Positions 1-64,000 of a stretch of DNA of 64,000 nucleotides are shown piece by piece. The stretch is taken from sequence record PQ306573.1, one strand, 5' to 3'. Source of the stretch: Escherichia phage vB_EcoM_PTE-Eco05. Position 1 is the first letter of the stretch. Every line of letters begins with the position of its first letter. The position numbers were made by a program, and so were the translations under genes. The notes under the pieces were generated by a model. It made no database searches, had not been told where the DNA came from, and was given only the letters and a program-made list of their open reading frames with translations.

Positions 1-525
1 TATGATTTGAATAGCTTCTTAAGCATTTTGAGTCTAGTGTCTGATGATGCCGAAATTTCAATGCATACTGATGGCAATATTAAAATTGCAGATACACGTT
101 CCACAGTTTATTGGCCTGCCGCTGACAAGAGCACCATTGTTTTTCCTAATAAGCCAATTCAATTCCCAGTGGCTTCTGTGATTACTGAAATTAAAGCTGA
201 AGACCTTCAACAATTGCTTCGAGTTTCACGTGGTCTTCAGATTGATACAATTGCTATTACAAATAAAGATGGTAAAATTGTTATCAATGGCTACAATAAA
301 GTTGAAGATTCTGGACTAACTCGTCCTAAGTATTCTTTGACTCTTACCGATTATGATGGTTCTAACAACTTTAACTTCGTAATCAATATGGCTAATATGA
401 AAATCCAGCCAGGTAACTATAAAGTAATGTTGTGGGGAGCTGGTGATAAAGTTGCAGCCAAGTTTGAAAGCTCTCAAGTAAGTTATGTTATTGCGATGGA
501 AGCCGATTCTACTCACGACTTCTAA
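1..525 (+). CDS. 45: Sliding clamp gp45, 5' partial (frame runs off window start)
   Basis: C-terminal clamp sequence ending ALEADSTHDF-like; directly upstream of clamp-loader genes as in T4. Confidence 0.9.
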   Translation, partial: YDLNSFLSILSLVSDDAEISMHTDGNIKIADTRSTVYWPAADKSTIVFPNKPIQFPVASVITEIKAEDLQQLLRVSRGLQIDTIAITNKDGKIVINGYNKVEDSGLTRPKYSLTLTDYDGSNNFNFVINMANMKIQPGNYKVMLWGAGDKVAAKFESSQVSYVIAMEADSTHDF

Positions 526-600
526 GTCAAAGCTTTACGTTTATTGTGATACGATTATGGAGGAGAAATCCTCCAGTTTAATGATAATGAGGAAAATTAC

Positions 601-1563
601 ATGATTACTATCAATTCCAAAGAACACATTCTAGAACAGAAATATCGTCCTTCTTCCATTGACGAATGTATTCTGCCTGCGTATGACCATGAAACATTCA
701 AGTCTTTAGTATCTAAAGGAAAACTTCCTCATATTATTTTGCACTCTCCATCTCCTGGTACTGGTAAAACAACCGTGGCAAAAGCATTATGTAACGATAT
801 CAACGCTGAAATGATGTTCGTCAACGGTTCTGATTGTAAAATTGATTTTGTACGTGGTCCGTTAACTGCATTCGCTCGTTCAGTCTCAATGGAAGGCAAG
901 CCGAAAGTTATCGTTATCGATGAATTTGACCGTAGTGGCCTCGCCGAATCACAACGTCACCTTCGTACGTTTATGGAAGAATTCTCTAGTAACTGTTCTA
1001 TTATTATTACTGCTAACAACATCGATGGAATTATCGAACCGTTACGTAGTCGTTGTCGAGTTATCGAATTCGGACGTCCAACCGAAGAAGATAAAATCTC
1101 GATGATGAAGAAAATGATTCATCGTATGGTTGAAATCTGTAAGAATGAAAATATCGAAATCGCTGATATGAAAGTTGTTGCAGCTCTGGTTAAAAAGAAC
1201 TTCCCGGACTTTCGTCGTACAATTGGACAATTAGATCAGTACTCGTCTAAAGGTGTTCTTGATGCAGGTATTCTGTCTATCGTAACTAATGACCGTGGCA
1301 CAGTCTCTGATGTTATTGAAGCAATGAAGAACAAAGATATCAAACAACTTCGTGCATTAGCTCCAAAATATGCTGCAGATTATTCATGGTTCATCGATAA
1401 ATTAGTTTCAGAATGTTATGACCAAGTTGCACCTGGTAAAAGTATTATTTCGCTTTACGAAATTGCAGGCGAAAATAATAAGTTTCATGGATTAGCTAGT
1501 AATATTGAATTACATGTTATGTATATGCTTCTTCAATTGACTTGTGAATTGACTTGGAAATAA
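601..1563 (+). CDS. 44: Clamp loader large subunit gp44 (AAA+ ATPase)
   Basis: 320 aa; Walker [15 protein letters not shown] Walker B, SRC motif; RBS-like ggagg upstream. Confidence 0.92.
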
Positions 1564-1564
1564 T

Positions 1565-2128
1565 ATGAACTTATTCGATGATGACGTCCGGCTTAACGAG
1601 CACCAAATTGCATGGAAGTCTAATGACGCTGATGCGATTCAAAAATGTGCTGATATGTTTAAAGAAAAACCTGAGAATGAATTCTTTAAAATCATTAATG
1701 CTATTAATGAAAAGAAATCTATGTCAATTGCTCAGGTCGACTACTCAAAATTTATGGTTGAGAACTCATTATCCCAGTTCCCAGAATGTATGCCAGCTGT
1801 TTACATGATGAACTTAGTCGGTTCTGAATTAAGTGATGAAGCGCACTTCAACTATATGATGGCGGCAATTCCGCGTGGTCGTCGATTCTCTAAATGGGCT
1901 AAACTAGTCGAAGACACTTCAGAGTTACTAGTTATCAAACTGTTGATGAAACGTTACACAATCAACATGAATGATGCTACCGAGTATAAGCGGCTCCTTG
2001 AAAAAAATAACAAGTTGCCAATAGTCCTTAAAGAACTGAAGGCCATGGTCACTGATGAGTTTCTCAAAGAAGTTACAAAAAATGTGAAAGAACAAAAACA
2101 ATTTAAAAAATTAGCATTGGAATGGTAA
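1565..2128 (+). CDS. 62: Clamp loader small subunit gp62
   Basis: 187 aa; start abuts gene 44 stop; synteny 44-62-regA. Confidence 0.8.
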
Positions 2129-2130
2129 AA

Positions 2131-2499
2131 ATGATTGAAATTAAATTGAAGAACCCTGAAGATTTTCTGAAAGTCAAAGAGACTTTGACCCGTATGGGCA
2201 TCGCTAATAACAAGGATAAAGTTCTTTATCAGTCCTGTCATATCCTCCAAAAGCAAGGTAAATACTACATCGTCCACTTTAAAGAAATGTTGCGTATGGA
2301 CGGACGTCAAGTTGATATCGATGGTGAAGACTATCAGCGACGTGATTCGATTGCCCAGTTGCTTGAAGACTGGGGATTGATTGTTATTGAAGACTCTGCT
2401 CGTGAAGATCTGTTTGGCCTTACTAATAACTTCCGTGTTATCTCTTTTAAACAGAAAGATGACTGGACTTTGAAAGCAAAATATACAATTGGTAATTAA
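2131..2499 (+). CDS. regA: Translational repressor RegA
   Basis: Track ORF 2122..2499; start moved to second ATG (MIEIKLK...) giving 122 aa; position between 62 and 43. Confidence 0.8.
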   Translation: MIEIKLKNPEDFLKVKETLTRMGIANNKDKVLYQSCHILQKQGKYYIVHFKEMLRMDGRQVDIDGEDYQRRDSIAQLLEDWGLIVIEDSAREDLFGLTNNFRVISFKQKDDWTLKAKYTIGN

Positions 2500-2502
2500 A
2501 GC

Positions 2503-2522
2503 AATGGGACTTCGGTCCCATT
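2503..2522 (+). terminator. UUCG-tetraloop stem-loop (aatgggac ttcg gtcccatt) between regA and gene 43; weak T-tract
   Basis: Perfect 8-bp stem with ttcg loop seen directly; only a short T run follows, so it may be a processing or regulatory hairpin. Confidence 0.4.
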
Positions 2523-2580
2523 TGGAGTATAATAAGTTCATCAACAAACAAAAGACAATAACTCGTCTAAAGGAAATTAA

Positions 2581-5292
2581 ATGAAAGAATTTTACTTAAC
2601 GGTTGAACAGATTGGTGATTCAATTTTTGAACGTTACATCGATTCTAATGGCCGTGAACGTACTCGTGAAGTAGAATATAAACCATCACTGTTTGCTCAT
2701 TGTCCAGAAAGTCAGGCTACGAAATATTTCGATATCTACGGTAAGCCGTGTACTCGTAAGTTGTTCGCTAATATGCGTGCTGCCTCCCAATGGATTAAAC
2801 GCATGGAAGATATCGGACTTGAAGCACTTGGCATGGACGATTTCAAATTGGCGTATTTGACTGACACTTATAACTATGAAATCAAATACGACCATACAAA
2901 AATTCGTGTGGCTAACTTCGACATCGAAGTAACATCTCCGGACGGGTTCCCTGAGCCGTCACAAGCAAAACATCCGATTGATGCTATCACCCATTATGAC
3001 TCAATTGACGACAGGTTCTACGTATTTGATCTATTGAATTCTCCATATGGTAATGTAGAAGAATGGTCTATTGAAATCGCTGCTAAGCTTCAAGAACAAG
3101 GCGGTGATGAAGTTCCATCCGAAATTATCGATAAAATCATTTATATGCCGTTCGATAACGAAAAAGAATTGTTGATGGAATATCTCAACTTCTGGCAACA
3201 GAAAACTCCTGTCATTTTGACTGGATGGAACGTTGAGTCATTTGATATTCCATATGTGTATAACCGAATCAAGAATATTTTTGGCGAATCTACTGCGAAA
3301 CGTTTATCACCACATCGTAAAACTCGTGTTAAAGTTATCGAAAACATGTATGGTTCTCGTGAAATCATTACATTGTTCGGTATCTCTGTTCTTGATTACA
3401 TTGACCTTTACAAAAAATTCTCTTTTACCAATCAACCGTCGTATTCTCTGGATTACATTTCAGAATTTGAATTGAACGTCGGTAAACTGAAATACGACGG
3501 CCCTATTTCTAAGCTTCGTGAAAGCAATCACCAACGATATATTTCTTATAACATTATCGACGTGTATCGTGTATTGCAAATTGATGCTAAGCGTCAGTTC
3601 ATCAACTTGAGTTTGGACATGGGTTATTATGCTAAGATACAGATTCAATCTGTGTTTAGCCCAATTAAAACATGGGATGCTATTATCTTTAATAGCCTTA
3701 AAGAGCAGAACAAGGTGATTCCACAAGGTCGTTCTCACCCGGTTCAACCTTATCCTGGCGCTTTTGTTAAGGAACCTATTCCAAATCGATACAAATATGT
3801 AATGAGTTTCGACCTTACATCTCTGTATCCAAGTATTATTCGCCAAGTGAATATTAGCCCGGAAACAATAGCAGGAACGTTTAAAGTAGCTCCACTGCAT
3901 GATTATATTAACGCAATCGCTGAACGTCCTTCAGATGTGTACAGTTGTTCTCCTAACGGCATGATGTATTATAAAGACCGTGATGGTGTAGTTCCAACTG
4001 AAATCACTAAGGTCTTTAATCAACGTAAAGAACATAAAGGTTACATGCTTGCAGCTCAACGTAATGGTGAAATAATTAAAGAGGCCTTACATAATCCTAA
4101 TCTTTCTGTTGACGAACCATTAGATGTTGATTATCGTTTCGACTTCAGTGATGAGATTAAAGAAAAGATTAAAAAGTTGTCTGCTAAATCTCTTAATGAA
4201 ATGTTGTTTAGAGCTCAACGTACTGAAGTTGCAGGTATGACTGCACAGATTAACCGTAAATTGCTCATCAACTCACTTTATGGTGCACTCGGCAACGTTT
4301 GGTTCCGTTATTACGATTTGCGTAATGCTACTGCAATCACAACATTTGGTCAAATGGCTTTACAGTGGATTGAACGTAAAGTTAATGAATATCTGAATGA
4401 AGTTTGTGGTACAGAAGGTGAAGCTTTCGTTCTTTATGGTGATACAGACTCTATTTACGTATCTGCTGATAAAATTATCGATAAGGTTGGTGAATCTAAA
4501 TTCCGTGATACCAACCATTGGGTAGACTTCTTAGATAAGTTTGCACGTGAACGTATGGAACCAGCTATTGATAGAGGTTTCCGTGAAATGTGTGAATACA
4601 TGAACAATAAACAACACTTAATGTTCATGGACCGAGAAGCTATCGCTGGGCCTCCGCTTGGTTCTAAAGGTATTGGCGGATTTTGGACTGGTAAGAAACG
4701 TTATGCATTAAACGTGTGGGATATGGAAGGTACTCGTTACGCTGAGCCTAAACTCAAAATCATGGGTCTAGAGACTCAGAAATCTTCGACTCCTAAAGCA
4801 GTACAGAAAGCTCTTAAAGAATGTATTCGTCGTATGCTTCAAGAAGGTGAAGAATCATTACAAGAATATTTTAAAGAGTTTGAAAAAGAATTCCGTCAAT
4901 TGAATTATATTAGCATCGCGTCGGTATCTTCTGCGAATAACATTGCTAAATACGACGTAGGTGGATTCCCGGGTCCTAAATGCCCGTTCCATATTCGTGG
5001 AATTCTGACGTATAACCGAGCTATCAAAGGTAATATTGATGCACCACAAGTTGTAGAAGGTGAAAAAGTATATGTTCTGCCTTTACGTGAAGGAAACCCA
5101 TTCGGTGATAAATGTATCGCATGGCCTTCTGGTACTGAAATCACAGATTTAATTAAAGACGATGTACTTCATTGGATGGACTACACTGTTCTCCTTGAGA
5201 AGACATTTATTAAACCGCTTGAAGGATTCACATCAGCAGCTAAACTCGATTACGAGAAGAAAGCATCTCTGTTCGATATGTTTGATTTTTGA
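2581..5292 (+). CDS. 43: DNA polymerase gp43 (family B, with 3'-5' exonuclease)
   Basis: 903 aa; exo motif FDIEV, polymerase motifs SLYPSII and YGDTDS. Confidence 0.95.
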   Translation: MKEFYLTVEQIGDSIFERYIDSNGRERTREVEYKPSLFAHCPESQATKYFDIYGKPCTRKLFANMRAASQWIKRMEDIGLEALGMDDFKLAYLTDTYNYEIKYDHTKIRVANFDIEVTSPDGFPEPSQAKHPIDAITHYDSIDDRFYVFDLLNSPYGNVEEWSIEIAAKLQEQGGDEVPSEIIDKIIYMPFDNEKELLMEYLNFWQQKTPVILTGWNVESFDIPYVYNRIKNIFGESTAKRLSPHRKTRVKVIENMYGSREIITLFGISVLDYIDLYKKFSFTNQPSYSLDYISEFELNVGKLKYDGPISKLRESNHQRYISYNIIDVYRVLQIDAKRQFINLSLDMGYYAKIQIQSVFSPIKTWDAIIFNSLKEQNKVIPQGRSHPVQPYPGAFVKEPIPNRYKYVMSFDLTSLYPSIIRQVNISPETIAGTFKVAPLHDYINAIAERPSDVYSCSPNGMMYYKDRDGVVPTEITKVFNQRKEHKGYMLAAQRNGEIIKEALHNPNLSVDEPLDVDYRFDFSDEIKEKIKKLSAKSLNEMLFRAQRTEVAGMTAQINRKLLINSLYGALGNVWFRYYDLRNATAITTFGQMALQWIERKVNEYLNEVCGTEGEAFVLYGDTDSIYVSADKIIDKVGESKFRDTNHWVDFLDKFARERMEPAIDRGFREMCEYMNNKQHLMFMDREAIAGPPLGSKGIGGFWTGKKRYALNVWDMEGTRYAEPKLKIMGLETQKSSTPKAVQKALKECIRRMLQEGEESLQEYFKEFEKEFRQLNYISIASVSSANNIAKYDVGGFPGPKCPFHIRGILTYNRAIKGNIDAPQVVEGEKVYVLPLREGNPFGDKCIAWPSGTEITDLIKDDVLHWMDYTVLLEKTFIKPLEGFTSAAKLDYEKKASLFDMFDF

Positions 5293-5332
5293 TATAATGC
5301 CAAGGACGGCCAACTAATTAAATGAGAGAAAT

Positions 5333-5968
5333 ATGAAAACTACACCAATCACTATCGCTATTGACGCAATCGTAAAACAAGCTTCATCTCTTGCCACTAT
5401 GGCTAAAGTAATTAGTCAAAACCCTGCTCGGTATAATGCTATTCTTGAAACTCTTCGTCGCCCTGGACTGAGTAATTATGAAAGTCGTGTAATTATTACA
5501 GGTGTTGGTAAGAACGCTAATATCGCAACTAAAGCTTCCGAGACTTTTGCTTCACTAGGTATTCCTAGCATGTATTTGAACACTGGGCATTATTCTCATG
5601 GTGACGCAGGATTTATTGCACCTAATGATGTATTAGTTCACATCAGCCGTTCTGGTAAGACTGAAGAAATGATAGGTGTTGCTAAACATCTTCGTATGAT
5701 TCGTCCTCAGGTTAAACAGATTCTGTTACATTGTAACCCTGACATTCCACAAGAATACGAAGCTCTTTTTGATTATACGTTCTGTACTGGTATCGCGGTA
5801 GAAGTTGACGAGAACTCTTTAGCTCCGACAATGTCTACTACATTGTTGTTAGCGCTTATCGATACGTTCGCTATCAACCTTTCGTCTGAACGTGGATTTA
5901 CCTCTAATGATTTCCTTAAGTTCCATCCAGGCGGTGCACTAGGTGCCATGTTACGAGGCGAACAATGA
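5333..5968 (+). CDS. SIS-domain sugar-phosphate isomerase (KpsF/GutQ arabinose-5-phosphate isomerase-like)
   Basis: 211 aa; SIS-type Rossmann pattern (VIITGVGKN, HISRSGKTEE) and C-terminal HPGGALG typical of KpsF/GutQ-type isomerases. Confidence 0.7.
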   Translation: MKTTPITIAIDAIVKQASSLATMAKVISQNPARYNAILETLRRPGLSNYESRVIITGVGKNANIATKASETFASLGIPSMYLNTGHYSHGDAGFIAPNDVLVHISRSGKTEEMIGVAKHLRMIRPQVKQILLHCNPDIPQEYEALFDYTFCTGIAVEVDENSLAPTMSTTLLLALIDTFAINLSSERGFTSNDFLKFHPGGALGAMLRGEQ

Positions 5969-6108
5969 AAGCAATATCAATAGGACTTTTACTATTGATG
6001 CTTGTCATGACTATCTACTGGAGCTTAACGGCTCCAGTAATGATTCCAACACTTGTAATTGGATGGATTATGATTGGACTACAAGCAAAGTATGAATGCT
6101 TTAACTAG
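5965..6108 (+). CDS. Small hydrophobic membrane protein (47 aa, two predicted TM segments)
   Basis: ATG overlaps upstream stop (ATGA); highly hydrophobic MKAISIGLLLLMLVMTIYW...; below the 60-aa cutoff of the ORF track. Confidence 0.35.
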   Translation: MKAISIGLLLLMLVMTIYWSLTAPVMIPTLVIGWIMIGLQAKYECFN

Positions 6109-6149
6109 AATAGTGTACAATACTCCTACTTACCAATGAGGACTTCAAC

Positions 6150-7835
6150 ATGAAAAAAGCTGTTATTCTTGGTGCTGGACTGGCAACTCGTTTGTATCCA
6201 ATAACGCATCATATTCCTAAGGTGCTTGTTAACTATAAACAAGACACTATTCTGAGCAATTTGTATACAATTTATTCTGACCTTGGCGCAGATGAAATTA
6301 TTGTAGTAGTTCATTCAAAATTTGCTGAAACTGTTCGAGCTTATTGTGAGCAAGAAGGGTTCAATGTGACTATTCGTACAGTTGATGAAGCGTATGGTTC
6401 TGCTTATGCTCTTGCTAAATTACACAAAGATTTAGACGGCCATAATGTAATTGTTAACTGGTGTGATATTATTCCCGATTTTGGTTCATGGTCTTGGAAT
6501 GTTAACGCAATCTATGTTAAGGGTGATGAATGTCGGTATAATTTCGATGGTGAAAATATCACTAATGTAGGTGAAACAGGCGGTAATGTTGTAGGAATTT
6601 ATCAGTTCAAAGACTGGGAATTCTATATGGGTTCTACCGATGAGGAAATTCATGAATACTGCAAAGGACGTGATTTCGTAGAATTCCTTTACGGCAGCAC
6701 ATTCAATAAATCAGAGCTTATGAATCTAATTGATTTAGGTGATATGCCTAAACTTGAAAAGGCCCATGAAGTTCGTGAACTGAACCGTAGTTTTAATGCA
6801 GTTGAAATTGGCGAAGAAACTGTAACTAAATTCGCATTAACCGAACAGGGTCGAGCTCTTCAGAAAGATGAGATTTCGTGGTATTTGAAAGTGAAATCAG
6901 ATTCAGTTCCTCAGTTAGTTTCTGTTAATGAAAATAACTTTGAAATGGAACGCATTAAAGGTAAGCCGGCATTTGAATATATTAAATCAAAATCAAGTCT
7001 TGCTCGTCCACAAATTATTGATGCAATTTTAGATGCACTGAAATTCAGCACAGACACTTATTTTGTAAGTCCTGAAACTGTTCGTCGTGATTTCACTAAA
7101 GAATTCTATACGAAAGTTATTGATCGTTGTGAAAGCATTCAACCATTGATTGATTCATTTGGTAAAATCACACATGTGAACTACACTAAGATTGGACGTC
7201 TGAAGCCAATGCTGAAACAAGCTTTAGAACACCTTATTCGTTATCATAACCGTTCTCAGGGACAGTACTCTGTTATTCATGGTGACCCGAACTTCAGTAA
7301 TACTATGATTACTGATAACGGCGAAGTCAAGTTTATCGACCCTCGTGGATATTTTGGCGAAACCAAGATTTACGGGCCAAAATTGTATGATGAAGCTAAA
7401 GTGCTTTACGCTGTTTCAGGTTATGATGAATTCAATGCTAATCCGACCTGGGGACAGTTTACTATTGATGAAACAACTTGTAATGTGACTATTAACATCA
7501 ATCCATTAGTTTACAAATATGGAAAGATGAGTTCGTTTAACGAGTATCATCATTTGGCAGTGGCAATTATCTGGATTGCATTAGGTGGTTATTTCAAGAA
7601 TAATCCACTTAAAGCGGTAGCCGCATATTATAAAGGTATGGAACTTCTGACTAAGCAATTACGTAATATGGGCCGTGTACTTCAAGACGGCTCTATTAGT
7701 TATGACGTAGCAGAACCTGTAACGGCTACTCTGATTACAAAAAATCCTGGTAAATGGGTACTAACTGATAAAGAAACTGGTGTTTCCTATCGTCCAATCG
7801 GTGGCGATATCACTCATCAATGGGAACGAATCTAA
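6150..7835 (+). CDS. Bifunctional sugar-1-phosphate nucleotidyltransferase (N-terminal) / APH-choline-kinase-fold sugar kinase (C-terminal)
   Basis: 561 aa; N-terminal MKKAVILGAGLATRLYPIT..PK.LV nucleotidyltransferase signature; C-terminal HGDPNFSNTMI...FIDPRGYFG kinase catalytic loop (Brenner HGD..N plus D). Confidence 0.7.
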   Translation: MKKAVILGAGLATRLYPITHHIPKVLVNYKQDTILSNLYTIYSDLGADEIIVVVHSKFAETVRAYCEQEGFNVTIRTVDEAYGSAYALAKLHKDLDGHNVIVNWCDIIPDFGSWSWNVNAIYVKGDECRYNFDGENITNVGETGGNVVGIYQFKDWEFYMGSTDEEIHEYCKGRDFVEFLYGSTFNKSELMNLIDLGDMPKLEKAHEVRELNRSFNAVEIGEETVTKFALTEQGRALQKDEISWYLKVKSDSVPQLVSVNENNFEMERIKGKPAFEYIKSKSSLARPQIIDAILDALKFSTDTYFVSPETVRRDFTKEFYTKVIDRCESIQPLIDSFGKITHVNYTKIGRLKPMLKQALEHLIRYHNRSQGQYSVIHGDPNFSNTMITDNGEVKFIDPRGYFGETKIYGPKLYDEAKVLYAVSGYDEFNANPTWGQFTIDETTCNVTININPLVYKYGKMSSFNEYHHLAVAIIWIALGGYFKNNPLKAVAAYYKGMELLTKQLRNMGRVLQDGSISYDVAEPVTATLITKNPGKWVLTDKETGVSYRPIGGDITHQWERI

Positions 7836-8221
7836 TGCACCGTGTAGAAAACATGCTTAATCTTTGTTTTGATGTCGATGATTGTATAACAGAGTGGAAT
7901 AACAATCGTGATTACGTGAACTTCAAACCAGACGTCGAAATGGTGTCTGCCATTAATGCTCTGTATGATGCAGGGCATACCATAACGCTTTACACTGCTC
8001 GCGGTATGAAGTCAGTAGGTCCTGGTCGTATAGCAATTGACATTCTCCCAAGTCTGATTCAGAACTTGGCAAACATTGGCTTGAAGTACCATAATTTGCT
8101 AACACATAAACCAGTATATGATTGGATTATCGACGACAAAGCTATGCGTCCTGACGAATTCAAAGCTCTTATGAATAAAGGCGAATTCGAAACATTTAAA
8201 TCGTATAAACCGAATCTATAA
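7820..8221 (+). CDS. HAD-superfamily phosphatase (KdsC-like small sugar-phosphate phosphatase)
   Basis: N-terminal FDVDDCIT (DxDx[TV] motif I of HAD enzymes); start may instead be the ATG at 7835 overlapping the upstream stop (TAATG). Confidence 0.6.
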   Translation: MGTNLMHRVENMLNLCFDVDDCITEWNNNRDYVNFKPDVEMVSAINALYDAGHTITLYTARGMKSVGPGRIAIDILPSLIQNLANIGLKYHNLLTHKPVYDWIIDDKAMRPDEFKALMNKGEFETFKSYKPNL

Positions 8222-8269
8222 TAATTTAAGTAAGACCTGCAAAAAAACCATCGCATCAATTAACGCGAG

Positions 8270-9439
8270 ATGCAAAAAATGAATACTTTTAAAATCGGAA
8301 CGAATTTTGATTTAGCTCTTCTTGATAAAATCGTAGAGCTCAATAAAACTTATCCTAATAGCTTGATAAATGAAGTATACGGCTCTACAAGAGAAATGGC
8401 TTTTGTAGCAGCCAGACCTGATTTTAGGCTTCCTGACGTTGACAAAAAGATGTTAGAAGATTACGTTAAACGTTGTAACGAATTAGGTATTTGCTTTAAC
8501 TATACACTCAACACGATAAATCCTGGTTCAAAAAGAGAACTAGTTGAGTGGAAGAAGAAAGCTATTCAGGATTATGTTCAGTATCTTTGGTCAATAGGCG
8601 TATGGCGTATTACTATCGCTAACCCTGTTGTTATGGAAATTGTTCGTGAAGTCAATAAAGACATTGAGATTGAAGTTTCAACAATTCTACATGTCGATGC
8701 TGTAACTCAAATCAAATACTTGCATGACCAGTATAATATCAAAAAGGTCTGCTGTGGAATTCATAAGAACCGTTCAGTTTCTTTCCTGAAGCGTGCAGCA
8801 GAGTTTTGCAATAAGAACAATATAATATTTGAAGTTCTTGTAAATGAGTTCTGTTCTAATGCTGGTAAAGGGTATACAACACATTGTAGCTATCGTGACT
8901 CTTGCTATATTTTCCATAGTACTGATGTTACAGCTGATGATGCTAAATCCTTAAACGGATATCCTATGCAGCACTGTATTAAAGCTCGTGATACAGACCC
9001 ATTTAACTGGTTGAGAACTCGTTTTGTTCGTCCTCAAGATTTGAAACTTTATAATGATATTGGTATCACTCAATTCAAAGTTTCAGGACGTACAGGTAGC
9101 ACAGACTACATTTTGAAAGTTCTTGAAGCATACGCTTCTGAAAAGTTTGAAGGTAATTTGTTAGAACTGTGGAAGCCTTTAGAGACTATTTTCACTCTTG
9201 AAAACGAAACTGAGTTTTCACATACAGTAAATATTGAAACCTCTTTGTTAGATGGCTTTTTAGAAAAAAGGTGGTTCAGACATCCAGATTTCGATTGTGC
9301 TAATGAAATCTGCGGGACGACGTGTACATATTGTGAAAGATATTATAAACGTCAATTATCTAAAAACGGGTTAGCAGAAAACTCTATATCTATTATTGAT
9401 ATAACTAACTCTGATGACGCTTTGAGGTACCCGGAATGA
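8270..9439 (+). CDS. Cys-rich protein, possibly a TIM-barrel Fe-S enzyme (U32-peptidase-family-like); function unknown
   Basis: 389 aa; alternating beta/alpha-like N-terminal pattern, conserved Cys clusters (EFCSNAGKGYTTHCSYRDSC; CANEICGTTCTYCERYY); family assignment tentative. Confidence 0.5.
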   Translation: MQKMNTFKIGTNFDLALLDKIVELNKTYPNSLINEVYGSTREMAFVAARPDFRLPDVDKKMLEDYVKRCNELGICFNYTLNTINPGSKRELVEWKKKAIQDYVQYLWSIGVWRITIANPVVMEIVREVNKDIEIEVSTILHVDAVTQIKYLHDQYNIKKVCCGIHKNRSVSFLKRAAEFCNKNNIIFEVLVNEFCSNAGKGYTTHCSYRDSCYIFHSTDVTADDAKSLNGYPMQHCIKARDTDPFNWLRTRFVRPQDLKLYNDIGITQFKVSGRTGSTDYILKVLEAYASEKFEGNLLELWKPLETIFTLENETEFSHTVNIETSLLDGFLEKRWFRHPDFDCANEICGTTCTYCERYYKRQLSKNGLAENSISIIDITNSDDALRYPE

Positions 9440-9675
9440 TTTCTAGAAAAACTTTTAACCACCAACTTAATGAAGAGATTTTGACTATGAAACTGAACAC
9501 TAACGAACAAATTCTTAAAAGGGCCCTGATGGGCCTGTTTGAAACTAAAGCGGCTAAAGTGATTAAAGAACCTGTTCAATTGGAATACTACGCTGATGCA
9601 TTTCTTCATAGTGTTCTTGGAAGTATCGGTGCTGAAGCTTTACGTTATATCAACATTGTCAAGAAATTCAAATAA
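9436..9675 (+). CDS. Hypothetical protein (79 aa)
   Basis: ATG overlaps upstream stop (ATGA); in-operon position. Confidence 0.45.
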   Translation: MISRKTFNHQLNEEILTMKLNTNEQILKRALMGLFETKAAKVIKEPVQLEYYADAFLHSVLGSIGAEALRYINIVKKFK

Positions 9676-9698
9676 GCTTTACGAATTGAGTATATAAT
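9675..9698 (+). promoter_or_regulatory. Candidate MotA-dependent middle promoter upstream of gene 42 (AGCTTTA box, about 11 bp, TATAAT)
   Basis: aagctttacgaattgagtaTATAAT seen in sequence; MotA-box match imperfect (A for T at first position). Confidence 0.35.
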
Positions 9699-9717
9699 AA
9701 ATTGTATTGAGGTAAAC

Positions 9718-10434
9718 ATGGGAAAACATAACACAATGAAATATATCAAAGCCGCAGATTTTCAAGCCGCATTTAAAGCAGTCAATCGTGAAATTTTAGA
9801 AAACCCGGAATTCGTAACTGATTCTCGTATTGGACGTTGTAATGAAATTGGGTCTATGACAGTAGTTGTTGACACTCCATCATCATTCAAAATGACCGAC
9901 CCACGTATTAACCGCATCTCTTATGAATATGCCGAAGACTTCTGGAAGTTTATGATTTCTGGTGGTACCAACGCAGAAGAAGCGTTTAAGGCATATCCTA
10001 ATGTCGCTAAATTTATTTCTAAACCAAAATCAGATGTTTTGCCGGCGAACTTCAACACTTTCTATGGTCCTCGCATTGCGGCCCAATTACCAGCTCTTCT
10101 AAAAGAACTTAAAGAGAAGCCTAACTCTCGAAGAGTTGTGTTCCAAATTCTAGAAAGTTCTGATCAGGCTTTGCTTGATTCAGACGAAACGCTTGAATAT
10201 CCATGTACTGACTCAGTGACTTATTATATCCGTGATGGTAAGCTTTATACCCACTGTCATATGCGTTCTCAGAACTGCGCTGTTGTTATGCAGTTGGATT
10301 TTTATCTCCAAGGAAAATTACTTCATTATATCGCTAACGAATGCGGTGTAGAAGTTGGTGATTATACTCATACCATGGTAAGTGCCCATGTGTTTGAACG
10401 TGATTTTGATTATGTTAAAGGATTCCTTGACTAA
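9718..10434 (+). CDS. 42: dCMP hydroxymethylase-like enzyme (thymidylate synthase superfamily), gp42 position
   Basis: 238 aa; TS-fold catalytic region YPCTDSVTYYIRDGKLYTHCHMRSQN (active-site Cys, RSxD-like); located between gene 43 block and uvsX as T4 gene 42. Confidence 0.7.
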   Translation: MGKHNTMKYIKAADFQAAFKAVNREILENPEFVTDSRIGRCNEIGSMTVVVDTPSSFKMTDPRINRISYEYAEDFWKFMISGGTNAEEAFKAYPNVAKFISKPKSDVLPANFNTFYGPRIAAQLPALLKELKEKPNSRRVVFQILESSDQALLDSDETLEYPCTDSVTYYIRDGKLYTHCHMRSQNCAVVMQLDFYLQGKLLHYIANECGVEVGDYTHTMVSAHVFERDFDYVKGFLD

Positions 10435-11333
10435 TGGCTATTTTCCGCGTACCAATCTTGAGTATGCGGTCTTATGAAACTGGACAGTATGCTATCCTTA
10501 AGGATGGCAACTTCCAACTTCATTTGCACCGTGCTAATCCGGGTGATGTGATTACATATCCACGTAATGCATCTGATATTAAAGAATGCGAACGTCTTTT
10601 TCCAGAATTTAAGTTTGTTCCATTATGGTATAAAGATAACGCGTATAACACTCGTAAATATTTCTGGTCTGAAAATGAATTTGTGGTTGATTCATTAATT
10701 GCTTATTATGATTGTGATTTTCTAATCACAGATATCACTGGATATGACGGCGCTTTTGATGTGGAATTCAATTTCAATATCACTGCAGACCCTAATAAAC
10801 CACGTTTTTATATTGACGAATTCTTAAAAACTGATATGTTGTCGGTTAATCGTTCACTTCAAACTACTGTGTTGAATGAACGTCAAAAAGAAGTGCTGGT
10901 TAACGCAGGTGCAGATGGTAATAAGATTATCGTAACGCAGAAAGTTATACGTCCTTCCATCATGCAGCGTCTTGTAGGTGATTTGGCTCCTATTTATCTA
11001 GATGGTATTTTTCATCCATTTCGAATTAGTGACCCGTGCTATCGTTTTGAACAAGTGGTTGAATGTGCAATTCAATTAGGCCAACCGCTTTATATAACCG
11101 ATCCAAATAATAGCTTCGACAGAAATAAGTATCCTGAAGAAGCGCTGATTCGAATTTTTAAACCAACTAAAACAGAGTACTATCAAATTCTTAAAGGGCG
11201 TCCTAAAATTCAATATTTCGAAAATCCTGAAGAAGTATTCCATCCAGGTCTTGGTGAGTTCATCTACTTTAATGCTTTAATTTCTTCGCCGTATAATATA
11301 CCTAAATATGAAGATGTCGTAATCGAGGAATAA
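10434..11333 (+). CDS. Hypothetical protein occupying the T4 beta-glucosyltransferase slot; candidate DNA-modification enzyme
   Basis: 299 aa; start overlaps gene 42 stop; no similarity to T4 beta-gt that I recognise. Confidence 0.55.
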   Translation: MAIFRVPILSMRSYETGQYAILKDGNFQLHLHRANPGDVITYPRNASDIKECERLFPEFKFVPLWYKDNAYNTRKYFWSENEFVVDSLIAYYDCDFLITDITGYDGAFDVEFNFNITADPNKPRFYIDEFLKTDMLSVNRSLQTTVLNERQKEVLVNAGADGNKIIVTQKVIRPSIMQRLVGDLAPIYLDGIFHPFRISDPCYRFEQVVECAIQLGQPLYITDPNNSFDRNKYPEEALIRIFKPTKTEYYQILKGRPKIQYFENPEEVFHPGLGEFIYFNALISSPYNIPKYEDVVIEE

Positions 11334-11334
11334 A

Positions 11335-11883
11335 ATGGCTAAAATTATTTTAGTAGATGGCCCAGATAATGCTGGTAAAACAACTTTCATTAATGACATA
11401 ATGGAAATTAGTGAAAGATATGTAAAGATTGATTTCCCTAAACGAACAGTTGATGGGCGTTTCGATGTTAAGTCTCGAAATGAAGTTGGCTGCTTCGAAA
11501 CGATGTTGAATTATTTAGACCCTACTAAGATTTATCTGTTAGACCGTGGATATATTAGTAACTGGGTTTATGGACGTATTCGACAAGATGCGGACTCGGT
11601 TCTTGACGTTTATGAACAGGATTATGTTCGTCTTTGCCAAAACCATGATGTGTTCACAATTATTTTAACACGTAACGAAATGACTGAAAGTTTTGAAGAC
11701 GACCTTATTACTTTGTCCTCATTCGGTTTTAATACAGTCATTTCACATTTTGAAGAGTTTGCAATTCATAACAAAATCCAAACGTATCAATTACTTAATC
11801 ATGATGGTGCTAACAAAGTTATAGGATTTAATGCAAGCGAACGTAATTATTTGATTACAGAAATTATCAAATGGGCTCGTTAA
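11335..11883 (+). CDS. P-loop kinase, thymidylate-kinase/dNMP-kinase-like
   Basis: 182 aa; Walker A GPDNAGKTT and a DRGY motif resembling the TMK DRY motif. Confidence 0.55.
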   Translation: MAKIILVDGPDNAGKTTFINDIMEISERYVKIDFPKRTVDGRFDVKSRNEVGCFETMLNYLDPTKIYLLDRGYISNWVYGRIRQDADSVLDVYEQDYVRLCQNHDVFTIILTRNEMTESFEDDLITLSSFGFNTVISHFEEFAIHNKIQTYQLLNHDGANKVIGFNASERNYLITEIIKWAR

Positions 11884-11903
11884 GAGCCATTTAAAGTTTT
11901 AAA

Positions 11904-11928
11904 TGCTGTATAACCCTTAGTATATAAT
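11904..11928 (+). promoter_or_regulatory. Candidate middle promoter upstream of uvsX (TGCTGTA box, then TATAAT)
   Basis: aaatgctgtataacccttagtaTATAAT; MotA-box-like with correct spacing to the -10. Confidence 0.3.
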
Positions 11929-11981
11929 CATCTTATCTTTTAAACATGAGTAAAATATAATGATGCCTATGGAAAAATACA

Positions 11982-13154
11982 ATGTCTGATTTAAAATCTC
12001 GTCTGATTAAAGCTTCTACTTCTAAAATGACTGCAGACTTGACTAAGTCTAAGCTGTTTAATAATCGTGATGAAGTCCCTACTCGTATTCCGATGTTGAA
12101 TATTGCACTAGGTGGTGCACTGAATGCCGGGTTGCAATCAGGCTTAACTATTTTTGCTGCTCCTTCTAAACACTTTAAAACATTGTTTGGGCTGACCATG
12201 GTTGCAGCATATATGAAGAAATATAAAGATGCAATCTGTTTGTTTTATGACTCAGAATTCGGTGCTTCAGAATCTTATTTTCGTTCAATGGGTGTTGATT
12301 TAGACCGTGTAGTTCATACTCCGATTCAATCTGTCGAACAACTTAAAGTTGATATGACTAATCAGCTTGACGCGATTGAACGCGGTGATAAAGTTATTAT
12401 CTTTATCGATTCAATCGGTAATACTGCATCTAAGAAAGAAACCGAAGATGCGTTGAACGAGAAAGTTGTAGGTGATATGTCTCGTGCTAAGGCACTTAAA
12501 TCTCTGTTCCGCATTGTGACTCCTTATCTGACTATTAAAGATATTCCATGTGTTGCAATCAACCATACAGCAATGGAAATCGGCGGATTGTATCCTAAAG
12601 AGATTATGGGCGGTGGTACCGGTATTCTTTATTCTGCCAACACGGTATTTTTTATCTCTAAACGTCAGGTTAAAGAAGGTACAGAATTGACCGGTTATGA
12701 CTTCACGTTGAAAGCAGAAAAATCTCGTACAGTTAAAGAGAAATCTACTTTCCCAATCACGGTTAATTTTGATGGCGGTATTGACCCATTCAGTGGCTTG
12801 TTAGAAATGGCAACTGAAATTGGATTTGTTGTTAAGCCTAAAGCCGGTTGGTATGCTCGCGAATTCCTTGACGAAGAAACAGGTGAAATGATTCGTGAAG
12901 AAAAATCATGGCGTGCTAAAGCTACTGATTGTGTAGAATTCTGGGGACCTTTGTTTAAACACAAACCTTTCCGAGATGCAATTGAAACTAAATATAAACT
13001 AGGTGCTATCTCTTCTATTAAAGAAGTTGATGACGCTGTTAACGACCTTATTAATTGCAAAGCAACAACTAAAGTTCCGGTTAAAACTTCTGATGCTCCG
13101 TCTGCAGCAGATATAGAAAACGACCTTGACGAAATGGAAGATTTCGATGAATAA
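11982..13154 (+). CDS. uvsX: Recombinase UvsX (RecA/Rad51 family)
   Basis: 390 aa; RecA-fold P-loop GAPSKHFKT, acidic C-terminal tail. Confidence 0.92.
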   Translation: MSDLKSRLIKASTSKMTADLTKSKLFNNRDEVPTRIPMLNIALGGALNAGLQSGLTIFAAPSKHFKTLFGLTMVAAYMKKYKDAICLFYDSEFGASESYFRSMGVDLDRVVHTPIQSVEQLKVDMTNQLDAIERGDKVIIFIDSIGNTASKKETEDALNEKVVGDMSRAKALKSLFRIVTPYLTIKDIPCVAINHTAMEIGGLYPKEIMGGGTGILYSANTVFFISKRQVKEGTELTGYDFTLKAEKSRTVKEKSTFPITVNFDGGIDPFSGLLEMATEIGFVVKPKAGWYAREFLDEETGEMIREEKSWRAKATDCVEFWGPLFKHKPFRDAIETKYKLGAISSIKEVDDAVNDLINCKATTKVPVKTSDAPSAADIENDLDEMEDFDE

Positions 13155-13488
13155 TCTCGATGATTTGAATCTAGAAATCGTTGATGAATCCCCTTCTTCG
13201 GAAGGGGAGGACATTCGCAAAGAACGAGTGTTTAATGAATCTCTTAAAATTATCCGTTCAGCAATGGAAAATGTCATTCAAGAGATTCTGATTACACTTG
13301 AAGACGGTTCCCATCATATAGTCTATATTACAAAACTAGACTGGGTCGATGGTAAAATCGTAATGGACTTTGCAGTTCTTGACCAGGACAGAAAAGCAGA
13401 ACTTGCACCACATGTTGAAAAATGTGTTACAATGCAAGTACAACAAGCTTTTAATGAACGAACCAAGAAAAAATTTAAATTCTTTTAA
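13147..13488 (+). CDS. 40: gp40-like protein (head vertex assembly factor position)
   Basis: Track ORF 13126..13488 trimmed to the ATG overlapping the uvsX end; about 113 aa; synteny uvsX-40-41. Confidence 0.55.
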   Translation: MNNLDDLNLEIVDESPSSEGEDIRKERVFNESLKIIRSAMENVIQEILITLEDGSHHIVYITKLDWVDGKIVMDFAVLDQDRKAELAPHVEKCVTMQVQQAFNERTKKKFKFF

Positions 13489-13497
13489 GGAGTTATC

Positions 13498-14940
13498 GTG
13501 GTAGAAATTATTTTGTCTCATCTAGTATACGACCAGGCTTATTTTTCTAAGGTCTGGCCTTATATGGATTCTGAGTATTTTGAGCGTGGACCGGCAAAAA
13601 ACGTCTTTAAAATTATAAAGAGCCACGTTAACGAATATAATGCAATGCCATCTATCAATGCATTAAAGGTGGCTTTAGATAACAGTTCTTTAACTGAAGC
13701 CGAATATAAAGGAACTTCAGACCTAATTGAAAAATTGGCTGATACTCCTGAAGACCACGAATGGTTGGTTAAAGAAACTGAGAAATATGTCCAGCAAAAA
13801 GCGATGTATAATGCTACGTCCAAAATCATTGAGATTCAGTCTAATGCTGAACTACCTCCAGAACAACGTAACAAGAAAATGCCTGACGTAGGAGCTATTC
13901 CTGATATTATGCGTCAAGCACTTTCAATTTCGTTTGATAGTTATGTTGGACATGACTGGATGGAAGACTACGAAGCACGCTGGCTTTCTTATCTAAATAA
14001 AGCACGTAAGGTCCCGTTCAAATTAAACATTCTGAATAAAATCACTAAAGGTGGTGCTGAAACCGGTACACTAAACGTTTTAATGGCAGGTGTTAACGTC
14101 GGTAAATCTTTAGGCCTTTGTTCACTTGCTGCAGATTATCTTCAAACAGGTCATAATGTTCTTTATATTTCCATGGAAATGGCTGAAGAAGTTTGTGCTA
14201 AGCGTATAGATGCAAACATGCTTGACGTATCACTCGATGATATCGATGATGGTAACGTATCTTATGCTGAATATAAAGCCAAGATGGAAAAATGGCGTTC
14301 AAAATCCACATTAGGACGTTTAGTAGTTAAACAGTATCCTACTGGTGGAGCTAATGCTAATACATTTCGTGCATTGCTTAATGAGTTAAAACTTAAGAAG
14401 AACTTTGTGCCATCTGTAATCATGGTTGATTACTTAGGTATTTGTGGGTCTTGTCGTATCAGAGTTTACACTGAAAATAGCTACACATTAGTTAAAGCTA
14501 TCGCAGAAGAACTTCGTGCATTAGCAGTAGAATCTGAAACAGTTCTATGGACTGCAGCTCAAGTAGGACGTGCAGCATGGGATGCTTCAGACATGAACAT
14601 GAGTGATATTGCAGAATCAGCAGGTTTACCAGCAACGGCAGATTTCATGTTGGCCGTAATTGAAACCGAAGAACTTGCACAAGCTGAACAACAACTTATC
14701 AAACAAATCAAATCACGATACGGTGATAAGAATAAGTGGAATAAATTCCTGATGGGTGTACGTAAAGGCAACCAGAAATGGATTGAGATTGAGCAAGAAG
14801 GCATGAACACACCTAACACAGTAAATGAAAACGCAGGTGCTCAGATGCGTCAGGCAGAGGTGAATCGTACGGAACGCGTAGGTAAAGCCAAAGCAACACG
14901 TGCTGACCTAGATAGCTTAGCCAATGAGTTAAAATTTTAA
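13498..14940 (+). CDS. 41: Replicative DNA helicase gp41 (DnaB-like)
   Basis: 480 aa; GTG start after aaggag RBS; Walker A GVNVGKSLGL; DnaB-family motifs. Confidence 0.92.
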   Translation: MVEIILSHLVYDQAYFSKVWPYMDSEYFERGPAKNVFKIIKSHVNEYNAMPSINALKVALDNSSLTEAEYKGTSDLIEKLADTPEDHEWLVKETEKYVQQKAMYNATSKIIEIQSNAELPPEQRNKKMPDVGAIPDIMRQALSISFDSYVGHDWMEDYEARWLSYLNKARKVPFKLNILNKITKGGAETGTLNVLMAGVNVGKSLGLCSLAADYLQTGHNVLYISMEMAEEVCAKRIDANMLDVSLDDIDDGNVSYAEYKAKMEKWRSKSTLGRLVVKQYPTGGANANTFRALLNELKLKKNFVPSVIMVDYLGICGSCRIRVYTENSYTLVKAIAEELRALAVESETVLWTAAQVGRAAWDASDMNMSDIAESAGLPATADFMLAVIETEELAQAEQQLIKQIKSRYGDKNKWNKFLMGVRKGNQKWIEIEQEGMNTPNTVNENAGAQMRQAEVNRTERVGKAKATRADLDSLANELKF

Positions 14941-14945
14941 TAAAA

Positions 14946-14968
14946 AGGAGACTTCGGTCTCCTTTCGG
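14946..14968 (+). terminator. Rho-independent terminator after gene 41 (aggagac ttcg gtctcct)
   Basis: 7-bp stem, UUCG loop, followed by ttcggggttt. Confidence 0.6.
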
Positions 14969-14969
14969 G

Positions 14970-14999
14970 GTTTACATCTTCCTCTAGGCATGATATGAT
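14970..14999 (+). promoter_or_regulatory. Early-type promoter (GTTTACA, about 17 bp, TATGAT)
   Basis: -35 GTTTACA and -10-like element upstream of ORF 15029; spacer tcttcctct is complementary to the downstream RBS agaggaa. Confidence 0.5.
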
Positions 15000-15028
15000 G
15001 TACTTACACCAACCAAGAGGAAAACATT

Positions 15029-15403
15029 ATGAATATGTCTCAAGCAATTTTTACTGCAATCACCGAAAACACAACTGTTGAAGTAGTTTCTCCGCTGGCA
15101 ACCTACGTTATTCTTGCTCCTAAAACTATTGTATCTCGTATGGAAAACATGGGCAAACGTATCGTACAAATTGTTGGAGCCGGAAATCAAAAACTTGATT
15201 ATCTGCGAACCATCAAAGCTTATGAACATTTCCAGCTCGAAAAAGGTTCTCCTATCCAGGTAGAACTCGTAAATGGTGATATCGTTCGAGCAATGTTCCA
15301 TCATTTCTATGCATTGAATGACCCATCTAAAGCGGTTCGTTTGATTGCATATGACGCAAACCAAAACGAAATCAACGCAGATATATCTAAATTACGTTTT
15401 TAA
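15029..15403 (+). CDS. Hypothetical protein (124 aa)
   Basis: ATG with agaggaaaa RBS. Confidence 0.55.
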   Translation: MNMSQAIFTAITENTTVEVVSPLATYVILAPKTIVSRMENMGKRIVQIVGAGNQKLDYLRTIKAYEHFQLEKGSPIQVELVNGDIVRAMFHHFYALNDPSKAVRLIAYDANQNEINADISKLRF

Positions 15404-15436
15404 GTTTACTTCTCCAGTAGTTGTGTTATTATAGAC
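15404..15436 (+). promoter_or_regulatory. Early-type promoter (GTTTAC, spacer, TATTATAGACC)
   Basis: Part of a recurring GTTTAC(A), about 17 bp, TAtAGaCCTATCA architecture; embedded in a 14-bp inverted repeat. Confidence 0.5.
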
Positions 15437-15458
15437 CTATCAACTACTGGAGAACAAA

Positions 15459-15776
15459 ATGAAAACCATCGATTGTAAAGCAGAATTTAAGATTTTTTAT
15501 CACGGTTCAAGTAGTTCAGCTAACATCGAAAACATGCTTTGTCCTCCTGAAGAAACAGGAGTTCTGTCTGAAACTGGACGTAAGAAAAACTTGGATCGTG
15601 TATTCTTTACTGAAGATATCGGTTTAGCAAAGATTTATGCAGGACGAGCAGCACGCTCTTATGGAGGTGAACCACGTCTCTATCGAGTAATTTCTCCGGT
15701 AGATGTAGTTCAAATGAATGATACTAAAGGTGCTACAGTTTATCACGCTGAATGGGCATTTTGCGAGGAAATATGA
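15459..15776 (+). CDS. Hypothetical protein (105 aa)
   Basis: ATG 5 nt after ggagaa RBS. Confidence 0.55.
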   Translation: MKTIDCKAEFKIFYHGSSSSANIENMLCPPEETGVLSETGRKKNLDRVFFTEDIGLAKIYAGRAARSYGGEPRLYRVISPVDVVQMNDTKGATVYHAEWAFCEEI

Positions 15777-15961
15777 GCAAATTAACTAAAGTTACTTTTA
15801 TTGGCTGGTTTAAAAGCGGTGAGATGTTCACTAAAGATATCATGTTATCAGGTGATCGTGAAGAAATCGAGTGGGTTGCGGTACAACTTGCTGAAGTGAA
15901 CAACGCATTAGTTAAAGCATTTGTTAATGACGAGAAAGTTTTCGAAGCAGATTTTCGATAA
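15773..15961 (+). CDS. Hypothetical protein (62 aa)
   Basis: Track ORF 15752..15961 trimmed to the ATG overlapping the upstream stop, with gaggaa RBS. Confidence 0.45.
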   Translation: MSKLTKVTFIGWFKSGEMFTKDIMLSGDREEIEWVAVQLAEVNNALVKAFVNDEKVFEADFR

Positions 15962-15974
15962 TTTTAAAATAACT

Positions 15975-16006
15975 GTTTACAAGCCCCACATACTGTGTTA
16001 CTATCT
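15975..16006 (+). promoter_or_regulatory. Early-type promoter (GTTTACA, spacer, TTACTAT)
   Basis: GTTTACA 52 nt upstream of ORF 16033. Confidence 0.45.
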
Positions 16007-16032
16007 TTCTATCAACTACAGAGGAAATTGAA

Positions 16033-16401
16033 ATGAAAAAATTAATCGCTTTAGCAATGGTATTTGGATTAACCGGATGTGGTGCTCATGGCTTTATCCC
16101 TAATAACGTTGGCCAACTGATTTACAATCCGAATGTTAAACAATATGAACAACCTAAAGTTGAAGTGGAAGACCCGGTTACTGTAGGTAATCGAATGATT
16201 CAAGCTGATGCTCATGCTCAACGTTATCGTGATTCTGATACTGTAGCATTGTCAAAAGAACAACGCGTTAAAGAACATTGTCTACAGGCTACTGAAATCG
16301 CATTCATTCGCTATGTTGAAACAACTGGTAAAGAGCCTACCCAGAAACAAATCGCGAATAACTACGTCCAGTGTATTGAACGTTTAAACAAATTTAATTA
16401 A
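16033..16401 (+). CDS. Predicted lipoprotein (122 aa)
   Basis: Signal peptide with lipobox LTGC (MKKLIALAMVFGLTGCG). Confidence 0.6.
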   Translation: MKKLIALAMVFGLTGCGAHGFIPNNVGQLIYNPNVKQYEQPKVEVEDPVTVGNRMIQADAHAQRYRDSDTVALSKEQRVKEHCLQATEIAFIRYVETTGKEPTQKQIANNYVQCIERLNKFN

Positions 16402-16404
16402 TTG

Positions 16405-16440
16405 GTTTACACCAAAGTTAAAATAAGATACTATAAACAT
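16405..16440 (+). promoter_or_regulatory. Early-type promoter (GTTTACA, spacer, TACTATAAA)
   Basis: GTTTACA and -10-like element upstream of ORF 16463. Confidence 0.45.
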
Positions 16441-16462
16441 AACAAATCAAGAGGAAATTAAC

Positions 16463-16711
16463 ATGGAATTATTCGTAGCTAGTTCAGTAGCAGTTTTAAT
16501 CGCAGGTATTGGTTCAATCATCATTTACATGTTGCCTTGGGTAATCGCACTTATTCGTGGCACAAAAAGCACAACAGCAATCTTCTTTGTATCTTTGCTC
16601 TTTAACTGGACGATGATTGGTTGGATTGGAACTTTAATTTGGTCTATCGTTGCCGAAAAGAAATCTGCTCAGCAGCCTCAACAAGTAATTATTATTCGCG
16701 AAAAAGAATAA
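16463..16711 (+). CDS. Small inner-membrane protein (82 aa, two predicted TM helices)
   Basis: Hydrophobic segments VAVLIAGIGSIIIYMLPWVIALI and IFFVSLLFNWTMIGWIGTLIWSIV. Confidence 0.55.
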   Translation: MELFVASSVAVLIAGIGSIIIYMLPWVIALIRGTKSTTAIFFVSLLFNWTMIGWIGTLIWSIVAEKKSAQQPQQVIIIREKE

Positions 16712-16715
16712 ACTT

Positions 16716-16750
16716 GTTTACATTATAGATGGACTATAGTATAGTAGTCC
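16716..16750 (+). promoter_or_regulatory. Early-type promoter (GTTTACA, spacer, TATAGTAGTCC) overlapping palindrome GGACTA/TAGTCC
   Basis: Seen directly; same extended -10 block recurs at about 36781, 37293 and 57015. Confidence 0.5.
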
Positions 16751-16774
16751 TATCAAATCAACTAAGGAGTTAAA

Positions 16775-17068
16775 ATGAAAAAGTTATCATTGGCAGCAAT
16801 CTTACTTGCAGTATCATGTGCACCGGCTCCAGTTACGGCAGGTTATGATAAAGACCTCTGTGAGTGGTCAATGACTGCAAATCAAGAAGATGTTGAACAA
16901 CAAATCTTCTCTGATATCATGAACATCACTAAACGAGACCGTCCTAATATGGTTAATAAAGTTGTTGAACAACTTAAGTCTGGCGGTATCATGCAGTACA
17001 ACTATGTTTTGTATTGTGACCCTAATTTCGATAACAAAGATATCGTAACCGAAATCACAGGTGAATAA
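16775..17068 (+). CDS. sp: Secreted periplasmic protein, Spackle (sp)-like superinfection exclusion factor
   Basis: 97 aa with cleavable signal peptide (MKKLSLAAILLAVSCAPAPVTA); size and position between 41 and 61 match T4 sp; identity from memory, not verified. Confidence 0.55.
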   Translation: MKKLSLAAILLAVSCAPAPVTAGYDKDLCEWSMTANQEDVEQQIFSDIMNITKRDRPNMVNKVVEQLKSGGIMQYNYVLYCDPNFDNKDIVTEITGE

Positions 17069-17069
17069 T

Positions 17070-17720
17070 ATGATTTATTACATGCACAAAAACGCACCAT
17101 TTAAATATGGTAAATTTCCTAATGCACAATGTTATAATATAACGCCGAATGAAAATAATAACGGATACCATATTGGTGTAATTTTTGTAATTGTTAAAGA
17201 TAACGAAATTGTTGCCTGGGCAGATTTTAAAGGTACAACATATGATGTTAATCCTGTGCCTTTCACATATTACAATATAATGGATTTGGCATATGATTAT
17301 AATTGGTTTAATCATGACACGTTGGCTCATATTGAAGGTGTAGGATTTGACATCTCTTATTCTAGCTATTCATTATGTCCTATGAGCCGAGCTCACGGTA
17401 AAGATGTATCATATCTTTCAATTCGGAAACGTGTAAACTTCAAACGCAGTACAGAGTATGTTGGTGGACTCTTTGTTAAAGATAATAAAATAACCCGTAT
17501 TAGTTATCCTTTAAGTGTAGGTCAAAAAGATGTTGATGTTGATTTAGACTTAACTGAAAGTAACATTAATCGTATTGCTTCTGTATATTTTGATATCGAT
17601 GAAAAAATTGTAGTGTGTGGATACGAATTACCACCTGAAGAAAAGGCTGAAACAATTGAAGTCGAATTAGAAATTTCTGTTGATGACCAAATATTTAATG
17701 CATTTATGAATCGAGGTTAA
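17070..17720 (+). CDS. Hypothetical protein (216 aa)
   Basis: Track ORF starts at a GTG at 17061; ATG at 17070 follows aggtga RBS. Confidence 0.5.
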   Translation: MIYYMHKNAPFKYGKFPNAQCYNITPNENNNGYHIGVIFVIVKDNEIVAWADFKGTTYDVNPVPFTYYNIMDLAYDYNWFNHDTLAHIEGVGFDISYSSYSLCPMSRAHGKDVSYLSIRKRVNFKRSTEYVGGLFVKDNKITRISYPLSVGQKDVDVDLDLTESNINRIASVYFDIDEKIVVCGYELPPEEKAETIEVELEISVDDQIFNAFMNRG

Positions 17721-17721
17721 A

Positions 17722-17919
17722 ATGACTACTGCAATTTGCACTGGTTCTAAAATTAGTGTTTTTACAAGTTTTGAAGATTATGAAGTTGTTTCAAAACACC
17801 AATGCCATATTAGCGTAAAAGCTAATGATGGTGTAATTTGGAATATTCCACATTATGAAGACACTACATATGAAGTCACAGATGCGAACGGTGATAAAGC
17901 GATCTTTGTGATTGATTAA
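17722..17919 (+). CDS. Hypothetical small protein (65 aa)
   Basis: ATG immediately after upstream stop. Confidence 0.45.
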   Translation: MTTAICTGSKISVFTSFEDYEVVSKHQCHISVKANDGVIWNIPHYEDTTYEVTDANGDKAIFVID

Positions 17920-17938
17920 ATATACTCAGGAGGTACCT

Positions 17939-18406
17939 ATGGGTATTATTAACACTGCAATAGATTCAGTTTATGCATATAAGTTTATTCGACTAATGCA
18001 AAAACCTTTTACAGAATGGAAAGCGTACGAAGCCAAAATAATCGACGAACGTGGAAGTGTTCTTAAACGTCCTTCTACTCCTGAAGAGAAAGCGGCTTAT
18101 ACACCTTTTCATGCTTCAGTTCGTTCAATGAAGCGAATGATGAGCACTGTTCCGGGTCTTAATGGAATGGCCTCAATGATGTCTGCTTGGAGTGCTGTAG
18201 CTTCACGCTATAACATTACTGAAGAACAACAGAAAGAAATATTTAAAGAACTCCCTTTATTTGAGGATATGGTTGCTGGTGATTCAGGCGGCAGTCCTCA
18301 AGTTATTGCATCAGGAACAACTACAGGTGCAGTCGTAAATAAAGGTCCAGAACAAATTCCTTCCAAGAAAAGAAAGCGAATTAAAGTAAATATTAATAAG
18401 TTGTGA
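17939..18406 (+). CDS. Hypothetical protein (155 aa)
   Basis: Track ORF 17912..18406 trimmed to the ATG preceded by strong RBS caggaggtacct. Confidence 0.5.
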   Translation: MGIINTAIDSVYAYKFIRLMQKPFTEWKAYEAKIIDERGSVLKRPSTPEEKAAYTPFHASVRSMKRMMSTVPGLNGMASMMSAWSAVASRYNITEEQQKEIFKELPLFEDMVAGDSGGSPQVIASGTTTGAVVNKGPEQIPSKKRKRIKVNINKL

Positions 18407-18445
18407 TAAGATGGCCTTATTAATTTAAGGCCTCTGGAGAATACT

Positions 18446-19468
18446 ATGGCTGAATGGATAGATAATGAATTTGCTTATCGTGCGTTTTCTCACCTACCTC
18501 GTTTTAGACAAATCAATAATTCAAGCACATTTAAATTAACATTTCGTTGTCCAGTTTGTGGCGACTCCCAGACAGATGCAATGAAAGCTCGCGGTTGGTA
18601 TTATGGCGGTACTCCTGGTAATGTACATTGCTATAACTGTCAATACCACAATACAATTTCCGGATACTTAAAGGAGTATGATGAAGAGCTTTATCGCGAA
18701 TATCTAATGGAAGTTCGTAAAGAAAAAGCTAGAATGGAACCAAAGATTGAAAAGGTTCCTGAACATAAACCAGAACCGGAGAAAAAGACTATAAATTCTT
18801 TGCCGTCTTGTTCTCGTCTGGACAAGTTGCCTGAAGAGCATCCTATTGTGAAATATGTTAAGTCTCGGTGTATTCCTAAAGAATCATGGAACAGATTATG
18901 GTTCACATTAGAATGGCCTAAATTGGTCAACAAGATTCAACCTGGTACGTATAAGAAAGAGATTCCCGAACCACGTTTAGTGATTCCTATTTTTAATAAA
19001 GATGGGAAGGCCGAGTCATTCCAAGGACGTGCACTTCGTAAAGATGCTCCTCAGAAATATATCACTATTAAAGCGTTTGAGTCTGCAACAAAAATTTATG
19101 GTGTTGAACGTGTTAAGGAAGGGGACGTCTGGGTAATGGAAGGCCCTATTGATAGTTTATTCATACCAAATGCAATCGCTATTACAGGCGGCTCGATAGA
19201 TTTAGATGTGGTACCATTTAAAGAACGTCGGGTATGGGTAATGGATAACGAACCTAGGCATCCGGATACTATAGCTCGCATGAAGCGATTAGTTGATGCA
19301 GGCGAACGTGTCATGTTCTGGGACCGAGCTCCATGGAGATCAAAGGATGTGAACGATATGGTAATGAAAGAAAATGCAACACCACAAGAAATTTTAGAAT
19401 ATATGAAACAGAATATTTCAAGTGGGTTGCATGCTAAAATGAGATTATCTCGTTATTCGAAGATTTAA
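18446..19468 (+). CDS. 61: DNA primase gp61
   Basis: 340 aa; N-terminal zinc ribbon CPVCGD...CYNCQYH; Toprim-like core; position after gene 41 region. Confidence 0.88.
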   Translation: MAEWIDNEFAYRAFSHLPRFRQINNSSTFKLTFRCPVCGDSQTDAMKARGWYYGGTPGNVHCYNCQYHNTISGYLKEYDEELYREYLMEVRKEKARMEPKIEKVPEHKPEPEKKTINSLPSCSRLDKLPEEHPIVKYVKSRCIPKESWNRLWFTLEWPKLVNKIQPGTYKKEIPEPRLVIPIFNKDGKAESFQGRALRKDAPQKYITIKAFESATKIYGVERVKEGDVWVMEGPIDSLFIPNAIAITGGSIDLDVVPFKERRVWVMDNEPRHPDTIARMKRLVDAGERVMFWDRAPWRSKDVNDMVMKENATPQEILEYMKQNISSGLHAKMRLSRYSKI

Positions 19469-19662
19469 ACAAGCCCTATAATAGCAAAGGCTAAATCAAC
19501 TACAGTATCCAATGGAACAGAAGGAACTATAATACCATGGGCAACTAACAATGGTGCAATCCCGAAGTTCCATGAAATAATGCCACCTACAACTATTGCA
19601 GCGATAGCAGTTTTCTTTTTATTGCCTTTAATAGCGTTGATTAACGATGGAAGTTTAAACAT
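19465..19662 (-). CDS. Small hydrophobic membrane protein (65 aa) on the opposite strand
   Basis: Strong RBS aaggagat 6 nt upstream on the minus strand; hydrophobic sequence. Confidence 0.45.
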   Translation of the reverse strand: MFKLPSLINAIKGNKKKTAIAAIVVGGIISWNFGIAPLLVAHGIIVPSVPLDTVVDLAFAIIGLV

Positions 19663-19751
19663 AATATCTCCTTAGTTACCTATTATTTATTACGCTTTAT
19701 AAAATTAATGTTAGAATTAAACTCTCTTATACTGAATTGAAAGGAAAAATA

Positions 19752-20273
19752 ATGGCGCACTTTAACGAATGTTCACAACTTATTTCTGGTGTTGATAAAG
19801 CAGAAGAAGCTTATTTTAATGCTCTGATTCACGAAGATAAAGACCCACTGCAGGTAATGCTTGATATGCAGAAATCTTTACAGGTTCGTCTGGCAAATGA
19901 CAAGCCTGAACATAACAAACATCCTGATGAATTAGCTACCGCCGGTGATGTTGTTGATTGGCTGCGTAATCAGAAAGATTATATTGATGATGAATTCCGT
20001 GAACTGCTGACTTCACTTGGCGGTATGAGCAATGGTGAAAAAGCTGCCAGCAGTGTATGGAAGCCATGGAAAGCACAACATGCTGAATATCGTAATCGTC
20101 GTATCGATGAACTGTCTCCTGAAGACCAGCTCGAAATTAAATTCGAAATGATTGATATTCTGCACTTCGTTCTGAACATGTTCCAAGGTCTGGGTCTTTC
20201 TGCTGAAGAAATCTTTAAACTGTATTACCTGAAAAACCAACACAACTTTGAACGCCAGGATAATGGTTACTGA
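19752..20273 (+). CDS. 56: dCTP pyrophosphatase gp56 (MazG-like)
   Basis: Track ORF 19737..20273 trimmed to ATG after aaggaaaaata; 173 aa; helical MazG-like sequence; T4-syntenic position. Confidence 0.75.
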   Translation: MAHFNECSQLISGVDKAEEAYFNALIHEDKDPLQVMLDMQKSLQVRLANDKPEHNKHPDELATAGDVVDWLRNQKDYIDDEFRELLTSLGGMSNGEKAASSVWKPWKAQHAEYRNRRIDELSPEDQLEIKFEMIDILHFVLNMFQGLGLSAEEIFKLYYLKNQHNFERQDNGY

Positions 20274-20279
20274 TTAAGT

Positions 20280-20287
20280 TATAAATA
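20280..20287 (+). promoter_or_regulatory. Late promoter TATAAATA upstream of soc
   Basis: Exact TATAAATA 32 nt upstream of the soc start codon. Confidence 0.5.
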
Positions 20288-20318
20288 CACCTGTAATTAA
20301 ACAACAAAGGAGTTAATT

Positions 20319-20555
20319 ATGGGTGGTTATGTAAACATCAAAACCTTTACGCGTCCTGCTGGTGAAGGTAAAGAAGTTAAAGGTATGGAAGTTTCTGTGC
20401 CGTTTGAGATTTATTCAAACGAACATCGGATTGCAGATTCTCATTACCAAATCTTTCCGTCAGAAAAGGCAGCTTATTCTGATGTCGTTTCTGATGCAGC
20501 AACTTGGAAAACTAAGAACGCTGCAATGTTTACCCCTACGCCAGTAAGTGGTTAA
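20319..20555 (+). CDS. soc: Small outer capsid protein Soc
   Basis: 78 aa; ...GYVNIKTF... resembles T4 Soc N-terminus as I recall it; late promoter upstream and strong terminator downstream. Confidence 0.6.
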   Translation: MGGYVNIKTFTRPAGEGKEVKGMEVSVPFEIYSNEHRIADSHYQIFPSEKAAYSDVVSDAATWKTKNAAMFTPTPVSG

Positions 20556-20562
20556 ATAATTT

Positions 20563-20591
20563 AAGGAATCCTTCGGGATTCCTTTTTTTTT
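20563..20591 (+). terminator. Rho-independent terminator (aaggaatcc ttcg ggattcctt followed by T8)
   Basis: 9-bp stem, UUCG loop and an 8-9 nt T tract seen directly. Confidence 0.85.
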
Positions 20592-20600
20592 GTTTCCACA

Positions 20601-20636
20601 GTTTACAACCACTAAAAACTGTGTTAAGATATTTTT
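20601..20636 (+). promoter_or_regulatory. Early-type promoter (GTTTACA, spacer, TAAGATAT)
   Basis: GTTTACA immediately after the terminator. Confidence 0.4.
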
Positions 20637-20658
20637 ACTTACTCAAGAGGAGAACAAT

Positions 20659-20886
20659 ATGTTAAATCGTTGGATTAAACCTAATAACACATTAGGTGCT
20701 TTGATTGCTCAAGAAGTTTCATTAAAGTACGGTCTTGGATACTATGATGATGTAGTCGTACACTCATTCATGATGGATGGTGAAGACGTCAAATTTAATG
20801 CCGAAATCCGTTGGGATGATGGTGGTGTTCGTTTTGTTCGAGGAACAATTAATGCTTACGATGCTGAAGAAATTGTTTGCTGTTAA
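20659..20886 (+). CDS. Hypothetical protein (75 aa)
   Basis: Track ORF 20590..20886 trimmed to ATG after agaggag RBS. Confidence 0.5.
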   Translation: MLNRWIKPNNTLGALIAQEVSLKYGLGYYDDVVVHSFMMDGEDVKFNAEIRWDDGGVRFVRGTINAYDAEEIVCC

Positions 20887-20901
20887 ACCAGGCGAAGGTA
20901 T

Positions 20902-21100
20902 GATGCCTATTCCTGATACACACGAAAAAAGTTGGGAATATATCGGTGACGGAATGATGGAAGAAGTTATTCGTCCAAAAACAAAACAGGTTAACGCTTC
21001 AAGCTCTTCAAGTTATAATCATTCATACGTATCGTCTTGGCCTGGTGATTCTGGGTCAAGTTATTCTGATTGTGGTTCAAGCTCAGGGAGCTGCGAATGA
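20902..21100 (+). CDS. Hypothetical Ser-rich small protein; start uncertain (alternative ATG at 20863)
   Basis: Open frame with Ser-rich C-terminus (NASSSSSYNHSYVSS...GSSSGSCE). Confidence 0.3.
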
Positions 21101-21276
21101 ACAAGATAGTTAAATGGTTTAAAAGCTGGAATGATGGAGTCGGACCAGAAGATTGGTTAGATGTTCTTGAAGAGAATATGGCTAAAGAATTCCAGAAACA
21201 TGAAGAAAAACTCGTCGAAGATGAAGGCGAACGTATTGTAAAACTTTATATGGGTGAACCATCGAGGAAATTATAA
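21097..21276 (+). CDS. Hypothetical small protein (59 aa)
   Basis: ATG overlapping upstream stop (ATGA). Confidence 0.35.
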   Translation: MNKIVKWFKSWNDGVGPEDWLDVLEENMAKEFQKHEEKLVEDEGERIVKLYMGEPSRKL

Positions 21277-21740
21277 TGGATGCTATGTTATTTAAAATGT
21301 ATTTGCTTGAAGCCAAGTCGTTTAAACATATACCAGTAGAAGATAAGACTCCACTAGAAATAGCTATTCTCATTAACAAAAGTCTAAATAATCCGCAATA
21401 TATCGTAGAAGAATTCTGCAAATTGCAGATTCCTAAAGGTTACAAAATTCGTGTAGAGCGAGTTGGAGCTATTACTCGTTCTAAAAATTCTCCGTTTAGT
21501 CTTGAAGAAGGCATAAAGGACTTAGGTTATGAATCTACGGAAAATGCCGTTTATGTGAATCCTGAAAAGCGTTTAGACTTGTTTGAAAAGCGAGACCACA
21601 AGTATTTTGCCAAAAAATACTTTATTACATCATTAGCAGATTTAATCCATTTGCAACGAGCTATTTGGAAATTTTTTAAGACAAAAGGTGTAGCGATAGA
21701 AACATTCTCCGAGCAGCCTAGTTTTTATTTAGGTGAATAA
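21276..21740 (+). CDS. Hypothetical protein (154 aa)
   Basis: ATG overlapping upstream stop (TAATG). Confidence 0.5.
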   Translation: MDAMLFKMYLLEAKSFKHIPVEDKTPLEIAILINKSLNNPQYIVEEFCKLQIPKGYKIRVERVGAITRSKNSPFSLEEGIKDLGYESTENAVYVNPEKRLDLFEKRDHKYFAKKYFITSLADLIHLQRAIWKFFKTKGVAIETFSEQPSFYLGE

Positions 21741-21741
21741 T

Positions 21742-21921
21742 ATGGACCTTATGAGTATGTTTGACGAGCCTGAAGTTGAGGCTCCTAAAGTTCATCGTAG
21801 TGAACTTGTTGATGAACTAGATAGTATTATACAACGACACGGCTTTAGTTTACCTGTTGAAGCCCTGAAAGACCTTGCCTCTTATTATGACGACCCTCCA
21901 CCATGGAGTCCTTGGAAATGA
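21742..21921 (+). CDS. Hypothetical small protein (59 aa)
   Basis: ATG after aggtgaataat RBS. Confidence 0.4.
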   Translation: MDLMSMFDEPEVEAPKVHRSELVDELDSIIQRHGFSLPVEALKDLASYYDDPPPWSPWK

Positions 21922-22082
21922 AAGAGAAATTTAAAGAGAAATTCTTACTAGAAATCAAGGAAAAAGACTTTGAGACATGGTATCGAATGGTGAAAGGGTT
22001 GACATTGCTTTTTAAAGCATCGTTATTCATGTTAGAACAACCTGGCCCTGATGGTCCTTTAGTAGGAAAGCTTAAAAAGTAG
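21918..22082 (+). CDS. Hypothetical small protein (54 aa), below ORF-track cutoff
   Basis: ATG overlapping upstream stop; uninterrupted frame up to the next promoter. Confidence 0.3.
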   Translation: MKEKFKEKFLLEIKEKDFETWYRMVKGLTLLFKASLFMLEQPGPDGPLVGKLKK

Positions 22083-22113
22083 TTTACATTCCCTCCTCTC
22101 GTGTTATGATAGG
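22082..22113 (+). promoter_or_regulatory. Early-type promoter (GTTTACA, spacer, TTATGATAGG)
   Basis: GTTTACA 55 nt upstream of ORF 22138. Confidence 0.45.
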
Positions 22114-22137
22114 CTTATCTTTAAATGGAGGTCTATC

Positions 22138-22719
22138 ATGATATGTCAATCTGAACTTCAAGAACGCGAATATCTCGCAGCACTAATTGATGATAAATTC
22201 ACTAAACAAGAACAAAACATTCTCTGGGCTTGCACCGATTCTAAGGAAGACCCGGATTTCCACTATGAATTAGACCATCTTGTTCGTAAGCATATGACTT
22301 CTACAGTACCAGTAGAACTCTACCGCGGTGTAACTCCAGAAGAAGTAGAACGTCTTTCACTTCTTTCTGTTGGATGCCATTGGTCTCCTGGACGAGTAAC
22401 ATCGTTCACAACTGATTTCAGTACAGCTCGTCAATTCTCTGGGAGTTGGGAATATCAGACGTATACTATTCTTAGTCTCAGGAATGCTCCATTCATTTTT
22501 GATTACTACCAAAACATGGTTAACATTGTACTCGCCGGAAAGAACCCTAAGCATGTTATAGAAGAAAAGCGTGTTGACGTCCTAGATATGATTGAATCTG
22601 AACAAGAGTACATGGTCTCAGGTATCTCTAGATTTGAGATTGTGGAAATTGAAGACTTAGAATATGACCCTTTATCTCGATTATACAAAATCATTCATTT
22701 GAAAATGTTGAATTTTTAG
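22138..22719 (+). CDS. Mono-ADP-ribosyltransferase (ModA/ModB-like), copy 1
   Basis: 193 aa; R-S-ExE architecture: YRG, S-T-A-R, and EQEYMVSG. Confidence 0.55.
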   Translation: MICQSELQEREYLAALIDDKFTKQEQNILWACTDSKEDPDFHYELDHLVRKHMTSTVPVELYRGVTPEEVERLSLLSVGCHWSPGRVTSFTTDFSTARQFSGSWEYQTYTILSLRNAPFIFDYYQNMVNIVLAGKNPKHVIEEKRVDVLDMIESEQEYMVSGISRFEIVEIEDLEYDPLSRLYKIIHLKMLNF

Positions 22720-22752
22720 TGTACAAACTCTTCCGATGATGATACTATAGAC
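22719..22752 (+). promoter_or_regulatory. Early-type promoter (GTGTACA, spacer, TACTATAGACC)
   Basis: Variant -35 with the conserved TATAGACCTATCA block. Confidence 0.4.
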
Positions 22753-22776
22753 CTATCAACCAGAGGAGAAACCAAA

Positions 22777-23385
22777 ATGTTTATGCCGTATAACGAGTGT
22801 GAAATTGAAGAAATGGTTCGTCGTGCTCAAAACCCCGAATATCAAGATGTATTGCAGTACGAAATTGATAGTCAATTCAACGATAATGAACAAAGCATCC
22901 TTTGGCAGTGTATGGAAAACAAGCCAGACTGTATTCAACAGGAGTTAAGTTCAATCGTTCGTAGAAATTGGACGTCTTCTGTTCCTGAGACAATGTATCG
23001 TGGAATCTCTAAGAAAACTATGGCCACACTCGATGATAAAGGCATTGGTAGTATTATTAAATTTGACAGAGTAATGAGCTTCAGCCCAGTGTTCGGTGTA
23101 GCACGTAACTTTGCTTCATATAATTTTTACGGAACATTTAATATGTTCTGCATCAAAGATGCGCCATTTGCTTTCAACTTCCGTGAACATATGCTTAACA
23201 TGATTCTGGCTGCGCCATCTTGTGAGTTCAATGGAGCTTTCCCTGAAGCGACAAGACGGTCTAATGCTAGACTTATATCTGACGAATGTGAATTTATGCT
23301 CCCTATAGGGACTACACTGCGTGTAGATTCTATTATTCAAGATGGACGTTATACAATCTGGAATCTGTCTATTGTCAGTTACTGA
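22777..23385 (+). CDS. Mono-ADP-ribosyltransferase (ModA/ModB-like), copy 2
   Basis: 202 aa; YRG ... FSPVFGVAR ... DECEFML pattern paralogous to the upstream ORF. Confidence 0.55.
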   Translation: MFMPYNECEIEEMVRRAQNPEYQDVLQYEIDSQFNDNEQSILWQCMENKPDCIQQELSSIVRRNWTSSVPETMYRGISKKTMATLDDKGIGSIIKFDRVMSFSPVFGVARNFASYNFYGTFNMFCIKDAPFAFNFREHMLNMILAAPSCEFNGAFPEATRRSNARLISDECEFMLPIGTTLRVDSIIQDGRYTIWNLSIVSY

Positions 23386-23459
23386 CTGAATTGGAATAAC
23401 CGGATGGAACTCAGAACCATTATAACACATAAAAAATTAAAGCATTTTACGAAAAAAGA

Positions 23460-23492
23460 GTGTACACTACCTGAGGGCATGATATTATAAGC
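23460..23492 (+). promoter_or_regulatory. Early-type promoter (TGTACAC, spacer, TATTATAAG)
   Basis: -35-like and -10 elements upstream of ORF 23538. Confidence 0.35.
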
Positions 23493-23537
23493 TTATCAAC
23501 TAAATGACCTAACGTCCGTAAGACAGAGGAAAATATT

Positions 23538-24284
23538 ATGTTATCAAATAATAAAATTAACAAAATCAATCGTCGTCTTGACCACACCAGAGCTTCTGCG
23601 AAGAGACGCTCTAAGGATTTTAACTTAGACTTTAATTACCTTAAAAACATTCTTGATCAAAAGGTCTGCGCTTACTCAGGTGAATCTTTTAATAACTCTG
23701 TTGAAGGTGAGAAATTATCCTTAGAACGTTTTAATAATGATATAGGCTACATTAAAGGTAATGTTATCCCGGTTAAGAAAAAATATAACACGGCTCGTTC
23801 TGATTTAACATTAGAAGAACTTATTGAGAAACGTGATGCCATTGCAAGACGTATCGCTAATCCTTCTGCCCGTAAAGTAGAGAAACTTAATCTCGATGAG
23901 AAGAAATGGGCCCAAATTAAAAAGGTTTATGGTACTATTTTAAAAATCCGAGCAAAACGTGAAAATCGTGTTAAGCATATGGCGAACATGATGAAAAATC
24001 AACCTTTATCTAACGAATCTAAACTTAGAATTGTTGCTTTGAAAGCACGCATTAATGGCTCGCATCAAGCAGAAGGCCATGAACTTACTAAACTCAACGT
24101 TCTTCTTAAAGGTTCTGACTGGAAAACTAAAACTAAATTAACTGACGCTGAATCGCTTTTCGATACATATGATAAAGTTATCCAAGGTCTGCAACGTTTT
24201 GAAAAGATTGGTTTCATTGGTAAATTAAAATTGAAACGCGGCTTACCACTTAGCGCATCATTATTCCAACTGATTAAAGGTTAA
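23538..24284 (+). CDS. Basic protein (248 aa), Srd-like by position and size
   Basis: Position between ADP-ribosyltransferases and dda matches T4 srd; identity not verified. Confidence 0.4.
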   Translation: MLSNNKINKINRRLDHTRASAKRRSKDFNLDFNYLKNILDQKVCAYSGESFNNSVEGEKLSLERFNNDIGYIKGNVIPVKKKYNTARSDLTLEELIEKRDAIARRIANPSARKVEKLNLDEKKWAQIKKVYGTILKIRAKRENRVKHMANMMKNQPLSNESKLRIVALKARINGSHQAEGHELTKLNVLLKGSDWKTKTKLTDAESLFDTYDKVIQGLQRFEKIGFIGKLKLKRGLPLSASLFQLIKG

Positions 24285-24286
24285 TT

Positions 24287-24598
24287 ATGGTTTATGTATA
24301 TGCAATAGTTTATCGAGATATGGAAGGATTTACTGTCCCGGTTCCACTTGATGAGCATCGTCCTGCAGTATTTTTTAGAAAGGATATTGCAGATAAAGTT
24401 TTCGATACTTTGAAAACACAGTATAAAACAGATTTAAAAATGGGAGTTCTAAGAATGGTCGAAACTCCGCGTAAGTTCTGGTTTAATAAGCTTGAAATGA
24501 AACACGTTAAACTAGATGCGGAGACGCAAAGATTGTATCAACGAATCCTGGACACAGGCCGTATTGTTAGTATTCCAATTGCAGGGACTTTACGATGA
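24287..24598 (+). CDS. Hypothetical protein (103 aa)
   Basis: ATG 3 nt after upstream stop; end overlaps dda start. Confidence 0.5.
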   Translation: MVYVYAIVYRDMEGFTVPVPLDEHRPAVFFRKDIADKVFDTLKTQYKTDLKMGVLRMVETPRKFWFNKLEMKHVKLDAETQRLYQRILDTGRIVSIPIAGTLR

Positions 24599-25908
24599 CA
24601 TTTGATGATTTGACTGAAGGCCAGAAAAACGCCTTCAACGTTGTTATGAACGCTATTAAAGAAAAGAAACATCATGTAACTATTAACGGGCCCGCTGGTA
24701 CAGGTAAAACAACCCTTACTAGATTCATCGTTGAAGCCCTTATTTCTTCTGGAGAATCAGGTATTATTTTAGCAGCCCCTACACATGCTGCTAAAAAGGT
24801 TCTAAGCAAACTTGCAGGTCAAGAAGCATCGACTATTCATAGCATTCTTAAAATCAACCCAACTACATACGAAGAAAACGTATTGTTTGAACAGAAAAAG
24901 GTTCCCGACTTAGCCTTGTGTCGTGTACTGTTATTTGATGAAGCGTCAATGTGCGACCGTCCTCTGTTTAAAATAATGTTAGCTAGTATCCCTAAATGGT
25001 GCACAGTAATTGGAATTGGTGACCGATGCCAGATTCGACCGGTAGACCCAGGCGAATCAACTGCGTATCTAAGTCCTTTCTTCACTCACAAAGACTTCGT
25101 GCAATGCAACCTTACAGATGTTAAACGTAGCAATGCACCAATTATTGATGTTGCGACTGATATTCGTAATGGCAAATGGATTTACGATAAAGTAGTTGAC
25201 GGCCACGGTGTTCATGGATATACAGACCTTAAATCGTATATGACGAACTATTTTAATGTCGTTAAAACTCCTGAAGACCTTTTCGAAAATCGAATGATGG
25301 CATTCACAAATAAGTCAGTGGACAAGTTAAATTCAATTATTCGCCGAAAACTTCTTGAAACAGAAAAACCATTTATTAAAGACGAAGTCATTGTTCTACA
25401 AGAGCCATTTACTAAGACATATAAGCTAGACGGTAAAAATATGACCGAAATGCTTTTCAATAATGGGCAATTCGTTCGTATTAGAGATGCTGTAGAAACG
25501 TCTACATTCGTTAAAGCACGTGGTGTTTCAGGCGAATATATGATACGATACTGGAATCTTACAGTAGAAACATATGGGGATGATGAAGAATACATCCGCG
25601 AAGATATAAAGGTTATTTCTTCTGAAGAAGAGCTTTATAAATTCAATTTGTTTTTGGCTAAGACCGCAGAAACATACAAATTCTGGAATAAAGGTGGTAA
25701 AGCTCCATGGAGCGAATTCTGGGATGCTAAACGTATGTTCACTAAGGTGAAGGCACTACCAGTATCAACCTTCCATAAGGCCCAGGGTATGTCTGTTGAC
25801 ACGGCCTTTGTTTATACACCGTGTATCCATTATGCCGATTCAGAACTAGCTAAACAGCTATTGTATGTCGGCACAACTCGTGGTCGTTTTGACGTCCATT
25901 TTATTTGA
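24595..25908 (+). CDS. dda: DNA helicase Dda (SF1B)
   Basis: 437 aa; Walker A GPAGTGKTT, DEASM Walker B. Confidence 0.85.
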   Translation: MTFDDLTEGQKNAFNVVMNAIKEKKHHVTINGPAGTGKTTLTRFIVEALISSGESGIILAAPTHAAKKVLSKLAGQEASTIHSILKINPTTYEENVLFEQKKVPDLALCRVLLFDEASMCDRPLFKIMLASIPKWCTVIGIGDRCQIRPVDPGESTAYLSPFFTHKDFVQCNLTDVKRSNAPIIDVATDIRNGKWIYDKVVDGHGVHGYTDLKSYMTNYFNVVKTPEDLFENRMMAFTNKSVDKLNSIIRRKLLETEKPFIKDEVIVLQEPFTKTYKLDGKNMTEMLFNNGQFVRIRDAVETSTFVKARGVSGEYMIRYWNLTVETYGDDEEYIREDIKVISSEEELYKFNLFLAKTAETYKFWNKGGKAPWSEFWDAKRMFTKVKALPVSTFHKAQGMSVDTAFVYTPCIHYADSELAKQLLYVGTTRGRFDVHFI

Positions 25909-25917
25909 GAGAAAATT

Positions 25918-26595
25918 ATGAGCACTGATGTTATTATAGATTTTGAAACATTCGGCAATACATCAAAAGCGGCTGTTATTGACCTTGCGGTTATTGCATA
26001 TAATTCCGACCCTGAAGTTGTTGAATCATTTGAAGAACTTGTTCAACGAGGTAAGCGAATTAAATTTAATTTAGCTTCTCAAAAAGGGAAGCGAGTTTTC
26101 GCTAAATCCACTATGAAATGGTGGAAAGAACAATCGGCTGAAGCGCGTAAAAACTTGGCTCCGTCTGAAGACGATGTCACTACGCTTGAAGGCATTAAAA
26201 TCTTTTTAGATTATTGTCGAGCTAATAAAGTTGACCAATGGAAATCACAGATGTGGTGCCGTGGTATGAGCTTTGACTTCCCAATCTTGGTCGATTTGAT
26301 TCGTGACCTCTATCGTGATGAAGGTGTTCTTGAACCAGAGATTGATACTGATAAATTAGAACCGGTTAAATTCTGGGCTCAACGCGATATTCGTACGGCA
26401 ATCGAAGCTTACTCGTTGACACGAGGATTAAGTATGTGTCCATTACCAATGGGTACGCTAAAAGGATTCGTTGCCCATGATAGTATTCACGATTGTGCTA
26501 AAGATATTTTGATGTTAAAATATGCTCAGCGTTATGCGCTTGGCCTTGAAGATGTCCCTGAGAATCCTGACCCGTTAAGTGTAAAACAGCGATAA
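25918..26595 (+). CDS. dexA: Exonuclease A (DexA), DEDD 3'-5' exonuclease
   Basis: 225 aa; N-terminal IIDFETFG exo motif I; position after dda. Confidence 0.8.
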   Translation: MSTDVIIDFETFGNTSKAAVIDLAVIAYNSDPEVVESFEELVQRGKRIKFNLASQKGKRVFAKSTMKWWKEQSAEARKNLAPSEDDVTTLEGIKIFLDYCRANKVDQWKSQMWCRGMSFDFPILVDLIRDLYRDEGVLEPEIDTDKLEPVKFWAQRDIRTAIEAYSLTRGLSMCPLPMGTLKGFVAHDSIHDCAKDILMLKYAQRYALGLEDVPENPDPLSVKQR

Positions 26596-26600
26596 AATCA

Positions 26601-26630
26601 GTTTACAACCAAGGATGGTTGGAGTATAAT
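26601..26630 (+). promoter_or_regulatory. Early-type promoter (GTTTACA, 17 bp, TATAAT)
   Basis: Near-consensus GTTTACA and TATAAT seen directly. Confidence 0.55.
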
Positions 26631-26660
26631 GAATTCAACTTAAACAAAGAGAGAAAAAAT

Positions 26661-27125
26661 ATGATTAATATTGGTGAAATTAAACGTGTATCGACAGCGT
26701 CTCGTTCTAAAGCTGCAGGAAAGCTGGTTGAAGTAGTAGGACTTCGTACTAATGGCATGGGCCGTATTAAAGAAGTTAAAGTTCGAATCATTCCTAGTTC
26801 TGGAAAAACTGAAACTCAGTTCGCCTATGTAAGTCCTAAATTCTTTGAAACTCGTGTAAGTGCCCACTTTGCTTCAAGCGATATCGTTGAGCCTACTACA
26901 CAGTTCAAATGGGCCCTTTGCAAAGGCGTTGAATTTATAACCGATAAAGAATTTGATTACATCGACGAATACGGCTATCCAAGCACAACTGATACCATGT
27001 GTGGCTTCATTAGTGACCAATGGGTTGAAGATGGTGAAAAGTTATACAATATCGTATTCTTAGGTGACTTCCGAGTTGTTAAAGAATCTGAAATCACTCG
27101 CTATGTGTCTCCTCGTAAAGCTTAA
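26661..27125 (+). CDS. Hypothetical protein, paralog A of a tandem pair
   Basis: Track ORF 26619..27125 trimmed to ATG after gagaaaaaat; shares SRSKxAGKLVEV and GFISDQWVEDGxKLYNIVF blocks with the next ORF. Confidence 0.55.
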   Translation: MINIGEIKRVSTASRSKAAGKLVEVVGLRTNGMGRIKEVKVRIIPSSGKTETQFAYVSPKFFETRVSAHFASSDIVEPTTQFKWALCKGVEFITDKEFDYIDEYGYPSTTDTMCGFISDQWVEDGEKLYNIVFLGDFRVVKESEITRYVSPRKA

Positions 27126-27134
27126 GGAATTATT

Positions 27135-27554
27135 ATGAATATTGTAAATCTCTCTACAGGTAATTACGTATATGTATCTGTTGCTTCTCGCTCTAAAGTT
27201 GCCGGGAAGTTGGTTGAAGTTCTTTCTGTGAGTGATCCGGTTTTTGGACGTAACGAAGTTAAAGTTCGTGATGCTAATGGTAATATTGGCTACGTCTCAA
27301 GCCAGTTCATTGAGCCAGAAGAACGTGCGTTCAAATGGAAACTGTGCAGGTCTGTTTTAGTTGTAAAAGACCATGAATTTACTATTGCTGCTGCAACTGA
27401 CGGGTCTCCATGGACAACGAATCAAGTTGCTGGTTTTATTTCGGACCAATGGGTAGAAGATGGTGTTAAGCTTTATAACATCGTTTTCGCTGGACAGTTC
27501 ATGGTAGTTCCTGAGTTCCAAATCAAAAAATATTGTCCAGCATCTTTTGCATAA
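27135..27554 (+). CDS. Hypothetical protein, paralog B of a tandem pair
   Basis: 139 aa; same conserved blocks as the upstream ORF. Confidence 0.55.
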   Translation: MNIVNLSTGNYVYVSVASRSKVAGKLVEVLSVSDPVFGRNEVKVRDANGNIGYVSSQFIEPEERAFKWKLCRSVLVVKDHEFTIAAATDGSPWTTNQVAGFISDQWVEDGVKLYNIVFAGQFMVVPEFQIKKYCPASFA

Positions 27555-27558
27555 AGTT

Positions 27559-27590
27559 GTTTACTTCTCCTCCGGTTTTGATATTATAAC
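27559..27590 (+). promoter_or_regulatory. Early-type promoter (GTTTAC, spacer, TATTATAAC); spacer ttctcctc complementary to downstream RBS gaggagaa
   Basis: Seen directly; 8-bp perfect complement between 27565..27572 and 27602..27609. Confidence 0.5.
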
Positions 27591-27613
27591 CATATCAACC
27601 AGAGGAGAATAAT

Positions 27614-28081
27614 ATGTTAGTTTACCGCGTAGAACGTAGTTTTTGTACTCAACGTGAATCATTACCAGGAATTGCTATCGAAGATGGTAAAGCCGTCAGA
27701 ATTTGGGAAACCTCTTGGAATAAAGAACCTCGTTCGCCATACGGTTGGTCGGGCACCGACAACTCTGAAGAAACATGGGAGTTCCTTGATAAGCATGGAA
27801 TACTCTCAGGTAACTTCTACCATCACGGCGACAACTATAATGTCCCTAATCGTCCTACAGTAAATGAAGACAAACTCCTTGAACAAAATATCTTAAGATA
27901 CTATAGAATTGAGCACACATTTGAATTGAGTGAAGATTGGGCTCAAGGGTTCTATTTTGGATTTGAAAGTGTTGACGCGGTTTATGCATGGTTTGATGAC
28001 CAGGTGGATGTTGAACTCTTGAAAGCTAAAGGATACTACATCGCGGTCTATGAAGCACCTGATTTCATCCTCGGAAGTTGA
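27614..28081 (+). CDS. Hypothetical protein (155 aa)
   Basis: ATG after gaggagaataat RBS. Confidence 0.55.
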   Translation: MLVYRVERSFCTQRESLPGIAIEDGKAVRIWETSWNKEPRSPYGWSGTDNSEETWEFLDKHGILSGNFYHHGDNYNVPNRPTVNEDKLLEQNILRYYRIEHTFELSEDWAQGFYFGFESVDAVYAWFDDQVDVELLKAKGYYIAVYEAPDFILGS

Positions 28082-28138
28082 CAATTAATGTTTAGACGTT
28101 CATTGGCAGAACAAGTTGATTTTATTTTGCTAAAATGA

Positions 28139-28172
28139 TGTACAACAACTATGGTCTATGATACTATAGACC
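28139..28172 (+). promoter_or_regulatory. Early-type promoter (TGTACAA, spacer, TACTATAGACC)
   Basis: Conserved TATAGACCTATCA block; partial palindrome ggtctat/atagacc. Confidence 0.4.
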
Positions 28173-28195
28173 TATCAAAACAAGAGGAGAATATT

Positions 28196-28423
28196 ATGAA
28201 ACGTCAAATCATTAAAAACGTAACTACTGATTCAAACATCGATGAGTTTGAAGATGTTCTGTTTAATCCTGATTTAGTTGTTGTACAGAAAAACTGGACT
28301 GAATTTTTATGCTACACTGAAGTGGTTTACGTTTACGAAAAACTCGGCGATGAAATGCCTATCTATGGTATCTTCCGTGAAATCACTGAAAACGGTACAA
28401 CTTATTGGAAGGAAACTTACTAA
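28196..28423 (+). CDS. Hypothetical small protein (75 aa)
   Basis: Track ORF 28151..28423 trimmed to ATG after aagaggagaatatt. Confidence 0.45.
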
Positions 28424-28833
28424 TGGCTAATAAATTCCGCGTTAACTCATGGTACCAATTTAAAGATAAACGTGCCCAAGAAGAGTTTATTAAAGACCAC
28501 ACTGATAATGGGATTTATGCACGACGTCTTGGCATGGAACCATTTAAAGTATTAGATGTTGACCATCTTGGTCGTCCTACTAAAATTGTGACATCTACTG
28601 GCATGGTTGGATACGCAACAGGCGGTGATATCCTTGATGAAAACTTTATCTGGCTCTCCACGAATGAAGCAGAGTTCTTTGACGAAGTTGGAAATCCATA
28701 TCAAGAGTCTGAAGAGCAAGATTCTAGTGAACTTGACGAATTGTCTGAATTTCCGGTGATGACGATTACTATCGAAAATAACGTCCAGGCATGGTCTTTG
28801 TATCAAATGTTGAAAGCACATTTTAAGGAATAA
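28423..28833 (+). CDS. Hypothetical protein (136 aa)
   Basis: ATG overlaps upstream stop (TAATG). Confidence 0.5.
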
Positions 28834-28835
28834 TA

Positions 28836-29015
28836 ATGCCGTTATACGACTATAAATGTCAATCTGAAGATTGTGGCCATGAATATGAAAAAATTAAAAG
28901 GATTTCTGAACGAGAAAACGATGTTTGCCCTGAATGTCATCGTCTGTCTACTCGTCGGGTTTCTGCTCCTAAACATGTGAACGGTGGTTTTTACGACTTA
29001 CTTAAGAAGGGTTAA
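28836..29015 (+). CDS. Zinc-ribbon small protein (59 aa, CxxC...CxxC)
   Basis: MPLYDYKCQSEDCGHE...CPECH; two CxxC pairs; below ORF-track cutoff. Confidence 0.4.
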   Translation: MPLYDYKCQSEDCGHEYEKIKRISERENDVCPECHRLSTRRVSAPKHVNGGFYDLLKKG

Positions 29016-29017
29016 TT

Positions 29018-29443
29018 ATGGCTTTTAAAGGTTTTGAAGTTGGTAAGAAATATCGTATTATCAAAGGTCAAGAAGATAATTTCTTGAGAATTCTTAATAC
29101 GACTGGTAAACGTCTTAATACTAATCTGCATACTACTTTATTGTCCAAAGATTTTATTGTGGAAGAGATGATTGGTTACGGTGTTTCGGTTATTGCTGTA
29201 GAAGCCGTAGGCGATTATGGCCGAACTATTCATAGTATGCAAGGTGATATTCTGCTTTATGGTGCAGAATTTAAATTCTTTGAAGAAGTTCAGGAACCAG
29301 ATACAGCTGTCGATTTCAAAAAAGGCTCTATAGAATTTGTTGATGGTTCGGTGATCGTATCAGGCGATGTGGTCATTACAGTTAAAAGTGAACAAGGGCG
29401 TTTGGCTGCAATTGATGCACTTCAGAAAATTAAATTTAAATAA
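29018..29443 (+). CDS. Hypothetical protein (141 aa)
   Basis: ATG 2 nt after upstream stop; followed by terminator. Confidence 0.55.
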   Translation: MAFKGFEVGKKYRIIKGQEDNFLRILNTTGKRLNTNLHTTLLSKDFIVEEMIGYGVSVIAVEAVGDYGRTIHSMQGDILLYGAEFKFFEEVQEPDTAVDFKKGSIEFVDGSVIVSGDVVITVKSEQGRLAAIDALQKIKFK

Positions 29444-29460
29444 GGGCTTCGGCCCTTTTT
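29444..29460 (+). terminator. Rho-independent terminator (gggc ttcg gccc followed by T5)
   Basis: GC stem, UUCG loop and T tract seen directly. Confidence 0.65.
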
Positions 29461-29484
29461 GCTTTAGATTTCGGATGATAGAAT
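29460..29484 (+). promoter_or_regulatory. MotA-dependent middle promoter candidate upstream of gene 39 (TTGCTTTA box, 11 bp, TAGAAT)
   Basis: tttTGCTTTAgatttcggatgaTAGAAT matches the (a/t)(a/t)TGCTT(t/c)A MotA box with correct spacing to TAnnnT. Confidence 0.5.
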
Positions 29485-29506
29485 ACCTTCATAACGAGGA
29501 GACAAC

Positions 29507-31324
29507 ATGATTAAAAATGAAATTAAGGTATTGTCAGATGTAGAACATATTAAGAAACGTAGTGGTATGTATATTGGTTCTTCTGCTAAAGAAGCACATG
29601 AGCGTTTTTTGTTTGGTAAATATCAACAAGTTGAATATGTTCCTGGTCTGGTTAAATTAATCGATGAGATTATTGACAACTCGGTTGATGAAGCTATTCG
29701 TACATCATTTAAGTTTGCAAATAAAATTGATGTGCAAATTAAAAATAATCAAGTTTCGGTGGAAGATAACGGACGTGGTATTCCTCAAGGTTTAGTTACC
29801 GACCAAACAGGTGAACAAATTCCTGGGCCTGTAGCAGCCTGGACTATTCCAAAGGCTGGTGGTAACTTTGGTGATGATTCTGAACGCAAGACTGGTGGTA
29901 TGAACGGCGTCGGGAGTAGTTTAACTAATATCTTCTCTACGTTGTTTACAGGCATCACGTCAGATGGCGAAAATGAAATCACTGTTAACTGTTCAAACGG
30001 AATGGAAAACAAATCATGGTCTTCTAAGAAATCTAAAGGTAAAGGCACTAAAGTAATCTTCACTCCTGATTTCACTTCATTTGAAGAGCATAATTTATCT
30101 CAAATTTATTTAGATATTACTTTAGACCGACTTCAAACATTGGCAGTCGTTTATCCTGATATCAAGTTCACATTTAATGGTAAAAAGGTTGATGGTAATT
30201 TTAAACGATTTGCTAAACAATTTGGTGAAGATAACATCATTCAAGAAAATGATAAAGTCTCTATAGCATTCACAACATCACCCGATGGCTTCCGTCATTT
30301 AACTTATGTGAATAACATCCATACTAAAAATGGTGGTCATCATGTTGAATGTGTAATGGATGATATCTGCGAACATCTTTTACCGGGTATTAAAAAGAAA
30401 TATAAGGGTATTGAAGTCACTAAAGCTCGTGTTAAAGAATGCCTCACAATGTTGATGTTTATTAGAGACATGAGCAACATGCGTTTTGATTCTCAGACTA
30501 AAGAACGTTTAACGTCAACGTATGGTGATATTCGTAATCATATCCAATTAGATGCTAAAAAAATTGCTCAGGCACTTCTTAAAAACGAAGCCTTGATTAT
30601 GCCTATTGTTGAAGCAGCATTAGCTCGTAAATTGGCAGCAGAAAAGGCTGCAGAAACTAAAGCAGCTAAAAAGGCAACTAAAGCTAAGGTTCATAAGCAT
30701 ATTAAAGCTAACCAATGTGGTAAAGATGCAGATACGACATTGTTCTTAACAGAAGGTGATTCTGCAATTGGTTATCTCATTGATGTTCGTGACCGTGAAC
30801 TACACGGTGGATTCCCATTACGTGGTAAGGTGATGAATAGCTGGGGTATGTCATATGCTGATATGATGAAGAACAAAGAGCTCTTCGATATCTGTGCTAT
30901 CACAGGTCTTATTCTTGGTGAAAAGGCAGAGAATACGAACTATCGTAATATTGCAATTATGACCGATGCCGATCACGACGGTCTTGGAAGTATTTATCCT
31001 GCTTTGCTTGCTTTCTTTAGTAATTGGCCCGAATTGTTTGAACAAGGACGTATTCGCTTTGTTAAAACACCTGTAATTATTGCACAAATTGGCAAAACTC
31101 AAAAATGGTTTTATACTGTAGCTGAGTATGAAGAAGTTAAAGATACACTGCCTAAGCATAGTATTCGATACATCAAGGGATTAGGCTCCCTTGAAAAGTC
31201 AGAGTATCGTGAAATGATTCAGAACCCTGTGTACGACGTAGTTAAACTTCCTGAAAATTGGAAAGAACTCTTTGAAATGTTGTTGGGTGATGATTCAGAA
31301 CTTCGTAAAGAATGGATGTCCTAA
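29507..31324 (+). CDS. 39: DNA topoisomerase II large subunit, unsplit gp39 (GyrB-like ATPase plus Toprim plus C-terminal segment)
   Basis: 605 aa; GHKL ATPase N-terminus, Toprim LFLTEGDSA and MTDADHDG, C-terminal YIKGLGSL...ELFEMLLGD (GyrB tail) all in one ORF. Confidence 0.9.
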   Translation: MIKNEIKVLSDVEHIKKRSGMYIGSSAKEAHERFLFGKYQQVEYVPGLVKLIDEIIDNSVDEAIRTSFKFANKIDVQIKNNQVSVEDNGRGIPQGLVTDQTGEQIPGPVAAWTIPKAGGNFGDDSERKTGGMNGVGSSLTNIFSTLFTGITSDGENEITVNCSNGMENKSWSSKKSKGKGTKVIFTPDFTSFEEHNLSQIYLDITLDRLQTLAVVYPDIKFTFNGKKVDGNFKRFAKQFGEDNIIQENDKVSIAFTTSPDGFRHLTYVNNIHTKNGGHHVECVMDDICEHLLPGIKKKYKGIEVTKARVKECLTMLMFIRDMSNMRFDSQTKERLTSTYGDIRNHIQLDAKKIAQALLKNEALIMPIVEAALARKLAAEKAAETKAAKKATKAKVHKHIKANQCGKDADTTLFLTEGDSAIGYLIDVRDRELHGGFPLRGKVMNSWGMSYADMMKNKELFDICAITGLILGEKAENTNYRNIAIMTDADHDGLGSIYPALLAFFSNWPELFEQGRIRFVKTPVIIAQIGKTQKWFYTVAEYEEVKDTLPKHSIRYIKGLGSLEKSEYREMIQNPVYDVVKLPENWKELFEMLLGDDSELRKEWMS

Positions 31325-31340
31325 GCTCCTTCGGGAGCTT
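31324..31340 (+). terminator. Stem-loop (agctcc ttcg ggagct) after gene 39, weak T tract
   Basis: 6-bp stem with UUCG loop, followed by cattttaatttt. Confidence 0.45.
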
Positions 31341-31366
31341 CATTTTAATTTTAATAAGGCTTAATT

Positions 31367-32467
31367 ATGAAAGTTATGTTTATCCCATCTCGCGCAGTCC
31401 CATTTAACCCAGAACGTGTACAAGGTGGTCTTGAAGCAGTACATTTAAATGTGTTGAAATATTTAGTTTCTATCGGTGCCGATATTGATTATATTGGTTT
31501 TGATAATGACACGTTTGGTGACTGGAAAGTTAATCATCATCCTGTTGGTCATCTGACTAAATTCAGTCTAGGTATGAGTTATACTATGGCTCGTAAGATT
31601 GTTGAACTAGCCGGCATTAATGAGTACGATTTCGTTGTTACAATGGAACCGACCAAACTAACCGTTCAGGCAATTAAAGACGCAGGTCTCTCTAAAGTTC
31701 ATAAGAATTTTATGGCAACACCATTTGAACCAGTATCTCGTGGCATTGTTCAAATTTGGGACCAGACTATTCAAATTCGTAAGAACGGTGGTAAGAGTTA
31801 TGCTCCTACTAAAGCCTTCCGTGAATTTGAACGCAAATATTGTTATATGACTTCAGGTCTGACTGACAAAATTGATTATGATTATTGGCGAGCAAATCCG
31901 TTGTTTGAAACCGAAGATTATCCGGTTATTTGTTTGAATGAGAAACCTGAAGTTCTTCCGGCGACTGATCTGATTATTAGTGCACAACGTTATGACACTA
32001 AAATGCGTCGTACTGATGTTGCTCTTGAAGCGATTAAAGCACTAGGCGAAAATGGTGTAGGATACTGTCCTAGTAAATGGGCACCACCGGCTAAGTATCC
32101 TGTTATTATTGATGCTCCACACAGTGAAATCATGGAACGTCTTAAAACAGCTAAAGCACTTATCAATACGTGTCCTGACACGGGTACGGTAGAGAATAGT
32201 TCTATTGAAGCCATCTCTAAAGGTGTCCCTGTGATTCAGTTAGTTTTTAAGGATTATCCGCACGCGACATTCGAATACGACCCAGATACTGTGCGTGTAG
32301 AAATTGATTCCTCTACTCCTAAGAAAGAAGTAGTTGCGCTTTACACAAAAGCTGTATTAGAATTCACTGACACATACGAAGCTCGAGTTAAACGTGCTGA
32401 AGCCGTATGGAAGAAGTATAACCGAGATGCAGTTGTTGCGATGTGGGATAAAATCTTCACAGCGTAA
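31367..32467 (+). CDS. GT-B fold glycosyltransferase (GT4/GT5-like); candidate DNA sugar transferase
   Basis: 366 aa; N-terminus MKVMFIPSRAVPFNPERVQGGLEAV resembles the xGGL donor-binding start of GT4/GT5 enzymes; C-terminal TGTVENSSIEAISKGVPVI resembles the E-x7-E/PVI motif. Confidence 0.6.
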   Translation: MKVMFIPSRAVPFNPERVQGGLEAVHLNVLKYLVSIGADIDYIGFDNDTFGDWKVNHHPVGHLTKFSLGMSYTMARKIVELAGINEYDFVVTMEPTKLTVQAIKDAGLSKVHKNFMATPFEPVSRGIVQIWDQTIQIRKNGGKSYAPTKAFREFERKYCYMTSGLTDKIDYDYWRANPLFETEDYPVICLNEKPEVLPATDLIISAQRYDTKMRRTDVALEAIKALGENGVGYCPSKWAPPAKYPVIIDAPHSEIMERLKTAKALINTCPDTGTVENSSIEAISKGVPVIQLVFKDYPHATFEYDPDTVRVEIDSSTPKKEVVALYTKAVLEFTDTYEARVKRAEAVWKKYNRDAVVAMWDKIFTA

Positions 32468-32483
32468 ATCCTGAATCGCCTGA

Positions 32484-32534
32484 GGCACTATTACACATAA
32501 GATGATAGATTATATGGTCTTTAGTAATAGTGCC
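32484..32534 (+). repeat. 11-bp perfect inverted repeat (ggcactattac ... gtaatagtgcc) with 29-nt loop
   Basis: Seen directly between the glycosyltransferase gene and the next ORF. Confidence 0.6.
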
Positions 32535-32559
32535 CTAGGAATCTACTGAAGAGAATATT

Positions 32560-32760
32560 ATGAGAACATATAACGTGGACTTGGAACTTTTTGATAAAGC
32601 AGTGCTCCGGGAATTCCGGCTTATCCAAAGATTTTTTGATATCGAATCAGCAGAGTCCTTTAAAGAACGCTTTAAAGAAATTCGATATAAAATACAAACC
32701 GATACAGCTACTAAAGAAGAACTTCTTGAAGTAGCAGAAATTTTTAAACGTAACTTGTGA
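32560..32760 (+). CDS. Hypothetical small protein (66 aa)
   Basis: ATG after gaagagaatatt; upstream of rIIA. Confidence 0.45.
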   Translation: MRTYNVDLELFDKAVLREFRLIQRFFDIESAESFKERFKEIRYKIQTDTATKEELLEVAEIFKRNL

Positions 32761-32772
32761 TGAGAGAAAAAT

Positions 32773-34986
32773 ATGATTATTGAAACGGCTAAAGAAACGA
32801 TTATTGGTTCAGGCGGTAAGAGCACAGCATTCACTATTCAAGGCAATAGCAAAGTTTATAAGATTTTGTCTAATGACCTTTATACAAACAAAGAATTGGC
32901 TTGTGTACGTGAATTAATCACAAACTGTATTGATGGACAAATTCTTAATGGTTGCACTGATAAGTTTATTGTTCAGGCTCCAGGTCGTTTAGACCCACGT
33001 TTTGTAGTTCGAGACTTTGGTCCTGGTATGAGCGATTTCACCATTCGAGGTAATGACGAAGAGCCAGGAATCTATAACTCATATTTTGCTTCAACTAAAA
33101 CATCGAGTAACGATTTCATTGGTGGATTCGGACTCGGCTCTAAAGCTCCACTAGCATATACTGATACGTTTAACCTTACGTCTTATCACAACGGTGAAGT
33201 TCGTGGTTACGTAATCTACCAAGATGACACGGGTCCCCAGATTAAGCCGACCTTCGTAGATAAGATGGGTCCTGATGACCGGACCGGCGTTGAAGTAGTT
33301 GTGCCTGTTAACCCAGAAGATTTTGAAAAGTTCGCATCCGAAATTGCTTATGTTATGCGTCCTCTCGGCGATATTGCAGAAGTTCGTGGTGTTAAAGATA
33401 TCAAATACTTCCCGGAATTCGATGATGTTTATTTAGCCAAGGAAGCTCCATGGGGTGAACGTGGTAATATCATGGCTGTTTATGGTGGTATTGTATATCC
33501 AATCGGAAGTGTTATTAAAGAACAAACATGGATGATGACGCGATGCACTACAGCTTATATTAAATTCCCTATGGGTGAACTAGATGTAGCCCCGTCTCGT
33601 GAAGCATTGTCATTTGATAAACGTACAGTAGCAAATATCCATAAACGTGTTGCAGAAATCGATGCAAAATTATTTGCTGAAGATTCTAAGAAATGGATTG
33701 ATTGTAAATACCCACGCCATGTGTTCCGTGAAATTGATTCTCTTGGTTATACCGCTCGTAAATACATGGAAAAGGCTGGGTCTAATATTGAATCACTGAA
33801 ATACTCTAAAGAACAGCTAACTTATTCCGAGTTGTACAAACGTTTTAAAATGGGACCTGAGTGGTGTAATCTTGGCATCGTATACGATATCGTTGAATCC
33901 CCTCGTCTTCGTCGTATTCGTGAAAGTGGTAGCTCATCATCAACCATTTCAATTAACAGCCTGATTGGCATTAACATTAAAAACGTTGAAATTGTTATTG
34001 ACGACGTTAAGGGACGCGTTCCATTAATGCGAGCTCTTAATTCAATTGAAATGTCTAAAGACGAGGTTAAATTAACCGGTAAAGTTCCACGCGGTTTTGG
34101 TAAAAGCGTACTATTCGTTGACCCTACAGACGAAGATGCAATGAAACTTCTGGAACGCCTTAAAGTTATCTTTGATGGCGATAACATTAACATGTACAAG
34201 ACTTCAGAGCTTTTACAAATCGTTAAGCCATGGATTGAAGTCAGGAAACGAACTAATGAGCCTCGTCCTAAATCCCCAAGTGCTCATCGGTTCTTTAAGA
34301 ATGAAAACGATGTTTGGGTATCGGAAGATCTCTTTATTCCAGCGAGTGAAGCTGATGAAATCCAAGGTTATGCTATAGTTCGTAATCGTTCTAATGCTGA
34401 ATGTCTTGACGCAGATAAAGGTTGGTTGAACTACGACTCTAATTTCTTGACCCGTATTGCCGATTTGTCAGGTATTAAAGAGTTCACTGTAGTCCGTCCA
34501 CAGATTGCTAAGAAAGTTCGTAAACTTGGTGAAGTAGAATGTTTGTTTGAAAAATCAATTAATGACTATATTATGCTAATCGATAAAGTAGATTATGATG
34601 AGTATGTATCACCAAGTCGTAGAGCACAGCCTTATTTGAATCATATTACTCGTAATGAAGAGCTTAACTTCCTTAGTAAGTATTTTAGCTCTAAGAACAA
34701 AGAAATCAGTAAAGACTTTGCAAAACTCTCAACAGTAAATAATCGTTGGGGATGGAATCGATTCGCAGGTGCTACTAATACAGACCTGAATAAGAAGTTA
34801 GAATTGTGTGCTAAAATTTTCGATAAGCTTAAAGATAATGCTTATGATAATGATAATAAAATGGTTATTGAATTCGAAACCAATTATCATATTGTGTCAG
34901 AATACATGGGACGACGTGGTACTCTTTCAAAAGAACAGGTCGCTCAAATCGTTAAATTCATGAAGGCCGTGGAAGCGGCCAAATAA
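32773..34986 (+). CDS. rIIA: rIIA protein (membrane-associated lysis-inhibition / exclusion-escape factor)
   Basis: 737 aa; N-terminal GHKL-like ATPase fold (ELITNCIDG, GGFGLGSK); paired with rIIB. Confidence 0.8.
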   Translation: MIIETAKETIIGSGGKSTAFTIQGNSKVYKILSNDLYTNKELACVRELITNCIDGQILNGCTDKFIVQAPGRLDPRFVVRDFGPGMSDFTIRGNDEEPGIYNSYFASTKTSSNDFIGGFGLGSKAPLAYTDTFNLTSYHNGEVRGYVIYQDDTGPQIKPTFVDKMGPDDRTGVEVVVPVNPEDFEKFASEIAYVMRPLGDIAEVRGVKDIKYFPEFDDVYLAKEAPWGERGNIMAVYGGIVYPIGSVIKEQTWMMTRCTTAYIKFPMGELDVAPSREALSFDKRTVANIHKRVAEIDAKLFAEDSKKWIDCKYPRHVFREIDSLGYTARKYMEKAGSNIESLKYSKEQLTYSELYKRFKMGPEWCNLGIVYDIVESPRLRRIRESGSSSSTISINSLIGINIKNVEIVIDDVKGRVPLMRALNSIEMSKDEVKLTGKVPRGFGKSVLFVDPTDEDAMKLLERLKVIFDGDNINMYKTSELLQIVKPWIEVRKRTNEPRPKSPSAHRFFKNENDVWVSEDLFIPASEADEIQGYAIVRNRSNAECLDADKGWLNYDSNFLTRIADLSGIKEFTVVRPQIAKKVRKLGEVECLFEKSINDYIMLIDKVDYDEYVSPSRRAQPYLNHITRNEELNFLSKYFSSKNKEISKDFAKLSTVNNRWGWNRFAGATNTDLNKKLELCAKIFDKLKDNAYDNDNKMVIEFETNYHIVSEYMGRRGTLSKEQVAQIVKFMKAVEAAK

Positions 34987-34995
34987 GGAAACATT

Positions 34996-35922
34996 ATGTA
35001 CAATATCAAATGCTTGTCCAAAGAAGAACAGTTAGAAGCTTACAGACTGGTTGAATCAGATCAATGGACCCGTCGGGAAATTGCTGATTACTTCGACATT
35101 TCAACAGATACTCTTCGTAAGATTGTTAAGAATTTTAAAGCCGAAGATGAGACTTCGAAAGTTGAAGAAGTTCCAGAAAATGATGAACCTATTATCGGCG
35201 GCCATCGTCCTGAAATCGTATGGAATGCGTCATCTAAATTTATTTCAATTATTGAAGGACGCGTAGCATACAATGCGACTCCATCAAGTCATGCAAATTT
35301 TGAAGAAATTAAAGCTAATCTGGTCGCAGGAAACCTTAGTAAAGCTGTCGAACTTATTAACATCAAGAAAGCTATTAGTAAGTTTGTTGACGGTAATGTT
35401 GTTATTGAAGGTGGTAGTTTATTTTATCAAGGTATAGAAATTCGTTCAGGACTGGTTAATCGTATTATTGATTCTATGGAAAAAGGCGAAGACTTTAAAT
35501 TCTATCTGCCGTTCCTTGAAAACCTGTTAGAAAACCCAAGCGAAAAAGCTGTACAACGTTTATTCGACTTCTTGGTTGCAAACGATATTGAAATCACTGA
35601 AGATGGGCATTTCTATGCGTGGAAAGTAGTTCGTAAGGACTATTTAGACTGCTATAGTGGTACATTTGATAACTCCCCAGGTAAAGTTGTTTCAATGCCT
35701 CGTACTCGAGTTAACGACGATGATACTCAAACCTGTTCTCGCGGTCTCCATGTTTGTGCTAAATCTTATATTCGCCACTTTGGTTCAAGCTCAGATAAAG
35801 TTGTGAAAGTTAAAGTTCATCCACGTGATGTTGTATCCATCCCGGTTGACTATGGTGATGCTAAGATGCGTACATGTCGTTATGAAGTAATTTCAGACGT
35901 TACTGAATTGTTTGCAGAATAA
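34996..35922 (+). CDS. rIIB: rIIB protein
   Basis: 308 aa immediately downstream of rIIA; size and synteny. Confidence 0.75.
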   Translation: MYNIKCLSKEEQLEAYRLVESDQWTRREIADYFDISTDTLRKIVKNFKAEDETSKVEEVPENDEPIIGGHRPEIVWNASSKFISIIEGRVAYNATPSSHANFEEIKANLVAGNLSKAVELINIKKAISKFVDGNVVIEGGSLFYQGIEIRSGLVNRIIDSMEKGEDFKFYLPFLENLLENPSEKAVQRLFDFLVANDIEITEDGHFYAWKVVRKDYLDCYSGTFDNSPGKVVSMPRTRVNDDDTQTCSRGLHVCAKSYIRHFGSSSDKVVKVKVHPRDVVSIPVDYGDAKMRTCRYEVISDVTELFAE

Positions 35923-35927
35923 TAATT

Positions 35928-35950
35928 GGGGACTTCGGTCCCCTTTTTTC
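35928..35950 (+). terminator. Rho-independent terminator (ggggac ttcg gtcccc followed by T6)
   Basis: Seen directly after rIIB. Confidence 0.8.
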
Positions 35951-35963
35951 TTTAGGGGTAATT

Positions 35964-36251
35964 ATGATTCATCCATTTGACGTATCAGAATCCAAAATTG
36001 CTAATCTTCGTGGTCATCATAAGTGTAAATCAGTTTATTGTGCTAAATTGGTAAAACATCCTGGCGATGCACACTACGGCTGGTTAGAATGCGACGAAGT
36101 TGTTATTGAAATTCCGCCTGTAGATGCAGAATATCTTGAAGAAGGTGACCGCATTTATTTTGGCGAACTACACATCAGAGGTATCTATGGTAAAGACGAA
36201 CTTGGGGCTGTTGAGGCTGAAGAGTCTTCCGACATTTATCCTGTCGAATGA
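35964..36251 (+). CDS. Hypothetical protein (95 aa)
   Basis: ATG after aggggtaatt RBS just downstream of the terminator. Confidence 0.5.
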   Translation: MIHPFDVSESKIANLRGHHKCKSVYCAKLVKHPGDAHYGWLECDEVVIEIPPVDAEYLEEGDRIYFGELHIRGIYGKDELGAVEAEESSDIYPVE

Positions 36252-36267
36252 GTTTTTGACTAGCGAA

Positions 36268-36744
36268 ATGAAGGTTAAGATCGCTGATACTGCTCGGTAC
36301 TCGTTGAAACAAGATCCAGGTCAAATAAAAGAAGACGTTGTTCGACGTTGTAAGGTTGCAGTCTTTGCAGAGTATGTAGTAGCAAATTGGCTAGACGGAT
36401 ATGTTAATAAAGGTAATGAAGACGTAGAAGACCCGTACACGTATGCATGGGACGTTTTAGCTCATCCTAAGTACTGTGGTCTACGCGTAGAAGTAAAGAC
36501 CCATCAGATGGATTCGAAATGGATTTCGGTTACCACAGGATACAGTGGTGATTATCCGGGTGGTAATGGAATCAATATAGGGCCCTTCTTGAACCATCGA
36601 GTCGCAGATTGCATTATTATATTAGATGTCAAAGAAACCTCACCTGACGTCTTCTCTTATTCTATAAAGTTCGTGGGAGACCATGAAGACCTAAAGAAAA
36701 TCGTCCGCAAGAGCAACTACAACGGGTGGTATCTTCATCTTTAA
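36268..36744 (+). CDS. Hypothetical protein (about 158 aa); start uncertain
   Basis: Track ORF 36124..36744 overlaps the upstream gene; first ATG downstream of the upstream stop is 36268. Confidence 0.4.
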   Translation: MKVKIADTARYSLKQDPGQIKEDVVRRCKVAVFAEYVVANWLDGYVNKGNEDVEDPYTYAWDVLAHPKYCGLRVEVKTHQMDSKWISVTTGYSGDYPGGNGINIGPFLNHRVADCIIILDVKETSPDVFSYSIKFVGDHEDLKKIVRKSNYNGWYLHL

Positions 36745-36756
36745 TTTCATAAAAGT

Positions 36757-36790
36757 GTTTACAACTAAGTAGGACTATGATATAGTAGTC
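36757..36790 (+). promoter_or_regulatory. Early-type promoter (GTTTACA, spacer, TATAGTAGTCC) with palindrome AGGACTA/TAGTCCT
   Basis: Seen directly. Confidence 0.5.
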
Positions 36791-36812
36791 CTATCTAAAA
36801 GAAGATAACATC

Positions 36813-37076
36813 ATGAAATTTAAATTTTTCTACGCAAAACATAAAGTAACAGGCGAATTTGTTTCAATGTGCAACACTGCAGATGACGAAGGGATGATTT
36901 ATACCCATTTGGGTCTATCTCATTGGGACTCGGACGTGCCTTATATGTCATCTGAAGCCGAAATAACTCGTTTAGTTAACGGACATATGAACGACCATTT
37001 TGGTATTATTCTTTCTAAAGACCTTAAAGAGGTTATCAACAAAGGATATATGGAACTCGCGGAAGTTGAGATATGA
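36813..37076 (+). CDS. Hypothetical protein (87 aa)
   Basis: ATG after aagaagataacatc. Confidence 0.5.
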   Translation: MKFKFFYAKHKVTGEFVSMCNTADDEGMIYTHLGLSHWDSDVPYMSSEAEITRLVNGHMNDHFGIILSKDLKEVINKGYMELAEVEI

Positions 37077-37268
37077 GCTCTAAAATGTGGATAGGAATAT
37101 GGTTGCTTAGTATCCCAATGATTTGTATAATATTTTCAATTGTGTTGAGGTACTTATGAAAAATGCACTTCTTATTGTACTAAGAACAATTTGTGATGCG
37201 TGGTTTTACATCGCATGTTCGTTCACTGGAACATGGTTGGCTTTAACATATTTTAATGTAATTTAATT

Positions 37269-37302
37269 GTTTACAACAAGGTAGGATTATGGTATAGTAG
37301 TC
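37269..37302 (+). promoter_or_regulatory. Early-type promoter (GTTTACA, spacer, TATAGTAGTCC) with palindrome GTAGGA/TCCTAC
   Basis: Seen directly. Confidence 0.5.
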
Positions 37303-37326
37303 CTACTGAAACATGAGGAACACAAA

Positions 37327-37527
37327 ATGGCTAAGCTTTTTAAAGATGTTGAAATTGGTGAAAAATTTGTTCTGAATAACGGTCAGCAGCTTATTCGTGT
37401 AGCTTCTATCGCCGGACAAACTCATAACTGTATCGCCCCAACGTGTTGGACTCGATTCTTTATTGAAGATGACACTGAATGTTTAACTGTTGAAGAGCTT
37501 TTTGAACGTTCTGATATAGCCGAATAA
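37327..37527 (+). CDS. Hypothetical small protein (66 aa)
   Basis: ATG after catgaggaacacaaa RBS. Confidence 0.5.
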   Translation: MAKLFKDVEIGEKFVLNNGQQLIRVASIAGQTHNCIAPTCWTRFFIEDDTECLTVEELFERSDIAE

Positions 37528-37529
37528 AA

Positions 37530-37560
37530 TTGTACAAACTCTTGAGAGCAGAGTATAATG
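37530..37560 (+). promoter_or_regulatory. Early-type promoter (TTGTACA, 18 bp, TATAAT) inside palindrome gagagc/gctctc
   Basis: Seen directly upstream of ORF 37606. Confidence 0.45.
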
Positions 37561-37605
37561 CTCTCATGGATTACAAAAAAACATTAATCAATTGAGGAAA
37601 TTAGC

Positions 37606-38052
37606 ATGTCCAAATATTTAACTCGTAAAGACCTTCTGGCAGTTGGCGGTGAAGTTGTTGCAGTAGTTCGTAATGGCGAATACGGTTCTGAAGTTTCTAA
37701 AGAGTTTCGTTCTCGTGAAGGTTTTTACTTCTTCGTTAAAGGTTCATCTGATTGGCGACAAGTAGCAGCACGATTCTTTGTAGGACGTCAACGTTCTAAA
37801 CAAGGGTTGGATGCAATTCTTTCTCACATTCGTCAAGGCCGTTCGCAACTAGCCCGTACCATGGGCACTAACAATATTGAATATGATGTAATCTTTGTTG
37901 CAGCTAAGAACATGAAACCACTGACCACTGGTTATGGTAAAGGTCAATTGGCTCTGGCATTCACTCGCAACCATACATCAGAATATCAAACACTCACTGA
38001 AATGAACCGTCTTCTGGCTGATAATTTCAAATTCATTCTGCAGAGTTACTAA
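37606..38052 (+). CDS. Ndd-like nucleoid disruption protein (tentative)
   Basis: 148 aa, basic; position between rIIB and gene 52 and size match T4 ndd; identity not verified. Confidence 0.45.
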
Positions 38053-38104
38053 TTTATACAGGCCTATTAAGTTAGGCCTTTAATTTATTTTTGAGGTAAT
38101 TAAA

Positions 38105-38251
38105 ATGGTATCATGGATTATTGCATTGTTGTGTTGGTCGTTTTTATTCGTTAACACTTTAGTTACAGGCGAAACAACGGTATTTCAACAGGCCGTATCA
38201 CAAGGCACCTTAGCGGTCTTAGCTCTTCTTAACGTGTTAAAAGGCGAGTAA
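38105..38251 (+). CDS. Small hydrophobic peptide (48 aa)
   Basis: MVSWIIALLCWSFLFVNTLV...; below ORF-track cutoff. Confidence 0.3.
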   Translation: MVSWIIALLCWSFLFVNTLVTGETTVFQQAVSQGTLAVLALLNVLKGE

Positions 38252-38391
38252 TGATTAAGAAAATCTTAGCAGGAGCCTTCGGGCTCTTGTTGTTGCTTAC
38301 GGTTCTGTACTACGGTGTGATGTTTGGACTAATCCAAGTAGTGCTTTTCATTTCAGATGTTATAATGGTTATTCGTTCATTAATATGGTGA
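38251..38391 (+). CDS. Small hydrophobic peptide (46 aa)
   Basis: MIKKILAGAFGLLLLLTVLYYGVMFGLIQVV...; start overlaps previous stop. Confidence 0.3.
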   Translation: MIKKILAGAFGLLLLLTVLYYGVMFGLIQVVLFISDVIMVIRSLIW

Positions 38392-38395
38392 AAAT

Positions 38396-39721
38396 ATGCA
38401 ATTGAATTCTCGTAATCTAAAAAGTATTATTGATAACGAAGCCTTAGCATATGCGATGTACACCGTTGAAAACCGTGCAATCCCAAACATGATTGATGGA
38501 TTTAAGCCGGTTCAACGTTTTGTGGTTCATCGTGCGTTAGATTTGGCTCGTGGTAATAAAGAAAAATTTCATAAACTTGCGTCAATTGCAGGAGGTGTTG
38601 CAGATTTAGGTTATCACCATGGTGAATCTTCTGCACAAGATGCAGGTGCATTGATGGCTAACACATGGAACAACAACTATCCACTGTTAGATGGCCAAGG
38701 CAACTTTGGTTCTAGAACAGTCCAAAAAGCTGCAGCATCTCGTTATATTTTTGCTCGTGTAAGTAAAAATTTCTATAACGTATATAAAGACACTGAATAT
38801 GCTCCAGCTCATGAAGATAAAGAACATATTCCACCAAAATTCTATCTTCCTATTATTCCGACAGTTCTTTTGAATGGTGTCTCTGGTATTGCAACCGGTT
38901 ACGCAACAAATATTCTGCCTCATAGTTTTAAATCAGTCAAAAAGGCTGTATTACAAGCTCTTCAAGGTAAAAATGTCACTAAGCCAAAAGTTGAATTCCC
39001 GGAATTCCGTGGTGAAGTACATGAAGTTGATGGGCGTTATGAGATTCACGGAACATATAAGTTCACGTCTCGCACTCAAATGCAGATAACTGAAATCCCA
39101 TATAAATTCGACCGTGAAACGTATGTGAGTAAGGTTCTTGACCCGTTGGAAGACAAAGGTCTAATCTCATGGGAAGATGATTGTGGTGAACACGGCTTTG
39201 GGTTTAAGGTGAAGTTCCGTAAAGAGTACTCGCTTCCTGATGATGAAGAGCTACGTCATGAAAAAATCATGAAAGATTTTAGTCTCATCGAACGTCGTTC
39301 ACAAAACATCACAGTGATTAATGAAAAGGGTAAATTAGCGGTCTACGATAACGTAGTGGACTTAATCAAAGATTTTGTTGAAGTCCGTAAGACTTACGTT
39401 CAGAAACGTATTGACAACAAAATCCTTGAATCTGAAAAAGCATTTAAACTGGCTTTTGCTAAGGCGCACTTCATCAAAAAAGTTATCAACGGTGAAATTG
39501 TGATTCAAGGCAAGACTCGTAAAGCTTTGACTGAAGAGCTAGCACAAATCGAAATGTATAAAGAACATGTCGATAAACTGGTAGGTCTTAACATCTTCCA
39601 TATCACTTCCGATGAAGCACGTAAATTAGCAGAAGAAGCTAAAGCTAAGAAAGAAGAAAATGAGTATTGGAAGTCTACTGATGTTGTGACAGAGTACACT
39701 AAAGACTTGGAGGCACTTTGA
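38396..39721 (+). CDS. 52: DNA topoisomerase II medium subunit gp52 (GyrA-like N-terminal domain)
   Basis: 441 aa; GyrA-type N-terminus (AYAMYTVENRAIPN..DGFKPVQR) and active-site region. Confidence 0.9.
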   Translation: MQLNSRNLKSIIDNEALAYAMYTVENRAIPNMIDGFKPVQRFVVHRALDLARGNKEKFHKLASIAGGVADLGYHHGESSAQDAGALMANTWNNNYPLLDGQGNFGSRTVQKAAASRYIFARVSKNFYNVYKDTEYAPAHEDKEHIPPKFYLPIIPTVLLNGVSGIATGYATNILPHSFKSVKKAVLQALQGKNVTKPKVEFPEFRGEVHEVDGRYEIHGTYKFTSRTQMQITEIPYKFDRETYVSKVLDPLEDKGLISWEDDCGEHGFGFKVKFRKEYSLPDDEELRHEKIMKDFSLIERRSQNITVINEKGKLAVYDNVVDLIKDFVEVRKTYVQKRIDNKILESEKAFKLAFAKAHFIKKVINGEIVIQGKTRKALTEELAQIEMYKEHVDKLVGLNIFHITSDEARKLAEEAKAKKEENEYWKSTDVVTEYTKDLEAL

Positions 39722-39797
39722 GTGCCCTAGCCTTAGGATTTCTCGGTGCAATAGCTGCACTAGTGATTTGGCTGTATTGGTTGGACAAACATGATTA

Positions 39798-39817
39798 GGG
39801 AGCTTCGGCTCCCTTTT
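39798..39817 (+). terminator. Rho-independent terminator (gggagc ttcg gctccc followed by ttttg)
   Basis: Seen directly after gene 52. Confidence 0.7.
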
Positions 39818-39841
39818 GTGCATTTTTTTCCTCACAAAACA

Positions 39842-39874
39842 GTTTACATGTGCTTCAAACATGATATTATAGAC
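39842..39874 (+). promoter_or_regulatory. Early-type promoter (GTTTACA, spacer, TATTATAGACC); contains a TGCTTCA MotA-box-like heptamer
   Basis: Seen directly upstream of motA. Confidence 0.5.
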
Positions 39875-39909
39875 CTATCAAAACAAAACAACCAAATTGG
39901 AGAAATAAA

Positions 39910-40542
39910 ATGTCTAAAGTTACTTACATCATCAAAGCTTCTGAAAACGCTCTGAATGAAAAAACTGCTGCAATAATGGTTTATATCATTAAGAACAACT
40001 TCACCACTGCTGCCAATGTCCGTGAAGCTCTGGAAGCGGAATACAACGCATCGGTTGTTAACTCTAACATTGGTGTATTGATTAAGAAAGGTTTAGTCGA
40101 AAAATCCGGTGATGGACTTGTAGCAACAGGCGAAGCAATGGATATTATCCAAAAAGCTGCAGACCTCTTTGCCCAAGAAAATGCTCCAGAACTTCTTCAG
40201 AAACGTAACACTAGAAAAGCACGTGGAGTTACTCCTGAAATGCATGAATTAGCAAACTTTGTTTTTGAAAATATTAAAGATAAAGTTGAAGTTAAAGAAA
40301 TTGGTGAAAACCGTAGTAACTTGGAAGTTCGATTTGCAAAACGAGTTCTAGGTATTCGTCAGATCGAAATTCGTCGAGATGGTTCTCTTAGAATCTTTGC
40401 ATACAACATGTCAGAAACTGAATCAAAGCTGTTTACTTCTCTTGAAAATGATGTTAAGATTAAGATCGGTGGTAAATATACTTACATTGACTTCCCTAAT
40501 GTGTCCAAAGAAATCATTACCCTTGTAACTAATGTACTGTGA
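39910..40542 (+). CDS. motA: Middle-transcription activator MotA
   Basis: 210 aa; size and position next to gene 52 and asiA. Confidence 0.75.
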   Translation: MSKVTYIIKASENALNEKTAAIMVYIIKNNFTTAANVREALEAEYNASVVNSNIGVLIKKGLVEKSGDGLVATGEAMDIIQKAADLFAQENAPELLQKRNTRKARGVTPEMHELANFVFENIKDKVEVKEIGENRSNLEVRFAKRVLGIRQIEIRRDGSLRIFAYNMSETESKLFTSLENDVKIKIGGKYTYIDFPNVSKEIITLVTNVL

Positions 40543-40552
40543 GGAATACATA

Positions 40553-40882
40553 ATGAATAAGCTGAATATTATTAACGAACTTCGTAAATGTGCAGAACCT
40601 ACTCAGGAAGGATGGGATATTTGGTACCACGGGGCTTATTTAGGGACAATTGTAAAGATTAAAGCAGGCCAATATACGGTTATTCGTGAAAATAATGACG
40701 CACCATTTGGCCTTCGTAAAAACTACATGGCAGCGATCAGTTCATTTGTTGATGCAGCTTACGAAATCTATAAAGAAGATTATAAAGAATATCAGCAGTC
40801 ACAACCGGTTATTCGTTCGATTGGTGTAAATAAACAAGCACAAAAATCTATTTGGCAACGTATTAAAGGATGGTTTAAATGA
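40553..40882 (+). CDS. Hypothetical protein (109 aa)
   Basis: Track ORF 40532..40882 trimmed to ATG after gaggaatacata. Confidence 0.5.
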
Positions 40883-41340
40883 AAACTTTTAAAGAACGTT
40901 TAGCTCTGTTAGATAAAGCTTTGTCGCGTGAGACTCCGGAAAGTCTGGCTGCTAAATTAGCTTCTTACGGCGGCGAATATACAGAACAAAATGTTTTAGA
41001 TGAAGTTCCTGAAATCTGTTGGCAGACTCTGTATTGGGATGAAAACCAAAAGTATCAACGTCGAATTGTCTGTGCAGCCAACCGTTTTAAATTAAAAGAT
41101 GGACGAACTCTTATTATTCCAGGTGCTCGTCATTATTCTAAAGATATGGCAGAAGTTTTAGATGTAGTTAAACCTCAATTAGTTACTCAACAAGTTTGTG
41201 GTGACGACCAAGGCTTTATCGACCAATATAGTAATTATTGGACACGTGAAGAAGCAATGATTATTGCAACTTACGCTGGACAAGTACGTATTGAACGTGG
41301 TGGTAATGAAAAAGAACTTTACTCTGAGGACCTTTACTAA
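40879..41340 (+). CDS. Hypothetical protein (153 aa)
   Basis: ATGA overlap with upstream gene. Confidence 0.5.
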
Positions 41341-41621
41341 TGAATCTTAAACAACTCCAGATTGATGCTATTGAAGCCCACATTAATCATATCAAACGCC
41401 TGAATGCTATGATGGAAGAAAATTATGGTATGTATGCTAATCAGCCTGGTTGGGATGCTTTAGACCATCCTTATTTGGTTAATTTATGTAAAGGTGATAC
41501 GTTAGCAATTATTCGTGATGGGTTAAAACCTTTCTTGCGCGACATGTATATTAAAATGAACGAAGAAATTATTAGCTCGTTGCAATATCAATTAAGGAAA
41601 TTAGATGATGAGAATAATTGA
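41340..41621 (+). CDS. Hypothetical protein (93 aa)
   Basis: TAATG overlap with upstream gene. Confidence 0.5.
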   Translation: MNLKQLQIDAIEAHINHIKRLNAMMEENYGMYANQPGWDALDHPYLVNLCKGDTLAIIRDGLKPFLRDMYIKMNEEIISSLQYQLRKLDDENN

Positions 41622-41823
41622 TTCTAAAGCAGATTATTTTAATTCTGTTAATGATAAGAATAAAGCTTTAATTCGCCACTTTATTACTGAGATGGGATAT
41701 ACCGACTCTAAAGATTTGAAAGAGCACATTATCGAATGTTCTGTGGCTAAAAAGTTTTCTTTCACAGACAAATGTTTAAACGAGGTTATAAATCATTATG
41801 AACAATCTTGTAGCAAAACATGA
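41605..41823 (+). CDS. Hypothetical small protein (72 aa)
   Basis: Overlapping start within the upstream gene end. Confidence 0.4.
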   Translation: MMRIIDSKADYFNSVNDKNKALIRHFITEMGYTDSKDLKEHIIECSVAKKFSFTDKCLNEVINHYEQSCSKT

Positions 41824-41906
41824 TTTCAATAAGGCTTCTGTTCATAAGGACAAGAAGAAATCGGAACTTCAATCTAAACGCAAACAAAAACATAAGGGTA
41901 AAGACT

Positions 41907-42194
41907 ATGCTTACTAAAATCAAAGAAAATCCTGCCACTGAACTTGTTATTCGATGTGAAGAACTTGCAGAGCTTTATCAGGTTAACCGAGAAGTGTATC
42001 GTAGTGTTGTTGTAGATATGGCAGACGAAGTATGTTCTCGTATTCCTTTTAGTGTCGATTTCAATCACATGAAGCCTGGTGAAATCACTATCGTCTTTGG
42101 TTCTGACTATACTGAAGAACGGGCTCTTAATGTCCTAGAATATGAAATGTCATTCTTTGACATACAGGACTACATTGATAGTTATAAGGAATGA
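41907..42194 (+). CDS. Hypothetical protein (about 95 aa); start uncertain
   Basis: Track ORF 41820..42194 has an odd basic N-terminal extension; ATG at 41907 follows aagggtaaagact. Confidence 0.4.
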   Translation: MLTKIKENPATELVIRCEELAELYQVNREVYRSVVVDMADEVCSRIPFSVDFNHMKPGEITIVFGSDYTEERALNVLEYEMSFFDIQDYIDSYKE

Positions 42195-42195
42195 T

Positions 42196-42357
42196 ATGAG
42201 CCATAATCTTCAGAACGTAGTAGAGGCAGAACGTGAGCGTGAGGCTTTAGTCTATAATGAACTATTAGCCACGTTCTTGGCCTTACACTCGTATGAACAG
42301 GAAGACTACACTGATTACGTTAAAAGTGTAGAAAAAGCTGTTTACAATCAACACTGA
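42196..42357 (+). CDS. Hypothetical small protein (53 aa)
   Basis: Track ORF 42142..42357 trimmed to ATG after ataagga. Confidence 0.35.
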   Translation: MSHNLQNVVEAEREREALVYNELLATFLALHSYEQEDYTDYVKSVEKAVYNQH

Positions 42358-42372
42358 TAATGGTACTATACT
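42340..42372 (+). promoter_or_regulatory. Early-type promoter (GTTTACA, spacer, TACTATAC) upstream of asiA
   Basis: Seen directly. Confidence 0.5.
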
Positions 42373-42403
42373 CATATCAACTAAATGGAATGAATAAAAC
42401 GTT

Positions 42404-42676
42404 ATGAATAAAGATATTGAAATTGTACGTGAAATTATTACGGTTGCTTCTATTTTGATTAAATTCTCGAGGGAAGATATTGTTGAAGACCGAGCAAATT
42501 TCATCGGATTCTTGAATGAGATTGGAATTAAAAAAGATGGTCGGCAGCTAAATCAGAATTCGTTCAGAAAACTAATTACAAATTTAACCGCCGAAGAAAA
42601 GAAAACACTGATTAGTGAATTCAATGAAGGTTTTGAAAATATTTATCGCCATTTGACGATGTATTCTAACAACTAA
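42404..42676 (+). CDS. asiA: Anti-sigma-70 factor AsiA
   Basis: 90 aa; size and sequence resemble T4 AsiA as I recall it; adjacent to holin t in opposite orientation as in T4. Confidence 0.8.
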   Translation: MNKDIEIVREIITVASILIKFSREDIVEDRANFIGFLNEIGIKKDGRQLNQNSFRKLITNLTAEEKKTLISEFNEGFENIYRHLTMYSNN

Positions 42677-43336
42677 TTATTTAGCCCGCCCTAATATCCT
42701 TGCTGCTTGGTTGCATATTGCAGCCAAGCGTTCTTCATTTAACACATCCGACCCCTTATACCAATACATAGAAACAGTTCCAGCATATATGTTATCCAAA
42801 TTGAAGTAAGGACAACTATACATATACGCCAGTTCCGGAGTTTTTGATTTGGTAGGTAAGAAAGCAAAATCTGTTTTAGAAGTAAAGTGAAGTCCACTTA
42901 AATGGACCGAATATTCTGCTGTCGTTTTATCAACAGGAAATCCTCCCATAGATTTTTCAGTTACTGTGCTAGGTAACTTACCTTCATACGCAATAAGGTC
43001 GACGAAATAATTTAGATTTTTAGGTCTGAAAGAATACACCGAACTAAAATCCGCCCTTGATGTGACGTGGACTATTTGTAGTTGTTCTAAAGCCGCAGAT
43101 TCAAATCGTGTATTTCTTTCTTTTTGAATTACTTCTGTGTAAGTATCATATTTCGACCTCACGTAATAATCCATAAAAATATTCCCTTTGTACCATATTA
43201 GTGCCATTAGGAACAAAAGAACTACAACAGCAACTCTTGAAATAAGAATATTTCCGGAGGCGTTATCTTTGAAAATGCGGTCTAGCAACCCAAATAAAAT
43301 ATCACTAGGCGAAAATGATACTTTTGGTGCTGCCAT
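42677..43336 (-). CDS. t: Holin T (class III holin, lysis-inhibition sensor)
   Basis: Track ORF 42677..43348; second ATG (MAAPKVSFSP...) chosen because the first ATG lies inside the gggagg RBS; single N-terminal TM helix. Confidence 0.85.
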   Translation of the reverse strand: MAAPKVSFSPSDILFGLLDRIFKDNASGNILISRVAVVVLLFLMALIWYKGNIFMDYYVRSKYDTYTEVIQKERNTRFESAALEQLQIVHVTSRADFSSVYSFRPKNLNYFVDLIAYEGKLPSTVTEKSMGGFPVDKTTAEYSVHLSGLHFTSKTDFAFLPTKSKTPELAYMYSCPYFNLDNIYAGTVSMYWYKGSDVLNEERLAAICNQAARILGRAK

Positions 43337-43355
43337 ATTACCTCCCATTTATCAA

Positions 43356-43363
43356 TATTTATA
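43356..43363 (-). promoter_or_regulatory. Late promoter TATAAATA for holin t (minus strand)
   Basis: Plus-strand tatttata is the reverse complement of TATAAATA, about 20 nt upstream of the t start. Confidence 0.5.
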
Positions 43364-43381
43364 ATTGAGAGGTATTATCGT

Positions 43382-44155
43382 TTAAATCCAGGAGCCGTAG
43401 ATTGTGCCTGTAGCACCCCATGACGGTGAACTTCCGAATACTGCTCTGCCAGGAGAACCACCGCCGGATCTAGATAAGTGTTTACCCCATCCATCTCCGC
43501 CCCGACCTCCAGCATCACCGCCATTGCCTCCGCCGTATTGGGAAGTGTAACCGGCACTGCCCGGGGCGTCATAACTAGCATTACCGCCAGGCCAATTAAC
43601 GCCACCGCCGCCGAGGCCAAATGGTCTGCCGCCACCGCCACCTGCTGTAGCATTTGGCGCCCAGCTATTCTGTAATGACACTGCACCACCACCACCACCA
43701 CCTGATGCAATAACGCCATAGTTCCAAATACGAAGTCTTCCGCCGATATCATTTTGGATTACATCGCCACCATTTGTGCCTGGGTTTCCGTTTACAGTAC
43801 CGTTACCACCTCGTCCCCACATATGAACTCCACCATGAATATTCAAAGTAACATATTCATTTGGCGTATCGCCATACATAAAGAATAATGGAACATCTTT
43901 ACTATATGATACTAAATTTCCAGTGATATTAAACACTATAGGTGCACTACCTGCCTCAAAACATCTATCTCGGAACCATTGACCATTGAAGTTATGGTCT
44001 GCTCCAAGTGTGTGAATTACTTCAACAGATCGACCTATCATATTACTCATCCAAAACGGAATTCCCATTCTCAATCTCTGTGCGGCACCACCCATCCAAT
44101 TTTGTCCTGTATTAACTACTGCAGACGATCCTACCCACGGTCCTGTTACTGCCAT
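43382..44155 (-). CDS. 38: Tail-fibre adhesin gp38, T2-type (glycine-rich, tip-bound receptor-recognition protein)
   Basis: 257 aa from ATG after ggagg RBS (track ORF begins at a TTG at 44167); conserved N-terminus plus poly-Gly blocks (GGGGGG, GGGGG) separating short variable segments. Confidence 0.8.
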
Positions 44156-44185
44156 ATAAACCTCCAAGGGCCGAAGCCCCTCTTA

Positions 44186-47100
44186 TTATTTTAACAATGA
44201 TTTAACTAATGCTTTAAGTTCTTCAATTTCTGATTTAAGTTCCGCAATTTCTGTAGTATGTTCATTTATTGCAGCTGTATTTAAACCAATTACACCGTTA
44301 TAGTTCAAACGAAGTAAAGCTTCGCCATCGGGGTCACCTTCAACTAATTCTGGTAAAATAGCTTGAACTTCTTGGGCTATCAAACCGGCGTTAGGTTCCC
44401 ATTTCTGATTGCCTTCTTCGTCCGTTCCACGTTTCTGCATATAAGTGTAACCGTTAATTTTAGAAAGCTTCTCAGAAGCATTTTCAAATTTAACAAGGTC
44501 TTTTTTAACACGAATATCAGAACGGACATAAACATCACGGACAAACGTTGAATAACTATCATTTGCCTGAACGAGATGCCCATGAGAAACGATAGCTCTT
44601 CCAACTTCTGTCCAAAAAGCACCGGTTGAATCCCAAAGCCCAGGATGAGATTGATAGCCTGCTCCCCAGTTTGCAATATGTATACCATTGGCAACCATAT
44701 TGATTCGGCCGTCACCACCATGAACTAATCCGGTGTCATTATCACCAATAACAACACATGCGCCTGTCCATGCAGGGTCACCTCCACCAGCTGATATTCT
44801 TACTCCAGCTTTAACCATGTCAGGAACGTACATGTTTCCATTATGGTGGAATTCGAAGATAGCTTGTGGGTCGGAACCGTTTTCCTGATTACCTACACGA
44901 ATAATACCTTGTGCCCAGTTATTAGGAATGCGTCGCATACCAAAATCAACACCAGATACGTATCCATCATTCGTAATAACAGATTTTCCTTTGATAATTG
45001 GATAATAACTATCATTACCGACGTAGCCAAAATCCACAAATACGGGAGCTTCCTGGCGCCATTGATTTCCCCAATCGCCGGCCTGGTGTGCGGTCCAGAC
45101 CGACCCATTTATATAAATTCGGTCCCTATTAAAATTAAAAGTGGCAGTCCCTTCCGGGTTTAAAGCAATATCACCACCATTATTAACATATATGCCTGAT
45201 CTATTTTGGAAACTATAAAACGATATGGCATTATCAGCACCACCATTACCTACATACCAGTTATCAACGCCTGCTTTTTGTCCTTTCAAATAGCCAGATT
45301 CGGTTGCCGTGCTATTAATAACGATGGCATCAGAGTTTGCATTAAGAGTTAAGCGACCTGTCATCGTGTCGCCTTCTTTAGAAACACGGGTAGCTATTGC
45401 ATCGCGAATATTTGTAGTGTCTCCTGCTGAAGTAAACGATTTCCAAATATCCGAGAAAATATTACCATTACGAGCAATAGTAGCTTCACCGCCGCCGACC
45501 TGAACGTTATCTGGGAAGTTAACAGTACCGTCTTGATTAAAACGAGACGTATGGCCTTGTGAACCATCTTCTTTCAGATGATGAATAACGAATGTACCCG
45601 AACTAATTTCAGTACCTAAAGACCAAACAGCTTTACCATTTAAAAACTTCTGTTTAACAATAGGATAATATTTGCTTACAGCATCATCATCAATTTCCTG
45701 GAAAATAGGAGCCGCTTGAGCATATTGAATATCATAACCACCAGCGCCTGCGCCATGACCAGTAAATTTAATATAGCCGTTTGCTGCGAACGTATTGTAA
45801 CTTGATTGTAAATCTGGAATAGTAACTTTACCAGTATCTAAAGCCATACTAAACGGGCGAAGTGGACCGATATCACCATTTTTGCCTTCACCATAAGCAG
45901 TCGGAATAATATGAAGACTACCTTCTGAACGTCTAAAAATGGCTCCATAATCTGCGTTCCAAATACGAAGCGCATTCACTGCTCCAGATGAAATTTCGCC
46001 TGTTGTGTGAACTCCTCTATTTCCAGCAGTAACACCAGATGATTCAAATGAACCGTTAACGTTCATTTCTACTTCACCTGTTGTAAGTCTTTGAATATAG
46101 CTCATCCAACTAGTTGCATCAGAAATTTCCATGACGTTTTTACGATTACCTACACTAGGATTAGTAAACGTATTGCCCCACACAGAAATTGTCATATTAT
46201 CAACTGAACTAGCTCCGGTCGTGTTACCTCTAAACATCAGTGTAGAAGCATTATTTCTACCATCGATATTAACAGAACCACCAATAACGTCAATATTACC
46301 AGGAGTAACTAACAAACCGCCGTGAGTATTAATGTTTGTGGTACCCTTGCCGCGGAAATAATGATGATAGTTACCGCCTTGATAATATCCTAAAAGAGTC
46401 TGACCATCTCCAAACGCGTTATTATCGTGATATGTCACGACAGTAGCGAGAGCATAGTTTTCAGTTGGAGGAGTAGTTAAATCGGTTCCGTTAGTAGAAT
46501 ATCCAGCTACAAATTTTCTTAGGCTAGTTGTTTCGCTGGGACTAAATAAAAATGTTTTCGTTCCATTATTAACGCTAAAATAATATCCATCTTGATGCCA
46601 TTTAAATCCAGTATCATTATCGCCAAGAGAAATTGAAGCAGTCCCTAATTCAGAGTATCCTTTATTGCCACCAGGAGTACCAACAGAAATAGAATGGCCT
46701 GCTTTCAATCCACCTGACCAGGTAAACGACCAAAGATAAGTGTCTAAGCCATCTCCAGTATACCAAGTTATTCCATCATTATCTTTAACTTCATGGAATA
46801 CACCAGCGCCTACAGCATTGCGCATAACACGGAGATGATTAATAGCAGTAGTGCTTTCAGACAATGGAACGTTGTCTGCCATAGAATAAATGTCATAATC
46901 GCTCGTAGATTTATTATTAGTAATAACTCTATTTGTCAAAATCTGAGGAGTTGACATAGATTTCCATGCTGATACTTCAGGTGAAGTAAATAGTCCACTG
47001 CCCGAAAATGCATAGGTGCTTTCATCACCAGCGGCGTAGTCTTTAACGCGGATATTAACTACTTGCGTAGTTAATCCATCATTAGCCGGTGCATAAATAA

Positions 47101-47497
47101 TGCCACGTTCACGATCAGCCGAATCATGAAAACGAACATGTGCTGTACCTGAACTTTTTGTAATAAGTTCACCGCCTTCGGTCATAATCTGCCCAGCGGC
47201 AATAATATCACGAGTTACTCGAGCAATACCGGTTAAATTAAAATTACCTGTCTGAGTGAAGGTGCCATTTAAAGTATAATCGCCAGTTTGGTTATAATTG
47301 CCAGTATGAATAACATTCCCGTCAATACTACCACCTTTAGCAAAACCCAGATCAATAATATTTCCTTGGTCATCTTTAGTAAAAAGTACACGGTCTTTTA
47401 AGTTTATAGCCAATTCACCTTCGGCTAATACTGAAGCGGCAGGACGTGCTCCTGCAGTTTTGCTTCTTTTAAATTGTATTTGTTTTAAAGTAGCCAT
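44186..47497 (-). CDS. 37: Long tail fibre distal subunit gp37 with C-terminal intramolecular-chaperone-like domain
   Basis: 1103 aa; N-terminus MATLKQIQFKRSK...; C-terminal roughly 110 aa ...DIRVKKDLVKF...NYNGVIGLNTAAINEH...EELKALV resembles autoproteolytic chaperone domains. Confidence 0.88.
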   Translation of the reverse strand: MATLKQIQFKRSKTAGARPAASVLAEGELAINLKDRVLFTKDDQGNIIDLGFAKGGSIDGNVIHTGNYNQTGDYTLNGTFTQTGNFNLTGIARVTRDIIAAGQIMTEGGELITKSSGTAHVRFHDSADRERGIIYAPANDGLTTQVVNIRVKDYAAGDESTYAFSGSGLFTSPEVSAWKSMSTPQILTNRVITNNKSTSDYDIYSMADNVPLSESTTAINHLRVMRNAVGAGVFHEVKDNDGITWYTGDGLDTYLWSFTWSGGLKAGHSISVGTPGGNKGYSELGTASISLGDNDTGFKWHQDGYYFSVNNGTKTFLFSPSETTSLRKFVAGYSTNGTDLTTPPTENYALATVVTYHDNNAFGDGQTLLGYYQGGNYHHYFRGKGTTNINTHGGLLVTPGNIDVIGGSVNIDGRNNASTLMFRGNTTGASSVDNMTISVWGNTFTNPSVGNRKNVMEISDATSWMSYIQRLTTGEVEMNVNGSFESSGVTAGNRGVHTTGEISSGAVNALRIWNADYGAIFRRSEGSLHIIPTAYGEGKNGDIGPLRPFSMALDTGKVTIPDLQSSYNTFAANGYIKFTGHGAGAGGYDIQYAQAAPIFQEIDDDAVSKYYPIVKQKFLNGKAVWSLGTEISSGTFVIHHLKEDGSQGHTSRFNQDGTVNFPDNVQVGGGEATIARNGNIFSDIWKSFTSAGDTTNIRDAIATRVSKEGDTMTGRLTLNANSDAIVINSTATESGYLKGQKAGVDNWYVGNGGADNAISFYSFQNRSGIYVNNGGDIALNPEGTATFNFNRDRIYINGSVWTAHQAGDWGNQWRQEAPVFVDFGYVGNDSYYPIIKGKSVITNDGYVSGVDFGMRRIPNNWAQGIIRVGNQENGSDPQAIFEFHHNGNMYVPDMVKAGVRISAGGGDPAWTGACVVIGDNDTGLVHGGDGRINMVANGIHIANWGAGYQSHPGLWDSTGAFWTEVGRAIVSHGHLVQANDSYSTFVRDVYVRSDIRVKKDLVKFENASEKLSKINGYTYMQKRGTDEEGNQKWEPNAGLIAQEVQAILPELVEGDPDGEALLRLNYNGVIGLNTAAINEHTTEIAELKSEIEELKALVKSLLK

Positions 47498-47505
47498 AAG
47501 TCCTC

Positions 47506-48162
47506 TTAATAATAGCCGAAATCTTGAACAGAATCCTTAATAACAATTTGGTCAAATCGTGGAACATGTGAGGGTTGAGATGCAGGATTCTGTGAGAAAA
47601 AGTTTGGGGCAGTTAGCGCGCCGGTCATCGTATCTCCTGAACGGAGTACACGACTGTTTGCATTAGCATTAACTGTATTTATTTGACTATCAACATAATC
47701 TTTGCGAGTAAGGTCGTAATTATTTAAAGGTGCTAACGTTGTGGCTCTGAATTGAGATGCTTCAATAACGCCTTTAGAACTTATATTACCGGTGCGAGTA
47801 TCAATTACAACAGTTCTTTCACCTGTACCTTGAGATGATTTAAACCCAATACCATACCACGAAACAATATCCATGTTTGTTTGGTCGAATGTCGCGGCGT
47901 CAGCACCACCAGAAAAAATACCATTCGTTTGGTCATCTGCTGTTTTGACTGCAACACCTTCGTTAAAGATTACCTTTTTGAGATATGTCCCACCATTTGC
48001 TTTAGATACGAAATCGTTATCAGCCGCTTTTGGCTTGTTATATTCGGTGTATAATTTAAATGTTTTATATAGGATGTCATCGCCAGCTGGCATTAAAGGA
48101 AAATTGCCTTGATGCCATATGACGGAACCACCAACTGTACTTCCGGCTTTTAAATCGGCCAT
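47506..48162 (-). CDS. 36: Long tail fibre hinge connector gp36
   Basis: Track ORF 47506..48213 trimmed to ATG (MADLKAGS...) after aaggaga RBS; late promoter upstream. Confidence 0.8.
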   Translation of the reverse strand: MADLKAGSTVGGSVIWHQGNFPLMPAGDDILYKTFKLYTEYNKPKAADNDFVSKANGGTYLKKVIFNEGVAVKTADDQTNGIFSGGADAATFDQTNMDIVSWYGIGFKSSQGTGERTVVIDTRTGNISSKGVIEASQFRATTLAPLNNYDLTRKDYVDSQINTVNANANSRVLRSGDTMTGALTAPNFFSQNPASQPSHVPRFDQIVIKDSVQDFGYY

Positions 48163-48188
48163 TTCGTGTCTCCTTATTAATATTAAAG

Positions 48189-48196
48189 TATTTATA
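48189..48196 (-). promoter_or_regulatory. Late promoter TATAAATA for gene 36 (minus strand)
   Basis: Reverse complement of plus-strand tatttata lies between the gene 35 stop and the gene 36 RBS. Confidence 0.5.
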
Positions 48197-48221
48197 CGCG
48201 AAAAGGAGACCAAAGTCTCCT

Positions 48222-49346
48222 TTATTCTGTGTACTCTTTAAATTCCTGCCCAAATACCTTACCTGTGTCGTTAGATAACTGAGTAGGCAAGTCCATTATA
48301 TCATTACCGGTTAATGATTCATCAATGTAATTAACACGAATACCGTTTATACCAAACTCGGCGGGTTTTGCTATACTTCCGTTACATGATACTTCAGTGA
48401 AAATAACATTTCTTAGTCCACCTTGACCGACTGAGGCCGTACGGTAACAATATACTGTAAAGCCATCAGCTTCAGCTGGTATTTCAACGTATTCTTCATA
48501 TAGCTTCCACTCCCGGGCAGTTCCATCAAAGTTTATATCTTTAGATGATATAGGAGAGCTAGATGGAGACTTAAAGAAACGAATTGAAAGTCTTGTGGTT
48601 CCTTCCTCTAATAATTCTTCATCAGCCATTAATTGAAATTTCAAATAAAGAAAATCTGTAGGCTTTAATCCATAGTTTGCGATAGGAGTAACAAGGGATG
48701 ATGTAGGCATCCTTTTTATTTCATTGTTAGTTCCTCCAACAGGAGATAAAAACGTTTCTAGAGCTTCATATGTACGTCTAGGATAGCCGGTAGCACCTAT
48801 ATCAGCAATAGAGTCATATACAATATCTAATGGAGTTGCGTAATCAGAAATTGTTTTCTTATTACTGTATTTTATGTGTTCTAATGCAATAGTATTTTTA
48901 CCTGAAACATAAAACGCTGAATATGAAATATCAACAAGACTAGCAACTTCAATCGACGGTATAACTGAACTCCCAGCAGCTTTAAACCATTCAATTATTT
49001 CTGGCGGCAAATTAAATTTGTTATTAGAAATAAATGCGAAAATGAAATTATCTGCGTATGTGTTAACAAACGAAATAAATGCAGCTGAAGTTGCATTATT
49101 TGTAGGCGCAAAATTGTATAATTTACTATCAACTATAGTTCCATTTTCCGGATTTATCACCCTAACATTTAGTCCAATACCAAAAGACTGCAACCCTAAA
49201 GGCTCATTTTGGAATAAAATATACGGATTAGTTGTTGAAAGCGGGCATGAACCCGCTATACTTAGCTTAAATCTAACTGAATTGCTTTCCGATAAAAACG
49301 GCGTTTGGACGTATCCCTGTCCAAACCTTGCCATAAATTTTTCCAT
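48222..49346 (-). CDS. 35: Long tail fibre hinge connector gp35
   Basis: 374 aa; MEKFMARFGQGYVQTPFLSES... start; synteny 34-35-36-37. Confidence 0.85.
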   Translation of the reverse strand: MEKFMARFGQGYVQTPFLSESNSVRFKLSIAGSCPLSTTNPYILFQNEPLGLQSFGIGLNVRVINPENGTIVDSKLYNFAPTNNATSAAFISFVNTYADNFIFAFISNNKFNLPPEIIEWFKAAGSSVIPSIEVASLVDISYSAFYVSGKNTIALEHIKYSNKKTISDYATPLDIVYDSIADIGATGYPRRTYEALETFLSPVGGTNNEIKRMPTSSLVTPIANYGLKPTDFLYLKFQLMADEELLEEGTTRLSIRFFKSPSSSPISSKDINFDGTAREWKLYEEYVEIPAEADGFTVYCYRTASVGQGGLRNVIFTEVSCNGSIAKPAEFGINGIRVNYIDESLTGNDIMDLPTQLSNDTGKVFGQEFKEYTE

Positions 49347-49354
49347 ATAACCTC

Positions 49355-52300
49355 TTATTCAACCCATATAAATTTAACTGTTTTGTTAACCGGGTCTGGA
49401 ACAATTCTCACATTTCCTAATTGTAAGAAGTCTCGAACAGTAAGGTTTCCAATAACAGCATTATCAGATGGGATAGCACCGACATCGCTAGGTGAAGGTG
49501 GGTTGCCACTATCAAATACCATTGCAAATGAAGTCCAAGCATCTTTATTTTTCTGCCAGGTACGAGTATAACGAATACTACCACCATTTGCACCTGTAGG
49601 ATAACAAATCCAATCCTGATAAAGCGAATCTAAGCTATTGCCGAATTGAGTCAAAGTACCAGGATATTTAATTTCTTGGTCACGGTTACCTTTGTTATCA
49701 CGCGTCCAGTATCCAGGGAATTGGCTATATACAGCAGAATCGTTAATGTCAATAGACCAAAAACCTACAGTAGAAGCTGTTGGTTTATCGGTATAAACAG
49801 TGGCAGTTTGAACGCCGTTAGAAATAATTCTGTTATTTACAGTTAACCCACCGGTAGTTATTGTTGCACCACTTGTGATTTGAACACCATTGTCAAGACG
49901 AACTAAGCCTGTGGCGTTGTTAATCGTGATCGGGCGTAAGTTATTAAACGTCCCGGTCTGGTCACCTGAGTTAGTTAATGCAATATAAGAACTGTTACCA
50001 GCGTTATAAAGCATAACACCATAGTTACCGTTAATAGCTCTGAATGCAATAGGAGAACTAGAAACAATTTCGCCTGTAGCACTAATAGGCCCGGTAAAAG
50101 TAGAAACACCTGTAACATTTAATCCATTTGTAGAAACAATACCTGTTGAATAAAGTGTTCCATTAATATTAAATGATACTTTATTATCAGCAGCGCGCTG
50201 AGAATAGAAATGGTATCCGGTTTCGTCACCCGCTTCAAATACTGTATCACGGGCACCATCTGTAGCGCTATTGCCCCATGCTCTAACAACGAAATTCTCT
50301 TTATTACTAAGAGATTGGGTTCCTTTAGTGAAAACTATTTCGGAACCGCTAGAGTCATTAAGAGTTAATCTACGAGTAACAGATGCTTCGGAACCAAAAG
50401 AAGCAGTGCTTGTAGATACTAAAGGAGCACTCAGGTTGGTCTGTTTAGTAAGACTTAAAGAACCATTAACCGTCTGGTCGATGTCTCTACGGATGAACTG
50501 AAGAGAATCTAGACCATCTAACAAATTACTATCAGCTGCTTTAGCTTTCAACGGTAAGTAGTTAGCAAGTACACGGTTTAATTCATATGGAGAAATAGCA
50601 TAACTATTTTTCTCATAAAGATTCAAATCCTGGGTATTACCTTGAGTATCGTCACCGACAAATGTAATAGAACCAGATGAAGTTTTAACGAATCCACGAA
50701 TTGCCGTAGTAGCAGTCCATGATGGTTCTGATTGAACAATCCATTTTAAATTCTTAGGTGATACAGCAGTATTAGCAGAAGTTCCCGTTACAGTTTCATC
50801 TTGAGTAGCAACCTTAATCACGCCTTCAGACGTTTCAGTGGACTTAGTCCCTAAAAGCTTTTTAGGAGTAATAAGAACATCATCTAAAGTTCCTGCATTA
50901 GATTCTGCCTGGGTCGCTACGCGAAGTGTACCGCGTTGTGTTTCATTTGCTTTAGAAATATCAAGAGTATAATGGTTCCACAAGGTTCCTTCTTCAATAA
51001 GTCCGGAATCAGAATTAACACTGGTACGGTCAGAAGAATCAAAATGAGTTTTAATTTTCAGTGGAGACGAGATACGAGTATCGTCAGTTCCAGTATCAAA
51101 TTCAACTTGCGTAGCAATTTCGGCTATGCCAGATAATCCTTCCGTAGCTTTCCTATCATTTAACGTCTTAGGCGTTACTGCTCTAGTATAATCAGTTCCA
51201 GTGTTAGTTTCTGCTTGCGTAGCAATTTCAATTAAACCAATACGACCATCAGTAGAAGTTTTCTTATGCAGAGTTTCAGGGGTCACTACAGCATTAGCCC
51301 AACCGGCTTGTGATTCGCCAGCGATAACTTCACTTTCAATAGCAAGAATTACTGCACCCTGCTGAGTAGGGGTAGCTTTATACTGGTCAAGAGCCTTTGG
51401 AGAAATAGTTAAATTATCTACGGCTTTGTTATAAACGTTAGTCCCAGCATTACCGCGAATAGTAGCAGCTGTAGTACCAGTCGTAGATGTGTATTTTACA
51501 ATACCAGATAAAACTTCAGAACCTTGACGGGCATCCAATTTCTTAGGAGTAATAATAGTGGTATCATCTGTGCCAGCATTAGTTTCAGCCTGAGTTGCAA
51601 CTTCAGCAACACCTCTACGGGTTTCAGTTGCTGTACGTTCATTCAATTTCTTAGGAGAAATAATCAAATCATCCTGGAATGCAAAATCGGTATTCTGGTT
51701 AACTTGTGCAGTTGTTGCAATACGAGCAATACCACGACGAGTTTCAGTTGCTGTACGATTTGCTAATGTTTCTGGAGTAATAGCCAGTTCTTTACCAGGA
51801 GCATTTTCTAAATCAACATTTGCTTGCGCTTGAGAAGCAAGAGCAATAACACCTAAACGAGCTCGAGTTGTATTGCTCGATGCATCGACTCGTTCGACGG
51901 TTACAGTGTTTTGTTGAACTACCCAATATTTTGTTTCAGATGAATAATCTTCTATATAAGCTAACTCAAGTACAGGTACATACGAAGTATCACCATTAAA
52001 TTCCAGCTCACTAACAGAAACCCATTGTGCATCAGGTGGATACTCCGAACGTTTTGGGAACTGTAATAAAGAAATACTGCTAGCAATTGTATCGCCTTCA
52101 GCAGCTTTAATTTTTACAGTTTGCCCTTTACGCATGTAATTCAACGATATTTTAACAGTATCGCCAGACAAAATATCTGTAGGCAAAGTAAGATTTACCG
52201 TCGAGATTGTATTATTATCAGTTCCAAAAACAAGAACTTCTTCATTAGGGTGTAAATCAGTATCATTACGAACTATACGTAAACGAGATTTCTGGTCACC

Positions 52301-53188
52301 TTCCCAAACTCTCCACAAACTAGATGCTGCATCAAAAATAAAAAGAGCATCAGCAAAATTACGTCCTTCTGCTACATGAACACCGGCTTCTCGTATAGAA
52401 GTTGTATCATCGTAAGTTTTGACAATTGTGTGATATAATGGGTTTAATTTGTCTAAATCCACTAAATTAATAATATCGCCATTATTAGCATTACGAGGCA
52501 ATGTAATATTAATAGGAGCGGCTGATGTAAAACGTCGAATGATAAAATCATTAGGTTGCGCTTGATATGGCGTAGCAGGAGTTACTGTGACTGCATTACG
52601 TTCGTAATCAGAAACATACATTTGCCATAGGCGGTTGCTAAAAATGAAGACCATTTTAGATTTTGGGTGCGTCATTAAAACTGAACGAACCTGTTGTCCT
52701 CTAAAGTTTACAATACTTTGAGCCGCTGCAGTAATTTGAACTTTTACATAGCCTACTCTACCGCCAATATCAGACAAAATAACTGTATCGCCATCTAAAG
52801 GATTTTGAGGCAAAGTGAAATTAATATCAGTGCCAGCTGAAGTATCAACCGCAATAGAGTTACCTACTGATAATTGGAAATCTCCGCCTTGAACTGTAAT
52901 CCATTCTGCATCAGCACGAGTTGCCTTCCATTTAGCCAAAGAGAAAGGGCCTGCCGGAGCTGGAATATCGCTTAAAGCTTGATAAAAACGATTATTATAA
53001 AGAACAATAAAATCTTTTGTATACGCGCGCGTCTCGTCATAATTCTGTACGGTGTTTTCTTGCACCAAAAAGTCAACGTTCACGCCATCGGTGCCAACTG
53101 TGCGGTCGGCAAGCGCAACGTTAACTATCTTATCACCGCCTGCGTCAAGACCATCTTCGGCCCTGAACTTACGTTTGATGTCAACCAT
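49355..53188 (-). CDS. 34: Long tail fibre proximal subunit gp34
   Basis: 1277 aa; repeated ...TPKKL...ATETRRG... motifs; late promoter upstream. Confidence 0.9.
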   Translation of the reverse strand: MVDIKRKFRAEDGLDAGGDKIVNVALADRTVGTDGVNVDFLVQENTVQNYDETRAYTKDFIVLYNNRFYQALSDIPAPAGPFSLAKWKATRADAEWITVQGGDFQLSVGNSIAVDTSAGTDINFTLPQNPLDGDTVILSDIGGRVGYVKVQITAAAQSIVNFRGQQVRSVLMTHPKSKMVFIFSNRLWQMYVSDYERNAVTVTPATPYQAQPNDFIIRRFTSAAPINITLPRNANNGDIINLVDLDKLNPLYHTIVKTYDDTTSIREAGVHVAEGRNFADALFIFDAASSLWRVWEGDQKSRLRIVRNDTDLHPNEEVLVFGTDNNTISTVNLTLPTDILSGDTVKISLNYMRKGQTVKIKAAEGDTIASSISLLQFPKRSEYPPDAQWVSVSELEFNGDTSYVPVLELAYIEDYSSETKYWVVQQNTVTVERVDASSNTTRARLGVIALASQAQANVDLENAPGKELAITPETLANRTATETRRGIARIATTAQVNQNTDFAFQDDLIISPKKLNERTATETRRGVAEVATQAETNAGTDDTTIITPKKLDARQGSEVLSGIVKYTSTTGTTAATIRGNAGTNVYNKAVDNLTISPKALDQYKATPTQQGAVILAIESEVIAGESQAGWANAVVTPETLHKKTSTDGRIGLIEIATQAETNTGTDYTRAVTPKTLNDRKATEGLSGIAEIATQVEFDTGTDDTRISSPLKIKTHFDSSDRTSVNSDSGLIEEGTLWNHYTLDISKANETQRGTLRVATQAESNAGTLDDVLITPKKLLGTKSTETSEGVIKVATQDETVTGTSANTAVSPKNLKWIVQSEPSWTATTAIRGFVKTSSGSITFVGDDTQGNTQDLNLYEKNSYAISPYELNRVLANYLPLKAKAADSNLLDGLDSLQFIRRDIDQTVNGSLSLTKQTNLSAPLVSTSTASFGSEASVTRRLTLNDSSGSEIVFTKGTQSLSNKENFVVRAWGNSATDGARDTVFEAGDETGYHFYSQRAADNKVSFNINGTLYSTGIVSTNGLNVTGVSTFTGPISATGEIVSSSPIAFRAINGNYGVMLYNAGNSSYIALTNSGDQTGTFNNLRPITINNATGLVRLDNGVQITSGATITTGGLTVNNRIISNGVQTATVYTDKPTASTVGFWSIDINDSAVYSQFPGYWTRDNKGNRDQEIKYPGTLTQFGNSLDSLYQDWICYPTGANGGSIRYTRTWQKNKDAWTSFAMVFDSGNPPSPSDVGAIPSDNAVIGNLTVRDFLQLGNVRIVPDPVNKTVKFIWVE

Positions 53189-53221
53189 GGTAGTCCTCTT
53201 ATCATTATGTGTTCTATTTTA

Positions 53222-53229
53222 CTATTTAT
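53222..53229 (-). promoter_or_regulatory. Late promoter TATAAATA for gene 34 (minus strand)
   Basis: Reverse complement of plus-strand tatttata, about 35 nt upstream of the gene 34 start. Confidence 0.55.
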
Positions 53230-53308
53230 AAATGAGTAAAAGACTATTTACGCTTTCGAACTAGTATGTTACTATGGTCTAAGTTGACTAACTGAACAAG
53301 AGGTTCAT

Positions 53309-54226
53309 ATGGATTTAGAAATGATGTTGGATGAAGATTACAAAGAAGGTATTGCGCTTGCAGACTTTAGTAACATTGCATTGGCAGCTGCATTAAACAA
53401 CTTTGAAGACGGCGATAAAATTACTGTTCCGATGGTTCGCCATGTAATCTTGAATTCAATTCGTAAAAACGTAGTGATGTTCCGTAAGCAAGGCTATACA
53501 AAATTTGTATTGTGTATGGATAATGCTACTTCAGGTTATTGGCGTCGTGACTTTGCTTACTATTACAAGAAAAATCGTAAAACCGATCGTGAAGCTTCAA
53601 AGTGGGATTGGGAAGGATATTTTACTGCACTCCATCAAGTTGTTGATGAGATTAAGAAATACATGCCATACGTTGTAATGGATATTGACAAGTATGAAGC
53701 GGATGACCATATCGGTGTATTAACTAAATATTTGTCATTAGCCGGTCATAAGGTATGTATTGTTGCATCAGACGGTGACTTTACACAATTACACAAATAT
53801 CCTAACGTTAAACAGTGGTCGCCACCACAGAAAAAATGGGTTAAAATTAAGAATGGTTCTGCTGAAATTGATTGCATGACTAAAATTCTTAAAGGTGACC
53901 GTAAAGACGGCGTTGCATCTGTTCGAGTTCGTGGCGACTTCTGGTTTACCAGAGTTGATGGTGAACGAACTCCGAGCATGAAAACAACGATTATTGAAGC
54001 AATTGCCAATGACCGTTCTCAATCTGAAGTATTATTAAGTGCAGAAGAATATAAACGGTATCAAGAAAATTTGGTTCTCATTGATTTTGATTATATCCCT
54101 GATAATATTGCTTCAACCATTATAGAGTATTATAACTCATATAAACCACAACCTAAAGGCAAGATTTATTCATACTTTGTAAAATCCGGTCTTTCTAAAT
54201 TAACAAGTGTAATTAATGAATTCTGA
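53309..54226 (+). CDS. rnh: RNase H (5'-3' exonuclease / flap endonuclease)
   Basis: 305 aa; FEN-family acidic clusters (DNATSGYWRR, YEADDHIG, ASDGDFTQL); position before dsbA-33-59-32. Confidence 0.85.
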   Translation: MDLEMMLDEDYKEGIALADFSNIALAAALNNFEDGDKITVPMVRHVILNSIRKNVVMFRKQGYTKFVLCMDNATSGYWRRDFAYYYKKNRKTDREASKWDWEGYFTALHQVVDEIKKYMPYVVMDIDKYEADDHIGVLTKYLSLAGHKVCIVASDGDFTQLHKYPNVKQWSPPQKKWVKIKNGSAEIDCMTKILKGDRKDGVASVRVRGDFWFTRVDGERTPSMKTTIIEAIANDRSQSEVLLSAEEYKRYQENLVLIDFDYIPDNIASTIIEYYNSYKPQPKGKIYSYFVKSGLSKLTSVINEF

Positions 54227-54233
54227 GGTAAAC

Positions 54234-54503
54234 ATGGCTAAGAAAGAAGCAGTTGAATTTAATCAAGATGTGCATGGTGAAGAACTGGCTAAACTAGTCA
54301 AGGAAGCTTCCGATAACAAACTTAAAATTTCTGGTTATAATGAACTGATTAAAGACATTCGTACTCGTGCTAAAGAAGAGCTTGGTGTCGATGGAAAAAT
54401 GTTTAATCGTTTGTTAGCTCTTTATCATAAAGACGCTCGTGACCAATTTGAAGCTGAAAACGAAGAGGTAGTCGAGCTTTATGACACAGTTTTCACTAAG
54501 TGA
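54234..54503 (+). CDS. dsbA: dsDNA-binding protein DsbA
   Basis: Track ORF 54216..54503 trimmed to ATG after gaggtaaac; 89 aa; synteny. Confidence 0.65.
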   Translation: MAKKEAVEFNQDVHGEELAKLVKEASDNKLKISGYNELIKDIRTRAKEELGVDGKMFNRLLALYHKDARDQFEAENEEVVELYDTVFTK

Positions 54504-54819
54504 TATTAAACCGGTTGATGAGGCCGGTTTATCTGAACAAGAATTAGCAGTAAAACACGATAAAGATGATATCGCTAAATTGCTTGATCGGCAAGAAAAC
54601 GGATTTATTATCGAATCCATGGTTGAACAATTTGGTATGTCTTATTTAGAAGCAACAACTGCTTTCTTGGAAGAAAATTCTATTCCAGAAACACAATTTG
54701 CTAAATTTATTCCTACAGGAATTGTTGAAAAAATTACAAGCGAAGCAATTGACGAAAACATGCTTCGCCCATCAGTTGCTCGTGGTGAAAAAACTAATAC
54801 GTTAGATTTCTTATTATGA
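54481..54819 (+). CDS. 33: Late-transcription co-activator gp33
   Basis: 112 aa; position between dsbA and 59. Confidence 0.75.
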   Translation: MTQFSLSDIKPVDEAGLSEQELAVKHDKDDIAKLLDRQENGFIIESMVEQFGMSYLEATTAFLEENSIPETQFAKFIPTGIVEKITSEAIDENMLRPSVARGEKTNTLDFLL

Positions 54820-55469
54820 TTAAAATACGCATGCCTCCTGATGGAGAACGTTATATTAACGGAAAATCGGTATACAAACTATACTTGATGTGCAAACAAC
54901 ATTTTAATGGTCGGTATGACGTAATCAAATATAACTGGTGCATGCGTGTTTCGGATAATGCGTACCAAAAACGCCGAGATAAATATTTCTTTGAAAAACT
55001 AGCAGAGAAATATAAATTGAAGGAACTCACCTTGATATTCATAAGCAACTTAGTTGCTAACCAAGACGCATGGATTGGTGAGATATCAGACGCTGATGCA
55101 TTAGTTTTCTATAGGGAATATATTGGACGTCTCAAACAAGCCAAGGAGACGTTTGCTGAAGATGTACGTAACATCTACTATTTCAGTAAGAAAGTTGAAG
55201 TTAGTGCGCTTCAAGAGATATTTGATTATAATAACAACGTTCAGTCGAGCTACATATTCAAATTGCTACAAAGCAATATAATTTCATTTGAGACTTTCTT
55301 ATTGTTGGACTCATTTTTGAATATTATAGATAAGCACGACGAACTCACCGATAACTTAGTCTGGCAAAATTATTCTACCAAATTAAAGGCATATCGAAAA
55401 ATACTTCAAATCGATGGAAATGCTGCTAAGAAATTGTTCATAGAAACAATCAAATCATGTAAGTATTAA
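54816..55469 (+). CDS. 59: Helicase loader gp59
   Basis: 217 aa; MIKIRMP...KYNWCMRVSDNAYQKRRDKYFF; position before gene 32. Confidence 0.85.
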   Translation: MIKIRMPPDGERYINGKSVYKLYLMCKQHFNGRYDVIKYNWCMRVSDNAYQKRRDKYFFEKLAEKYKLKELTLIFISNLVANQDAWIGEISDADALVFYREYIGRLKQAKETFAEDVRNIYYFSKKVEVSALQEIFDYNNNVQSSYIFKLLQSNIISFETFLLLDSFLNIIDKHDELTDNLVWQNYSTKLKAYRKILQIDGNAAKKLFIETIKSCKY

Positions 55470-55498
55470 GCTTTATTTCTTGTGTGTTAAAATTACTT

Positions 55499-55506
55499 TA
55501 TAAATA
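55499..55506 (+). promoter_or_regulatory. Late promoter TATAAATA upstream of gene 32
   Basis: Exact TATAAATA 80 nt upstream of the gene 32 ATG. Confidence 0.45.
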
Positions 55507-55516
55507 AATCATACCA

Positions 55517-55586
55517 GCTACGAGGTATAAGTGTCGTAGCAACCAACTGTAAAATTTAATTAATAATCTAAATAAAGGCAAATAAA
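55517..55586 (+). promoter_or_regulatory. Gene 32 mRNA leader: hairpin (gctacga/tcgtagc) followed by unstructured A/U-rich tract; candidate autoregulatory translational operator
   Basis: Stem arms 55517..55523 and 55534..55540 seen directly, then about 40 nt A/U-rich sequence up to the ATG; matches the known architecture of the T4 gene 32 operator. Confidence 0.45.
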
Positions 55587-56486
55587 ATGTTTAAACGTAA
55601 AAGTACCGCAGACCTCGCAGCTCAGATGGCTAAACTGAATGGTAACAAAGGTTTCTCTTCAGAAGATAAAGGTGAATGGAAGCTGAAACTCGACGCATCC
55701 GGTAATGGCCAAGCGGTAATTCGTTTCCTGCCGGCAAAAACAGATGACGCACTTCCGTTTGCAATTCTTGTTAACCACGGGTTCAAGAAAAATGGCAAAT
55801 GGTATATTGAAACCTGTTCATCTACACACGGCGATTATGACTCTTGTCCTGTATGTCAGTACATTAGTAAAAATGACCTGTACAATACCAACAAAACTGA
55901 ATATTCTCAACTGAAACGTAAAACTTCTTATTGGGCTAATATCCTGGTTGTTAAAGACCCTCAAGCTCCAGATAATGAAGGTAAAGTATTCAAATATCGT
56001 TTCGGTAAAAAGATTTGGGACAAAATCAATGCAATGATTGCAGTCGATACTGAAATGGGTGAAACTCCTGTTGATGTAACTTGCCCGTGGGAAGGTGCTA
56101 ACTTTGTGCTGAAAGTTAAACAGGTTTCTGGTTTCAGTAACTACGACGAATCTAAATTCCTGAATCAATCTGCGATTCCAAACATTGATGATGAATCTTT
56201 CCAGAAAGAATTGTTCGAACAAATGGTTGACCTTTCTGAAATGACTTCTAAAGATAAGTTCAAATCGTTTGAAGAATTGAATACTAAATTTAATCAAGTT
56301 CTTGGTACTGCCGCTCTGGGCGGTGCAGCAGCTGCCGCAGCTTCTGTTGCAGATAAAGTTGCTTCTGACCTTGACGATTTTGATAAAGACATGGAAGCCT
56401 TTAGTTCTGCAAAAACTGAAGATGACTTCATGAGTTCCTCGTCTTCTGACGATGGCGACCTCGATGACCTGTTAGCTGGTCTATAA
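55587..56486 (+). CDS. 32: Single-stranded DNA-binding protein gp32
   Basis: 299 aa; zinc-binding H..C..CPVC region; acidic Ser/Asp-rich C-terminal tail. Confidence 0.9.
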
Positions 56487-56492
56487 TAAATT

Positions 56493-56515
56493 GGGAGACT
56501 TCGGTCTCCCTTTTG
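56493..56515 (+). terminator. Rho-independent terminator (gggagac ttcg gtctccc followed by tttt)
   Basis: Seen directly after gene 32. Confidence 0.8.
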
Positions 56516-56541
56516 AGTATCTGTAAATTGCCGAAAAAGTT

Positions 56542-56575
56542 GTTTACTTCTTCCCTGGATGTGTTAGTATAGACC
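56542..56575 (+). promoter_or_regulatory. Early-type promoter (GTTTAC, spacer, TAGTATAGACC)
   Basis: Seen directly upstream of ORF 56600. Confidence 0.5.
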
Positions 56576-56599
56576 TATCAACAACATGAGGAAATCAAA

Positions 56600-56992
56600 A
56601 TGGAAATCGGAAAATCTTATATCATTAACCCTTTATTTAAAGATGACTTTGTTCAAGAAGCACCACACAATAACGCTAAGATGTTAAAATTGATTGAACT
56701 CCACGGGCCTAGTTTTGTTGTAAACGGAATGAAACCTGATTATGATAGCGATACGTCAAACGTAGTAAGTGTAACTATGGAAGATGGTACTGTATGTTCT
56801 GCCGGTGGTGAAATTGAAACTTATTTTGAGATTTATTATGATGAGTTCAAATACTTTACTGAGGTAGATTTAGTAAAGCCTCAACCTACTAACGAAGGTA
56901 TAACTTTAGGTATAACAAAAATCCATTGTATCGTAGATGAAACTAACGTCGACGAAATCATCAAACTTTTGCAAAAAACTTTTAAAAAGTAG
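56600..56992 (+). CDS. Hypothetical protein (130 aa)
   Basis: ATG after catgaggaaatcaaa. Confidence 0.55.
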   Translation: MEIGKSYIINPLFKDDFVQEAPHNNAKMLKLIELHGPSFVVNGMKPDYDSDTSNVVSVTMEDGTVCSAGGEIETYFEIYYDEFKYFTEVDLVKPQPTNEGITLGITKIHCIVDETNVDEIIKLLQKTFKK

Positions 56993-57025
56993 TTTATAAC
57001 AAGATAGGGCTATGTTATAGTAGTC
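56992..57025 (+). promoter_or_regulatory. Early-type promoter (GTTTATA, spacer, TATAGTAGTCC)
   Basis: Seen directly. Confidence 0.45.
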
Positions 57026-57054
57026 CTATCAAATCAAAAGTGAAGGAGAATAAA

Positions 57055-57303
57055 ATGAGATTGCAACGCCAGAGCATCAAAGATTCTGAAGTTAGAGGTA
57101 AATGGTACTTCAACATCGTTGGTAAAGATTCTGAACTTGTTGAAAAAGCTGAACATCTTTTACGCGATATGGGATGGGAAGATGAATGCGATGGATGTCC
57201 TCTTTATGAAGACGGAGAAAGCGCAGGATTCTGGATTTACCATTCTGACGTCGAGCAGTTTAAAGCTGATTGGAAAGTTGTTAAGAAAAATCTGAGGAAA
57301 TAA
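57055..57303 (+). CDS. Hypothetical protein (82 aa)
   Basis: Track ORF begins at a GTG at 57040; ATG 57055 follows aaggagaataaa. Confidence 0.5.
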   Translation: MRLQRQSIKDSEVRGKWYFNIVGKDSELVEKAEHLLRDMGWEDECDGCPLYEDGESAGFWIYHSDVEQFKADWKVVKKNLRK

Positions 57304-57305
57304 AA

Positions 57306-57893
57306 ATGCTTAAATTAGTATTCGCATGTGCTCCGACTAAAACAGTTGATGATAAACTGGAATATGCTTTTGGATTAGGTGATGGACTTCCATGGAAGCA
57401 TATCAAACAAGATATGAGTAACTTTGTTGCTCGCACTAAAAACACTGTAATGGTTATGGGTGCTAAGACATTTGCATCATTACCTCGTCTACTCCCAGAT
57501 CGTACTCATGTGGTTGTCACTGATATGGCCAGAGAACTGCCTAGGACCAAAACCAACGAACTTGCGCGTTTCTATATCACCCAATCTGAATTTATTACCT
57601 TGGTAATGGGTGGTGAAATTAACCTGTTTAGCACTGCAACTGACGTACCATTTAAACTTTCTACTGAACATGTTGATGTATCTGTTATTGGTGGCCCTGC
57701 TTTATTGAAACAAGCATTGCCTTATGCTGATGAAATCGTGATGACTAAAATCATTAAGAAATGTCGTGTTAATTCCGATGTTCAACTTGATAAAGATTTC
57801 GTCCAAGATATTATGCTTCAACGTTCTATGGTAGAATCTCATTACTACAGAATCGATGAACTCACCGAAATTACTGAGAGCGTTTATAAATGA
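57306..57893 (+). CDS. frd: Dihydrofolate reductase
   Basis: 195 aa; DHFR-like N-terminus (FACAPTKTVDDKLEYAFGLGDGLPWKHIKQDM) and position directly upstream of td. Confidence 0.8.
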   Translation: MLKLVFACAPTKTVDDKLEYAFGLGDGLPWKHIKQDMSNFVARTKNTVMVMGAKTFASLPRLLPDRTHVVVTDMARELPRTKTNELARFYITQSEFITLVMGGEINLFSTATDVPFKLSTEHVDVSVIGGPALLKQALPYADEIVMTKIIKKCRVNSDVQLDKDFVQDIMLQRSMVESHYYRIDELTEITESVYK

Positions 57894-58438
57894 AACAATA
57901 CCAATACCTGATTAAAGATATCTTAGAAAATGGCTACGAAACAGACGACCGTACAGGTACAGGCACTATTGCCCTGTTCGGAACTAAATTGCGATGGGAT
58001 CTGACTAAAGGATTCCCTGCGGTAACAACTAAGAAATTAGCATGGAAAGCTTGTATTGCCGAGTTACTGTGGTTCATGTCTGGCTCTACCAATGTTAATG
58101 ATTTGCGTATTCGTACTCATGGTAGTCTTATTCAAGGTAAAACTATTTGGGACGACAACTATGAAAATCAGGCAAAAGACCTTGGATATCATAGCGGCGA
58201 ACTTGGTCCTATTTATGGTAAGCAATGGCGTGATTTTGGTGGTGTAGACCAATTGGTCAAAACTATCGACCGTATTAAAGCTCTTCCTAATGATCGTCGT
58301 CAAATAGTTTCTGCATGGAACCCGGCTGAAATTGACCAAATGGCTCTTCCTCCTTGTCATATGTTCTATCAATTTAATGTGCGTAATGGACATCTTGATT
58401 TACAATGGTACCAACGCAGTGTTGATGTTTTCTTAGGT
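57890..58438 (+). CDS. td: Thymidylate synthase, exon 1
   Basis: TS motifs (RTGTGT, PPCH); coding sense ends at ...QRSVDVFLG and is followed by the canonical td intron 5' sequence taatt.aggcct. Confidence 0.9.
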
Positions 58439-59454
58439 TAATTTAGGCCTAGGTATAAGGTGACTTATACTTGTAATCTATCTAAACGGGGGACCTCTCT
58501 AGTAGACAATCCCGTGCTAAATTGTAGGACTACCCTTTAATAAATACTTCTATATAAAAAGAGGTGTTTATGAAAAGCGGAATTTATCAGATTAAAAACA
58601 CTTTAAACGGTAAAGTGTATGTTGGAAGTGCTAAAGATTTTGAGAAAAGATGGAAGAGGCGTTTTAAAGACCTTGAAAACGGTGTTCACTCTTCTATAAA
58701 ATTTCAAAGGTCTTTTAATAAACATGGTAATGTTTTTGAATGCTCTGTACTGGAAGAAATTCCATATGAGAAAGATTTGATTATTGAACGAGAAAATTTT
58801 TTGATTAAAGAGCTAAATTCTAAAATTAATGGATATAATATTGCTGATGCGTCTTTTGGCGATGTGCTTTCAAATCATCCATTAAAAGAAGAAATTGCTA
58901 AGAAACGAGCTGAAACTGTTAAAGCTAAGATGCTTAAGCTTGGTCCTGACGGTCGGAAAGCTCTTTATGGTAAACACGGAAGTAAAAATGGCCGATGGAA
59001 TCCAGAAAACCACAAGTTTTGTAAATGCGGTGTTCGCATACCATCTTCGGCCGATACTTGTGGAAAGTGCCGAAAACGTTCAGGTGAAAATAACCCGTTC
59101 TTTAATCACAAACATTCAGAAAAAACTAAAACTAAACTATCTGAAAAGATGAAAGGCAAAAAGCCAGCTAACATCAAAAAGATTTCATGCGATGGGATTA
59201 TTTTTGAATGTGCAGCCGATGCGGCTAGACATTTTGAAATTTCATCAGGATTAGTTACTTACCGTGTAAAATCTGATAAGTGGAATTGGTTCTACATAAA
59301 TGCCTAACGACTATCCCTTTAGGGAGTAGGGTCAAGTGACTCGAAACGATAGACAACTTGCTTTAACAAGTTGGAGATATAGTCTGCTCTGCATGGTGAC
59401 ATGCAGCTGGATATAATTCCGGGATAAGATTAACGACCTTATCTGAACATAATG
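58439..59454 (+). mobile_element. Group I self-splicing intron in td (1016 nt) carrying a homing endonuclease ORF
   Basis: Exon 1 ends in U (..cttaggt); intron ends ..ataatg; 5' and 3' core segments (gtgacttatacttg..., ...gggataagattaacgaccttatctgaacataatg) flank the ORF; spliced product restores ...FLG-LPFNIASY. Confidence 0.85.
58570..59307 (+). CDS. GIY-YIG homing endonuclease, I-TevI-like (intron-encoded)
   Basis: 245 aa from ATG after agaggtgttt; N-terminal GIYQIKN...GKVYVGSA GIY-YIG module; Cys4 zinc finger and C-terminal DNA-binding domain. Confidence 0.88.
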   Translation: MKSGIYQIKNTLNGKVYVGSAKDFEKRWKRRFKDLENGVHSSIKFQRSFNKHGNVFECSVLEEIPYEKDLIIERENFLIKELNSKINGYNIADASFGDVLSNHPLKEEIAKKRAETVKAKMLKLGPDGRKALYGKHGSKNGRWNPENHKFCKCGVRIPSSADTCGKCRKRSGENNPFFNHKHSEKTKTKLSEKMKGKKPANIKKISCDGIIFECAADAARHFEISSGLVTYRVKSDKWNWFYINA

Positions 59455-59766
59455 CTACCGTTCAACATTGCCTCGTACGCTGCCTTGACGCATATTGTAG
59501 CGAAGATGTGTAACCTTATCCCAGGTGATTTAGTGTTCTCAGGCGGCAACACGCATATCTACAGCAATCATGTAGAACAATGCAAAGAAGTTCTTCGTCG
59601 TGAACCTAAAGAGTTGTGTTCTCTTGAAATTAATTGGCCTAGTAATTTTGAGAATTGGCCTACAAAAATCCAAATGGACTGGGTTACTGGAACGATGACA
59701 CATTCTGATTTCGTTCTTAAAAATTACGAATCTCATCCAACTATCAAAGCTAAAATGGCGGTATAA
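59455..59766 (+). CDS. td: Thymidylate synthase, exon 2
   Basis: Begins LPFNIASYAALTHIV... (TS C-terminal core); joined exons give about 286 aa. Confidence 0.88.
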   Translation, partial: LPFNIASYAALTHIVAKMCNLIPGDLVFSGGNTHIYSNHVEQCKEVLRREPKELCSLEINWPSNFENWPTKIQMDWVTGTMTHSDFVLKNYESHPTIKAKMAV

Positions 59767-60021
59767 ATGATTTTACGTTTTATTAATTCATATGGCACCA
59801 CAATTTTTGAAATGAAAAATCCAAGTGAACTGGATATCCCTTCACCGAATAGTGAAATCACAGTTAAAGGTGAACGATTCATTTGTTATTCACATGAACG
59901 AATTTATGAATATCGTGAATTTTGTGGTGGTTACGGTATGGAAAAAGAACCATTGGTTTATTTCGATATCACGGTCTTGACACCTAAAGAATACGAAGAA
60001 ATTATTGCTGAGGATAATTAA
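59767..60021 (+). CDS. Hypothetical protein (84 aa)
   Basis: ATG directly after td stop. Confidence 0.45.
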   Translation: MILRFINSYGTTIFEMKNPSELDIPSPNSEITVKGERFICYSHERIYEYREFCGGYGMEKEPLVYFDITVLTPKEYEEIIAEDN

Positions 60022-60108
60022 CGCTTCAGTTTAAAAGTGTATAATAAATTAACGGGATAAATACTATCCCGTTTGGAGTAATGTCTATCAACCTATACTG
60101 AGGAATAT

Positions 60109-61533
60109 ATGCAAGTAACTAAGAGCAGTGGTGTATCCCAAAATTTTGATGCACAGAAAATTATTCAAGTCTTAACTTGGCAATGTGAAGGAACACAAAT
60201 TGACCCATATGAATTGTACGAAGAAATTAAGACCCATCTTGTCGACGGGATGAGCACCAAAGATATCCAGAAGATTTGTATTAAAGTTGCAGCTAACTCG
60301 ATTTCTGTCGAAGAACCTGATTATCAGTATGTCGCCGCCAAAGGGCTAATGTTTGCACTTCGTAAAGATGTATATGGGCAGTTTGAACCGCCTGCTTTTA
60401 TCGACCATATTTCTTATTGTGTTAATGAAGGCAAATATGACCCTGAGCTGTTGTCTAGATATTCTGCAGAAGAAATCATTTATCTTGATTCTCGGATTAA
60501 ACATGAGCGAGATTTTGACCTGACTTATGCTGGTGCTATGCAGCTTAAAGAAAAATACCTGGTTAAAGATAAAACAACTGGGAAGATTTATGAAACTCCA
60601 CAGTTTGCTATCATGGCTATCGGTATGGCCTTACACCAAGACGAAACTCATGACCGTTTGAAACATATTATTCGTTTTTATGATGCCGTTTCTACTCATC
60701 AAGTTTCATTGCCAACCCCAATTATGGCAGGTGCTCGTACTCCAACTCGCCAGTTCTCTAGTTGTGTAGTTATTGAAGCCGGTGATTCGTTAAAATCTAT
60801 TAACAAAACTTCAGCATCAATTATTGAATATATTTCTAAACGAGCTGGTATTGGTATCAACGTTGGTATGCTTCGTGCAGAAGGTTCTAAGATTGGTATG
60901 GGTGAAGTTCGACATACAGGTGTTATTCCATTTTGGAAACATTTCCAAACTGCAGTAAAATCTTGTTCTCAAGGTGGTATTCGTGGTGGTGCTGCTACAG
61001 CGTATTATCCGATGTGGCACTTAGAAGTAGAGAACCTATTAGTTCTGAAAAATAACAAAGGCGTGGATGAAAACCGTATTCGACATATGGACTACGGAAT
61101 TCAGATTAATGACCTCATGATGGAACGCCTTGGTAAAAATGATTATATTACTTTATTTAGCCCTCACGAAATGTCAGGCGAACTATACTACTCGTTCTTT
61201 GAAGATCAAGATAAATTCCGTGAGCTTTATGAGAAAGCTGAAAAAGACCCAACAATCAGAAAGAAAAGAATCAAAGCACTAGAACTCTTTGAATTGTTCA
61301 TGACTGAACGTTCTGGTACTGCTCGAATTTATCCACAGTTTGTTGATAACACGAATAACTACACTCCGTTTATTCGTGAAAAAGCTCCAATTCGTCAGAG
61401 TAACTTATGTTGTGAAATCGCTATTCCAACTAATGATGTGAATAGCCAACAAACCCGTTTAATCAAAATTAAGAAGTCGGATGTAGCTAAGTTTTATGAA
61501 GCTAATCCTGGCGGTATAATTCAAAGCAAATAA
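60109..61533 (+). CDS. nrdA: Ribonucleotide reductase large subunit, N-terminal fragment (NrdA-a)
   Basis: 474 aa; class Ia NrdA through active-site SNLCCEIAIPT..NDVN, then about 30 non-homologous residues and a stop. Confidence 0.85.
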   Translation: MQVTKSSGVSQNFDAQKIIQVLTWQCEGTQIDPYELYEEIKTHLVDGMSTKDIQKICIKVAANSISVEEPDYQYVAAKGLMFALRKDVYGQFEPPAFIDHISYCVNEGKYDPELLSRYSAEEIIYLDSRIKHERDFDLTYAGAMQLKEKYLVKDKTTGKIYETPQFAIMAIGMALHQDETHDRLKHIIRFYDAVSTHQVSLPTPIMAGARTPTRQFSSCVVIEAGDSLKSINKTSASIIEYISKRAGIGINVGMLRAEGSKIGMGEVRHTGVIPFWKHFQTAVKSCSQGGIRGGAATAYYPMWHLEVENLLVLKNNKGVDENRIRHMDYGIQINDLMMERLGKNDYITLFSPHEMSGELYYSFFEDQDKFRELYEKAEKDPTIRKKRIKALELFELFMTERSGTARIYPQFVDNTNNYTPFIREKAPIRQSNLCCEIAIPTNDVNSQQTRLIKIKKSDVAKFYEANPGGIIQSK

Positions 61534-61578
61534 AGTACACAGACCGTTAATAAATAATCCATAACAAGAGGAAAAGTT

Positions 61579-62289
61579 ATGGATTATTCTAAAATTTACA
61601 ATAACCTTATTTCTAAAGCTAAGAATAGAAAATTAGATTGCTATACCGAATCACACCATATTATACCTCTGTGTATTGGTGGTTCTGATACAAAGGAAAA
61701 CCTGGTAGATTTGACACCAGAAGAGCATTACATAGCTCATCAATTATTAGTAAAGATATATCCAGATAATCATAAATTGATATTTGCCGCTAATATGATG
61801 TGTGTTTATTCTAAAGATAATATTGAACGAAAGAACACCAATAAACGCCATGGGTGGCTTAGAAGAAAATTGGCTATTTCTGTATCTGAAAATAATAAAG
61901 GCAAACCAGCTTGGAACAAAGGTATTCCTATGTCTCCAGAAGTTAAATCTCGACTTCAAACATCTTGGGTGTTTACATTTCCGGATGGTCATGAGGAAAT
62001 TCATCGAGGTCTTAACGAATTTTGTAAAGAGCATAATTTAAATCCATCTGCAATGTCAGCCGTTTGTAAAGGTAAACGGGCGCATCACAAAGGATTTAAG
62101 TGTAAGAAATTGGATAAGATTTCAGAGCTTGATAATTTAGTTTTCGTCAGTAAACCTCATCCAAAGGGATTAAAACCCCATAACTTAATTGCTGTAAAAA
62201 TAAACGGTATAGAATATCAATCAATACATCGAGCATCTAAAGCTTTAGGAATTACTAGAAAAAAGGTAGAAGAATTAAATGAATATTGA
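61579..62289 (+). CDS. HNH homing endonuclease inserted within nrdA
   Basis: 236 aa; HNH motif ESHHIIPLCIGGSDTKENLVDLTPEEHYIAH; C-terminal putative DNA-binding modules; own RBS aagagga. Confidence 0.8.
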   Translation: MDYSKIYNNLISKAKNRKLDCYTESHHIIPLCIGGSDTKENLVDLTPEEHYIAHQLLVKIYPDNHKLIFAANMMCVYSKDNIERKNTNKRHGWLRRKLAISVSENNKGKPAWNKGIPMSPEVKSRLQTSWVFTFPDGHEEIHRGLNEFCKEHNLNPSAMSAVCKGKRAHHKGFKCKKLDKISELDNLVFVSKPHPKGLKPHNLIAVKINGIEYQSIHRASKALGITRKKVEELNEY

Positions 62290-63268
62290 TTATGAATTTG
62301 TAGATGAATTTTACGAAGATGATGAGTATACTACAATAAAAGTTATTGAAAACAAGGGAGAAGTGGGGCTTTGTACTCTCTCTGCATTCGTATTAGATAA
62401 ATTTGATTGGCAAGACCAAGATAAAATTAATGAACTTGCTGAAGTACAAGTACGTGCACTTGATAACCTGTTAGACTATCAAGATTATCCGGTTCCAGAA
62501 GCTTTAAAAGCTAAAAAGCGTCGTAATCTTGGTGTTGGTGTTACGAACTATGCTGCATGGTTAGCTTCTAACTTTGCTTCATATGAAGACGCTAACGATT
62601 TGACTCATGAATTGTTTGAGAGATTGCAATATGGCCTTATCAAAGCATCAATCAAACTCGCCAAAGAAAAAGGATGTTGCGAGTATTATTCAGACACTAA
62701 ATGGTCTAGAGGCGAATTACCTATCGACTGGTACAATAAAAAGATTGACCAAATCGCAGCCCCGAACTACGTCTGTGACTGGGAAGAACTTCGAGCTGAA
62801 CTCAAAGAACATGGAATTCGTAACTCAACGTTGTCTGCACTCATGCCTTGTGAGTCAAGCAGTCAAGTATCGAACTCTACAAACGGGATTGAGCCCCCAC
62901 GTGGTCCAGTAAGTATTAAAGAATCTAAAGAAGGCAACTTCCGACAGGTTGTTCCTAATATCGAACATAACATGAGTCTTTACGACTACGCGTGGAAACT
63001 TGCTAAGAAAGGTAATAAACCTTATTTGACCCAAGTTGCTATCATGTTGAAATGGGTGTGCCAATCTGCTTCTGCTAATACTTACTACGACCCTGCAGTA
63101 TTTGAGAAAGGTAAAGTGCCAATGTCAGTAATGCTTGACGATCTGCTTTACTTCTGGTACTTTGGCGGAAAAAACCTCTACTATCATAACACCCGTGATG
63201 GGTCAGGTACAGATGACTATGAATTAGAAACACCTAAAGCTGAAGATTGCTCTGCTTGTAAGCTTTAA
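62279..63268 (+). CDS. nrdA: Ribonucleotide reductase large subunit, C-terminal fragment (NrdA-b)
   Basis: 329 aa; resumes at ...GEVGLCTLSAF and contains SALMPCESSSQ and C-terminal CSACKL; start overlaps endonuclease gene end. Confidence 0.85.
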   Translation: MNIDYEFVDEFYEDDEYTTIKVIENKGEVGLCTLSAFVLDKFDWQDQDKINELAEVQVRALDNLLDYQDYPVPEALKAKKRRNLGVGVTNYAAWLASNFASYEDANDLTHELFERLQYGLIKASIKLAKEKGCCEYYSDTKWSRGELPIDWYNKKIDQIAAPNYVCDWEELRAELKEHGIRNSTLSALMPCESSSQVSNSTNGIEPPRGPVSIKESKEGNFRQVVPNIEHNMSLYDYAWKLAKKGNKPYLTQVAIMLKWVCQSASANTYYDPAVFEKGKVPMSVMLDDLLYFWYFGGKNLYYHNTRDGSGTDDYELETPKAEDCSACKL

Positions 63269-63313
63269 GACTTTTGATTATAATTTACTCATGGATGAGT
63301 TAATAACTAAGTG

Positions 63314-64000
63314 AGAAAATATAATGAGTACAGTTTTTAATACACAACAAGTCGATGTTTTGAACGAACCGATGTTCTTTGGTTCTGGTCTTGGTCTTGC
63401 ACGGTATGATATTCAGCGTCATAAAGTTTTTGAAGAACTTATAGAAAAATCCTTGTCATTTTTCTGGCGCCCCGAAGAGGTAAACTTAATGTTGGACTCT
63501 GCACAGTTCAATAAGCTTCCTCAGTTCCAACAGGACATCTTTACAAACAATCTTAAGTATCAATCATTATTGGATTCTATCCAAGGCAGGGCCCCATCTG
63601 CGGTACTTATGGCACTGCTTTCCGACCCTTCATTAGATACGTGGGTTGCAACATGGACATTCAGTGAAACTATTCACTCTCGTTCATATACTCATATTAT
63701 GCGAAATCTTTATACCGATCCATCCAAAGTATTTGATGAGATTGTATTAGACGAAGCAATCATGAAACGAGCTGAATCAATAGGTAAATATTACGATGAT
63801 GTTCTAGTCAAGACTCGTAATTGGGAAAATGCTAAAGAATTTGTAGAACTAGCTAAAGAATCTCCTGATGCCGACTTTCGTTTAAACCGAGCTATTAAAC
63901 AAGAAGCCGAAGCTAAACGTGCTTTAATGAAATCTCTTTACCTCTGTTTGCACGTTATTAATGCCTTAGAAGCTATTCGTTTTTATGTATCTTTTGCGTA
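63314..64000 (+). CDS. nrdB: Ribonucleotide reductase small subunit NrdB, 3' partial (runs off window)
   Basis: MSTVFNTQQVDVLNEPMFFG... with ferritin-like diiron motifs; no stop before window end. Confidence 0.85.

Follow-up and report, generated by a model that had tools for sequence, protein, structure and literature searches.

A 4.3-kb block (positions 5333–9675) of Escherichia phage vB_EcoM_PTE-Eco05 (PQ306573.1; the window analysed here spans 64,000 nucleotides) very probably encodes the sugar-donor half of an arabinosyl-5-hydroxycytosine DNA hypermodification system. This explanation is drawn from sequence comparison and includes a role for a peptidase-U32-family protein, a part that we hold less firmly than the whole. 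The window belongs to an RB69-like phage of the genus Mosigvirus, and the module corresponds to the genes already known to provide UDP-arabinofuranose for arabinosylating cytosine in DNA (Thomas 2018; Lee 2026; He 2026; Mahler 2025). The first proposal of the arabinosylation system dates from 2018 and its characterisation from 2025–2026; PMC13326640, PMC6024577 and PMC13390438 set out the pathway, the identity of the base and the activities of the enzymes. Contrary evidence for this known part is essentially absent, and the remaining novelty is the U32 protein.

All ORFs named in the initial annotation were found, tightly packed on the plus strand between the genes for DNA polymerase and a thymidylate-synthase (ThyA) homolog; the latter lies beyond the block, yet is part of the same system (Table 1). 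The block is present at a coverage of at least 80% in 157 Mosigvirus-type phage records, with Shigella phage JK45 as the best match (99.1%), and its arrangement is therefore not due to chance. Gene order and content are the same as in the Mosigvirus system of RB69 (gp45–gp55 and gp3), HY126 (Afh genes) and Bas46/Bas47, with no difference of substance, so that the window represents one more member of the genus. In the RB69 reference record, the nucleotidyltransferase/kinase and glycosyltransferase genes are each split by a sequencing error, whereas both are intact here. [quoted passage not shown] Both arabinosyltransferases were assigned in PMC13326640; the first is 99% identical to those of HY126 and Bas46, and the second shares 98.4% identity over 366 aa with RB69p003. 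AfhE and AfhF of HY126 have been characterised biochemically, as cited in PMC13326640, and because the proteins of this phage are 96–100% identical to those of HY126, the pathway roles are expected to carry over.

Table 1. Genes of the sugar-donor block, its upstream flank and further genes of the same system.
Feature	Position	Strand	RB69 counterpart	Remarks
DNA polymerase	2581–5292			Upstream flank of the block
SIS-only D-arabinose-5-phosphate isomerase (API), 211 aa	5333–5968	+	gp55	
Hydrophobic (membrane) peptide, 47 aa	5965–6108	+		Conserved
Bifunctional AfhE-type nucleotidyltransferase/kinase, 561 aa	6150–7835	+	gp52:53	
AfhF-type HAD-superfamily phosphatase, 133 aa	7820–8221	+	gp51	
Peptidase-U32-family Cys-rich protein, 389 aa	8270–9439	+	gp50	
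79-aa ORF	9436–9675	+		RB69ORF049c family, PHROG 8601
Thymidylate-synthase (ThyA) homolog	9718–10434	+	gp48	Pfam Thymidylat_synt
Predicted DNA arabinosyltransferase 1, 299 aa	10434–11333	+	gp46:47	Intact ORF
Thymidylate-kinase-like nucleotide kinase	11335–11883	+	gp45	PHROG 761; PMC13326640 Table 1
Predicted dCTPase (gp56-like, dUTPase_2 family)	19737–20273	+		Pfam dUTPase_2, 29 bits
Predicted DNA arabinosyltransferase 2	31367–32467	+	ORF003c/gp3	Between topoisomerase gene 39 and rIIA

In the mechanism that others have shown for this system, the SIS isomerase would divert ribulose-5-phosphate to arabinose-5-phosphate, the role given to API-type enzymes in PMC13326640. Following the HY126 work as cited there, the C-terminal APH/choline-kinase-like domain of the AfhE-type enzyme would then phosphorylate arabinose-5-phosphate at C1, yielding arabinose-1,5-bisphosphate; the AfhF-type HAD phosphatase would remove the 5-phosphate, and the N-terminal sugar-1-phosphate nucleotidyltransferase domain of AfhE would form UDP-arabinofuranose. 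The phage builds its own arabinose donor because Enterobacteria do not have NDP-arabinose (PMC13326640). On the base side, the dCTPase may supply dCMP and keep dCTP out of the pool, by analogy with RB69p028 (PMC13326640). The ThyA homolog would hydroxylate C5 of dCMP with flavin and O2, kinases would produce the triphosphate, and the polymerase would incorporate the modified nucleotide. The two glycosyltransferases would finally place one or two arabinoses on the 5-OH in DNA, and this arabinosylation would confer protection from restriction.

The logic is that of the T4 glucosyl-hydroxymethylcytosine system (gp42, alpha- and beta-glucosyltransferases, host UDP-glucose). In both phages, a ThyA-type homolog makes a modified dCMP, the polymerase incorporates it and glycosylation takes place on the DNA, and in both the neighbourhood is that between genes 43 and uvsX. 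The systems differ in the base (5-hydroxycytosine here, 5-hydroxymethylcytosine in T4), in the cosubstrates of the base-modifying enzyme (flavin and O2 here, methylene-tetrahydrofolate in T4) and in the sugar, which is arabinofuranose here (PMC13326640).

The peptidase-U32-family protein

The U32 protein matched Pfam PF01136 (Peptidase_U32) with 42 bits (cutoff 22), and the top PDB match of its AF2 model (pLDDT 88.9) was the U32 protein 5d88. Nine cysteines, including the equivalent of UbiU C176, remain unchanged across 121 homologs with identities as low as 47%. Of the four canonical U32 Fe–S cysteines, no more than two align, and clade-specific cysteines take the place of the other two, which counts against the hydroxylase role proposed below. 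Across Tevenvirinae genera, no other protein of the module is as well conserved (83–85% for U32, versus 52–72% for AfhE and 75–83% for DNA polymerase). Its closest relative in E. coli is RlhA, the 23S rRNA 5-hydroxycytidine synthase. The characterised U32 proteins, RlhA (23S rRNA ho5C2501), TrhP (tRNA ho5U34) and UbiU/UbiV (anaerobic ubiquinone), all take part in prephenate-dependent, O2-independent hydroxylation, and share the Pfam U32 domain and TIM barrel with the phage protein.

On balance, and with moderate confidence, we infer that the phage U32 protein is an Fe–S, prephenate-dependent, O2-independent cytosine C5-hydroxylase and not a sugar enzyme. Its product, C5-hydroxylated cytosine, would be that of RlhA chemistry, and it would supply the same 5-hydroxy-(d)cytosine as the ThyA homolog when O2 is lacking. 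Such a pair would parallel the dual routes to 5-hydroxyuridine in E. coli, which are O2-dependent (TrhO) and prephenate-dependent (TrhP).

The genomic associations of U32 likewise point to base hydroxylation and not to sugar-nucleotide synthesis. A link to prephenate supply is common to the phage protein and the prephenate-dependent U32 hydroxylases: a Pfam-verified chorismate mutase adjoins U32 in 54 phage genomes from about 13 host genera, and among distant viral contigs of uncultured phages, dereplicated to 34 clusters, DAHP synthase and/or chorismate mutase lie near U32 in 7, several of them as fused DAHPS-CM proteins. Against this reading, Mosigviruses have no chorismate mutase of their own. 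A ThyA-family gene was found within 10 kb of U32 in all 15 Straboviridae loci versus 1 of 42 distant loci, where it could lie further away. U32 is absent from 57 of 57 phages of Acinetobacter, a strict aerobe, that carry the AfhE gene, a link to host type that is confounded by phage phylogeny. Also on the contrary side, Dhakaviruses infect E. coli and have the module without U32, which is therefore dispensable, at least aerobically.

The initial annotation had listed this Cys-rich protein within a sugar-nucleotide biosynthesis module; it is probably no sugar enzyme. We regard it as unlikely that the protein has a tailoring function in the sugar branch, whether as a sugar or heterocycle reductase or through some other redox reaction on the arabinose nucleotide. 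Such a role would fit the tentative label 'sugar or heterocycle reductase' given to RB69 gp50 in Table 1 of PMC13326640, which leaves the protein undiscussed, as well as the position of the gene among sugar genes and the fact that some distant phages carry it together with AfhE and API. However, the three-enzyme route to UDP-arabinofuranose, as far as it is set out in PMC13326640, is already complete without U32, and both Acinetobacter phages and Dhakaviruses have arabinosylated-DNA modules that lack it. In the distant clusters, U32 lies near a gp46:47-like glycosyltransferase more often (24/34) than near an AfhE homolog (11/34), and its specific partners, chorismate mutase and DAHP synthase, suit a prephenate-dependent hydroxylase and not a sugar reductase.

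A role in hydroxylating host or phage tRNA or rRNA, in the manner of TrhP or RlhA, with the gene a mere hitch-hiker beside the DNA-modification genes, appears quite improbable, although the nearest characterised relatives do have RNA substrates. Across unrelated phage lineages, U32 shows a conserved, translationally coupled linkage to genes for DNA glycosyltransferases, NDP-sugar synthesis, dCMP deaminase, nucleotide kinases and DNA polymerase, and the viral clade has none of the long C-terminal extensions seen in RlhA and TrhP. The C5-hydroxylase that we favour would differ from the cellular U32 hydroxylases in several further respects. It is only 17–21% identical to the RlhA/TrhP/UbiU/UbiV group, carries an extra C-terminal Cx4Cx3Cx2C cluster and belongs to an exclusively viral clade, and it presumably acts on a deoxynucleotide or on DNA.

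Sugar-donor enzymes and acceptor base

API matched Pfam SIS (39 bits; cutoff 25), TIGR00393 KpsF/GutQ (110 bits) and PHROG 5670 'arabinose 5-phosphate isomerase' (E 2e-116). Its SIS catalytic domain is homologous to that of the KdsD/GutQ isomerases, whose models align to the SIS part only, and it is proposed to catalyse the reaction that they do. It lacks their C-terminal tandem CBS domains (211 versus about 325 aa), however, scores far below their equivalog cutoffs and resembles the single-domain isomerases, of which PDB 3etn is an example (cited in PMC13326640). In the AfhE-type enzyme, Pfam NTP_transferase covers residues 3–99 and NCBIfam nucleotidyltransferase models also match; kinase-family matches at residues 308–409 are weak, and the motifs GAGLATRL and HGDPNFSN are present. 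The HAD phosphatase, which would be 128 aa long if translated from the alternative start at 7835, found no match in the Pfam profile search; it matched TIGR01689, the model of a capsule-biosynthesis phosphatase subfamily of HAD proteins (E 4e-13), and has DVDDC and DD motifs. Profile matches and motifs together back the earlier calls of an SIS isomerase, a nucleotidyltransferase/kinase fusion and a HAD phosphatase.

The proposal that the block makes an NDP-pentose from ribulose-5-phosphate via arabinose-5-phosphate, for glycosylating DNA with a sugar other than glucose and not for the cell envelope, agrees with the published RB69, HY126 and Bas46 arabinosylation system. The chemistry first attached to it, in which isomerase, phosphatase, kinase and nucleotidyltransferase act in this order through a free sugar and the pentose is placed on hydroxymethylcytosine made by an adjacent dCMP hydroxymethylase, has very little probability. 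The domain content agrees with that scheme, arabinosyl-hydroxymethylcytosine was the modification first reported (Thomas et al. 2018), and Table 1 of PMC13326640 still gives the free-arabinose order as putative function. However, NMR and MS identified an ether link between arabinose and 5-hydroxycytosine, and the hydroxymethylcytosine assignment has been termed erroneous (PMC13326640, PMC13390438). RB69 gp48 is a flavin/O2-dependent 5-hydroxy-dCMP synthase that incorporates 18O2 (PMC13326640), and the ThyA homolog of the window, given its near identity to the HY126 enzyme, is predicted to be a flavin/O2-dependent dCMP 5-hydroxylase and not a dCMP hydroxymethylase. In the biochemical work on HY126 cited in PMC13326640, the kinase acts before the phosphatase and converts arabinose-5-phosphate to the 1,5-bisphosphate, with no free-sugar intermediate.

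It is scarcely credible that the genes for the isomerase, the nucleotidyltransferase and the phosphatase have an auxiliary metabolic role in making the host envelope (Kdo, LPS, capsule), as the GenBank labels 'GlmU', 'phosphoheptose isomerase' and 'capsule biosynthesis protein' and the best model of the HAD protein would have it, since these labels are family transfers below threshold, the genes are embedded in a replication and nucleotide-metabolism cluster adjoining DNA glycosyltransferases, and the orthologous enzymes, as far as described in PMC13326640 and PMC13390438, make UDP-arabinofuranose, with the sugar located on phage DNA.

Two small genes of the block

Two small genes were not described in the initial annotation. 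The 47-aa peptide (MKAISIGLLLLMLVMTIYWSLTAPVMIPTLVIGWIMIGLQAKYECFN), whose start overlaps the API stop codon, is an annotated CDS at the same position in Bas46, HY126 and Virsaitis27; the mechanical ORF list gives a GTG ORF in a different frame (5943–6095) in its place. The 79-aa ORF is translationally coupled to U32 and either fills the chorismate mutase slot of other genera or sits directly upstream of chorismate mutase. Its identification as a chorismate mutase was rejected, hhalign against the family giving a probability of 0.3%. Some Mosigviruses carry the ORF in truncated or frameshifted form, HY126 among them with a truncated copy, whereas it is full length here.

An arabinosylation pathway beside the DNA polymerase gene

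Window 5333–9675 is occupied by co-directional genes on the + strand, packed tightly between the DNA polymerase gene and a thymidylate-synthase (ThyA) homolog. Its base composition is the same as that of the flanks. Profile searches upheld the calls of a SIS-domain isomerase, a nucleotidyltransferase/kinase fusion and a HAD phosphatase made in the initial annotation. The coordinates of these genes, and of others in the window discussed here, are listed in the table.

Features of the window, with the matches and motifs on which their annotation is based
Feature	Coordinates	Strand	Evidence
DNA polymerase, RB69-type protein	2581–5292		
SIS-domain sugar-phosphate isomerase	5333–5968	+	Pfam SIS, 39 bits; KpsF/GutQ subfamily (TIGR00393), 110 bits; PHROG 5670 'arabinose 5-phosphate isomerase'
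Conserved hydrophobic peptide, 47 aa	5965–6108	+	
Nucleotidyltransferase/kinase fusion (AfhE), 561 aa	6150–7835	+	Sugar-1-P nucleotidyltransferase domain (N-terminal); weak kinase-family matches and HGDPNFSN Brenner-type motif (C-terminal region)
HAD phosphatase (AfhF)	7820–8221	+	HAD-type capsule-phosphatase model TIGR01689, E 4e-13; DVDDC and DD motifs; no Pfam match
U32 protein ('Cys-rich enzyme')	8270–9439	+	Pfam Peptidase U32 (PF01136), 42.2 bits vs cutoff 22.4
79-aa ORF	9436–9675	+	
Thymidylate-synthase homolog	9718–10434		
Arabinosyltransferase 1 (gp46:47 type), 299 aa	10434–11333		99% identity with HY126
Nucleotide kinase	11335–11883		
AdfA gene	17061–17720	+	Pfam AdfA (anti-DarT factor A), 396 bits
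dCTPase	19737–20273		
Arabinosyltransferase 2 (gp3 type)	31367–32467		98.4% identity with RB69 gp3 (RB69p003)

Matches to the block were found in 195 phage records, and in 157 they cover 80% of it or more. The records are almost all from Mosigviruses, with Shigella phage JK45 as the best match (99.1%), and in the record of the BASEL phage Bas46 the block genes are already labelled 'involved in UDP-arabinose biosynthesis'. Arabinose was detected on RB69 DNA by Thomas et al. (2018; PMC6024577), and ORF055c and ORF53_52c, which lie in a non-T4 module between the polymerase and UvsX, were proposed in the same paper as the source of UDP-arabinose. An ether bond joins the sugar to 5-hydroxycytosine (Lee et al., 2026; PMC13326640), and the flavin-binding thymidylate-synthase homolog RB69 gp48 makes 5-hydroxy-dCMP with oxygen taken from O2 (PMC13326640). 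Virion DNA in which mono- or di-arabinosyl-5-hydroxycytosine replaces cytosine has been described for RB69 and Mosigvirus NP (PMC13326640, PMC13390438). For phage HY126, the route of He et al. (2026), as cited in PMC13326640, runs from the isomerase, which yields Ara-5-P, through the kinase domain of AfhE (Ara-1,5-bisphosphate) and AfhF (Ara-1-P) to the nucleotidyltransferase domain of AfhE, which forms UDP-arabinofuranose.

The features of the Mosigvirus arabinosyl-5-hydroxycytosine system are found in the window: the isomerase, AfhE and AfhF, the ThyA homolog and two arabinosyltransferases. Identity to the HY126 proteins is 98% for the isomerase, 96% for AfhE, 100% for AfhF and 98% for the hydroxylase (the ThyA homolog). 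By analogy with HY126 and the literature, the window AfhE is predicted to be an Ara-5-P 1-kinase and UDP-Ara pyrophosphorylase, and the activity of AfhF is predicted in the same way. The ThyA homolog does not correspond to the 5-hmdCMP-forming dCMP hydroxymethylase of the T4 glucosyl-hmC system; judged by orthology (98% identity), it belongs with enzymes that make 5-hydroxy-dCMP and not 5-hm-dCMP.

The proposal of a phage-made NDP-pentose donor for glycosylating DNA with a sugar other than glucose therefore agrees with the published RB69/HY126 system. Three details of the initial annotation do not. The first is the acceptor together with the neighbouring enzyme: the acceptor, named there as hmC, is 5-hydroxycytosine (PMC13326640), the earlier hmC assignment having been called erroneous (PMC13390438), and the neighbouring gene, taken for a dCMP hydroxymethylase, is the ThyA homolog with its near-identical HY126 counterpart and the RB69 ortholog gp48. 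Second, the phosphatase had been placed before the kinase, whereas in the HY126 route, as far as it is cited in PMC13326640, the kinase acts first. Third, the Cys-rich enzyme had been counted with the sugar pathway, to which it probably does not belong. The system as a whole is already published, its working out having taken from 2018 to 2026, and nothing new is added to it. Its rediscovery here from raw sequence is to the credit of the reasoning in the initial annotation.

KdsD/GutQ equivalogs have a SIS domain followed by tandem CBS domains and score above the NCBIfam cutoff. The window isomerase (211 aa) differs from them: it aligns only with positions 47–202 of the 328 in the KdsD model and scores 105 bits, where the cutoff is 505. 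In the Dhakavirus WG01 (locus L014, 5062–10151), Imm follows the polymerase gene, and AfhE, AfhF, a kinase, the ThyA homolog and a glycosyltransferase are present without a phage isomerase and without U32. Arabinose-5-P is presumably provided in WG01 by host KdsD/GutQ.

The U32 protein: family, conservation and neighbours

The remaining value lies in the U32 gene. A Cys-rich enzyme had been noted at this position; the enzyme is present and is a member of the Peptidase U32 family (Pfam 42 bits vs cutoff 22). Both the profile match and a U32 TIM-barrel fold place it in this family (PF01136). An AlphaFold (AF2) model calculated from 27 homologs had a pLDDT of 88.9, and its top PDB match in Foldseek was 5d88, the U32 protein Mk0906 (E 2.8e-7; TM(target) 0.71). 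The remaining PDB matches were generic TIM barrels. As 5d88 is an uncharacterised U32 protein, the structure gives no functional detail. A sequence search against PDB chains returned nothing at E ≤ 1.

The closest E. coli relative of U32 is RlhA (profile comparison, E 2e-5, 201 columns). The U32 proteins cited as functionally characterised serve prephenate-dependent, O2-independent hydroxylation: RlhA forms 5-hydroxycytidine in 23S rRNA, TrhP forms 5-hydroxyuridine in tRNA, in parallel to the O2-dependent TrhO, and UbiU/UbiV hydroxylate precursors of ubiquinone, for which prephenate is the oxygen donor. Direct hydroxylase activity is still undemonstrated in vitro for the family. When the phage protein is aligned with UbiU, UbiV, RlhA and TrhP of E. 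coli, its C212 is invariant and C195 nearly so. C212 corresponds to UbiU C176, mutation of which abolishes function. Both residues align with positions of the canonical four-cysteine motif that ligates a 4Fe–4S cluster; the remaining two cysteines of this motif are missing, and the phage clade has cysteines of its own instead. In 121 U32 homologs with identities down to 47%, conservation is 100% for nine cysteines: C161, C195, C206, C212, C236 and the four of the Cx4Cx3Cx2C cluster near the C-terminus.

Of the module proteins, U32 is the best conserved across Tevenvirinae genera. Identity to the window protein is 83–85% for U32, compared with 74–82% for the 5-hydroxy-dCMP synthase, 52–72% for AfhE and 75–83% for the DNA polymerase. 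All 221 U32 matches in GenBank phages have at least 80% identity. A Pfam-verified chorismate mutase (CM) of the AroQ type lies beside or near U32 in 54 phage records, from most non-Mosigvirus genera, with Klebsiella, Serratia, Yersinia, Enterobacter, Proteus, Erwinia, Edwardsiella, Providencia, Pectobacterium, Morganella, Kosakonia and Shewanella as hosts, the E. coli phage EcS1 being a further member of the set. The usual gene order is isomerase, AfhE, AfhF, U32, (79-aa ORF), CM, hydroxylase, glycosyltransferase and kinase; in Mosigviruses the CM slot holds just the 79-aa ORF. In E. coli, prephenate comes from PheA and TyrA.

U32 is absent from all 57 AfhE-carrying Acinetobacter phages and from the Dhakaviruses of E. 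coli, and is thus accessory, outside the minimal pathway. The idea that it strictly marks facultatively anaerobic hosts is only partly supported, because the Dhakaviruses of E. coli lack it.

Beyond the T4-like phages, U32 homologs (37–58% identity) are present on contigs of uncultured viruses as long as 466 kb, in every case inside replication or nucleotide-metabolism clusters. Dereplication of these distant loci gave 34 clusters. A glycosyltransferase like gp46:47 is near U32 in 24 of them, usually directly upstream, whereas 11 have an AfhE homolog and nine an isomerase nearby. In seven of the 34 clusters, U32 is directly adjoined by DAHP synthase (DAHPS) and/or CM. Three contigs have fused DAHPS–CM proteins beside U32, and in a jumbo-phage group CM lies directly 3' of it (both Pfam-confirmed). 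A ThyA-family gene is found within 10 kb of U32 at 15/15 T4-like loci vs 1/42 distant loci, and the single distant case looks like an ordinary ThyA.

A candidate O2-independent route to 5-hydroxypyrimidines

In independent lineages, U32 is partnered by a DNA glycosyltransferase, whose acceptor must be a hydroxylated base, and by genes for making prephenate. U32 persists where the O2-dependent ThyA-type hydroxylase is missing. A prephenate-dependent, O2-independent C5-hydroxylase for the cytosine precursor is the simplest reading of this pattern. We tentatively propose that U32, like the rest of its viral clade, hydroxylates pyrimidines at C5, with dCMP or DNA as substrate, by means of prephenate and without O2, a claim to which we give slightly less than an even chance of being both true and new. 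The hydroxylase role is suggested by comparative genomics, and the dependence on prephenate by a genomic proxy, the adjacency of CM or DAHPS–CM. The RB69 counterpart of U32, gp50, is given in PMC13326640 solely as a 'sugar or heterocycle reductase', and the text of that paper has no mention of U32, chorismate, prephenate or Fe–S. In the literature searched, from which He et al. (2026) and Mahler et al. (2025) were absent, neither U32 nor CM was tied to the arabinosyl-5-hydroxycytosine modification.

In the proposed mechanism, U32 would hydroxylate a cytosine precursor (dCMP, dCTP or DNA) at C5, dependent on prephenate and without O2. In Mosigviruses it would provide a second, anaerobic route to 5-hydroxycytosine beside the O2-requiring flavin enzyme, and the two would resemble the TrhP/TrhO pair of E. 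coli. In the many uncultured, often jumbo, phages that have no ThyA-type enzyme, U32 would be the sole hydroxylase feeding the gp46:47-like glycosyltransferase, and some of these phages may supply its oxygen donor with their own DAHP synthase and CM.

The published hydroxylase requires O2, yet the gut is the habitat of these coliphages. An O2-independent U32 would resolve this puzzle and explain Mosigvirus-type replication in the anoxic gut. U32 would also be the first enzyme of its family to act on DNA precursors, the phage protein would offer a tractable soluble system for the family, and a large set of uncultured phages would be marked as likely carriers of glycosylated 5-hydroxypyrimidines. 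The question matters for phage therapy and Mosigvirus engineering, because the modification status under anoxic conditions would affect sensitivity to restriction and CRISPR.

Further observations in the window and at related loci

On a 61-kb viral contig (L015, 7777–16179), U32 is flanked by gp46:47-like and TAGT-like glycosyltransferases, a Gly_transf_sug protein, a dUTPase/DCD gene and a UDP-galactopyranose mutase, which suggests a hexofuranose-type DNA glycosylation on a U32-made hydroxyl. Several distant phage contigs carry a radical-SAM (SPASM) gene about 1 kb upstream of the glycosyltransferase–U32 pair (L016, 7980–9011; L017, 7972–9000; L064; L005, 1–249). On the distant contig L006, the DAHP_synth_1 neighbour was weighed as a possible Kdo8P synthase, an enzyme for which arabinose-5-P would be the substrate; this was rejected because DAHP synthase models scored 216–237 bits vs 63 for Kdo8P synthase.

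The 79-aa ORF was likewise considered as a diverged AroQ CM and rejected, with no Pfam (CM_2) match at E ≤ 10, a BLASTP E of 0.18 and an hhalign probability of 0.3% against the phage CM family. Its sole feature in common with the N-terminal extension of the 114-aa CM protein of Winklervirus is an N-terminal INHxLNE motif. The ORF is shortened to about 40 aa in HY126 (L003, 6161–6283), matches in PHB12 and DCP548 extend only over its residues 1–47, and several further Mosigviruses match it in two pieces (probable frameshifts). It may be decaying in Mosigviruses.

The ATG of the 47-aa peptide gene, which sits between the isomerase and AfhE genes, overlaps the isomerase stop codon. The peptide has the same position in Bas46, HY126, Virsaitis27 and apparently phiR1-RT; the mechanical ORF list has a GTG ORF in another frame (5943–6095) in its place. 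In Erwinia phage Virsaitis27 (L002, 5352–5990) and Yersinia phage phiR1-RT (L012, 2707–3345), the phosphatase gene is separated from U32 by a gene for a Seg-like homing endonuclease, which is absent from the window.

A promoter and terminator scan found no excess over shuffled sequences. Upstream (5') of the 5-hydroxy-dCMP synthase gene, the intergenic stretch 9676–9717 (AAGCTTTACGAATTGAGTATATAAT) resembles a T4 middle promoter, in that a MotA-box-like GCTTTA precedes TATAAT by about 12 nt; this stretch is not among the promoters listed by the generic sigma-70 scan. The AdfA gene, identified by a strong Pfam match, serves counter-defence and has no connection with the arabinosylation module. 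The genes for AfhE and the gp46:47-type glycosyltransferase are single intact ORFs in the window; according to the literature, both are split in two by sequencing errors in the RB69 reference record.

What the first reader, a model, noticed from the sequence alone, without database searches (positions are those of the whole stretch)
6150..7835. Fused nucleotidyltransferase plus APH-fold kinase in a single polypeptide
The N-terminal roughly 120 aa carry the G-x-G-x-x-R...PK nucleotidyltransferase signature and the C-terminal half carries the HGD....N / D catalytic loop of APH/choline-kinase-fold kinases. This two-step salvage architecture (phosphorylate a free sugar at C1, then activate it as NDP-sugar) is known from bacterial AmgK-MurU and LicA-LicC pairs, but it is unusual in a phage and unusual as a fusion. 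The substrate sugar and nucleotide are unknown.
Basis: partly seen in the sequence, partly recalled or inferred. Interest (0 to 1): 0.75.

Follow-up and report, generated by a model that had tools for sequence, protein, structure and literature searches.

The report
Known phage UDP-arabinose kinase–nucleotidyltransferase fusion

Summary
ORF 6150..7835 (+) encodes one 561-aa protein with three parts:
- an N-terminal sugar-1-phosphate nucleotidyltransferase, aa 1-205 (G8-x-G10-x-x-x-R14, P23-K24, D106);
- an APH/choline-kinase-fold kinase, aa 206-506 (K227, E241, H377-G-D379-x4-N384, D397);
- a conserved 55-aa tail.

The window is a Mosigvirus, 99.1% identical to Shigella phage JK45. The gene is 97.6% identical in DNA to RB69 ORF53_52c (gp52:53). 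That protein was recognised as a single 561-aa protein in 2018. [quoted passage not shown] It works with the adjacent SIS isomerase and HAD phosphatase to supply UDP-arabinofuranose for arabinosyl-5-hydroxycytosine DNA.

The reported kinase substrate is Ara5P, not free sugar, and a phosphatase step comes between the two reactions, as in ADP-heptose synthesis. The fusion occurs in 376 phage records.

Verdict: already known, low interest.

Side leads:
- an adjacent U32 gene, paired with chorismate mutase in relatives, that may be an O2-independent cytosine hydroxylase;
- giant-virus four-domain fusions;
- a conserved 47-aa membrane peptide.

The parts
6150..7835 (+). Complete ORF of 561 aa: bifunctional nucleotidyltransferase-kinase, orthologue of RB69 ORF53_52c (gp52:53), HY126 AfhE and DLP3 gp82.
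   Evidence: ORF list and translation. PHROG 4098 matched end to end, E 7e-295. 97.6% DNA identity to RB69 28094-29780, differing by one 1-nt indel. AF2 pLDDT 94.
6138..6142 (+). GAGGA ribosome-binding site, 7 nt upstream of the ATG.
   Evidence: Read directly from the sequence.
6150..6764 (+). Sugar-1-phosphate nucleotidyltransferase domain, aa 1-205. G8-x-G10-x-x-x-R14 lies at 6171-6191, K24 at 6219-6221 and D106 at 6465-6467. D195, G197, D198 and K201 lie at the domain end.
   Evidence: Pfam NTP_transferase aa 3-99, E 9e-10. PDB sequence hit LicC 1jyk, E 2e-5. Profile hits HddC 6jq8/5xhw, E 2e-13. Foldseek matches HddC, MurU, LicC, RmlA and inositol-1-phosphate cytidylyltransferase (IPCT) with probability 1.00 and target TM 0.62-0.72. 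Invariant residues.
6765..7667 (+). APH/choline-kinase-fold kinase domain, aa 206-506. ATP lysine K227 at 6828-6830, E241, catalytic loop H377-G-D379-P-N-F-S-N384 at 7278-7301, and the metal-binding D397 of I-D-P-R-G at 7338-7340.
7668..7832 (+). C-terminal extension, aa 507-561. It is found only in the T4-like phage clade and its function is unknown.
5333..5968 (+). SIS-domain D-arabinose-5-phosphate isomerase (RB69 gp55 orthologue). It supplies Ara5P from ribulose 5-phosphate.
   Evidence: Pfam SIS E 8e-10. NCBIfam KpsF/GutQ E 9e-32 and KdsD E 4e-30. PHROG 5670.
5965..6108 (+). Conserved 47-aa hydrophobic peptide between the isomerase and the fusion gene (RB69 ORF054c region). Function unknown.
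   Evidence: 17 invariant positions across Mosigvirus, Winklervirus, Kanagawavirus and Dhakavirus. Annotated as transmembrane in LC53 and KLB31.
7820..8221 (+). HAD-type phosphatase (RB69 gp51, HY126 AfhF orthologue). The likely start is the ATG at 7835, which overlaps the TAA of the fusion gene (TAATG) and would couple translation. An in-frame ATG also lies at 7820.
   Evidence: NCBIfam TIGR01689 capsule-biosynthesis phosphatase E 4e-13. PHROG 1238. Junction read from the sequence. RB69 annotation has the same 1-nt overlap. Role from Lee et al..
8270..9439 (+). U32-family protein (RB69 gp50). It belongs to the cluster but its role is unassigned. See Noticed in passing.
   Evidence: Pfam Peptidase_U32 E 7e-11. 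Weak UbiU hit. 221 phage records, all at least 82% identical.
9436..9675 (+). 79-aa ORF overlapping the U32 stop (RB69 ORF049c). It is syntenic with a chorismate mutase gene in LC53 and KLB31 but is not recognisably one here.
9718..10434 (+). Thymidylate-synthase homologue (RB69 gp48 orthologue), the 5-hydroxy-dCMP synthase.
   Evidence: Pfam Thymidylat_synt E 2e-15. Synteny with RB69p048. Activity shown for RB69 gp48 by Lee et al..
10434..11333 (+). Putative DNA arabinosyltransferase 1 (RB69 gp46:47 orthologue).
   Evidence: Synteny with RB69 and assignment by Lee et al. Table 1. No Pfam hit.
11335..11883 (+). Thymidylate-kinase-like nucleotide kinase (RB69 gp45 orthologue).
   Evidence: PHROG 761 E 2e-45. 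Synteny.

Best explanation
ORF 6150..7835 encodes the Mosigvirus orthologue of the AfhE-type bifunctional enzyme of the phage arabinosyl-5-hydroxycytosine pathway. It carries out the second and fourth of four steps.

1. The upstream SIS isomerase converts host ribulose 5-phosphate to D-arabinose 5-phosphate. This is inferred from homology.
2. The C-terminal APH-fold kinase domain uses ATP to phosphorylate C1 of Ara5P, giving arabinofuranose 1,5-bisphosphate. This was reported biochemically for HY126 AfhE and is inferred here by orthology.
3. The translationally coupled downstream HAD phosphatase removes the 5-phosphate, giving Araf-1-P. This was reported for HY126 AfhF and is inferred here.
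4. The N-terminal nucleotidyltransferase domain condenses Araf-1-P with UTP to give UDP-arabinofuranose and pyrophosphate. This was reported for AfhE and is inferred here.

GT-B arabinosyltransferases then transfer arabinose onto 5-hydroxycytosine in replicated phage DNA. The 5-hydroxycytosine itself comes from the ThyA-like 5hodCMP synthase encoded 1.9 kb downstream. The modified DNA resists restriction enzymes.

Shown here: the ORF, the two folds, the catalytic residues, the gene context and the near-identity to RB69. Not shown here: any enzyme activity.
For: Anatomy:
- A single 561-aa ORF.
- AF2 pLDDT 94 and pTM 0.91.
- The N-terminal domain matches the minimal sugar nucleotidyltransferases HddC, MurU, LicC and RmlA.
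- All catalytic residues are invariant or nearly so in 56 homologues.
- Six further basic residues are invariant or near-invariant in the kinase domain: R213, K322, R326, R399, K417 and K488. This fits an anionic sugar-phosphate substrate, but that is inference.

Context:
- The order SIS isomerase, fusion gene, HAD phosphatase, U32, ThyA homologue, glycosyltransferase, nucleotide kinase lies between DNA polymerase and uvsX. RB69 has the same order.
- The stop of the fusion gene overlaps the phosphatase start as TAATG.

Rosetta-stone support: distant relatives fuse HAD, SIS, nucleotidyltransferase and APH kinase into one 890-955-aa protein.

Identity:
- 99.1% to Shigella phage JK45, and 98.2% to Bas46 (phage ChristianSchoenbein), whose record annotates the gene as 'putative enzyme involved in UDP-arabinose biosynthesis'.
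- 97.6% to RB69 ORF053c+052c.

Literature:
- Thomas et al. 2018 showed that the RB69 gene is one 561-aa protein and proposed UDP-arabinose synthesis (PMC6024577).
- Lee et al. [quoted passage not shown]
- Arabinosyl and diarabinosyl dC were measured chemically in RB69 and in Mosigvirus NicPhage (PMC13390438). NicPhage is 98.6% identical to the window in this region.
- The Thanatos orthologue TH1_060, 54% identical, is essential for phage propagation (PMC12838424).
Against: - No activity was measured for this protein, and I could not read the primary biochemical paper (He et al., Nat Chem Biol 2026). The kinase-then-phosphatase order therefore rests on Lee et al.'s summary.
- I could not obtain the HY126 sequence. 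Orthology to AfhE is indirect, through RB69.
- Lee et al.'s own Table 1 still words the alternative order: phosphatase 'dephosphorylates Araf5p to Ara' and kinase 'phosphorylates Ara to Araf1p'.
- Purified Thanatos TH1_060 made no NDP-xylose from xylose-1-phosphate with any of five NTPs. That was a different sugar and ring form.
- UTP specificity cannot be read from the sequence. The closest sequence relatives of the N-terminal domain use GTP (HddC) or CTP (LicC).
Confidence: 0.85

Rival explanations
1. This is the salvage order proposed by the first reader. The HAD phosphatase first makes free D-arabinose from Ara5P. The kinase domain then phosphorylates the free sugar at C1, and the N-terminal domain activates it. 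This is the AmgK-MurU or LicA-LicC logic.
For: All the closest structural relatives of the kinase domain act on unphosphorylated substrates: choline, glucosamine, maltose, methylthioribose and GlcNAc. Lee et al.'s Table 1 uses this wording.
Against: Lee et al.'s text reports that HY126 AfhE phosphorylates Araf5P to Araf1,5P and that AfhF then dephosphorylates it. By their Foldseek search the phosphatase resembles GmhB, a bisphosphate phosphatase. The kinase domain carries six conserved basic residues beyond the ATP lysine. Free D-arabinose is not a normal E. coli metabolite (my own knowledge).
Confidence: 0.1
2. The architecture is the same but the product differs. The enzyme would activate another pentose (xylose, ribose or a deoxypentose) or use CTP, GTP or dTTP instead of UTP.
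For: Nucleotide and sugar specificity cannot be read from the sequence. The best sequence hits of the N-terminal domain are a GTP enzyme (HddC) and a CTP enzyme (LicC). The Thanatos authors inferred a deoxypentose on cytosine.
Against: Arabinose was identified chemically in RB69 and NicPhage DNA. An arabinose-5-phosphate isomerase is encoded two genes upstream of the fusion gene, separated from it only by a 47-aa ORF. AfhE is reported to make UDP-D-arabinose.
Confidence: 0.04
3. The database annotations are correct. It would be a GlmU-like bifunctional uridyltransferase/acetyltransferase, or a glycosyltransferase-phosphotransferase that itself transfers the sugar to DNA.
For: GenBank records name it 'bifunctional protein GlmU' or 'mannose-1-phosphate guanyltransferase'. 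CDD assigns the N-terminus to the GT-A superfamily, which led the Thanatos authors to consider a transferase role.
Against: There is no left-handed beta-helix acetyltransferase domain; the C-terminal domain is a kinase fold. NCBIfam GlmU scores are 16-23 bits against cut-offs of 367-718. The G-x-G-x-x-R...K loop is the nucleotidyltransferase signature. Lee et al. report in vitro DNA arabinosylation by separate glycosyltransferases. TH1_060 did not glycosylate DNA.
Confidence: 0.01

Closest known systems
HY126 AfhE, RB69 gp52:53 (ORF53_52c), Acinetobacter phage DLP3 gp82 and Shewanella phage Thanatos TH1_060
   Same: Same protein family, length, domain order and gene neighbourhood. DNA identity to the RB69 gene is 97.6%. 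Protein identity is 53-57% to Acinetobacter phage homologues and 54% to the Thanatos homologue. Same proposed reactions.
   Different: Nothing substantive. The RB69 reference entry splits the gene through a 1-nt insertion at codon 218, which Thomas et al. showed to be a sequencing error. The window has the intact frame.
ADP-heptose pathway: GmhA (SIS isomerase), HldE kinase domain, GmhB (HAD phosphatase), HldE adenylyltransferase domain (my own knowledge of the E. coli pathway)
   Same: Identical chemical logic. A ketose phosphate is isomerised by a SIS enzyme, phosphorylated at the anomeric carbon to a bisphosphate, stripped of its distal phosphate by a HAD enzyme, then nucleotidylated. Kinase and nucleotidyltransferase are fused in one protein in both systems. 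Lee et al. report GmhB as the structural match of the phage phosphatase.
   Different: The catalytic folds are unrelated. HldE combines a ribokinase-fold kinase (N-terminal) with a cytidylyltransferase-fold domain (C-terminal). Here an RmlA/GlmU-type nucleotidyltransferase (N-terminal) is joined to an APH-fold kinase (C-terminal). The sugar is a pentose furanose and the nucleotide is UDP. The product goes to DNA, not to lipopolysaccharide.
AmgK-MurU (MurNAc recycling) and LicA-LicC (phosphocholine). The fused LicCA of Treponema denticola is recalled from Kent et al. 2004 and was not verified here.
   Different: Those kinases act on unphosphorylated substrates, no phosphatase step intervenes, and they are usually separate proteins. 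Sequence identity is only 9-19%.
FKP of Bacteroides and plants, and Leishmania AFKP80 (fucose/arabinose kinase fused to a GDP-sugar pyrophosphorylase; my own knowledge)
   Same: An N-terminal pyrophosphorylase fused to a C-terminal anomeric sugar kinase. AFKP80 activates D-arabinose.
   Different: The kinase is of the GHMP fold, not the APH fold. The substrate is the free sugar, the product is GDP-D-arabinopyranose, and the purpose is glycoconjugate synthesis.

Membership tests
AfhE-type bifunctional Ara5P kinase / UDP-arabinose pyrophosphorylase of arabinosyl-5hoC phages | An N-terminal RmlA/MurU-type nucleotidyltransferase domain with an intact G-x-G-x-x-R...K loop and metal-binding Asp. | tested here: met
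   Pfam E 9e-10. Foldseek probability 1.00 to HddC, MurU, LicC and RmlA. G10, R14, K24, D106, D195 and D198 are invariant.
AfhE-type bifunctional Ara5P kinase / UDP-arabinose pyrophosphorylase of arabinosyl-5hoC phages | A C-terminal APH/choline-kinase-fold domain with an ATP lysine, an HxD...N catalytic loop and a metal-binding Asp. | tested here: met
AfhE-type bifunctional Ara5P kinase / UDP-arabinose pyrophosphorylase of arabinosyl-5hoC phages | Gene neighbourhood with an arabinose-5-phosphate isomerase, a HAD phosphatase (AfhF), a ThyA-like 5hodCMP synthase and a DNA arabinosyltransferase. | tested here: met
   The gene order is the same as in RB69 gp45-gp55 and in LC53, KLB31 and AM101.
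AfhE-type bifunctional Ara5P kinase / UDP-arabinose pyrophosphorylase of arabinosyl-5hoC phages | Sequence orthology to a characterised member. | tested here: inconclusive
   DNA identity to RB69 gp52:53 is 97.6%, and Lee et al. equate that protein with AfhE. The HY126 AfhE sequence itself could not be obtained.
AfhE-type bifunctional Ara5P kinase / UDP-arabinose pyrophosphorylase of arabinosyl-5hoC phages | Ara5P 1-kinase activity and UTP:Araf-1-P uridylyltransferase activity. | not testable with these tools
   This needs enzyme assays. The only report is for HY126 AfhE, known to me second-hand.
AfhE-type bifunctional Ara5P kinase / UDP-arabinose pyrophosphorylase of arabinosyl-5hoC phages | Virion DNA of the phage carries arabosylated 5-hydroxycytosine. 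| not testable with these tools
   It has been measured in near-identical Mosigviruses: RB69 and NicPhage.
GlmU (bifunctional uridyltransferase/acetyltransferase), the common database name for this gene | A C-terminal left-handed beta-helix acetyltransferase domain, and a score above the family cut-off. | tested here: not met
   The C-terminal domain is a kinase fold. NCBIfam GlmU models score 16-23 bits against cut-offs of 367-718.
AmgK-MurU / LicA-LicC salvage pairs | Membership by sequence: MurU, LicC or APH family scores above the curated cut-off. | tested here: not met
   The two NCBIfam MurU models score 24.8 bits (cut-off 250) and 19.9 bits (cut-off 370). The best Pfam kinase-fold hit in this protein (Seadorna_VP7) scores 17.8 bits, below its gathering threshold of 20.3. 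The relationship is at fold level only, with 9-19% identity.

The most novel reading that the evidence does not exclude
The invariant 55-aa C-terminal extension (aa 507-561), found only in the T4-like phage clade, may be a docking module. It would hold the separately encoded HAD phosphatase, and perhaps the SIS isomerase, on the kinase domain, so that arabinose 1,5-bisphosphate and Araf-1-P pass between the three active sites. This would be a non-covalent counterpart of the covalent HAD-SIS-nucleotidyltransferase-kinase fusions seen in giant-virus-like contigs, which lack the tail. Nothing I could read describes this tail.
Probability: 0.15. Interest if true: 0.35.

Novelty: already known. Interest (0 to 1): 0.15.

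Why it matters
For the finding itself, little is new. The gene supplies the activated sugar for arabosylated 5-hydroxycytosine, a phage DNA hypermodification that blocks many restriction enzymes and shapes sensitivity to type IV and other defence systems. Its architecture has been published since 2018 and its reactions since 2026.

The practical value is in annotation. Most GenBank records still call it 'hypothetical protein', 'GlmU' or 'mannose-1-phosphate guanyltransferase'. PHROGs lists its family as of unknown function.

The more interesting material is nearby. The unassigned U32 gene of the same cluster is paired with chorismate mutase in related phages. That pairing suggests an oxygen-independent route to 5-hydroxycytosine, and the idea is directly testable.

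Tried and rejected
- **Promoter and terminator scan of 5200-12100.** No enrichment over shuffles: 20 promoter-like sites against 25.3 +/- 5.5 expected, and 5 terminator-like sites against 3.2 +/- 1.9. It says nothing about transcription units.
- **Primary papers.** He et al. 2026 (Nat Chem Biol) and Mahler et al. 2025 (Cell Host Microbe) are not held. Lee et al. has no held supplements.
- **HY126 sequence.** I could not locate it. Taxonomy lists the phage, no other paper mentions it, and it was not among the 15 listed members of the 230-member cluster.
- **LicCA fusion.** It could not be verified in the held library and is cited from memory only.
- **GlmU and glycosyltransferase readings.** Rejected on fold and scores.
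- **The 79-aa ORF 9436..9675 as a chorismate mutase.** There is no Pfam hit even at E 1, and only 24-26% identity in a poor alignment to the genuine phage chorismate mutases. This is left open.
- **PDB sequence search with the U32 protein.** No hit.
Full report
**Where the window comes from.** The window has about 37% G+C. It carries T4-type replication genes in T4 order: family-B DNA polymerase at 2581..5292, UvsX at 11982..13154 and a DnaB-like helicase at 13498..14940. Region 5300-9700 is 99.1% identical to Shigella phage JK45 and 98-99% identical to about 150 other Mosigvirus genomes. These include Bas46 (phage ChristianSchoenbein) and NicPhage. The window is therefore from an RB69-like Mosigvirus (Straboviridae, Tevenvirinae).

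**The observation.** The ORF exists exactly as described. It runs from ATG 6150 to TAA 7833-7835, encodes 561 aa, and has a GAGGA ribosome-binding site 7 nt upstream. The first is G8-A-G10-L-A-T-R14 followed by P23-K24. The second is H377-G-D379-P-N-F-S-N384 followed by D397 in I-D-P-R-G.

I aligned the protein with 55 homologues of 28-75% identity. G10, R14, K24, D106, D195, G197, D198, K201, K227, E241, G378, D379, N384 and D397 are invariant. H377 is present in 55 of 56.

Pfam finds NTP_transferase at aa 3-99 (E 9e-10). For the C-terminal half it gives only sub-threshold kinase-fold hits. Homologues do pass the Pfam APH cut-off: P0056 at 25.6 bits and P0082 at 28.6 bits, against 23.2.

**Structure.** An AlphaFold2 model built on the 56-sequence alignment has mean pLDDT 94.0 and pTM 0.91. 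Foldseek against the PDB matches the first ~205-250 residues to minimal sugar-1-phosphate nucleotidyltransferases. These are HddC, MurU, LicC, RmlA, GDP-mannose pyrophosphorylase and inositol-1-phosphate cytidylyltransferase, all with probability 1.00 and target TM-scores of 0.62-0.72 for the single-domain enzymes.

- glucosamine kinase, 14.6;
- fructosamine-3-kinase, 14.6;
- maltokinase, 14.3;
- methylthioribose kinase, 14.2;
- LicA, 13.9;
- aminoglycoside phosphotransferases, 12-14;
- N-acetylhexosamine 1-kinase, 11.5;
- protein kinases, lower.

The protein is thus a nucleotidyltransferase (aa 1-205) joined to an APH/choline-kinase-fold small-molecule kinase (aa 206-506). The nucleotidyltransferase domain is about 205 aa, not the 'roughly 120' of the finding.

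**Context.** The gene sits in a co-directional block between DNA polymerase and uvsX:
- SIS-domain arabinose-5-phosphate isomerase, 5333..5968 (KpsF/GutQ E 9e-32);
- a 47-aa hydrophobic ORF, 5965..6108;
- the fusion gene;
- a HAD-type phosphatase, 7820/7835..8221 (TIGR01689 E 4e-13);
- a U32-family protein, 8270..9439;
- a 79-aa ORF, 9436..9675;
- a thymidylate-synthase homologue, 9718..10434;
- a 299-aa protein with no Pfam hit, 10434..11333;
- a thymidylate-kinase-like protein, 11335..11883.

The stop of the fusion gene overlaps an ATG of the phosphatase gene as TAATG. That arrangement suggests translational coupling. RB69 has the same order, ORF045c to ORF055c.

**What it is.** The window gene is 97.6% identical in DNA to RB69 28094-29780. 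The only length difference is one extra base in the RB69 reference, at codon 218. That base lies in the linker between the two domains and splits the gene into ORF053c and ORF052c. Thomas et al. (2018) re-sequenced this region and found the extra cytosine absent. They expressed a single ~64-kDa protein, ORF53_52c. They also noted full-length homologues in Acj61, Ac42 and IME08 and a Butyrivibrio homologue fused to a SIS domain, and they proposed a role in UDP-arabinose synthesis (PMC6024577).

Lee et al. (2026) showed that RB69 and Acinetobacter phage DLP3 DNA carry mono- to tri-arabinosylated 5-hydroxycytosine, not hydroxymethylcytosine. They also showed that the ThyA homologue makes 5hodCMP (PMC13326640).

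Lee et al. modelled gp52:53 as an N-terminal nucleotidyltransferase plus a C-terminal kinase. They equated it with AfhE of coliphage HY126, which He et al. [quoted passage not shown] The HAD protein AfhF removes one phosphate from arabinose 1,5-bisphosphate between the two steps. Their structural hits (4y7t, 1jyk, 3ham, 6hwl) agree with mine.

NicPhage is 98.6% identical to the window in this region. Chemical analysis showed that its DNA contains 5-ara-dC and 5-ara-ara-dC (PMC13390438). The Thanatos orthologue, 54% identical, is essential for phage propagation (PMC12838424).

**How it most likely works.**
1. Ribulose 5-phosphate is isomerised to Ara5P by the SIS enzyme.
2. The C-terminal kinase domain phosphorylates C1.
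3. The HAD phosphatase removes the 5-phosphate.
4. The N-terminal domain makes UDP-arabinofuranose.
5. GT-B transferases put arabinose on 5hoC in DNA.

Steps 1 to 4 are inferred here from fold, invariant residues, context and near-identity to published orthologues. None is shown for this protein.

Independent support for the four activities forming one pathway comes from relatives of 890-955 aa. These carry HAD, SIS, nucleotidyltransferase and APH-kinase domains in a single chain. The scheme has the logic of ADP-heptose synthesis (GmhA, HldE kinase, GmhB, HldE adenylyltransferase), built from unrelated kinase and transferase folds. That comparison rests on my own knowledge of the pathway.

**Caveats.**
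- I could not read He et al. or Mahler et al..
- I could not obtain the HY126 sequence.
- Lee et al.'s Table 1 still carries the alternative order, phosphatase first and then kinase on free arabinose.
- TH1_060 gave no NDP-xylose with xylose-1-phosphate. That was a different sugar.

The architecture, the general purpose and the guess of D-arabinose are right. 'Unusual in a phage' is wrong. tblastn finds the protein in 376 phage records, 363 of them over at least 80% of its length. The hosts include Escherichia, Acinetobacter, Klebsiella, Vibrio, Shigella, Serratia, Enterobacter, Proteus and Yersinia, with weaker matches in Tenacibaculum and Synechococcus phages. It also has its own full-length PHROG family. 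'Substrate sugar and nucleotide unknown' is outdated. The finding is an already known enzyme, and I score its interest low.

**Things seen nearby that are not explained in what I could read.**

(a) The U32 protein (RB69 gp50) is labelled only 'sugar or heterocycle reductase' by Lee et al., who do not mention RlhA, TrhP or prephenate. U32 proteins UbiU/V, TrhP and RlhA are linked to O2-independent hydroxylation. RlhA is required for 5-hydroxycytidine in 23S rRNA (PMC5727448), and prephenate is the oxygen donor for UbiU/V (PMC10990095).

The phage U32 protein occurs in 221 phage records and is at least 82% identical in all of them. The fusion protein in the same genera is only 42-73% identical. 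In Serratia phage LC53 and Klebsiella phage KLB31, the gene overlapping the U32 stop is a genuine chorismate mutase, the enzyme that makes prephenate. It scores 44.6 and 38.5 bits against Pfam CM_2, cut-off 27. The clusters of Acinetobacter phage AM101 and of JS98 lack the U32 gene. Acinetobacter is not among the ten host names listed for the U32 hits, although 57 Acinetobacter phages carry the fusion gene.

This suggests an oxygen-independent, prephenate-dependent route to 5-hydroxycytosine that complements the flavin- and O2-dependent ThyA homologue. No paper in the held library connects these. In the window, the syntenic 79-aa ORF is not recognisably a chorismate mutase.

(b) The four-domain fusion P0085 lies on a contig with RNA polymerase Rpb2, a MutS-HNH protein and RNA_pol_N. 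This is a giant-virus-like context.

(c) The 47-aa hydrophobic ORF upstream of the fusion gene has 17 invariant positions across four genera.

Noticed in passing
window 8270..9439 (+) and 9436..9675 (+); L006 4492-6002; L007 4483-5894: The unassigned U32-family gene of the cluster (RB69 gp50) is at least 82% identical in all 221 phage records that carry it. In Serratia phage LC53 and Klebsiella phage KLB31 its stop is overlapped by a genuine chorismate mutase gene (Pfam CM_2, 44.6 and 38.5 bits). U32 proteins RlhA, TrhP and UbiU/V are O2-independent hydroxylation factors that depend on prephenate, and RlhA is required for 5-hydroxycytidine. The phage pair may therefore be an anaerobic route to 5-hydroxycytosine. 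The gene is absent from the Acinetobacter phage AM101 and JS98 clusters. I found no paper making this link. In the window, the syntenic 79-aa ORF is not recognisably a chorismate mutase.
   Followed up: partly
window 7668..7832 (aa 507-561 of the ORF): A 55-aa C-terminal extension lies beyond the kinase fold. It is present only in the T4-like phage clade (34 of 56 aligned homologues). Seven residues are invariant (T530, K535, W536, D540, E542, Y547, W558), and it is as conserved as the catalytic domains. Its function is unknown, and it is not mentioned in the papers I could read.
   Followed up: partly
proteins P0085, P0088, P0089, P0091, P0092, P0095, P0108; locus L002 8001-10781: Distant relatives of 890-955 aa fuse HAD phosphatase, SIS isomerase, nucleotidyltransferase and APH kinase, in that order, into one polypeptide. 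P0085 lies on a 103-kb contig next to RNA polymerase Rpb2, MutS-HNH and RNA_pol_N, which is a giant-virus-like context. P0091 comes from a eukaryotic transcriptome. Other relatives of about 788 aa carry a cupin or mannose-6-phosphate-isomerase-like C-terminus instead. This suggests a complete ribulose-5-P to NDP-arabinose pathway in one protein outside phages.
   Followed up: partly
window 5965..6108 (+): A 47-aa hydrophobic ORF lies between the isomerase and the fusion gene. It overlaps the isomerase stop. Seventeen positions are invariant (TIYW, P-x-MIPTL, W, Q-x-K, CFN) across Mosigvirus, Winklervirus, Kanagawavirus and Dhakavirus. It is a conserved small membrane peptide inside an otherwise cytosolic sugar-nucleotide cluster.
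   Followed up: partly
window 6803-6804 (codon 218); L005 (RB69 NC_004928) near record position 29126: The RB69 reference genome still carries the 1-nt insertion that splits this gene into ORF053c and ORF052c. The same entry also splits the glycosyltransferase into ORF046c and ORF047c. By my alignment the insertion lies about 10 nt from the 'C-29116' quoted by Thomas et al. Both positions fall inside the 20-nt overlap of the two annotated ORFs.
   Followed up: yes
L008 (JS98, NC_010105) 4440-9175: The Dhakavirus JS98 cluster keeps the fusion gene (42% identical), the HAD phosphatase, the ThyA homologue, the glycosyltransferase and the nucleotide kinase. It has no annotated SIS isomerase and no U32 gene. 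A 166-aa hypothetical protein (orf43) occupies the isomerase position. It may depend on the host KdsD/GutQ for Ara5P, or it may use another sugar.
   Followed up: no
window 7820..7837: The HAD phosphatase gene has two in-frame start candidates: ATG 7820, inside the fusion gene, and ATG 7835, overlapping its stop as TAATG. Public annotations differ. Bas46 uses the upstream start and RB69 the overlapping one.
   Followed up: partly

Follow-up and report, generated by a model that had tools for sequence, protein, structure and literature searches.

A divergent U32-family protein in the DNA-modification cluster of RB69-like phages is a candidate oxygen-independent pyrimidine hydroxylase

Prephenate-dependent hydroxylation by U32-family proteins has been described for RNA and for quinones. 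In E. coli, RlhA (YdcP) is the 5-hydroxycytidine-2501 synthase of 23S rRNA, and both prephenate and Fe-S clusters are needed to make its product, ho5C (PMC5727448). The C5-hydroxylation of tRNA U34 is shared by TrhP (YegQ) and TrhO in a dual pathway, with a prephenate route through the U32 protein TrhP that works without O2 beside an unrelated route that uses O2 (PMC6599085). UbiU and UbiV, which are U32 Fe-S proteins, hydroxylate ubiquinone independently of O2; isotope labelling identified prephenate as their oxygen donor, and as of that 2024 report in vitro reconstitution had not been achieved for any U32 enzyme (PMC10990095).

The modified DNA of phage RB69 has been described separately. 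It carries arabinosylated (“arabosylated”) 5-hydroxycytosine and not a derivative of hydroxymethylcytosine (PMC13326640, a 2026 NAR paper). Experiments in that study show that gp48 is a flavin-binding 5-hydroxy-dCMP synthase, and labelling with 18O2 shows that the oxygen of the hydroxyl comes from O2. Roles for gp55, the AfhE-like gp52:53, the AfhF-like gp51 and gp46:47 are proposed or described there as well, and in Table 1 gp50 has the putative label “sugar or heterocycle reductase”. The abstract describes mono- and poly-arabinosylated cytidines joined via an ether oxygen and no further modification.

The locus in an RB69-like Mosigvirus

The window analyzed here, 64,000 nucleotides of Escherichia phage vB_EcoM_PTE-Eco05 (PQ306573.1), belongs to an RB69-like Mosigvirus. 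Its U32 gene is the orthologue of RB69p050 (gp50), and the encoded protein is 99.5% identical to the RB69 “peptidase”. The gene lies among those for sugar activation, base hydroxylation and glycosyl transfer:

5333..5968, + strand: arabinose-5-phosphate isomerase, orthologue of RB69 gp55; SIS domain with KpsF/GutQ/KdsD matches
6150..7835, + strand: bifunctional sugar kinase/nucleotidyltransferase, AfhE-like, RB69 gp52:53; NTP_transferase above the Pfam cut-off
7820..8221, + strand: HAD-type phosphatase, AfhF-like, RB69 gp51; NCBIfam TIGR01689, below cut-off
8270..9439, + strand: U32-family gene, orthologue of RB69p050; ATG-initiated ORF, 389 aa
8852..8977, + strand: codons of candidate metal site 1 (C195, C206, C212, C236); invariant in 121 homologues
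9296..9334, + strand: codons of candidate metal site 2 (C343-x4-C348-x3-C352-x2-C355); invariant in close homologues
9436..9675, + strand: orf79, orthologue of RB69p049, PHROG 8601; small Cys-free protein
9718..10434, + strand: thymidylate-synthase homologue, orthologue of RB69 gp48; Pfam and NCBIfam thymidylate synthase
10434..11333, + strand: glycosyltransferase, RB69 gp46:47, putative first arabinosyltransferase; one intact ORF
11335..11883, + strand: thymidylate-kinase-like nucleotide kinase, RB69 gp45; ORF, RB69 annotation and PMC13326640 Table 1

The AfhE-like gene is a single intact ORF, the C-terminal half of which has weak, sub-cut-off matches to kinase families, and the thymidylate-synthase homologue is 98.7% identical to RB69ORF048c. 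Among the other genes of RB69 are nrdD and nrdG, for the anaerobic reductase, and one for a dCTPase that removes dCTP. Purifying selection on the U32 gene is strong, with pN at 0.11-0.15 and pS at 0.69-0.81. The gene may truly start at 8279 rather than 8270, because the second in-frame ATG there (MNTFK...) has the better Shine-Dalgarno spacing and is where the homologues begin.

The start of orf79 overlaps the stop codon of the U32 gene, and its product may be an accessory factor. We considered whether it could be a cryptic chorismate mutase and rejected this: it has no Pfam match even at E 10 and no BLASTP similarity, hhalign gives 0.2%, and some phages carry orf79 and a chorismate mutase in series. 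A profile of 18 phage chorismate mutases found none elsewhere in the window at E <=10.

Family, fold and conserved cysteines

The assignment to the U32 family, which the original prediction offered as its weakest call in this cluster, is borne out. Residues 97-289 match PF01136 (Peptidase_U32), the Pfam domain also found in RlhA, with a score of 42.2 bits where the gathering cut-off is 22.4, and the divergent relatives L042 and L066 likewise exceed the cut-off at 34-38 bits. The predicted TIM barrel also held up: the structure model is a high-confidence (β/α)8 barrel as in the solved U32 structure, and its top structural match is 5D88 (Mk0906 of Methanopyrus kandleri, itself a U32 protein), which is 247 residues long, shares only 14% sequence identity and has no counterpart of the C-terminal Cys4 extension of the phage protein. 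Pfam and fold thus both lead to U32 and not to a structural or otherwise unrelated protein family.

As judged by sequence, TrhP and RlhA are no more than distant relatives of the phage protein. The profile of the phage clade aligned with a joint TrhP/RlhA/UbiU profile at 92% probability over 225 columns, and with TrhP alone at 12% (hhalign); among four single E. coli U32 proteins RlhA was the best match, at 76.6%. In PF01136 score the phage protein (42 bits) stands as far from the Pfam core as UbiV (38 bits), a validated subunit, whereas TrhP scores 298. The U32 signature, which we take to be the PROSITE pattern E-x-F-x2-G-[SA]-[LIVM]-C-x4-G-x-C-x-[LIVM]-S, is matched as a strict regular expression by TrhP, RlhA and UbiU and by neither the phage protein nor UbiV. 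Because a validated member fails as well, the strict signature does not define the whole family, and the earlier description of a loose resemblance to it was accurate.

Pfam found neither the Peptidase_U32_C domain (PF16325) typical of the TrhP subfamily nor the DUF3656 domain (PF12392) typical of the RlhA subfamily in the phage protein, and the NCBIfam quinone_UbiU equivalog scored 18.4 bits, far below its cut-off of 440. A PDB sequence search with the single phage sequence returned nothing, and the only match of a PDB profile search, BIM1, was judged spurious. PADLOC models did not match the phage protein; run on a cellular U32 cassette, they left the U32 homologue unmatched and gave only a generic methyltransferase match. 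The gene product is a divergent U32-family protein and a predicted metalloenzyme.

The two cysteine clusters, initially proposed as possible Fe-S or zinc sites, are not lost in orthologues and persist in distant relatives. Ten of the 13 Cys are invariant across 121 homologues (down to ~48% identity), and in a 57-sequence alignment the invariant share was 10/13 for Cys and 47/376 for other residues (Fisher p = 4e-7). A set of 120 more distant full-length representatives, at 27-50% identity, retains C206 and C236 throughout (100%) and C195 almost always (99%); at position 212, 62% have Cys and the other 38% His. Each of C343, C348, C352 and C355 persists in 93-95% of the set; C161 and C180 are not shared by the whole family. 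Two sites of four ligand-type residues each (195/206/212/236 and 343/348/352/355) are accordingly real, and their conservation is far above chance.

Site 1 falls in the loop after the seventh strand, which holds the [4Fe-4S] ligands in characterized U32 proteins. Three of its four residues align with canonical ligand positions of TrhP, RlhA and UbiU and one canonical position is left unmatched, with a register that varies between alignments. RlhA has the canonical CX6CX15CX3C motif and the strict signature in a protein of 653 aa; the ligand loop of the phage protein, unlike that of RlhA, is longer by an insertion of 10 residues, and the protein misses one canonical Cys position and gains a C-terminal CX4CX3CX2C. 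In UbiU and UbiV alike, one ligand Cys is reportedly displaced from its canonical position (Pelosi et al. 2019). The site 2 motif is clade-specific: it is not in E. coli TrhP, UbiU or UbiV, its spacing is present in 146/241 family members, and the Cys4 motif is kept across hundreds of clusters. A radical SAM identity for site 2 was rejected. The C348-x3-C352-x2-C355 spacing fits, but the motif lies in the C-terminal tail, has a fourth Cys (C343) and comes without a Radical_SAM Pfam match.

Gene context and phyletic pattern in other phages

The order of genes in other genera is U32, orf79, chorismate mutase; orf79 and the U32 stop overlap by 4 nt, and the third gene either overlaps the second slightly or abuts it directly. 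In Serratia phage LC53 the U32 gene is followed by an AroQ chorismate mutase (CM_2 44.6 bits, cut-off 27). Chorismate mutases of this type occur in 54 phage records, the matches listed being T4-like phages throughout, beside U32 and ThyA genes, and one is present in 9 of 11 non-redundant T4-like loci. In divergent uncultivated phage contigs DAHP synthase, alone or fused to chorismate mutase, is encoded no more than two genes away from the U32 gene.

We surveyed 40 such divergent loci, each flanked by 4 kb or more on both sides, examining ~10 kb of flank. DAHP synthase, its fusion with chorismate mutase, or both were found in 16/40. Near the U32 gene there was also an NMP kinase in 28/40, a gp46-type glycosyltransferase in 26/40 and an AfhE-like sugar activator in 19/40; in distant phages an AfhE-like homologue (E 9e-51) directly adjoins the U32 gene. 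A ThyA-family gene was near the U32 gene in only 2/40, a count that applies to the ~10 kb flank, as such a gene could sit elsewhere in the genome. Neighbours further include dCMP deaminase, and cellular U32 cassettes contain guanylate-kinase fusions.

The distribution of the two genes across hosts also differs. The ThyA-type hydroxylase occurs in 373 phage records, including 57 from Acinetobacter and 20 from Rhizobium phages, and in neither of these two groups was a U32 gene seen. The U32 gene occurs in 221 records, all at >=80% identity and all from phages of enterobacteria and Shewanella. Members of the divergent clade in genome collections belong mostly with obligate anaerobes, including a Phocaeicola faecalis isolate, where habitat is read from MAG names and binning may err. 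Phages of facultative anaerobes do not all have the gene: E. coli Dhakaviruses such as JS98 carry a ThyA-type cluster that lacks it.

These patterns bear on the role first suggested for the U32 protein, a further chemical step on the modified base or sugar. The known product needs no such step, because phages and clusters for arabinosyl-5hodC exist without a U32 gene. Arabinosylated 5hodC is reported for Acinetobacter phage DLP3, with a cluster free of U32 (PMC13326640 Table 1), and for phage Maestro, at whose locus we also find none; the loci of JS98 and Pseudomonas phage PspYZU05 have arabinose genes and a ThyA homologue, again with no U32 gene. That suggestion therefore calls for revision, and the context favors a second route to C5-hydroxylation. 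In a broader form it would make the U32 protein a reductase or hydroxylase acting on arabinose or the heterocycle, or a supplier of electrons to the gp48 flavin. The position of the gene between those for arabinose activation and gp48, the “sugar or heterocycle reductase” label and the frequent use of Fe-S proteins as electron carriers all fit, and we nevertheless consider it improbable. The Acinetobacter phages that reportedly make arabinosyl-5hoC do without the gene, the RB69 nucleosides are described with nothing further on them, and the chorismate mutase and DAHP synthase neighbours would be left unexplained. A dedicated partner of gp48, such as a flavin reductase, is unlikely given U32 without gp48 in 38/40 divergent loci and gp48 without U32 in phages of aerobes.

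A proposed second route to 5-hydroxy-dCMP

On balance we lean, by a modest degree, toward the phage U32 protein being an O2-independent, prephenate-dependent pyrimidine C5 hydroxylase, which here would convert dCMP to 5-hydroxy-dCMP. The enzyme would probably provide a second route to the hydroxylation carried out by gp48. A second, O2-independent route is suggested because chorismate mutase and DAHP synthase are neighbours, ThyA is nearly absent from the distant clusters, and U32 is absent from phages of strict aerobes. Functionally, the proposed analogue is the gp48-type enzyme (RB69 gp48, DLP3 gp80, the HY126 homologue), encoded two genes downstream of the U32 gene, which has the substrate and product proposed for the U32 protein. 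It differs in its unrelated fold and cofactor and in its O2-derived oxygen, and is found in phages of strict aerobes that have no U32 gene. The arrangement would match the logic of TrhP and TrhO, with a flavin-binding ThyA homologue as the O2-dependent partner in the phage and a rhodanese in the tRNA system. Under anoxia the U32 protein would do what the ThyA homologue does with O2 and flavin, a pairing like that of TrhP with TrhO and of NrdDG with NrdAB.

In the mechanism we propose, dCMP provided by the phage dCTPase would bind inside the barrel beside a [4Fe-4S] cluster held by C195, C206, C212 and C236. The base would lose two electrons via that cluster and probably also via the second, C-terminal Cys4 site, while prephenate would decarboxylate and aromatize to phenylpyruvate, passing its C4 hydroxyl to C5 of the base. 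Phage kinases would then raise the product to 5-hydroxy-dCTP for incorporation by the polymerase and arabinosylation by the glycosyltransferases. Prephenate would have to come from host PheA/TyrA in this Mosigvirus, from a chorismate mutase of their own in its relatives, and with the help of DAHP synthase too in distant phages. A genome of ~168 kb at ~37% GC has ~63,000 cytosines, and we infer that a burst needs millions of prephenate molecules; because of this demand, phage-encoded enzymes of prephenate supply would make sense.

The same prephenate chemistry could be directed at cytosine already in DNA, which we regard as an outside chance. The characterized nucleobase-directed U32 enzymes do act on polymers, RlhA on rRNA in pre-50S particles and TrhP on tRNA uridine (PMC5727448, PMC6599085), and the additional C-terminal Cys4 might be a zinc-type element that binds nucleic acid. 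However, the C-terminal domains that TrhP and RlhA possess are missing from the phage protein, and its neighbours work at the level of nucleotides (the NMP kinase of 28/40 divergent loci, dCMP deaminase, the guanylate-kinase fusions). Removal of dCTP by the RB69 dCTPase also means that unmodified C should hardly enter the DNA.

Less probable still is an RNA hydroxylase resembling TrhP or RlhA that acts on tRNA or rRNA, of host or phage, to tune translation, its place in the cluster being coincidental. Both known nucleobase-directed U32 enzymes use RNA and need prephenate, and a neighbouring chorismate mutase would fit this reading equally well. Against it stand the missing Peptidase_U32_C and DUF3656 domains, the distance from TrhP and RlhA, and the recurrence of the gene, across unrelated lineages of phages, together with those for a glycosyltransferase, sugar activation, an NMP kinase and dCMP deaminase. 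Finally, we dismiss a genuine protease or collagenase, as the database names “peptidase U32” and “collagenase-like protease” would have it, since the name is historical, the characterized E. coli members are tied to hydroxylation, and both the conserved features (Cys of metal-ligand type in a TIM barrel) and the context of nucleotide and sugar metabolism speak against it.

Hydroxylation of dCMP would set the phage clade apart from the characterized U32 enzymes by substrate. RlhA yields the same base in rRNA, and the substrate of UbiU and UbiV, which form a heterodimer and have the accessory factor UbiT, is a lipid quinone. In its widest form, our proposal is that the clade may be the first U32 hydroxylase acting on a free deoxynucleotide for DNA. 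It would serve many uncultivated phages of anaerobes, which carry their own DAHP synthase and chorismate mutase, as their only pyrimidine-5-hydroxylase, and RB69-like coliphages as the anaerobic twin of the ThyA-type enzyme. We advance this tentatively, as something that may well prove wrong in part. None of the papers retrieved in our literature search, of incomplete coverage, connects U32 proteins of phages with hydroxylation, and one that assigns or excludes a role may already exist.

If the phage U32 protein is such a hydroxylase, it would explain how coliphages replicate in the largely anoxic gut despite a hydroxyl derived from O2 and a dCTP pool that they themselves destroy. It would predict an oxygen-dependent phenotype for a gene scored as dispensable in aerobic laboratory work. 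Prephenate-dependent U32 chemistry, described so far for RNA and quinones, would then include DNA precursors and occur in viruses as well, and there would be a reason for chorismate mutase and DAHP synthase as auxiliary metabolic genes of phages. The small and soluble substrates, dCMP and prephenate, could permit the first in vitro reconstitution of prephenate-dependent hydroxylation. For phage therapy, the question bears on whether Mosigvirus-type phages retain their protective DNA modification at anoxic sites of infection. Moreover, DNA with glycosylated 5-hydroxypyrimidines would be widespread in the uncultivated phages of anaerobes.

The U32 gene and its modification module

The window belongs to an RB69-like Mosigvirus. 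Its modification module is 99.2% identical to that of Shigella phage JK45, and its Peptidase_U32-family (U32) protein is 99.5% identical to the RB69p050 product, gp50, which is annotated as 'peptidase' in RB69. In the gene order, clamp loader and DNA polymerase precede the features below, and UvsX follows the nucleotide kinase.

Features of the module in the window
5333-5968, arabinose-5-phosphate (A5P) isomerase
6150-7835, bifunctional sugar kinase/nucleotidyltransferase (AfhE-like)
7820-8221, HAD phosphatase
8270-9439, + strand, U32
9436-9675, + strand, orf79 (PHROG 8601, RB69p049 orthologue)
9718-10434, ThyA homologue (gp48)
10434-11333, glycosyltransferase
11335-11883, nucleotide kinase

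The sugar kinase/nucleotidyltransferase and glycosyltransferase genes are each one intact ORF here and are cut in two in the RB69 RefSeq record (ORF052/053, ORF046/047), as would be expected from the sequencing errors that PMC13326640 describes.

Lee et al. (NAR 2026, PMC13326640) showed that 5-hydroxycytosine (5hoC) is present in RB69 DNA in mono- and poly-arabinosylated form. The ThyA homologue gp48 produces 5-hydroxy-dCMP, with flavin in its preparations and oxygen derived from 18O2 (PMC13326640); that O2 is the oxygen source was confirmed in vitro by He et al., as cited there. The one place where the paper names gp50 is Table 1, which lists it as a 'sugar or heterocycle reductase' with a structural match to 5D88 and is followed by neither discussion nor tests of it; the Discussion raises other pyrimidine hydroxylation pathways in RNA modification, citing the RlhA paper, and does not link gp50 to them. 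The literature we searched, which covers recent work incompletely, yielded no published function for gp50.

The U32 reading frame is as originally predicted (8270-9439, + strand, ATG start, 389 codons) and is strongly constrained by purifying selection (pN 0.11-0.15, pS 0.69-0.81). The second of the two start codons within 8270-8281, an in-frame ATG at 8279 with GAG about 9 nt upstream, has better Shine-Dalgarno spacing than the first. Most homologues start at the equivalent of 8279, and for those from other genera the alignment begins at residues 3-6. The true product may be 386 aa instead of the annotated 389 aa.

A divergent U32 protein and its conserved cysteines

The original prediction called its U32 assignment its weakest, and comparison with E. 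coli UbiU, UbiV, TrhP and RlhA (MG1655 sequences) bears the assignment out. Profile comparison gave a probability of 92%, across 225 columns, for the match of the phage clade to a small TrhP/RlhA/UbiU profile, and of 77% for its match to RlhA alone. Against PF01136 the phage protein scored 42 bits, UbiV 38, and TrhP, RlhA and UbiU 228-298. The strict U32 signature is absent from the phage protein and UbiV and present in the other three. Judged by sequence, the phage protein genuinely belongs to U32 but is divergent, and it carries an extra CX4CX3CX2C site at its C-terminus; unlike the RNA-acting U32 enzymes, it lacks their C-terminal domains.

Among 121 homologues, 10 of its 13 cysteines are invariant. 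In an alignment of 57 sequences, invariance is far commoner for cysteines (10 of 13) than for other residues (47 of 376; Fisher p = 4e-7). With a threshold of E 1e-10, an exhaustive search of representatives returned 721 clusters, and conservation over distance was counted in 120 members that are full-length and have 27-50% identity. At putative metal site 1 these retain C195 (99%), C206 (100%) and C236 (100%), with position 212 either Cys (62%) or His (38%); at putative site 2, C343, C348, C352 and C355 are each kept in 93-95%. Conservation of C161 and C180 is limited to closer relatives. Both MAFFT and hhalign place three phage cysteines on canonical cluster-ligand positions, in different registers: C195/C212/C236 fall on TrhP C170/C177/C193 by MAFFT, and C206/C212/C236 on C170/C177/C197 by hhalign, so that the cysteine register is ambiguous. 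The fourth invariant cysteine sits within an insertion of about ten residues that is specific to the clade.

Distribution and gene neighbourhoods

By tblastn, the U32 gene occurs in 221 records among 50,697 deposited phage genomes, all at 80% identity or more, and the matches listed are all phages of enterobacteria or Shewanella. Phage records with the ThyA-type hydroxylase number 373, of which 57 are from Acinetobacter phages and 20 from Rhizobium phages. Acinetobacter phage DLP3 has been shown to make arabinosylated 5hoC from a cluster that lacks a U32 gene, and Acinetobacter phage Maestro is cited among phages containing the modification (PMC13326640), so that, in air, the known product can be made without U32. 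In Maestro and Pseudomonas phage PspYZU05 the phosphatase gene is followed directly by the ThyA homologue; in E. coli Dhakavirus JS98 a nucleotide-kinase gene lies between the two, again without U32. As this Dhakavirus illustrates, coliphages that make 5hoC can do without the gene; its host being a facultative anaerobe, it also runs against a simple host-oxygen rule. In place of the suggestion that the enzyme adds a further chemical step, we favour a second route to the same hydroxylation, one that would need no oxygen.

A homology search also recovered many metagenome relatives of about 360 aa at 45-58% identity. This clade was recovered only from metagenomes and MAGs and appears to have no cultured phage representative. 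Divergent-clade matches in the genome collection come mostly from obligate anaerobes, with hosts and habitats taken from MAG labels (Erysipelotrichales, Oscillospiraceae, Romboutsia, Tannerella and a Phocaeicola faecalis isolate); human gut is the name on one metagenome record. A scan of the viral, genome and metagenome collections yielded 139 loci, in which there are 91 non-redundant U32 genes.

Genes within 7 kb of U32 in T4-like loci (n=11) and in divergent loci with at least 4 kb of flanks (n=40); about 10 kb per side of each U32 gene was covered, and ThyA-type genes could sit elsewhere in those genomes
ThyA family: T4-like 11/11; divergent 2/40
Chorismate mutase: 9/11; 14/40
DAHP synthase: 0/11; 12/40
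Chorismate mutase and/or DAHP synthase: 9/11; 16/40
gp46-type glycosyltransferase: 11/11; 26/40
AfhE-like sugar activator: 11/11; 19/40
A5P isomerase: 8/11; 14/40
NMP kinase: 11/11; 28/40
dCMP deaminase: 0/11; 6/40

A typical divergent locus reads glycosyltransferase, A5P isomerase, AfhE-like, sometimes a thymidylate-kinase-like gene, DAHP synthase::chorismate mutase fusion, HAD-like and U32; the AfhE-like neighbour in locus L003 is homologous to that of the window (E 9e-51). The fusions are phage-encoded proteins of some 350 aa, and their genes are the second upstream from U32 (L042:8332-9387, L040:7302-8357, L037:8411-9433, L039), and in L042 both domains exceed their Pfam cut-offs. In L003 and L026 a stand-alone DAHP synthase directly follows U32 (NCBIfam 237 bits). 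To our knowledge, shikimate-pathway auxiliary genes of phages have been little described.

Serratia phage LC53 carries an AroQ chorismate mutase directly after U32 (CM_2, 44.6 bits against a cut-off of 27). This type occurs in 54 phage records (tblastn), and the matches listed are all T4-like phages of enterobacteria or Shewanella, beside peptidase and thymidylate-synthase genes. A profile of 18 phage sequences detected no chorismate mutase in the 64-kb window at E 10 or less; orf79 occupies its slot. Comparison of the two found no relation, and orf79 was rejected as a mutase. Where both are present the order is U32, orf79, mutase, as in Pectobacterium, Yersinia and Enterobacter-type phages (L014, L019, L022, L027); there, as in the window, the first 4 nt of orf79 overlap the U32 stop, while the mutase abuts orf79 or overlaps it briefly. 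The orf79 product has 79 aa and no cysteine, and two metagenome copies are shortened to 53 aa. The N-terminus of the 114-aa LC53 mutase (MRRINHTMNEL) resembles that of orf79, which suggests an orf79::mutase fusion.

Mobile elements also enter the clusters (L036:8695-9957, L001:5352-5990): an IS605 OrfB/TnpB (Cas12f-like) gene separates the AfhE-like and U32 genes in L036, and a NUMOD3 homing endonuclease lies between phosphatase and U32 in LC53. Separately, cellular genomes and MAGs (the P. faecalis isolate, Tannerella, BRC1, Woesearchaeota, Bacillota) hold a conserved four-gene cassette with a phage-clade U32 (L066:3044-7137, L065:6929-11086, L063, L064, L058). It encodes, in this order, a GP88-family protein (PF17338), a guanylate kinase::SAM methyltransferase fusion, a protein of about 267 aa that is highly conserved between phyla (E 1e-81 to 1e-124) and has no Pfam match, and U32. 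The cassette is absent from PADLOC, and its product could be a nucleotide that is 5-hydroxylated and then O-methylated.

A proposed oxygen-free route to 5-hydroxy-dCMP

RlhA-dependent ho5C formation requires prephenate and Fe-S biogenesis (PMC5727448), prephenate-dependent TrhP and O2-dependent TrhO are redundant routes to ho5U (PMC6599085), and the UbiU/UbiV pathway takes its oxygen from prephenate, where two-electron ring oxidation is proposed to precede prephenate decarboxylation delivering hydroxide (PMC10990095). On family knowledge and gene context, we lean towards the phage U32 protein being an O2-independent, prephenate-dependent C5 hydroxylase that would yield 5-hydroxy-dCMP. A nucleotide-level substrate is inferred because kinase and deaminase genes are neighbours, RNA-binding domains are missing and the phage dCTPase removes dCTP.

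Two large DnaE-polymerase phage contigs, of up to 466 kb, have a dCMP deaminase gene immediately upstream of U32 (L002:7447-9939, L004:7504-9826), and in these phages dUMP might replace dCMP as the substrate. Genes for UDG and thymidylate kinase lie nearby, and downstream of U32 is a conserved protein of about 250 aa that weakly resembles NAD-dependent epimerases.

At about 168 kb and 37% GC, a genome contains roughly 63,000 cytosines, so a burst would need millions of donor molecules, a demand that may explain why phages encode chorismate mutase and DAHP synthase. With nrdD and nrdG, RB69 already has a second version of one oxygen-sensitive step in precursor synthesis. In RB69-like phages the U32 enzyme would act as the anaerobic twin of gp48, and in many phages of anaerobes it may be the only hydroxylase.
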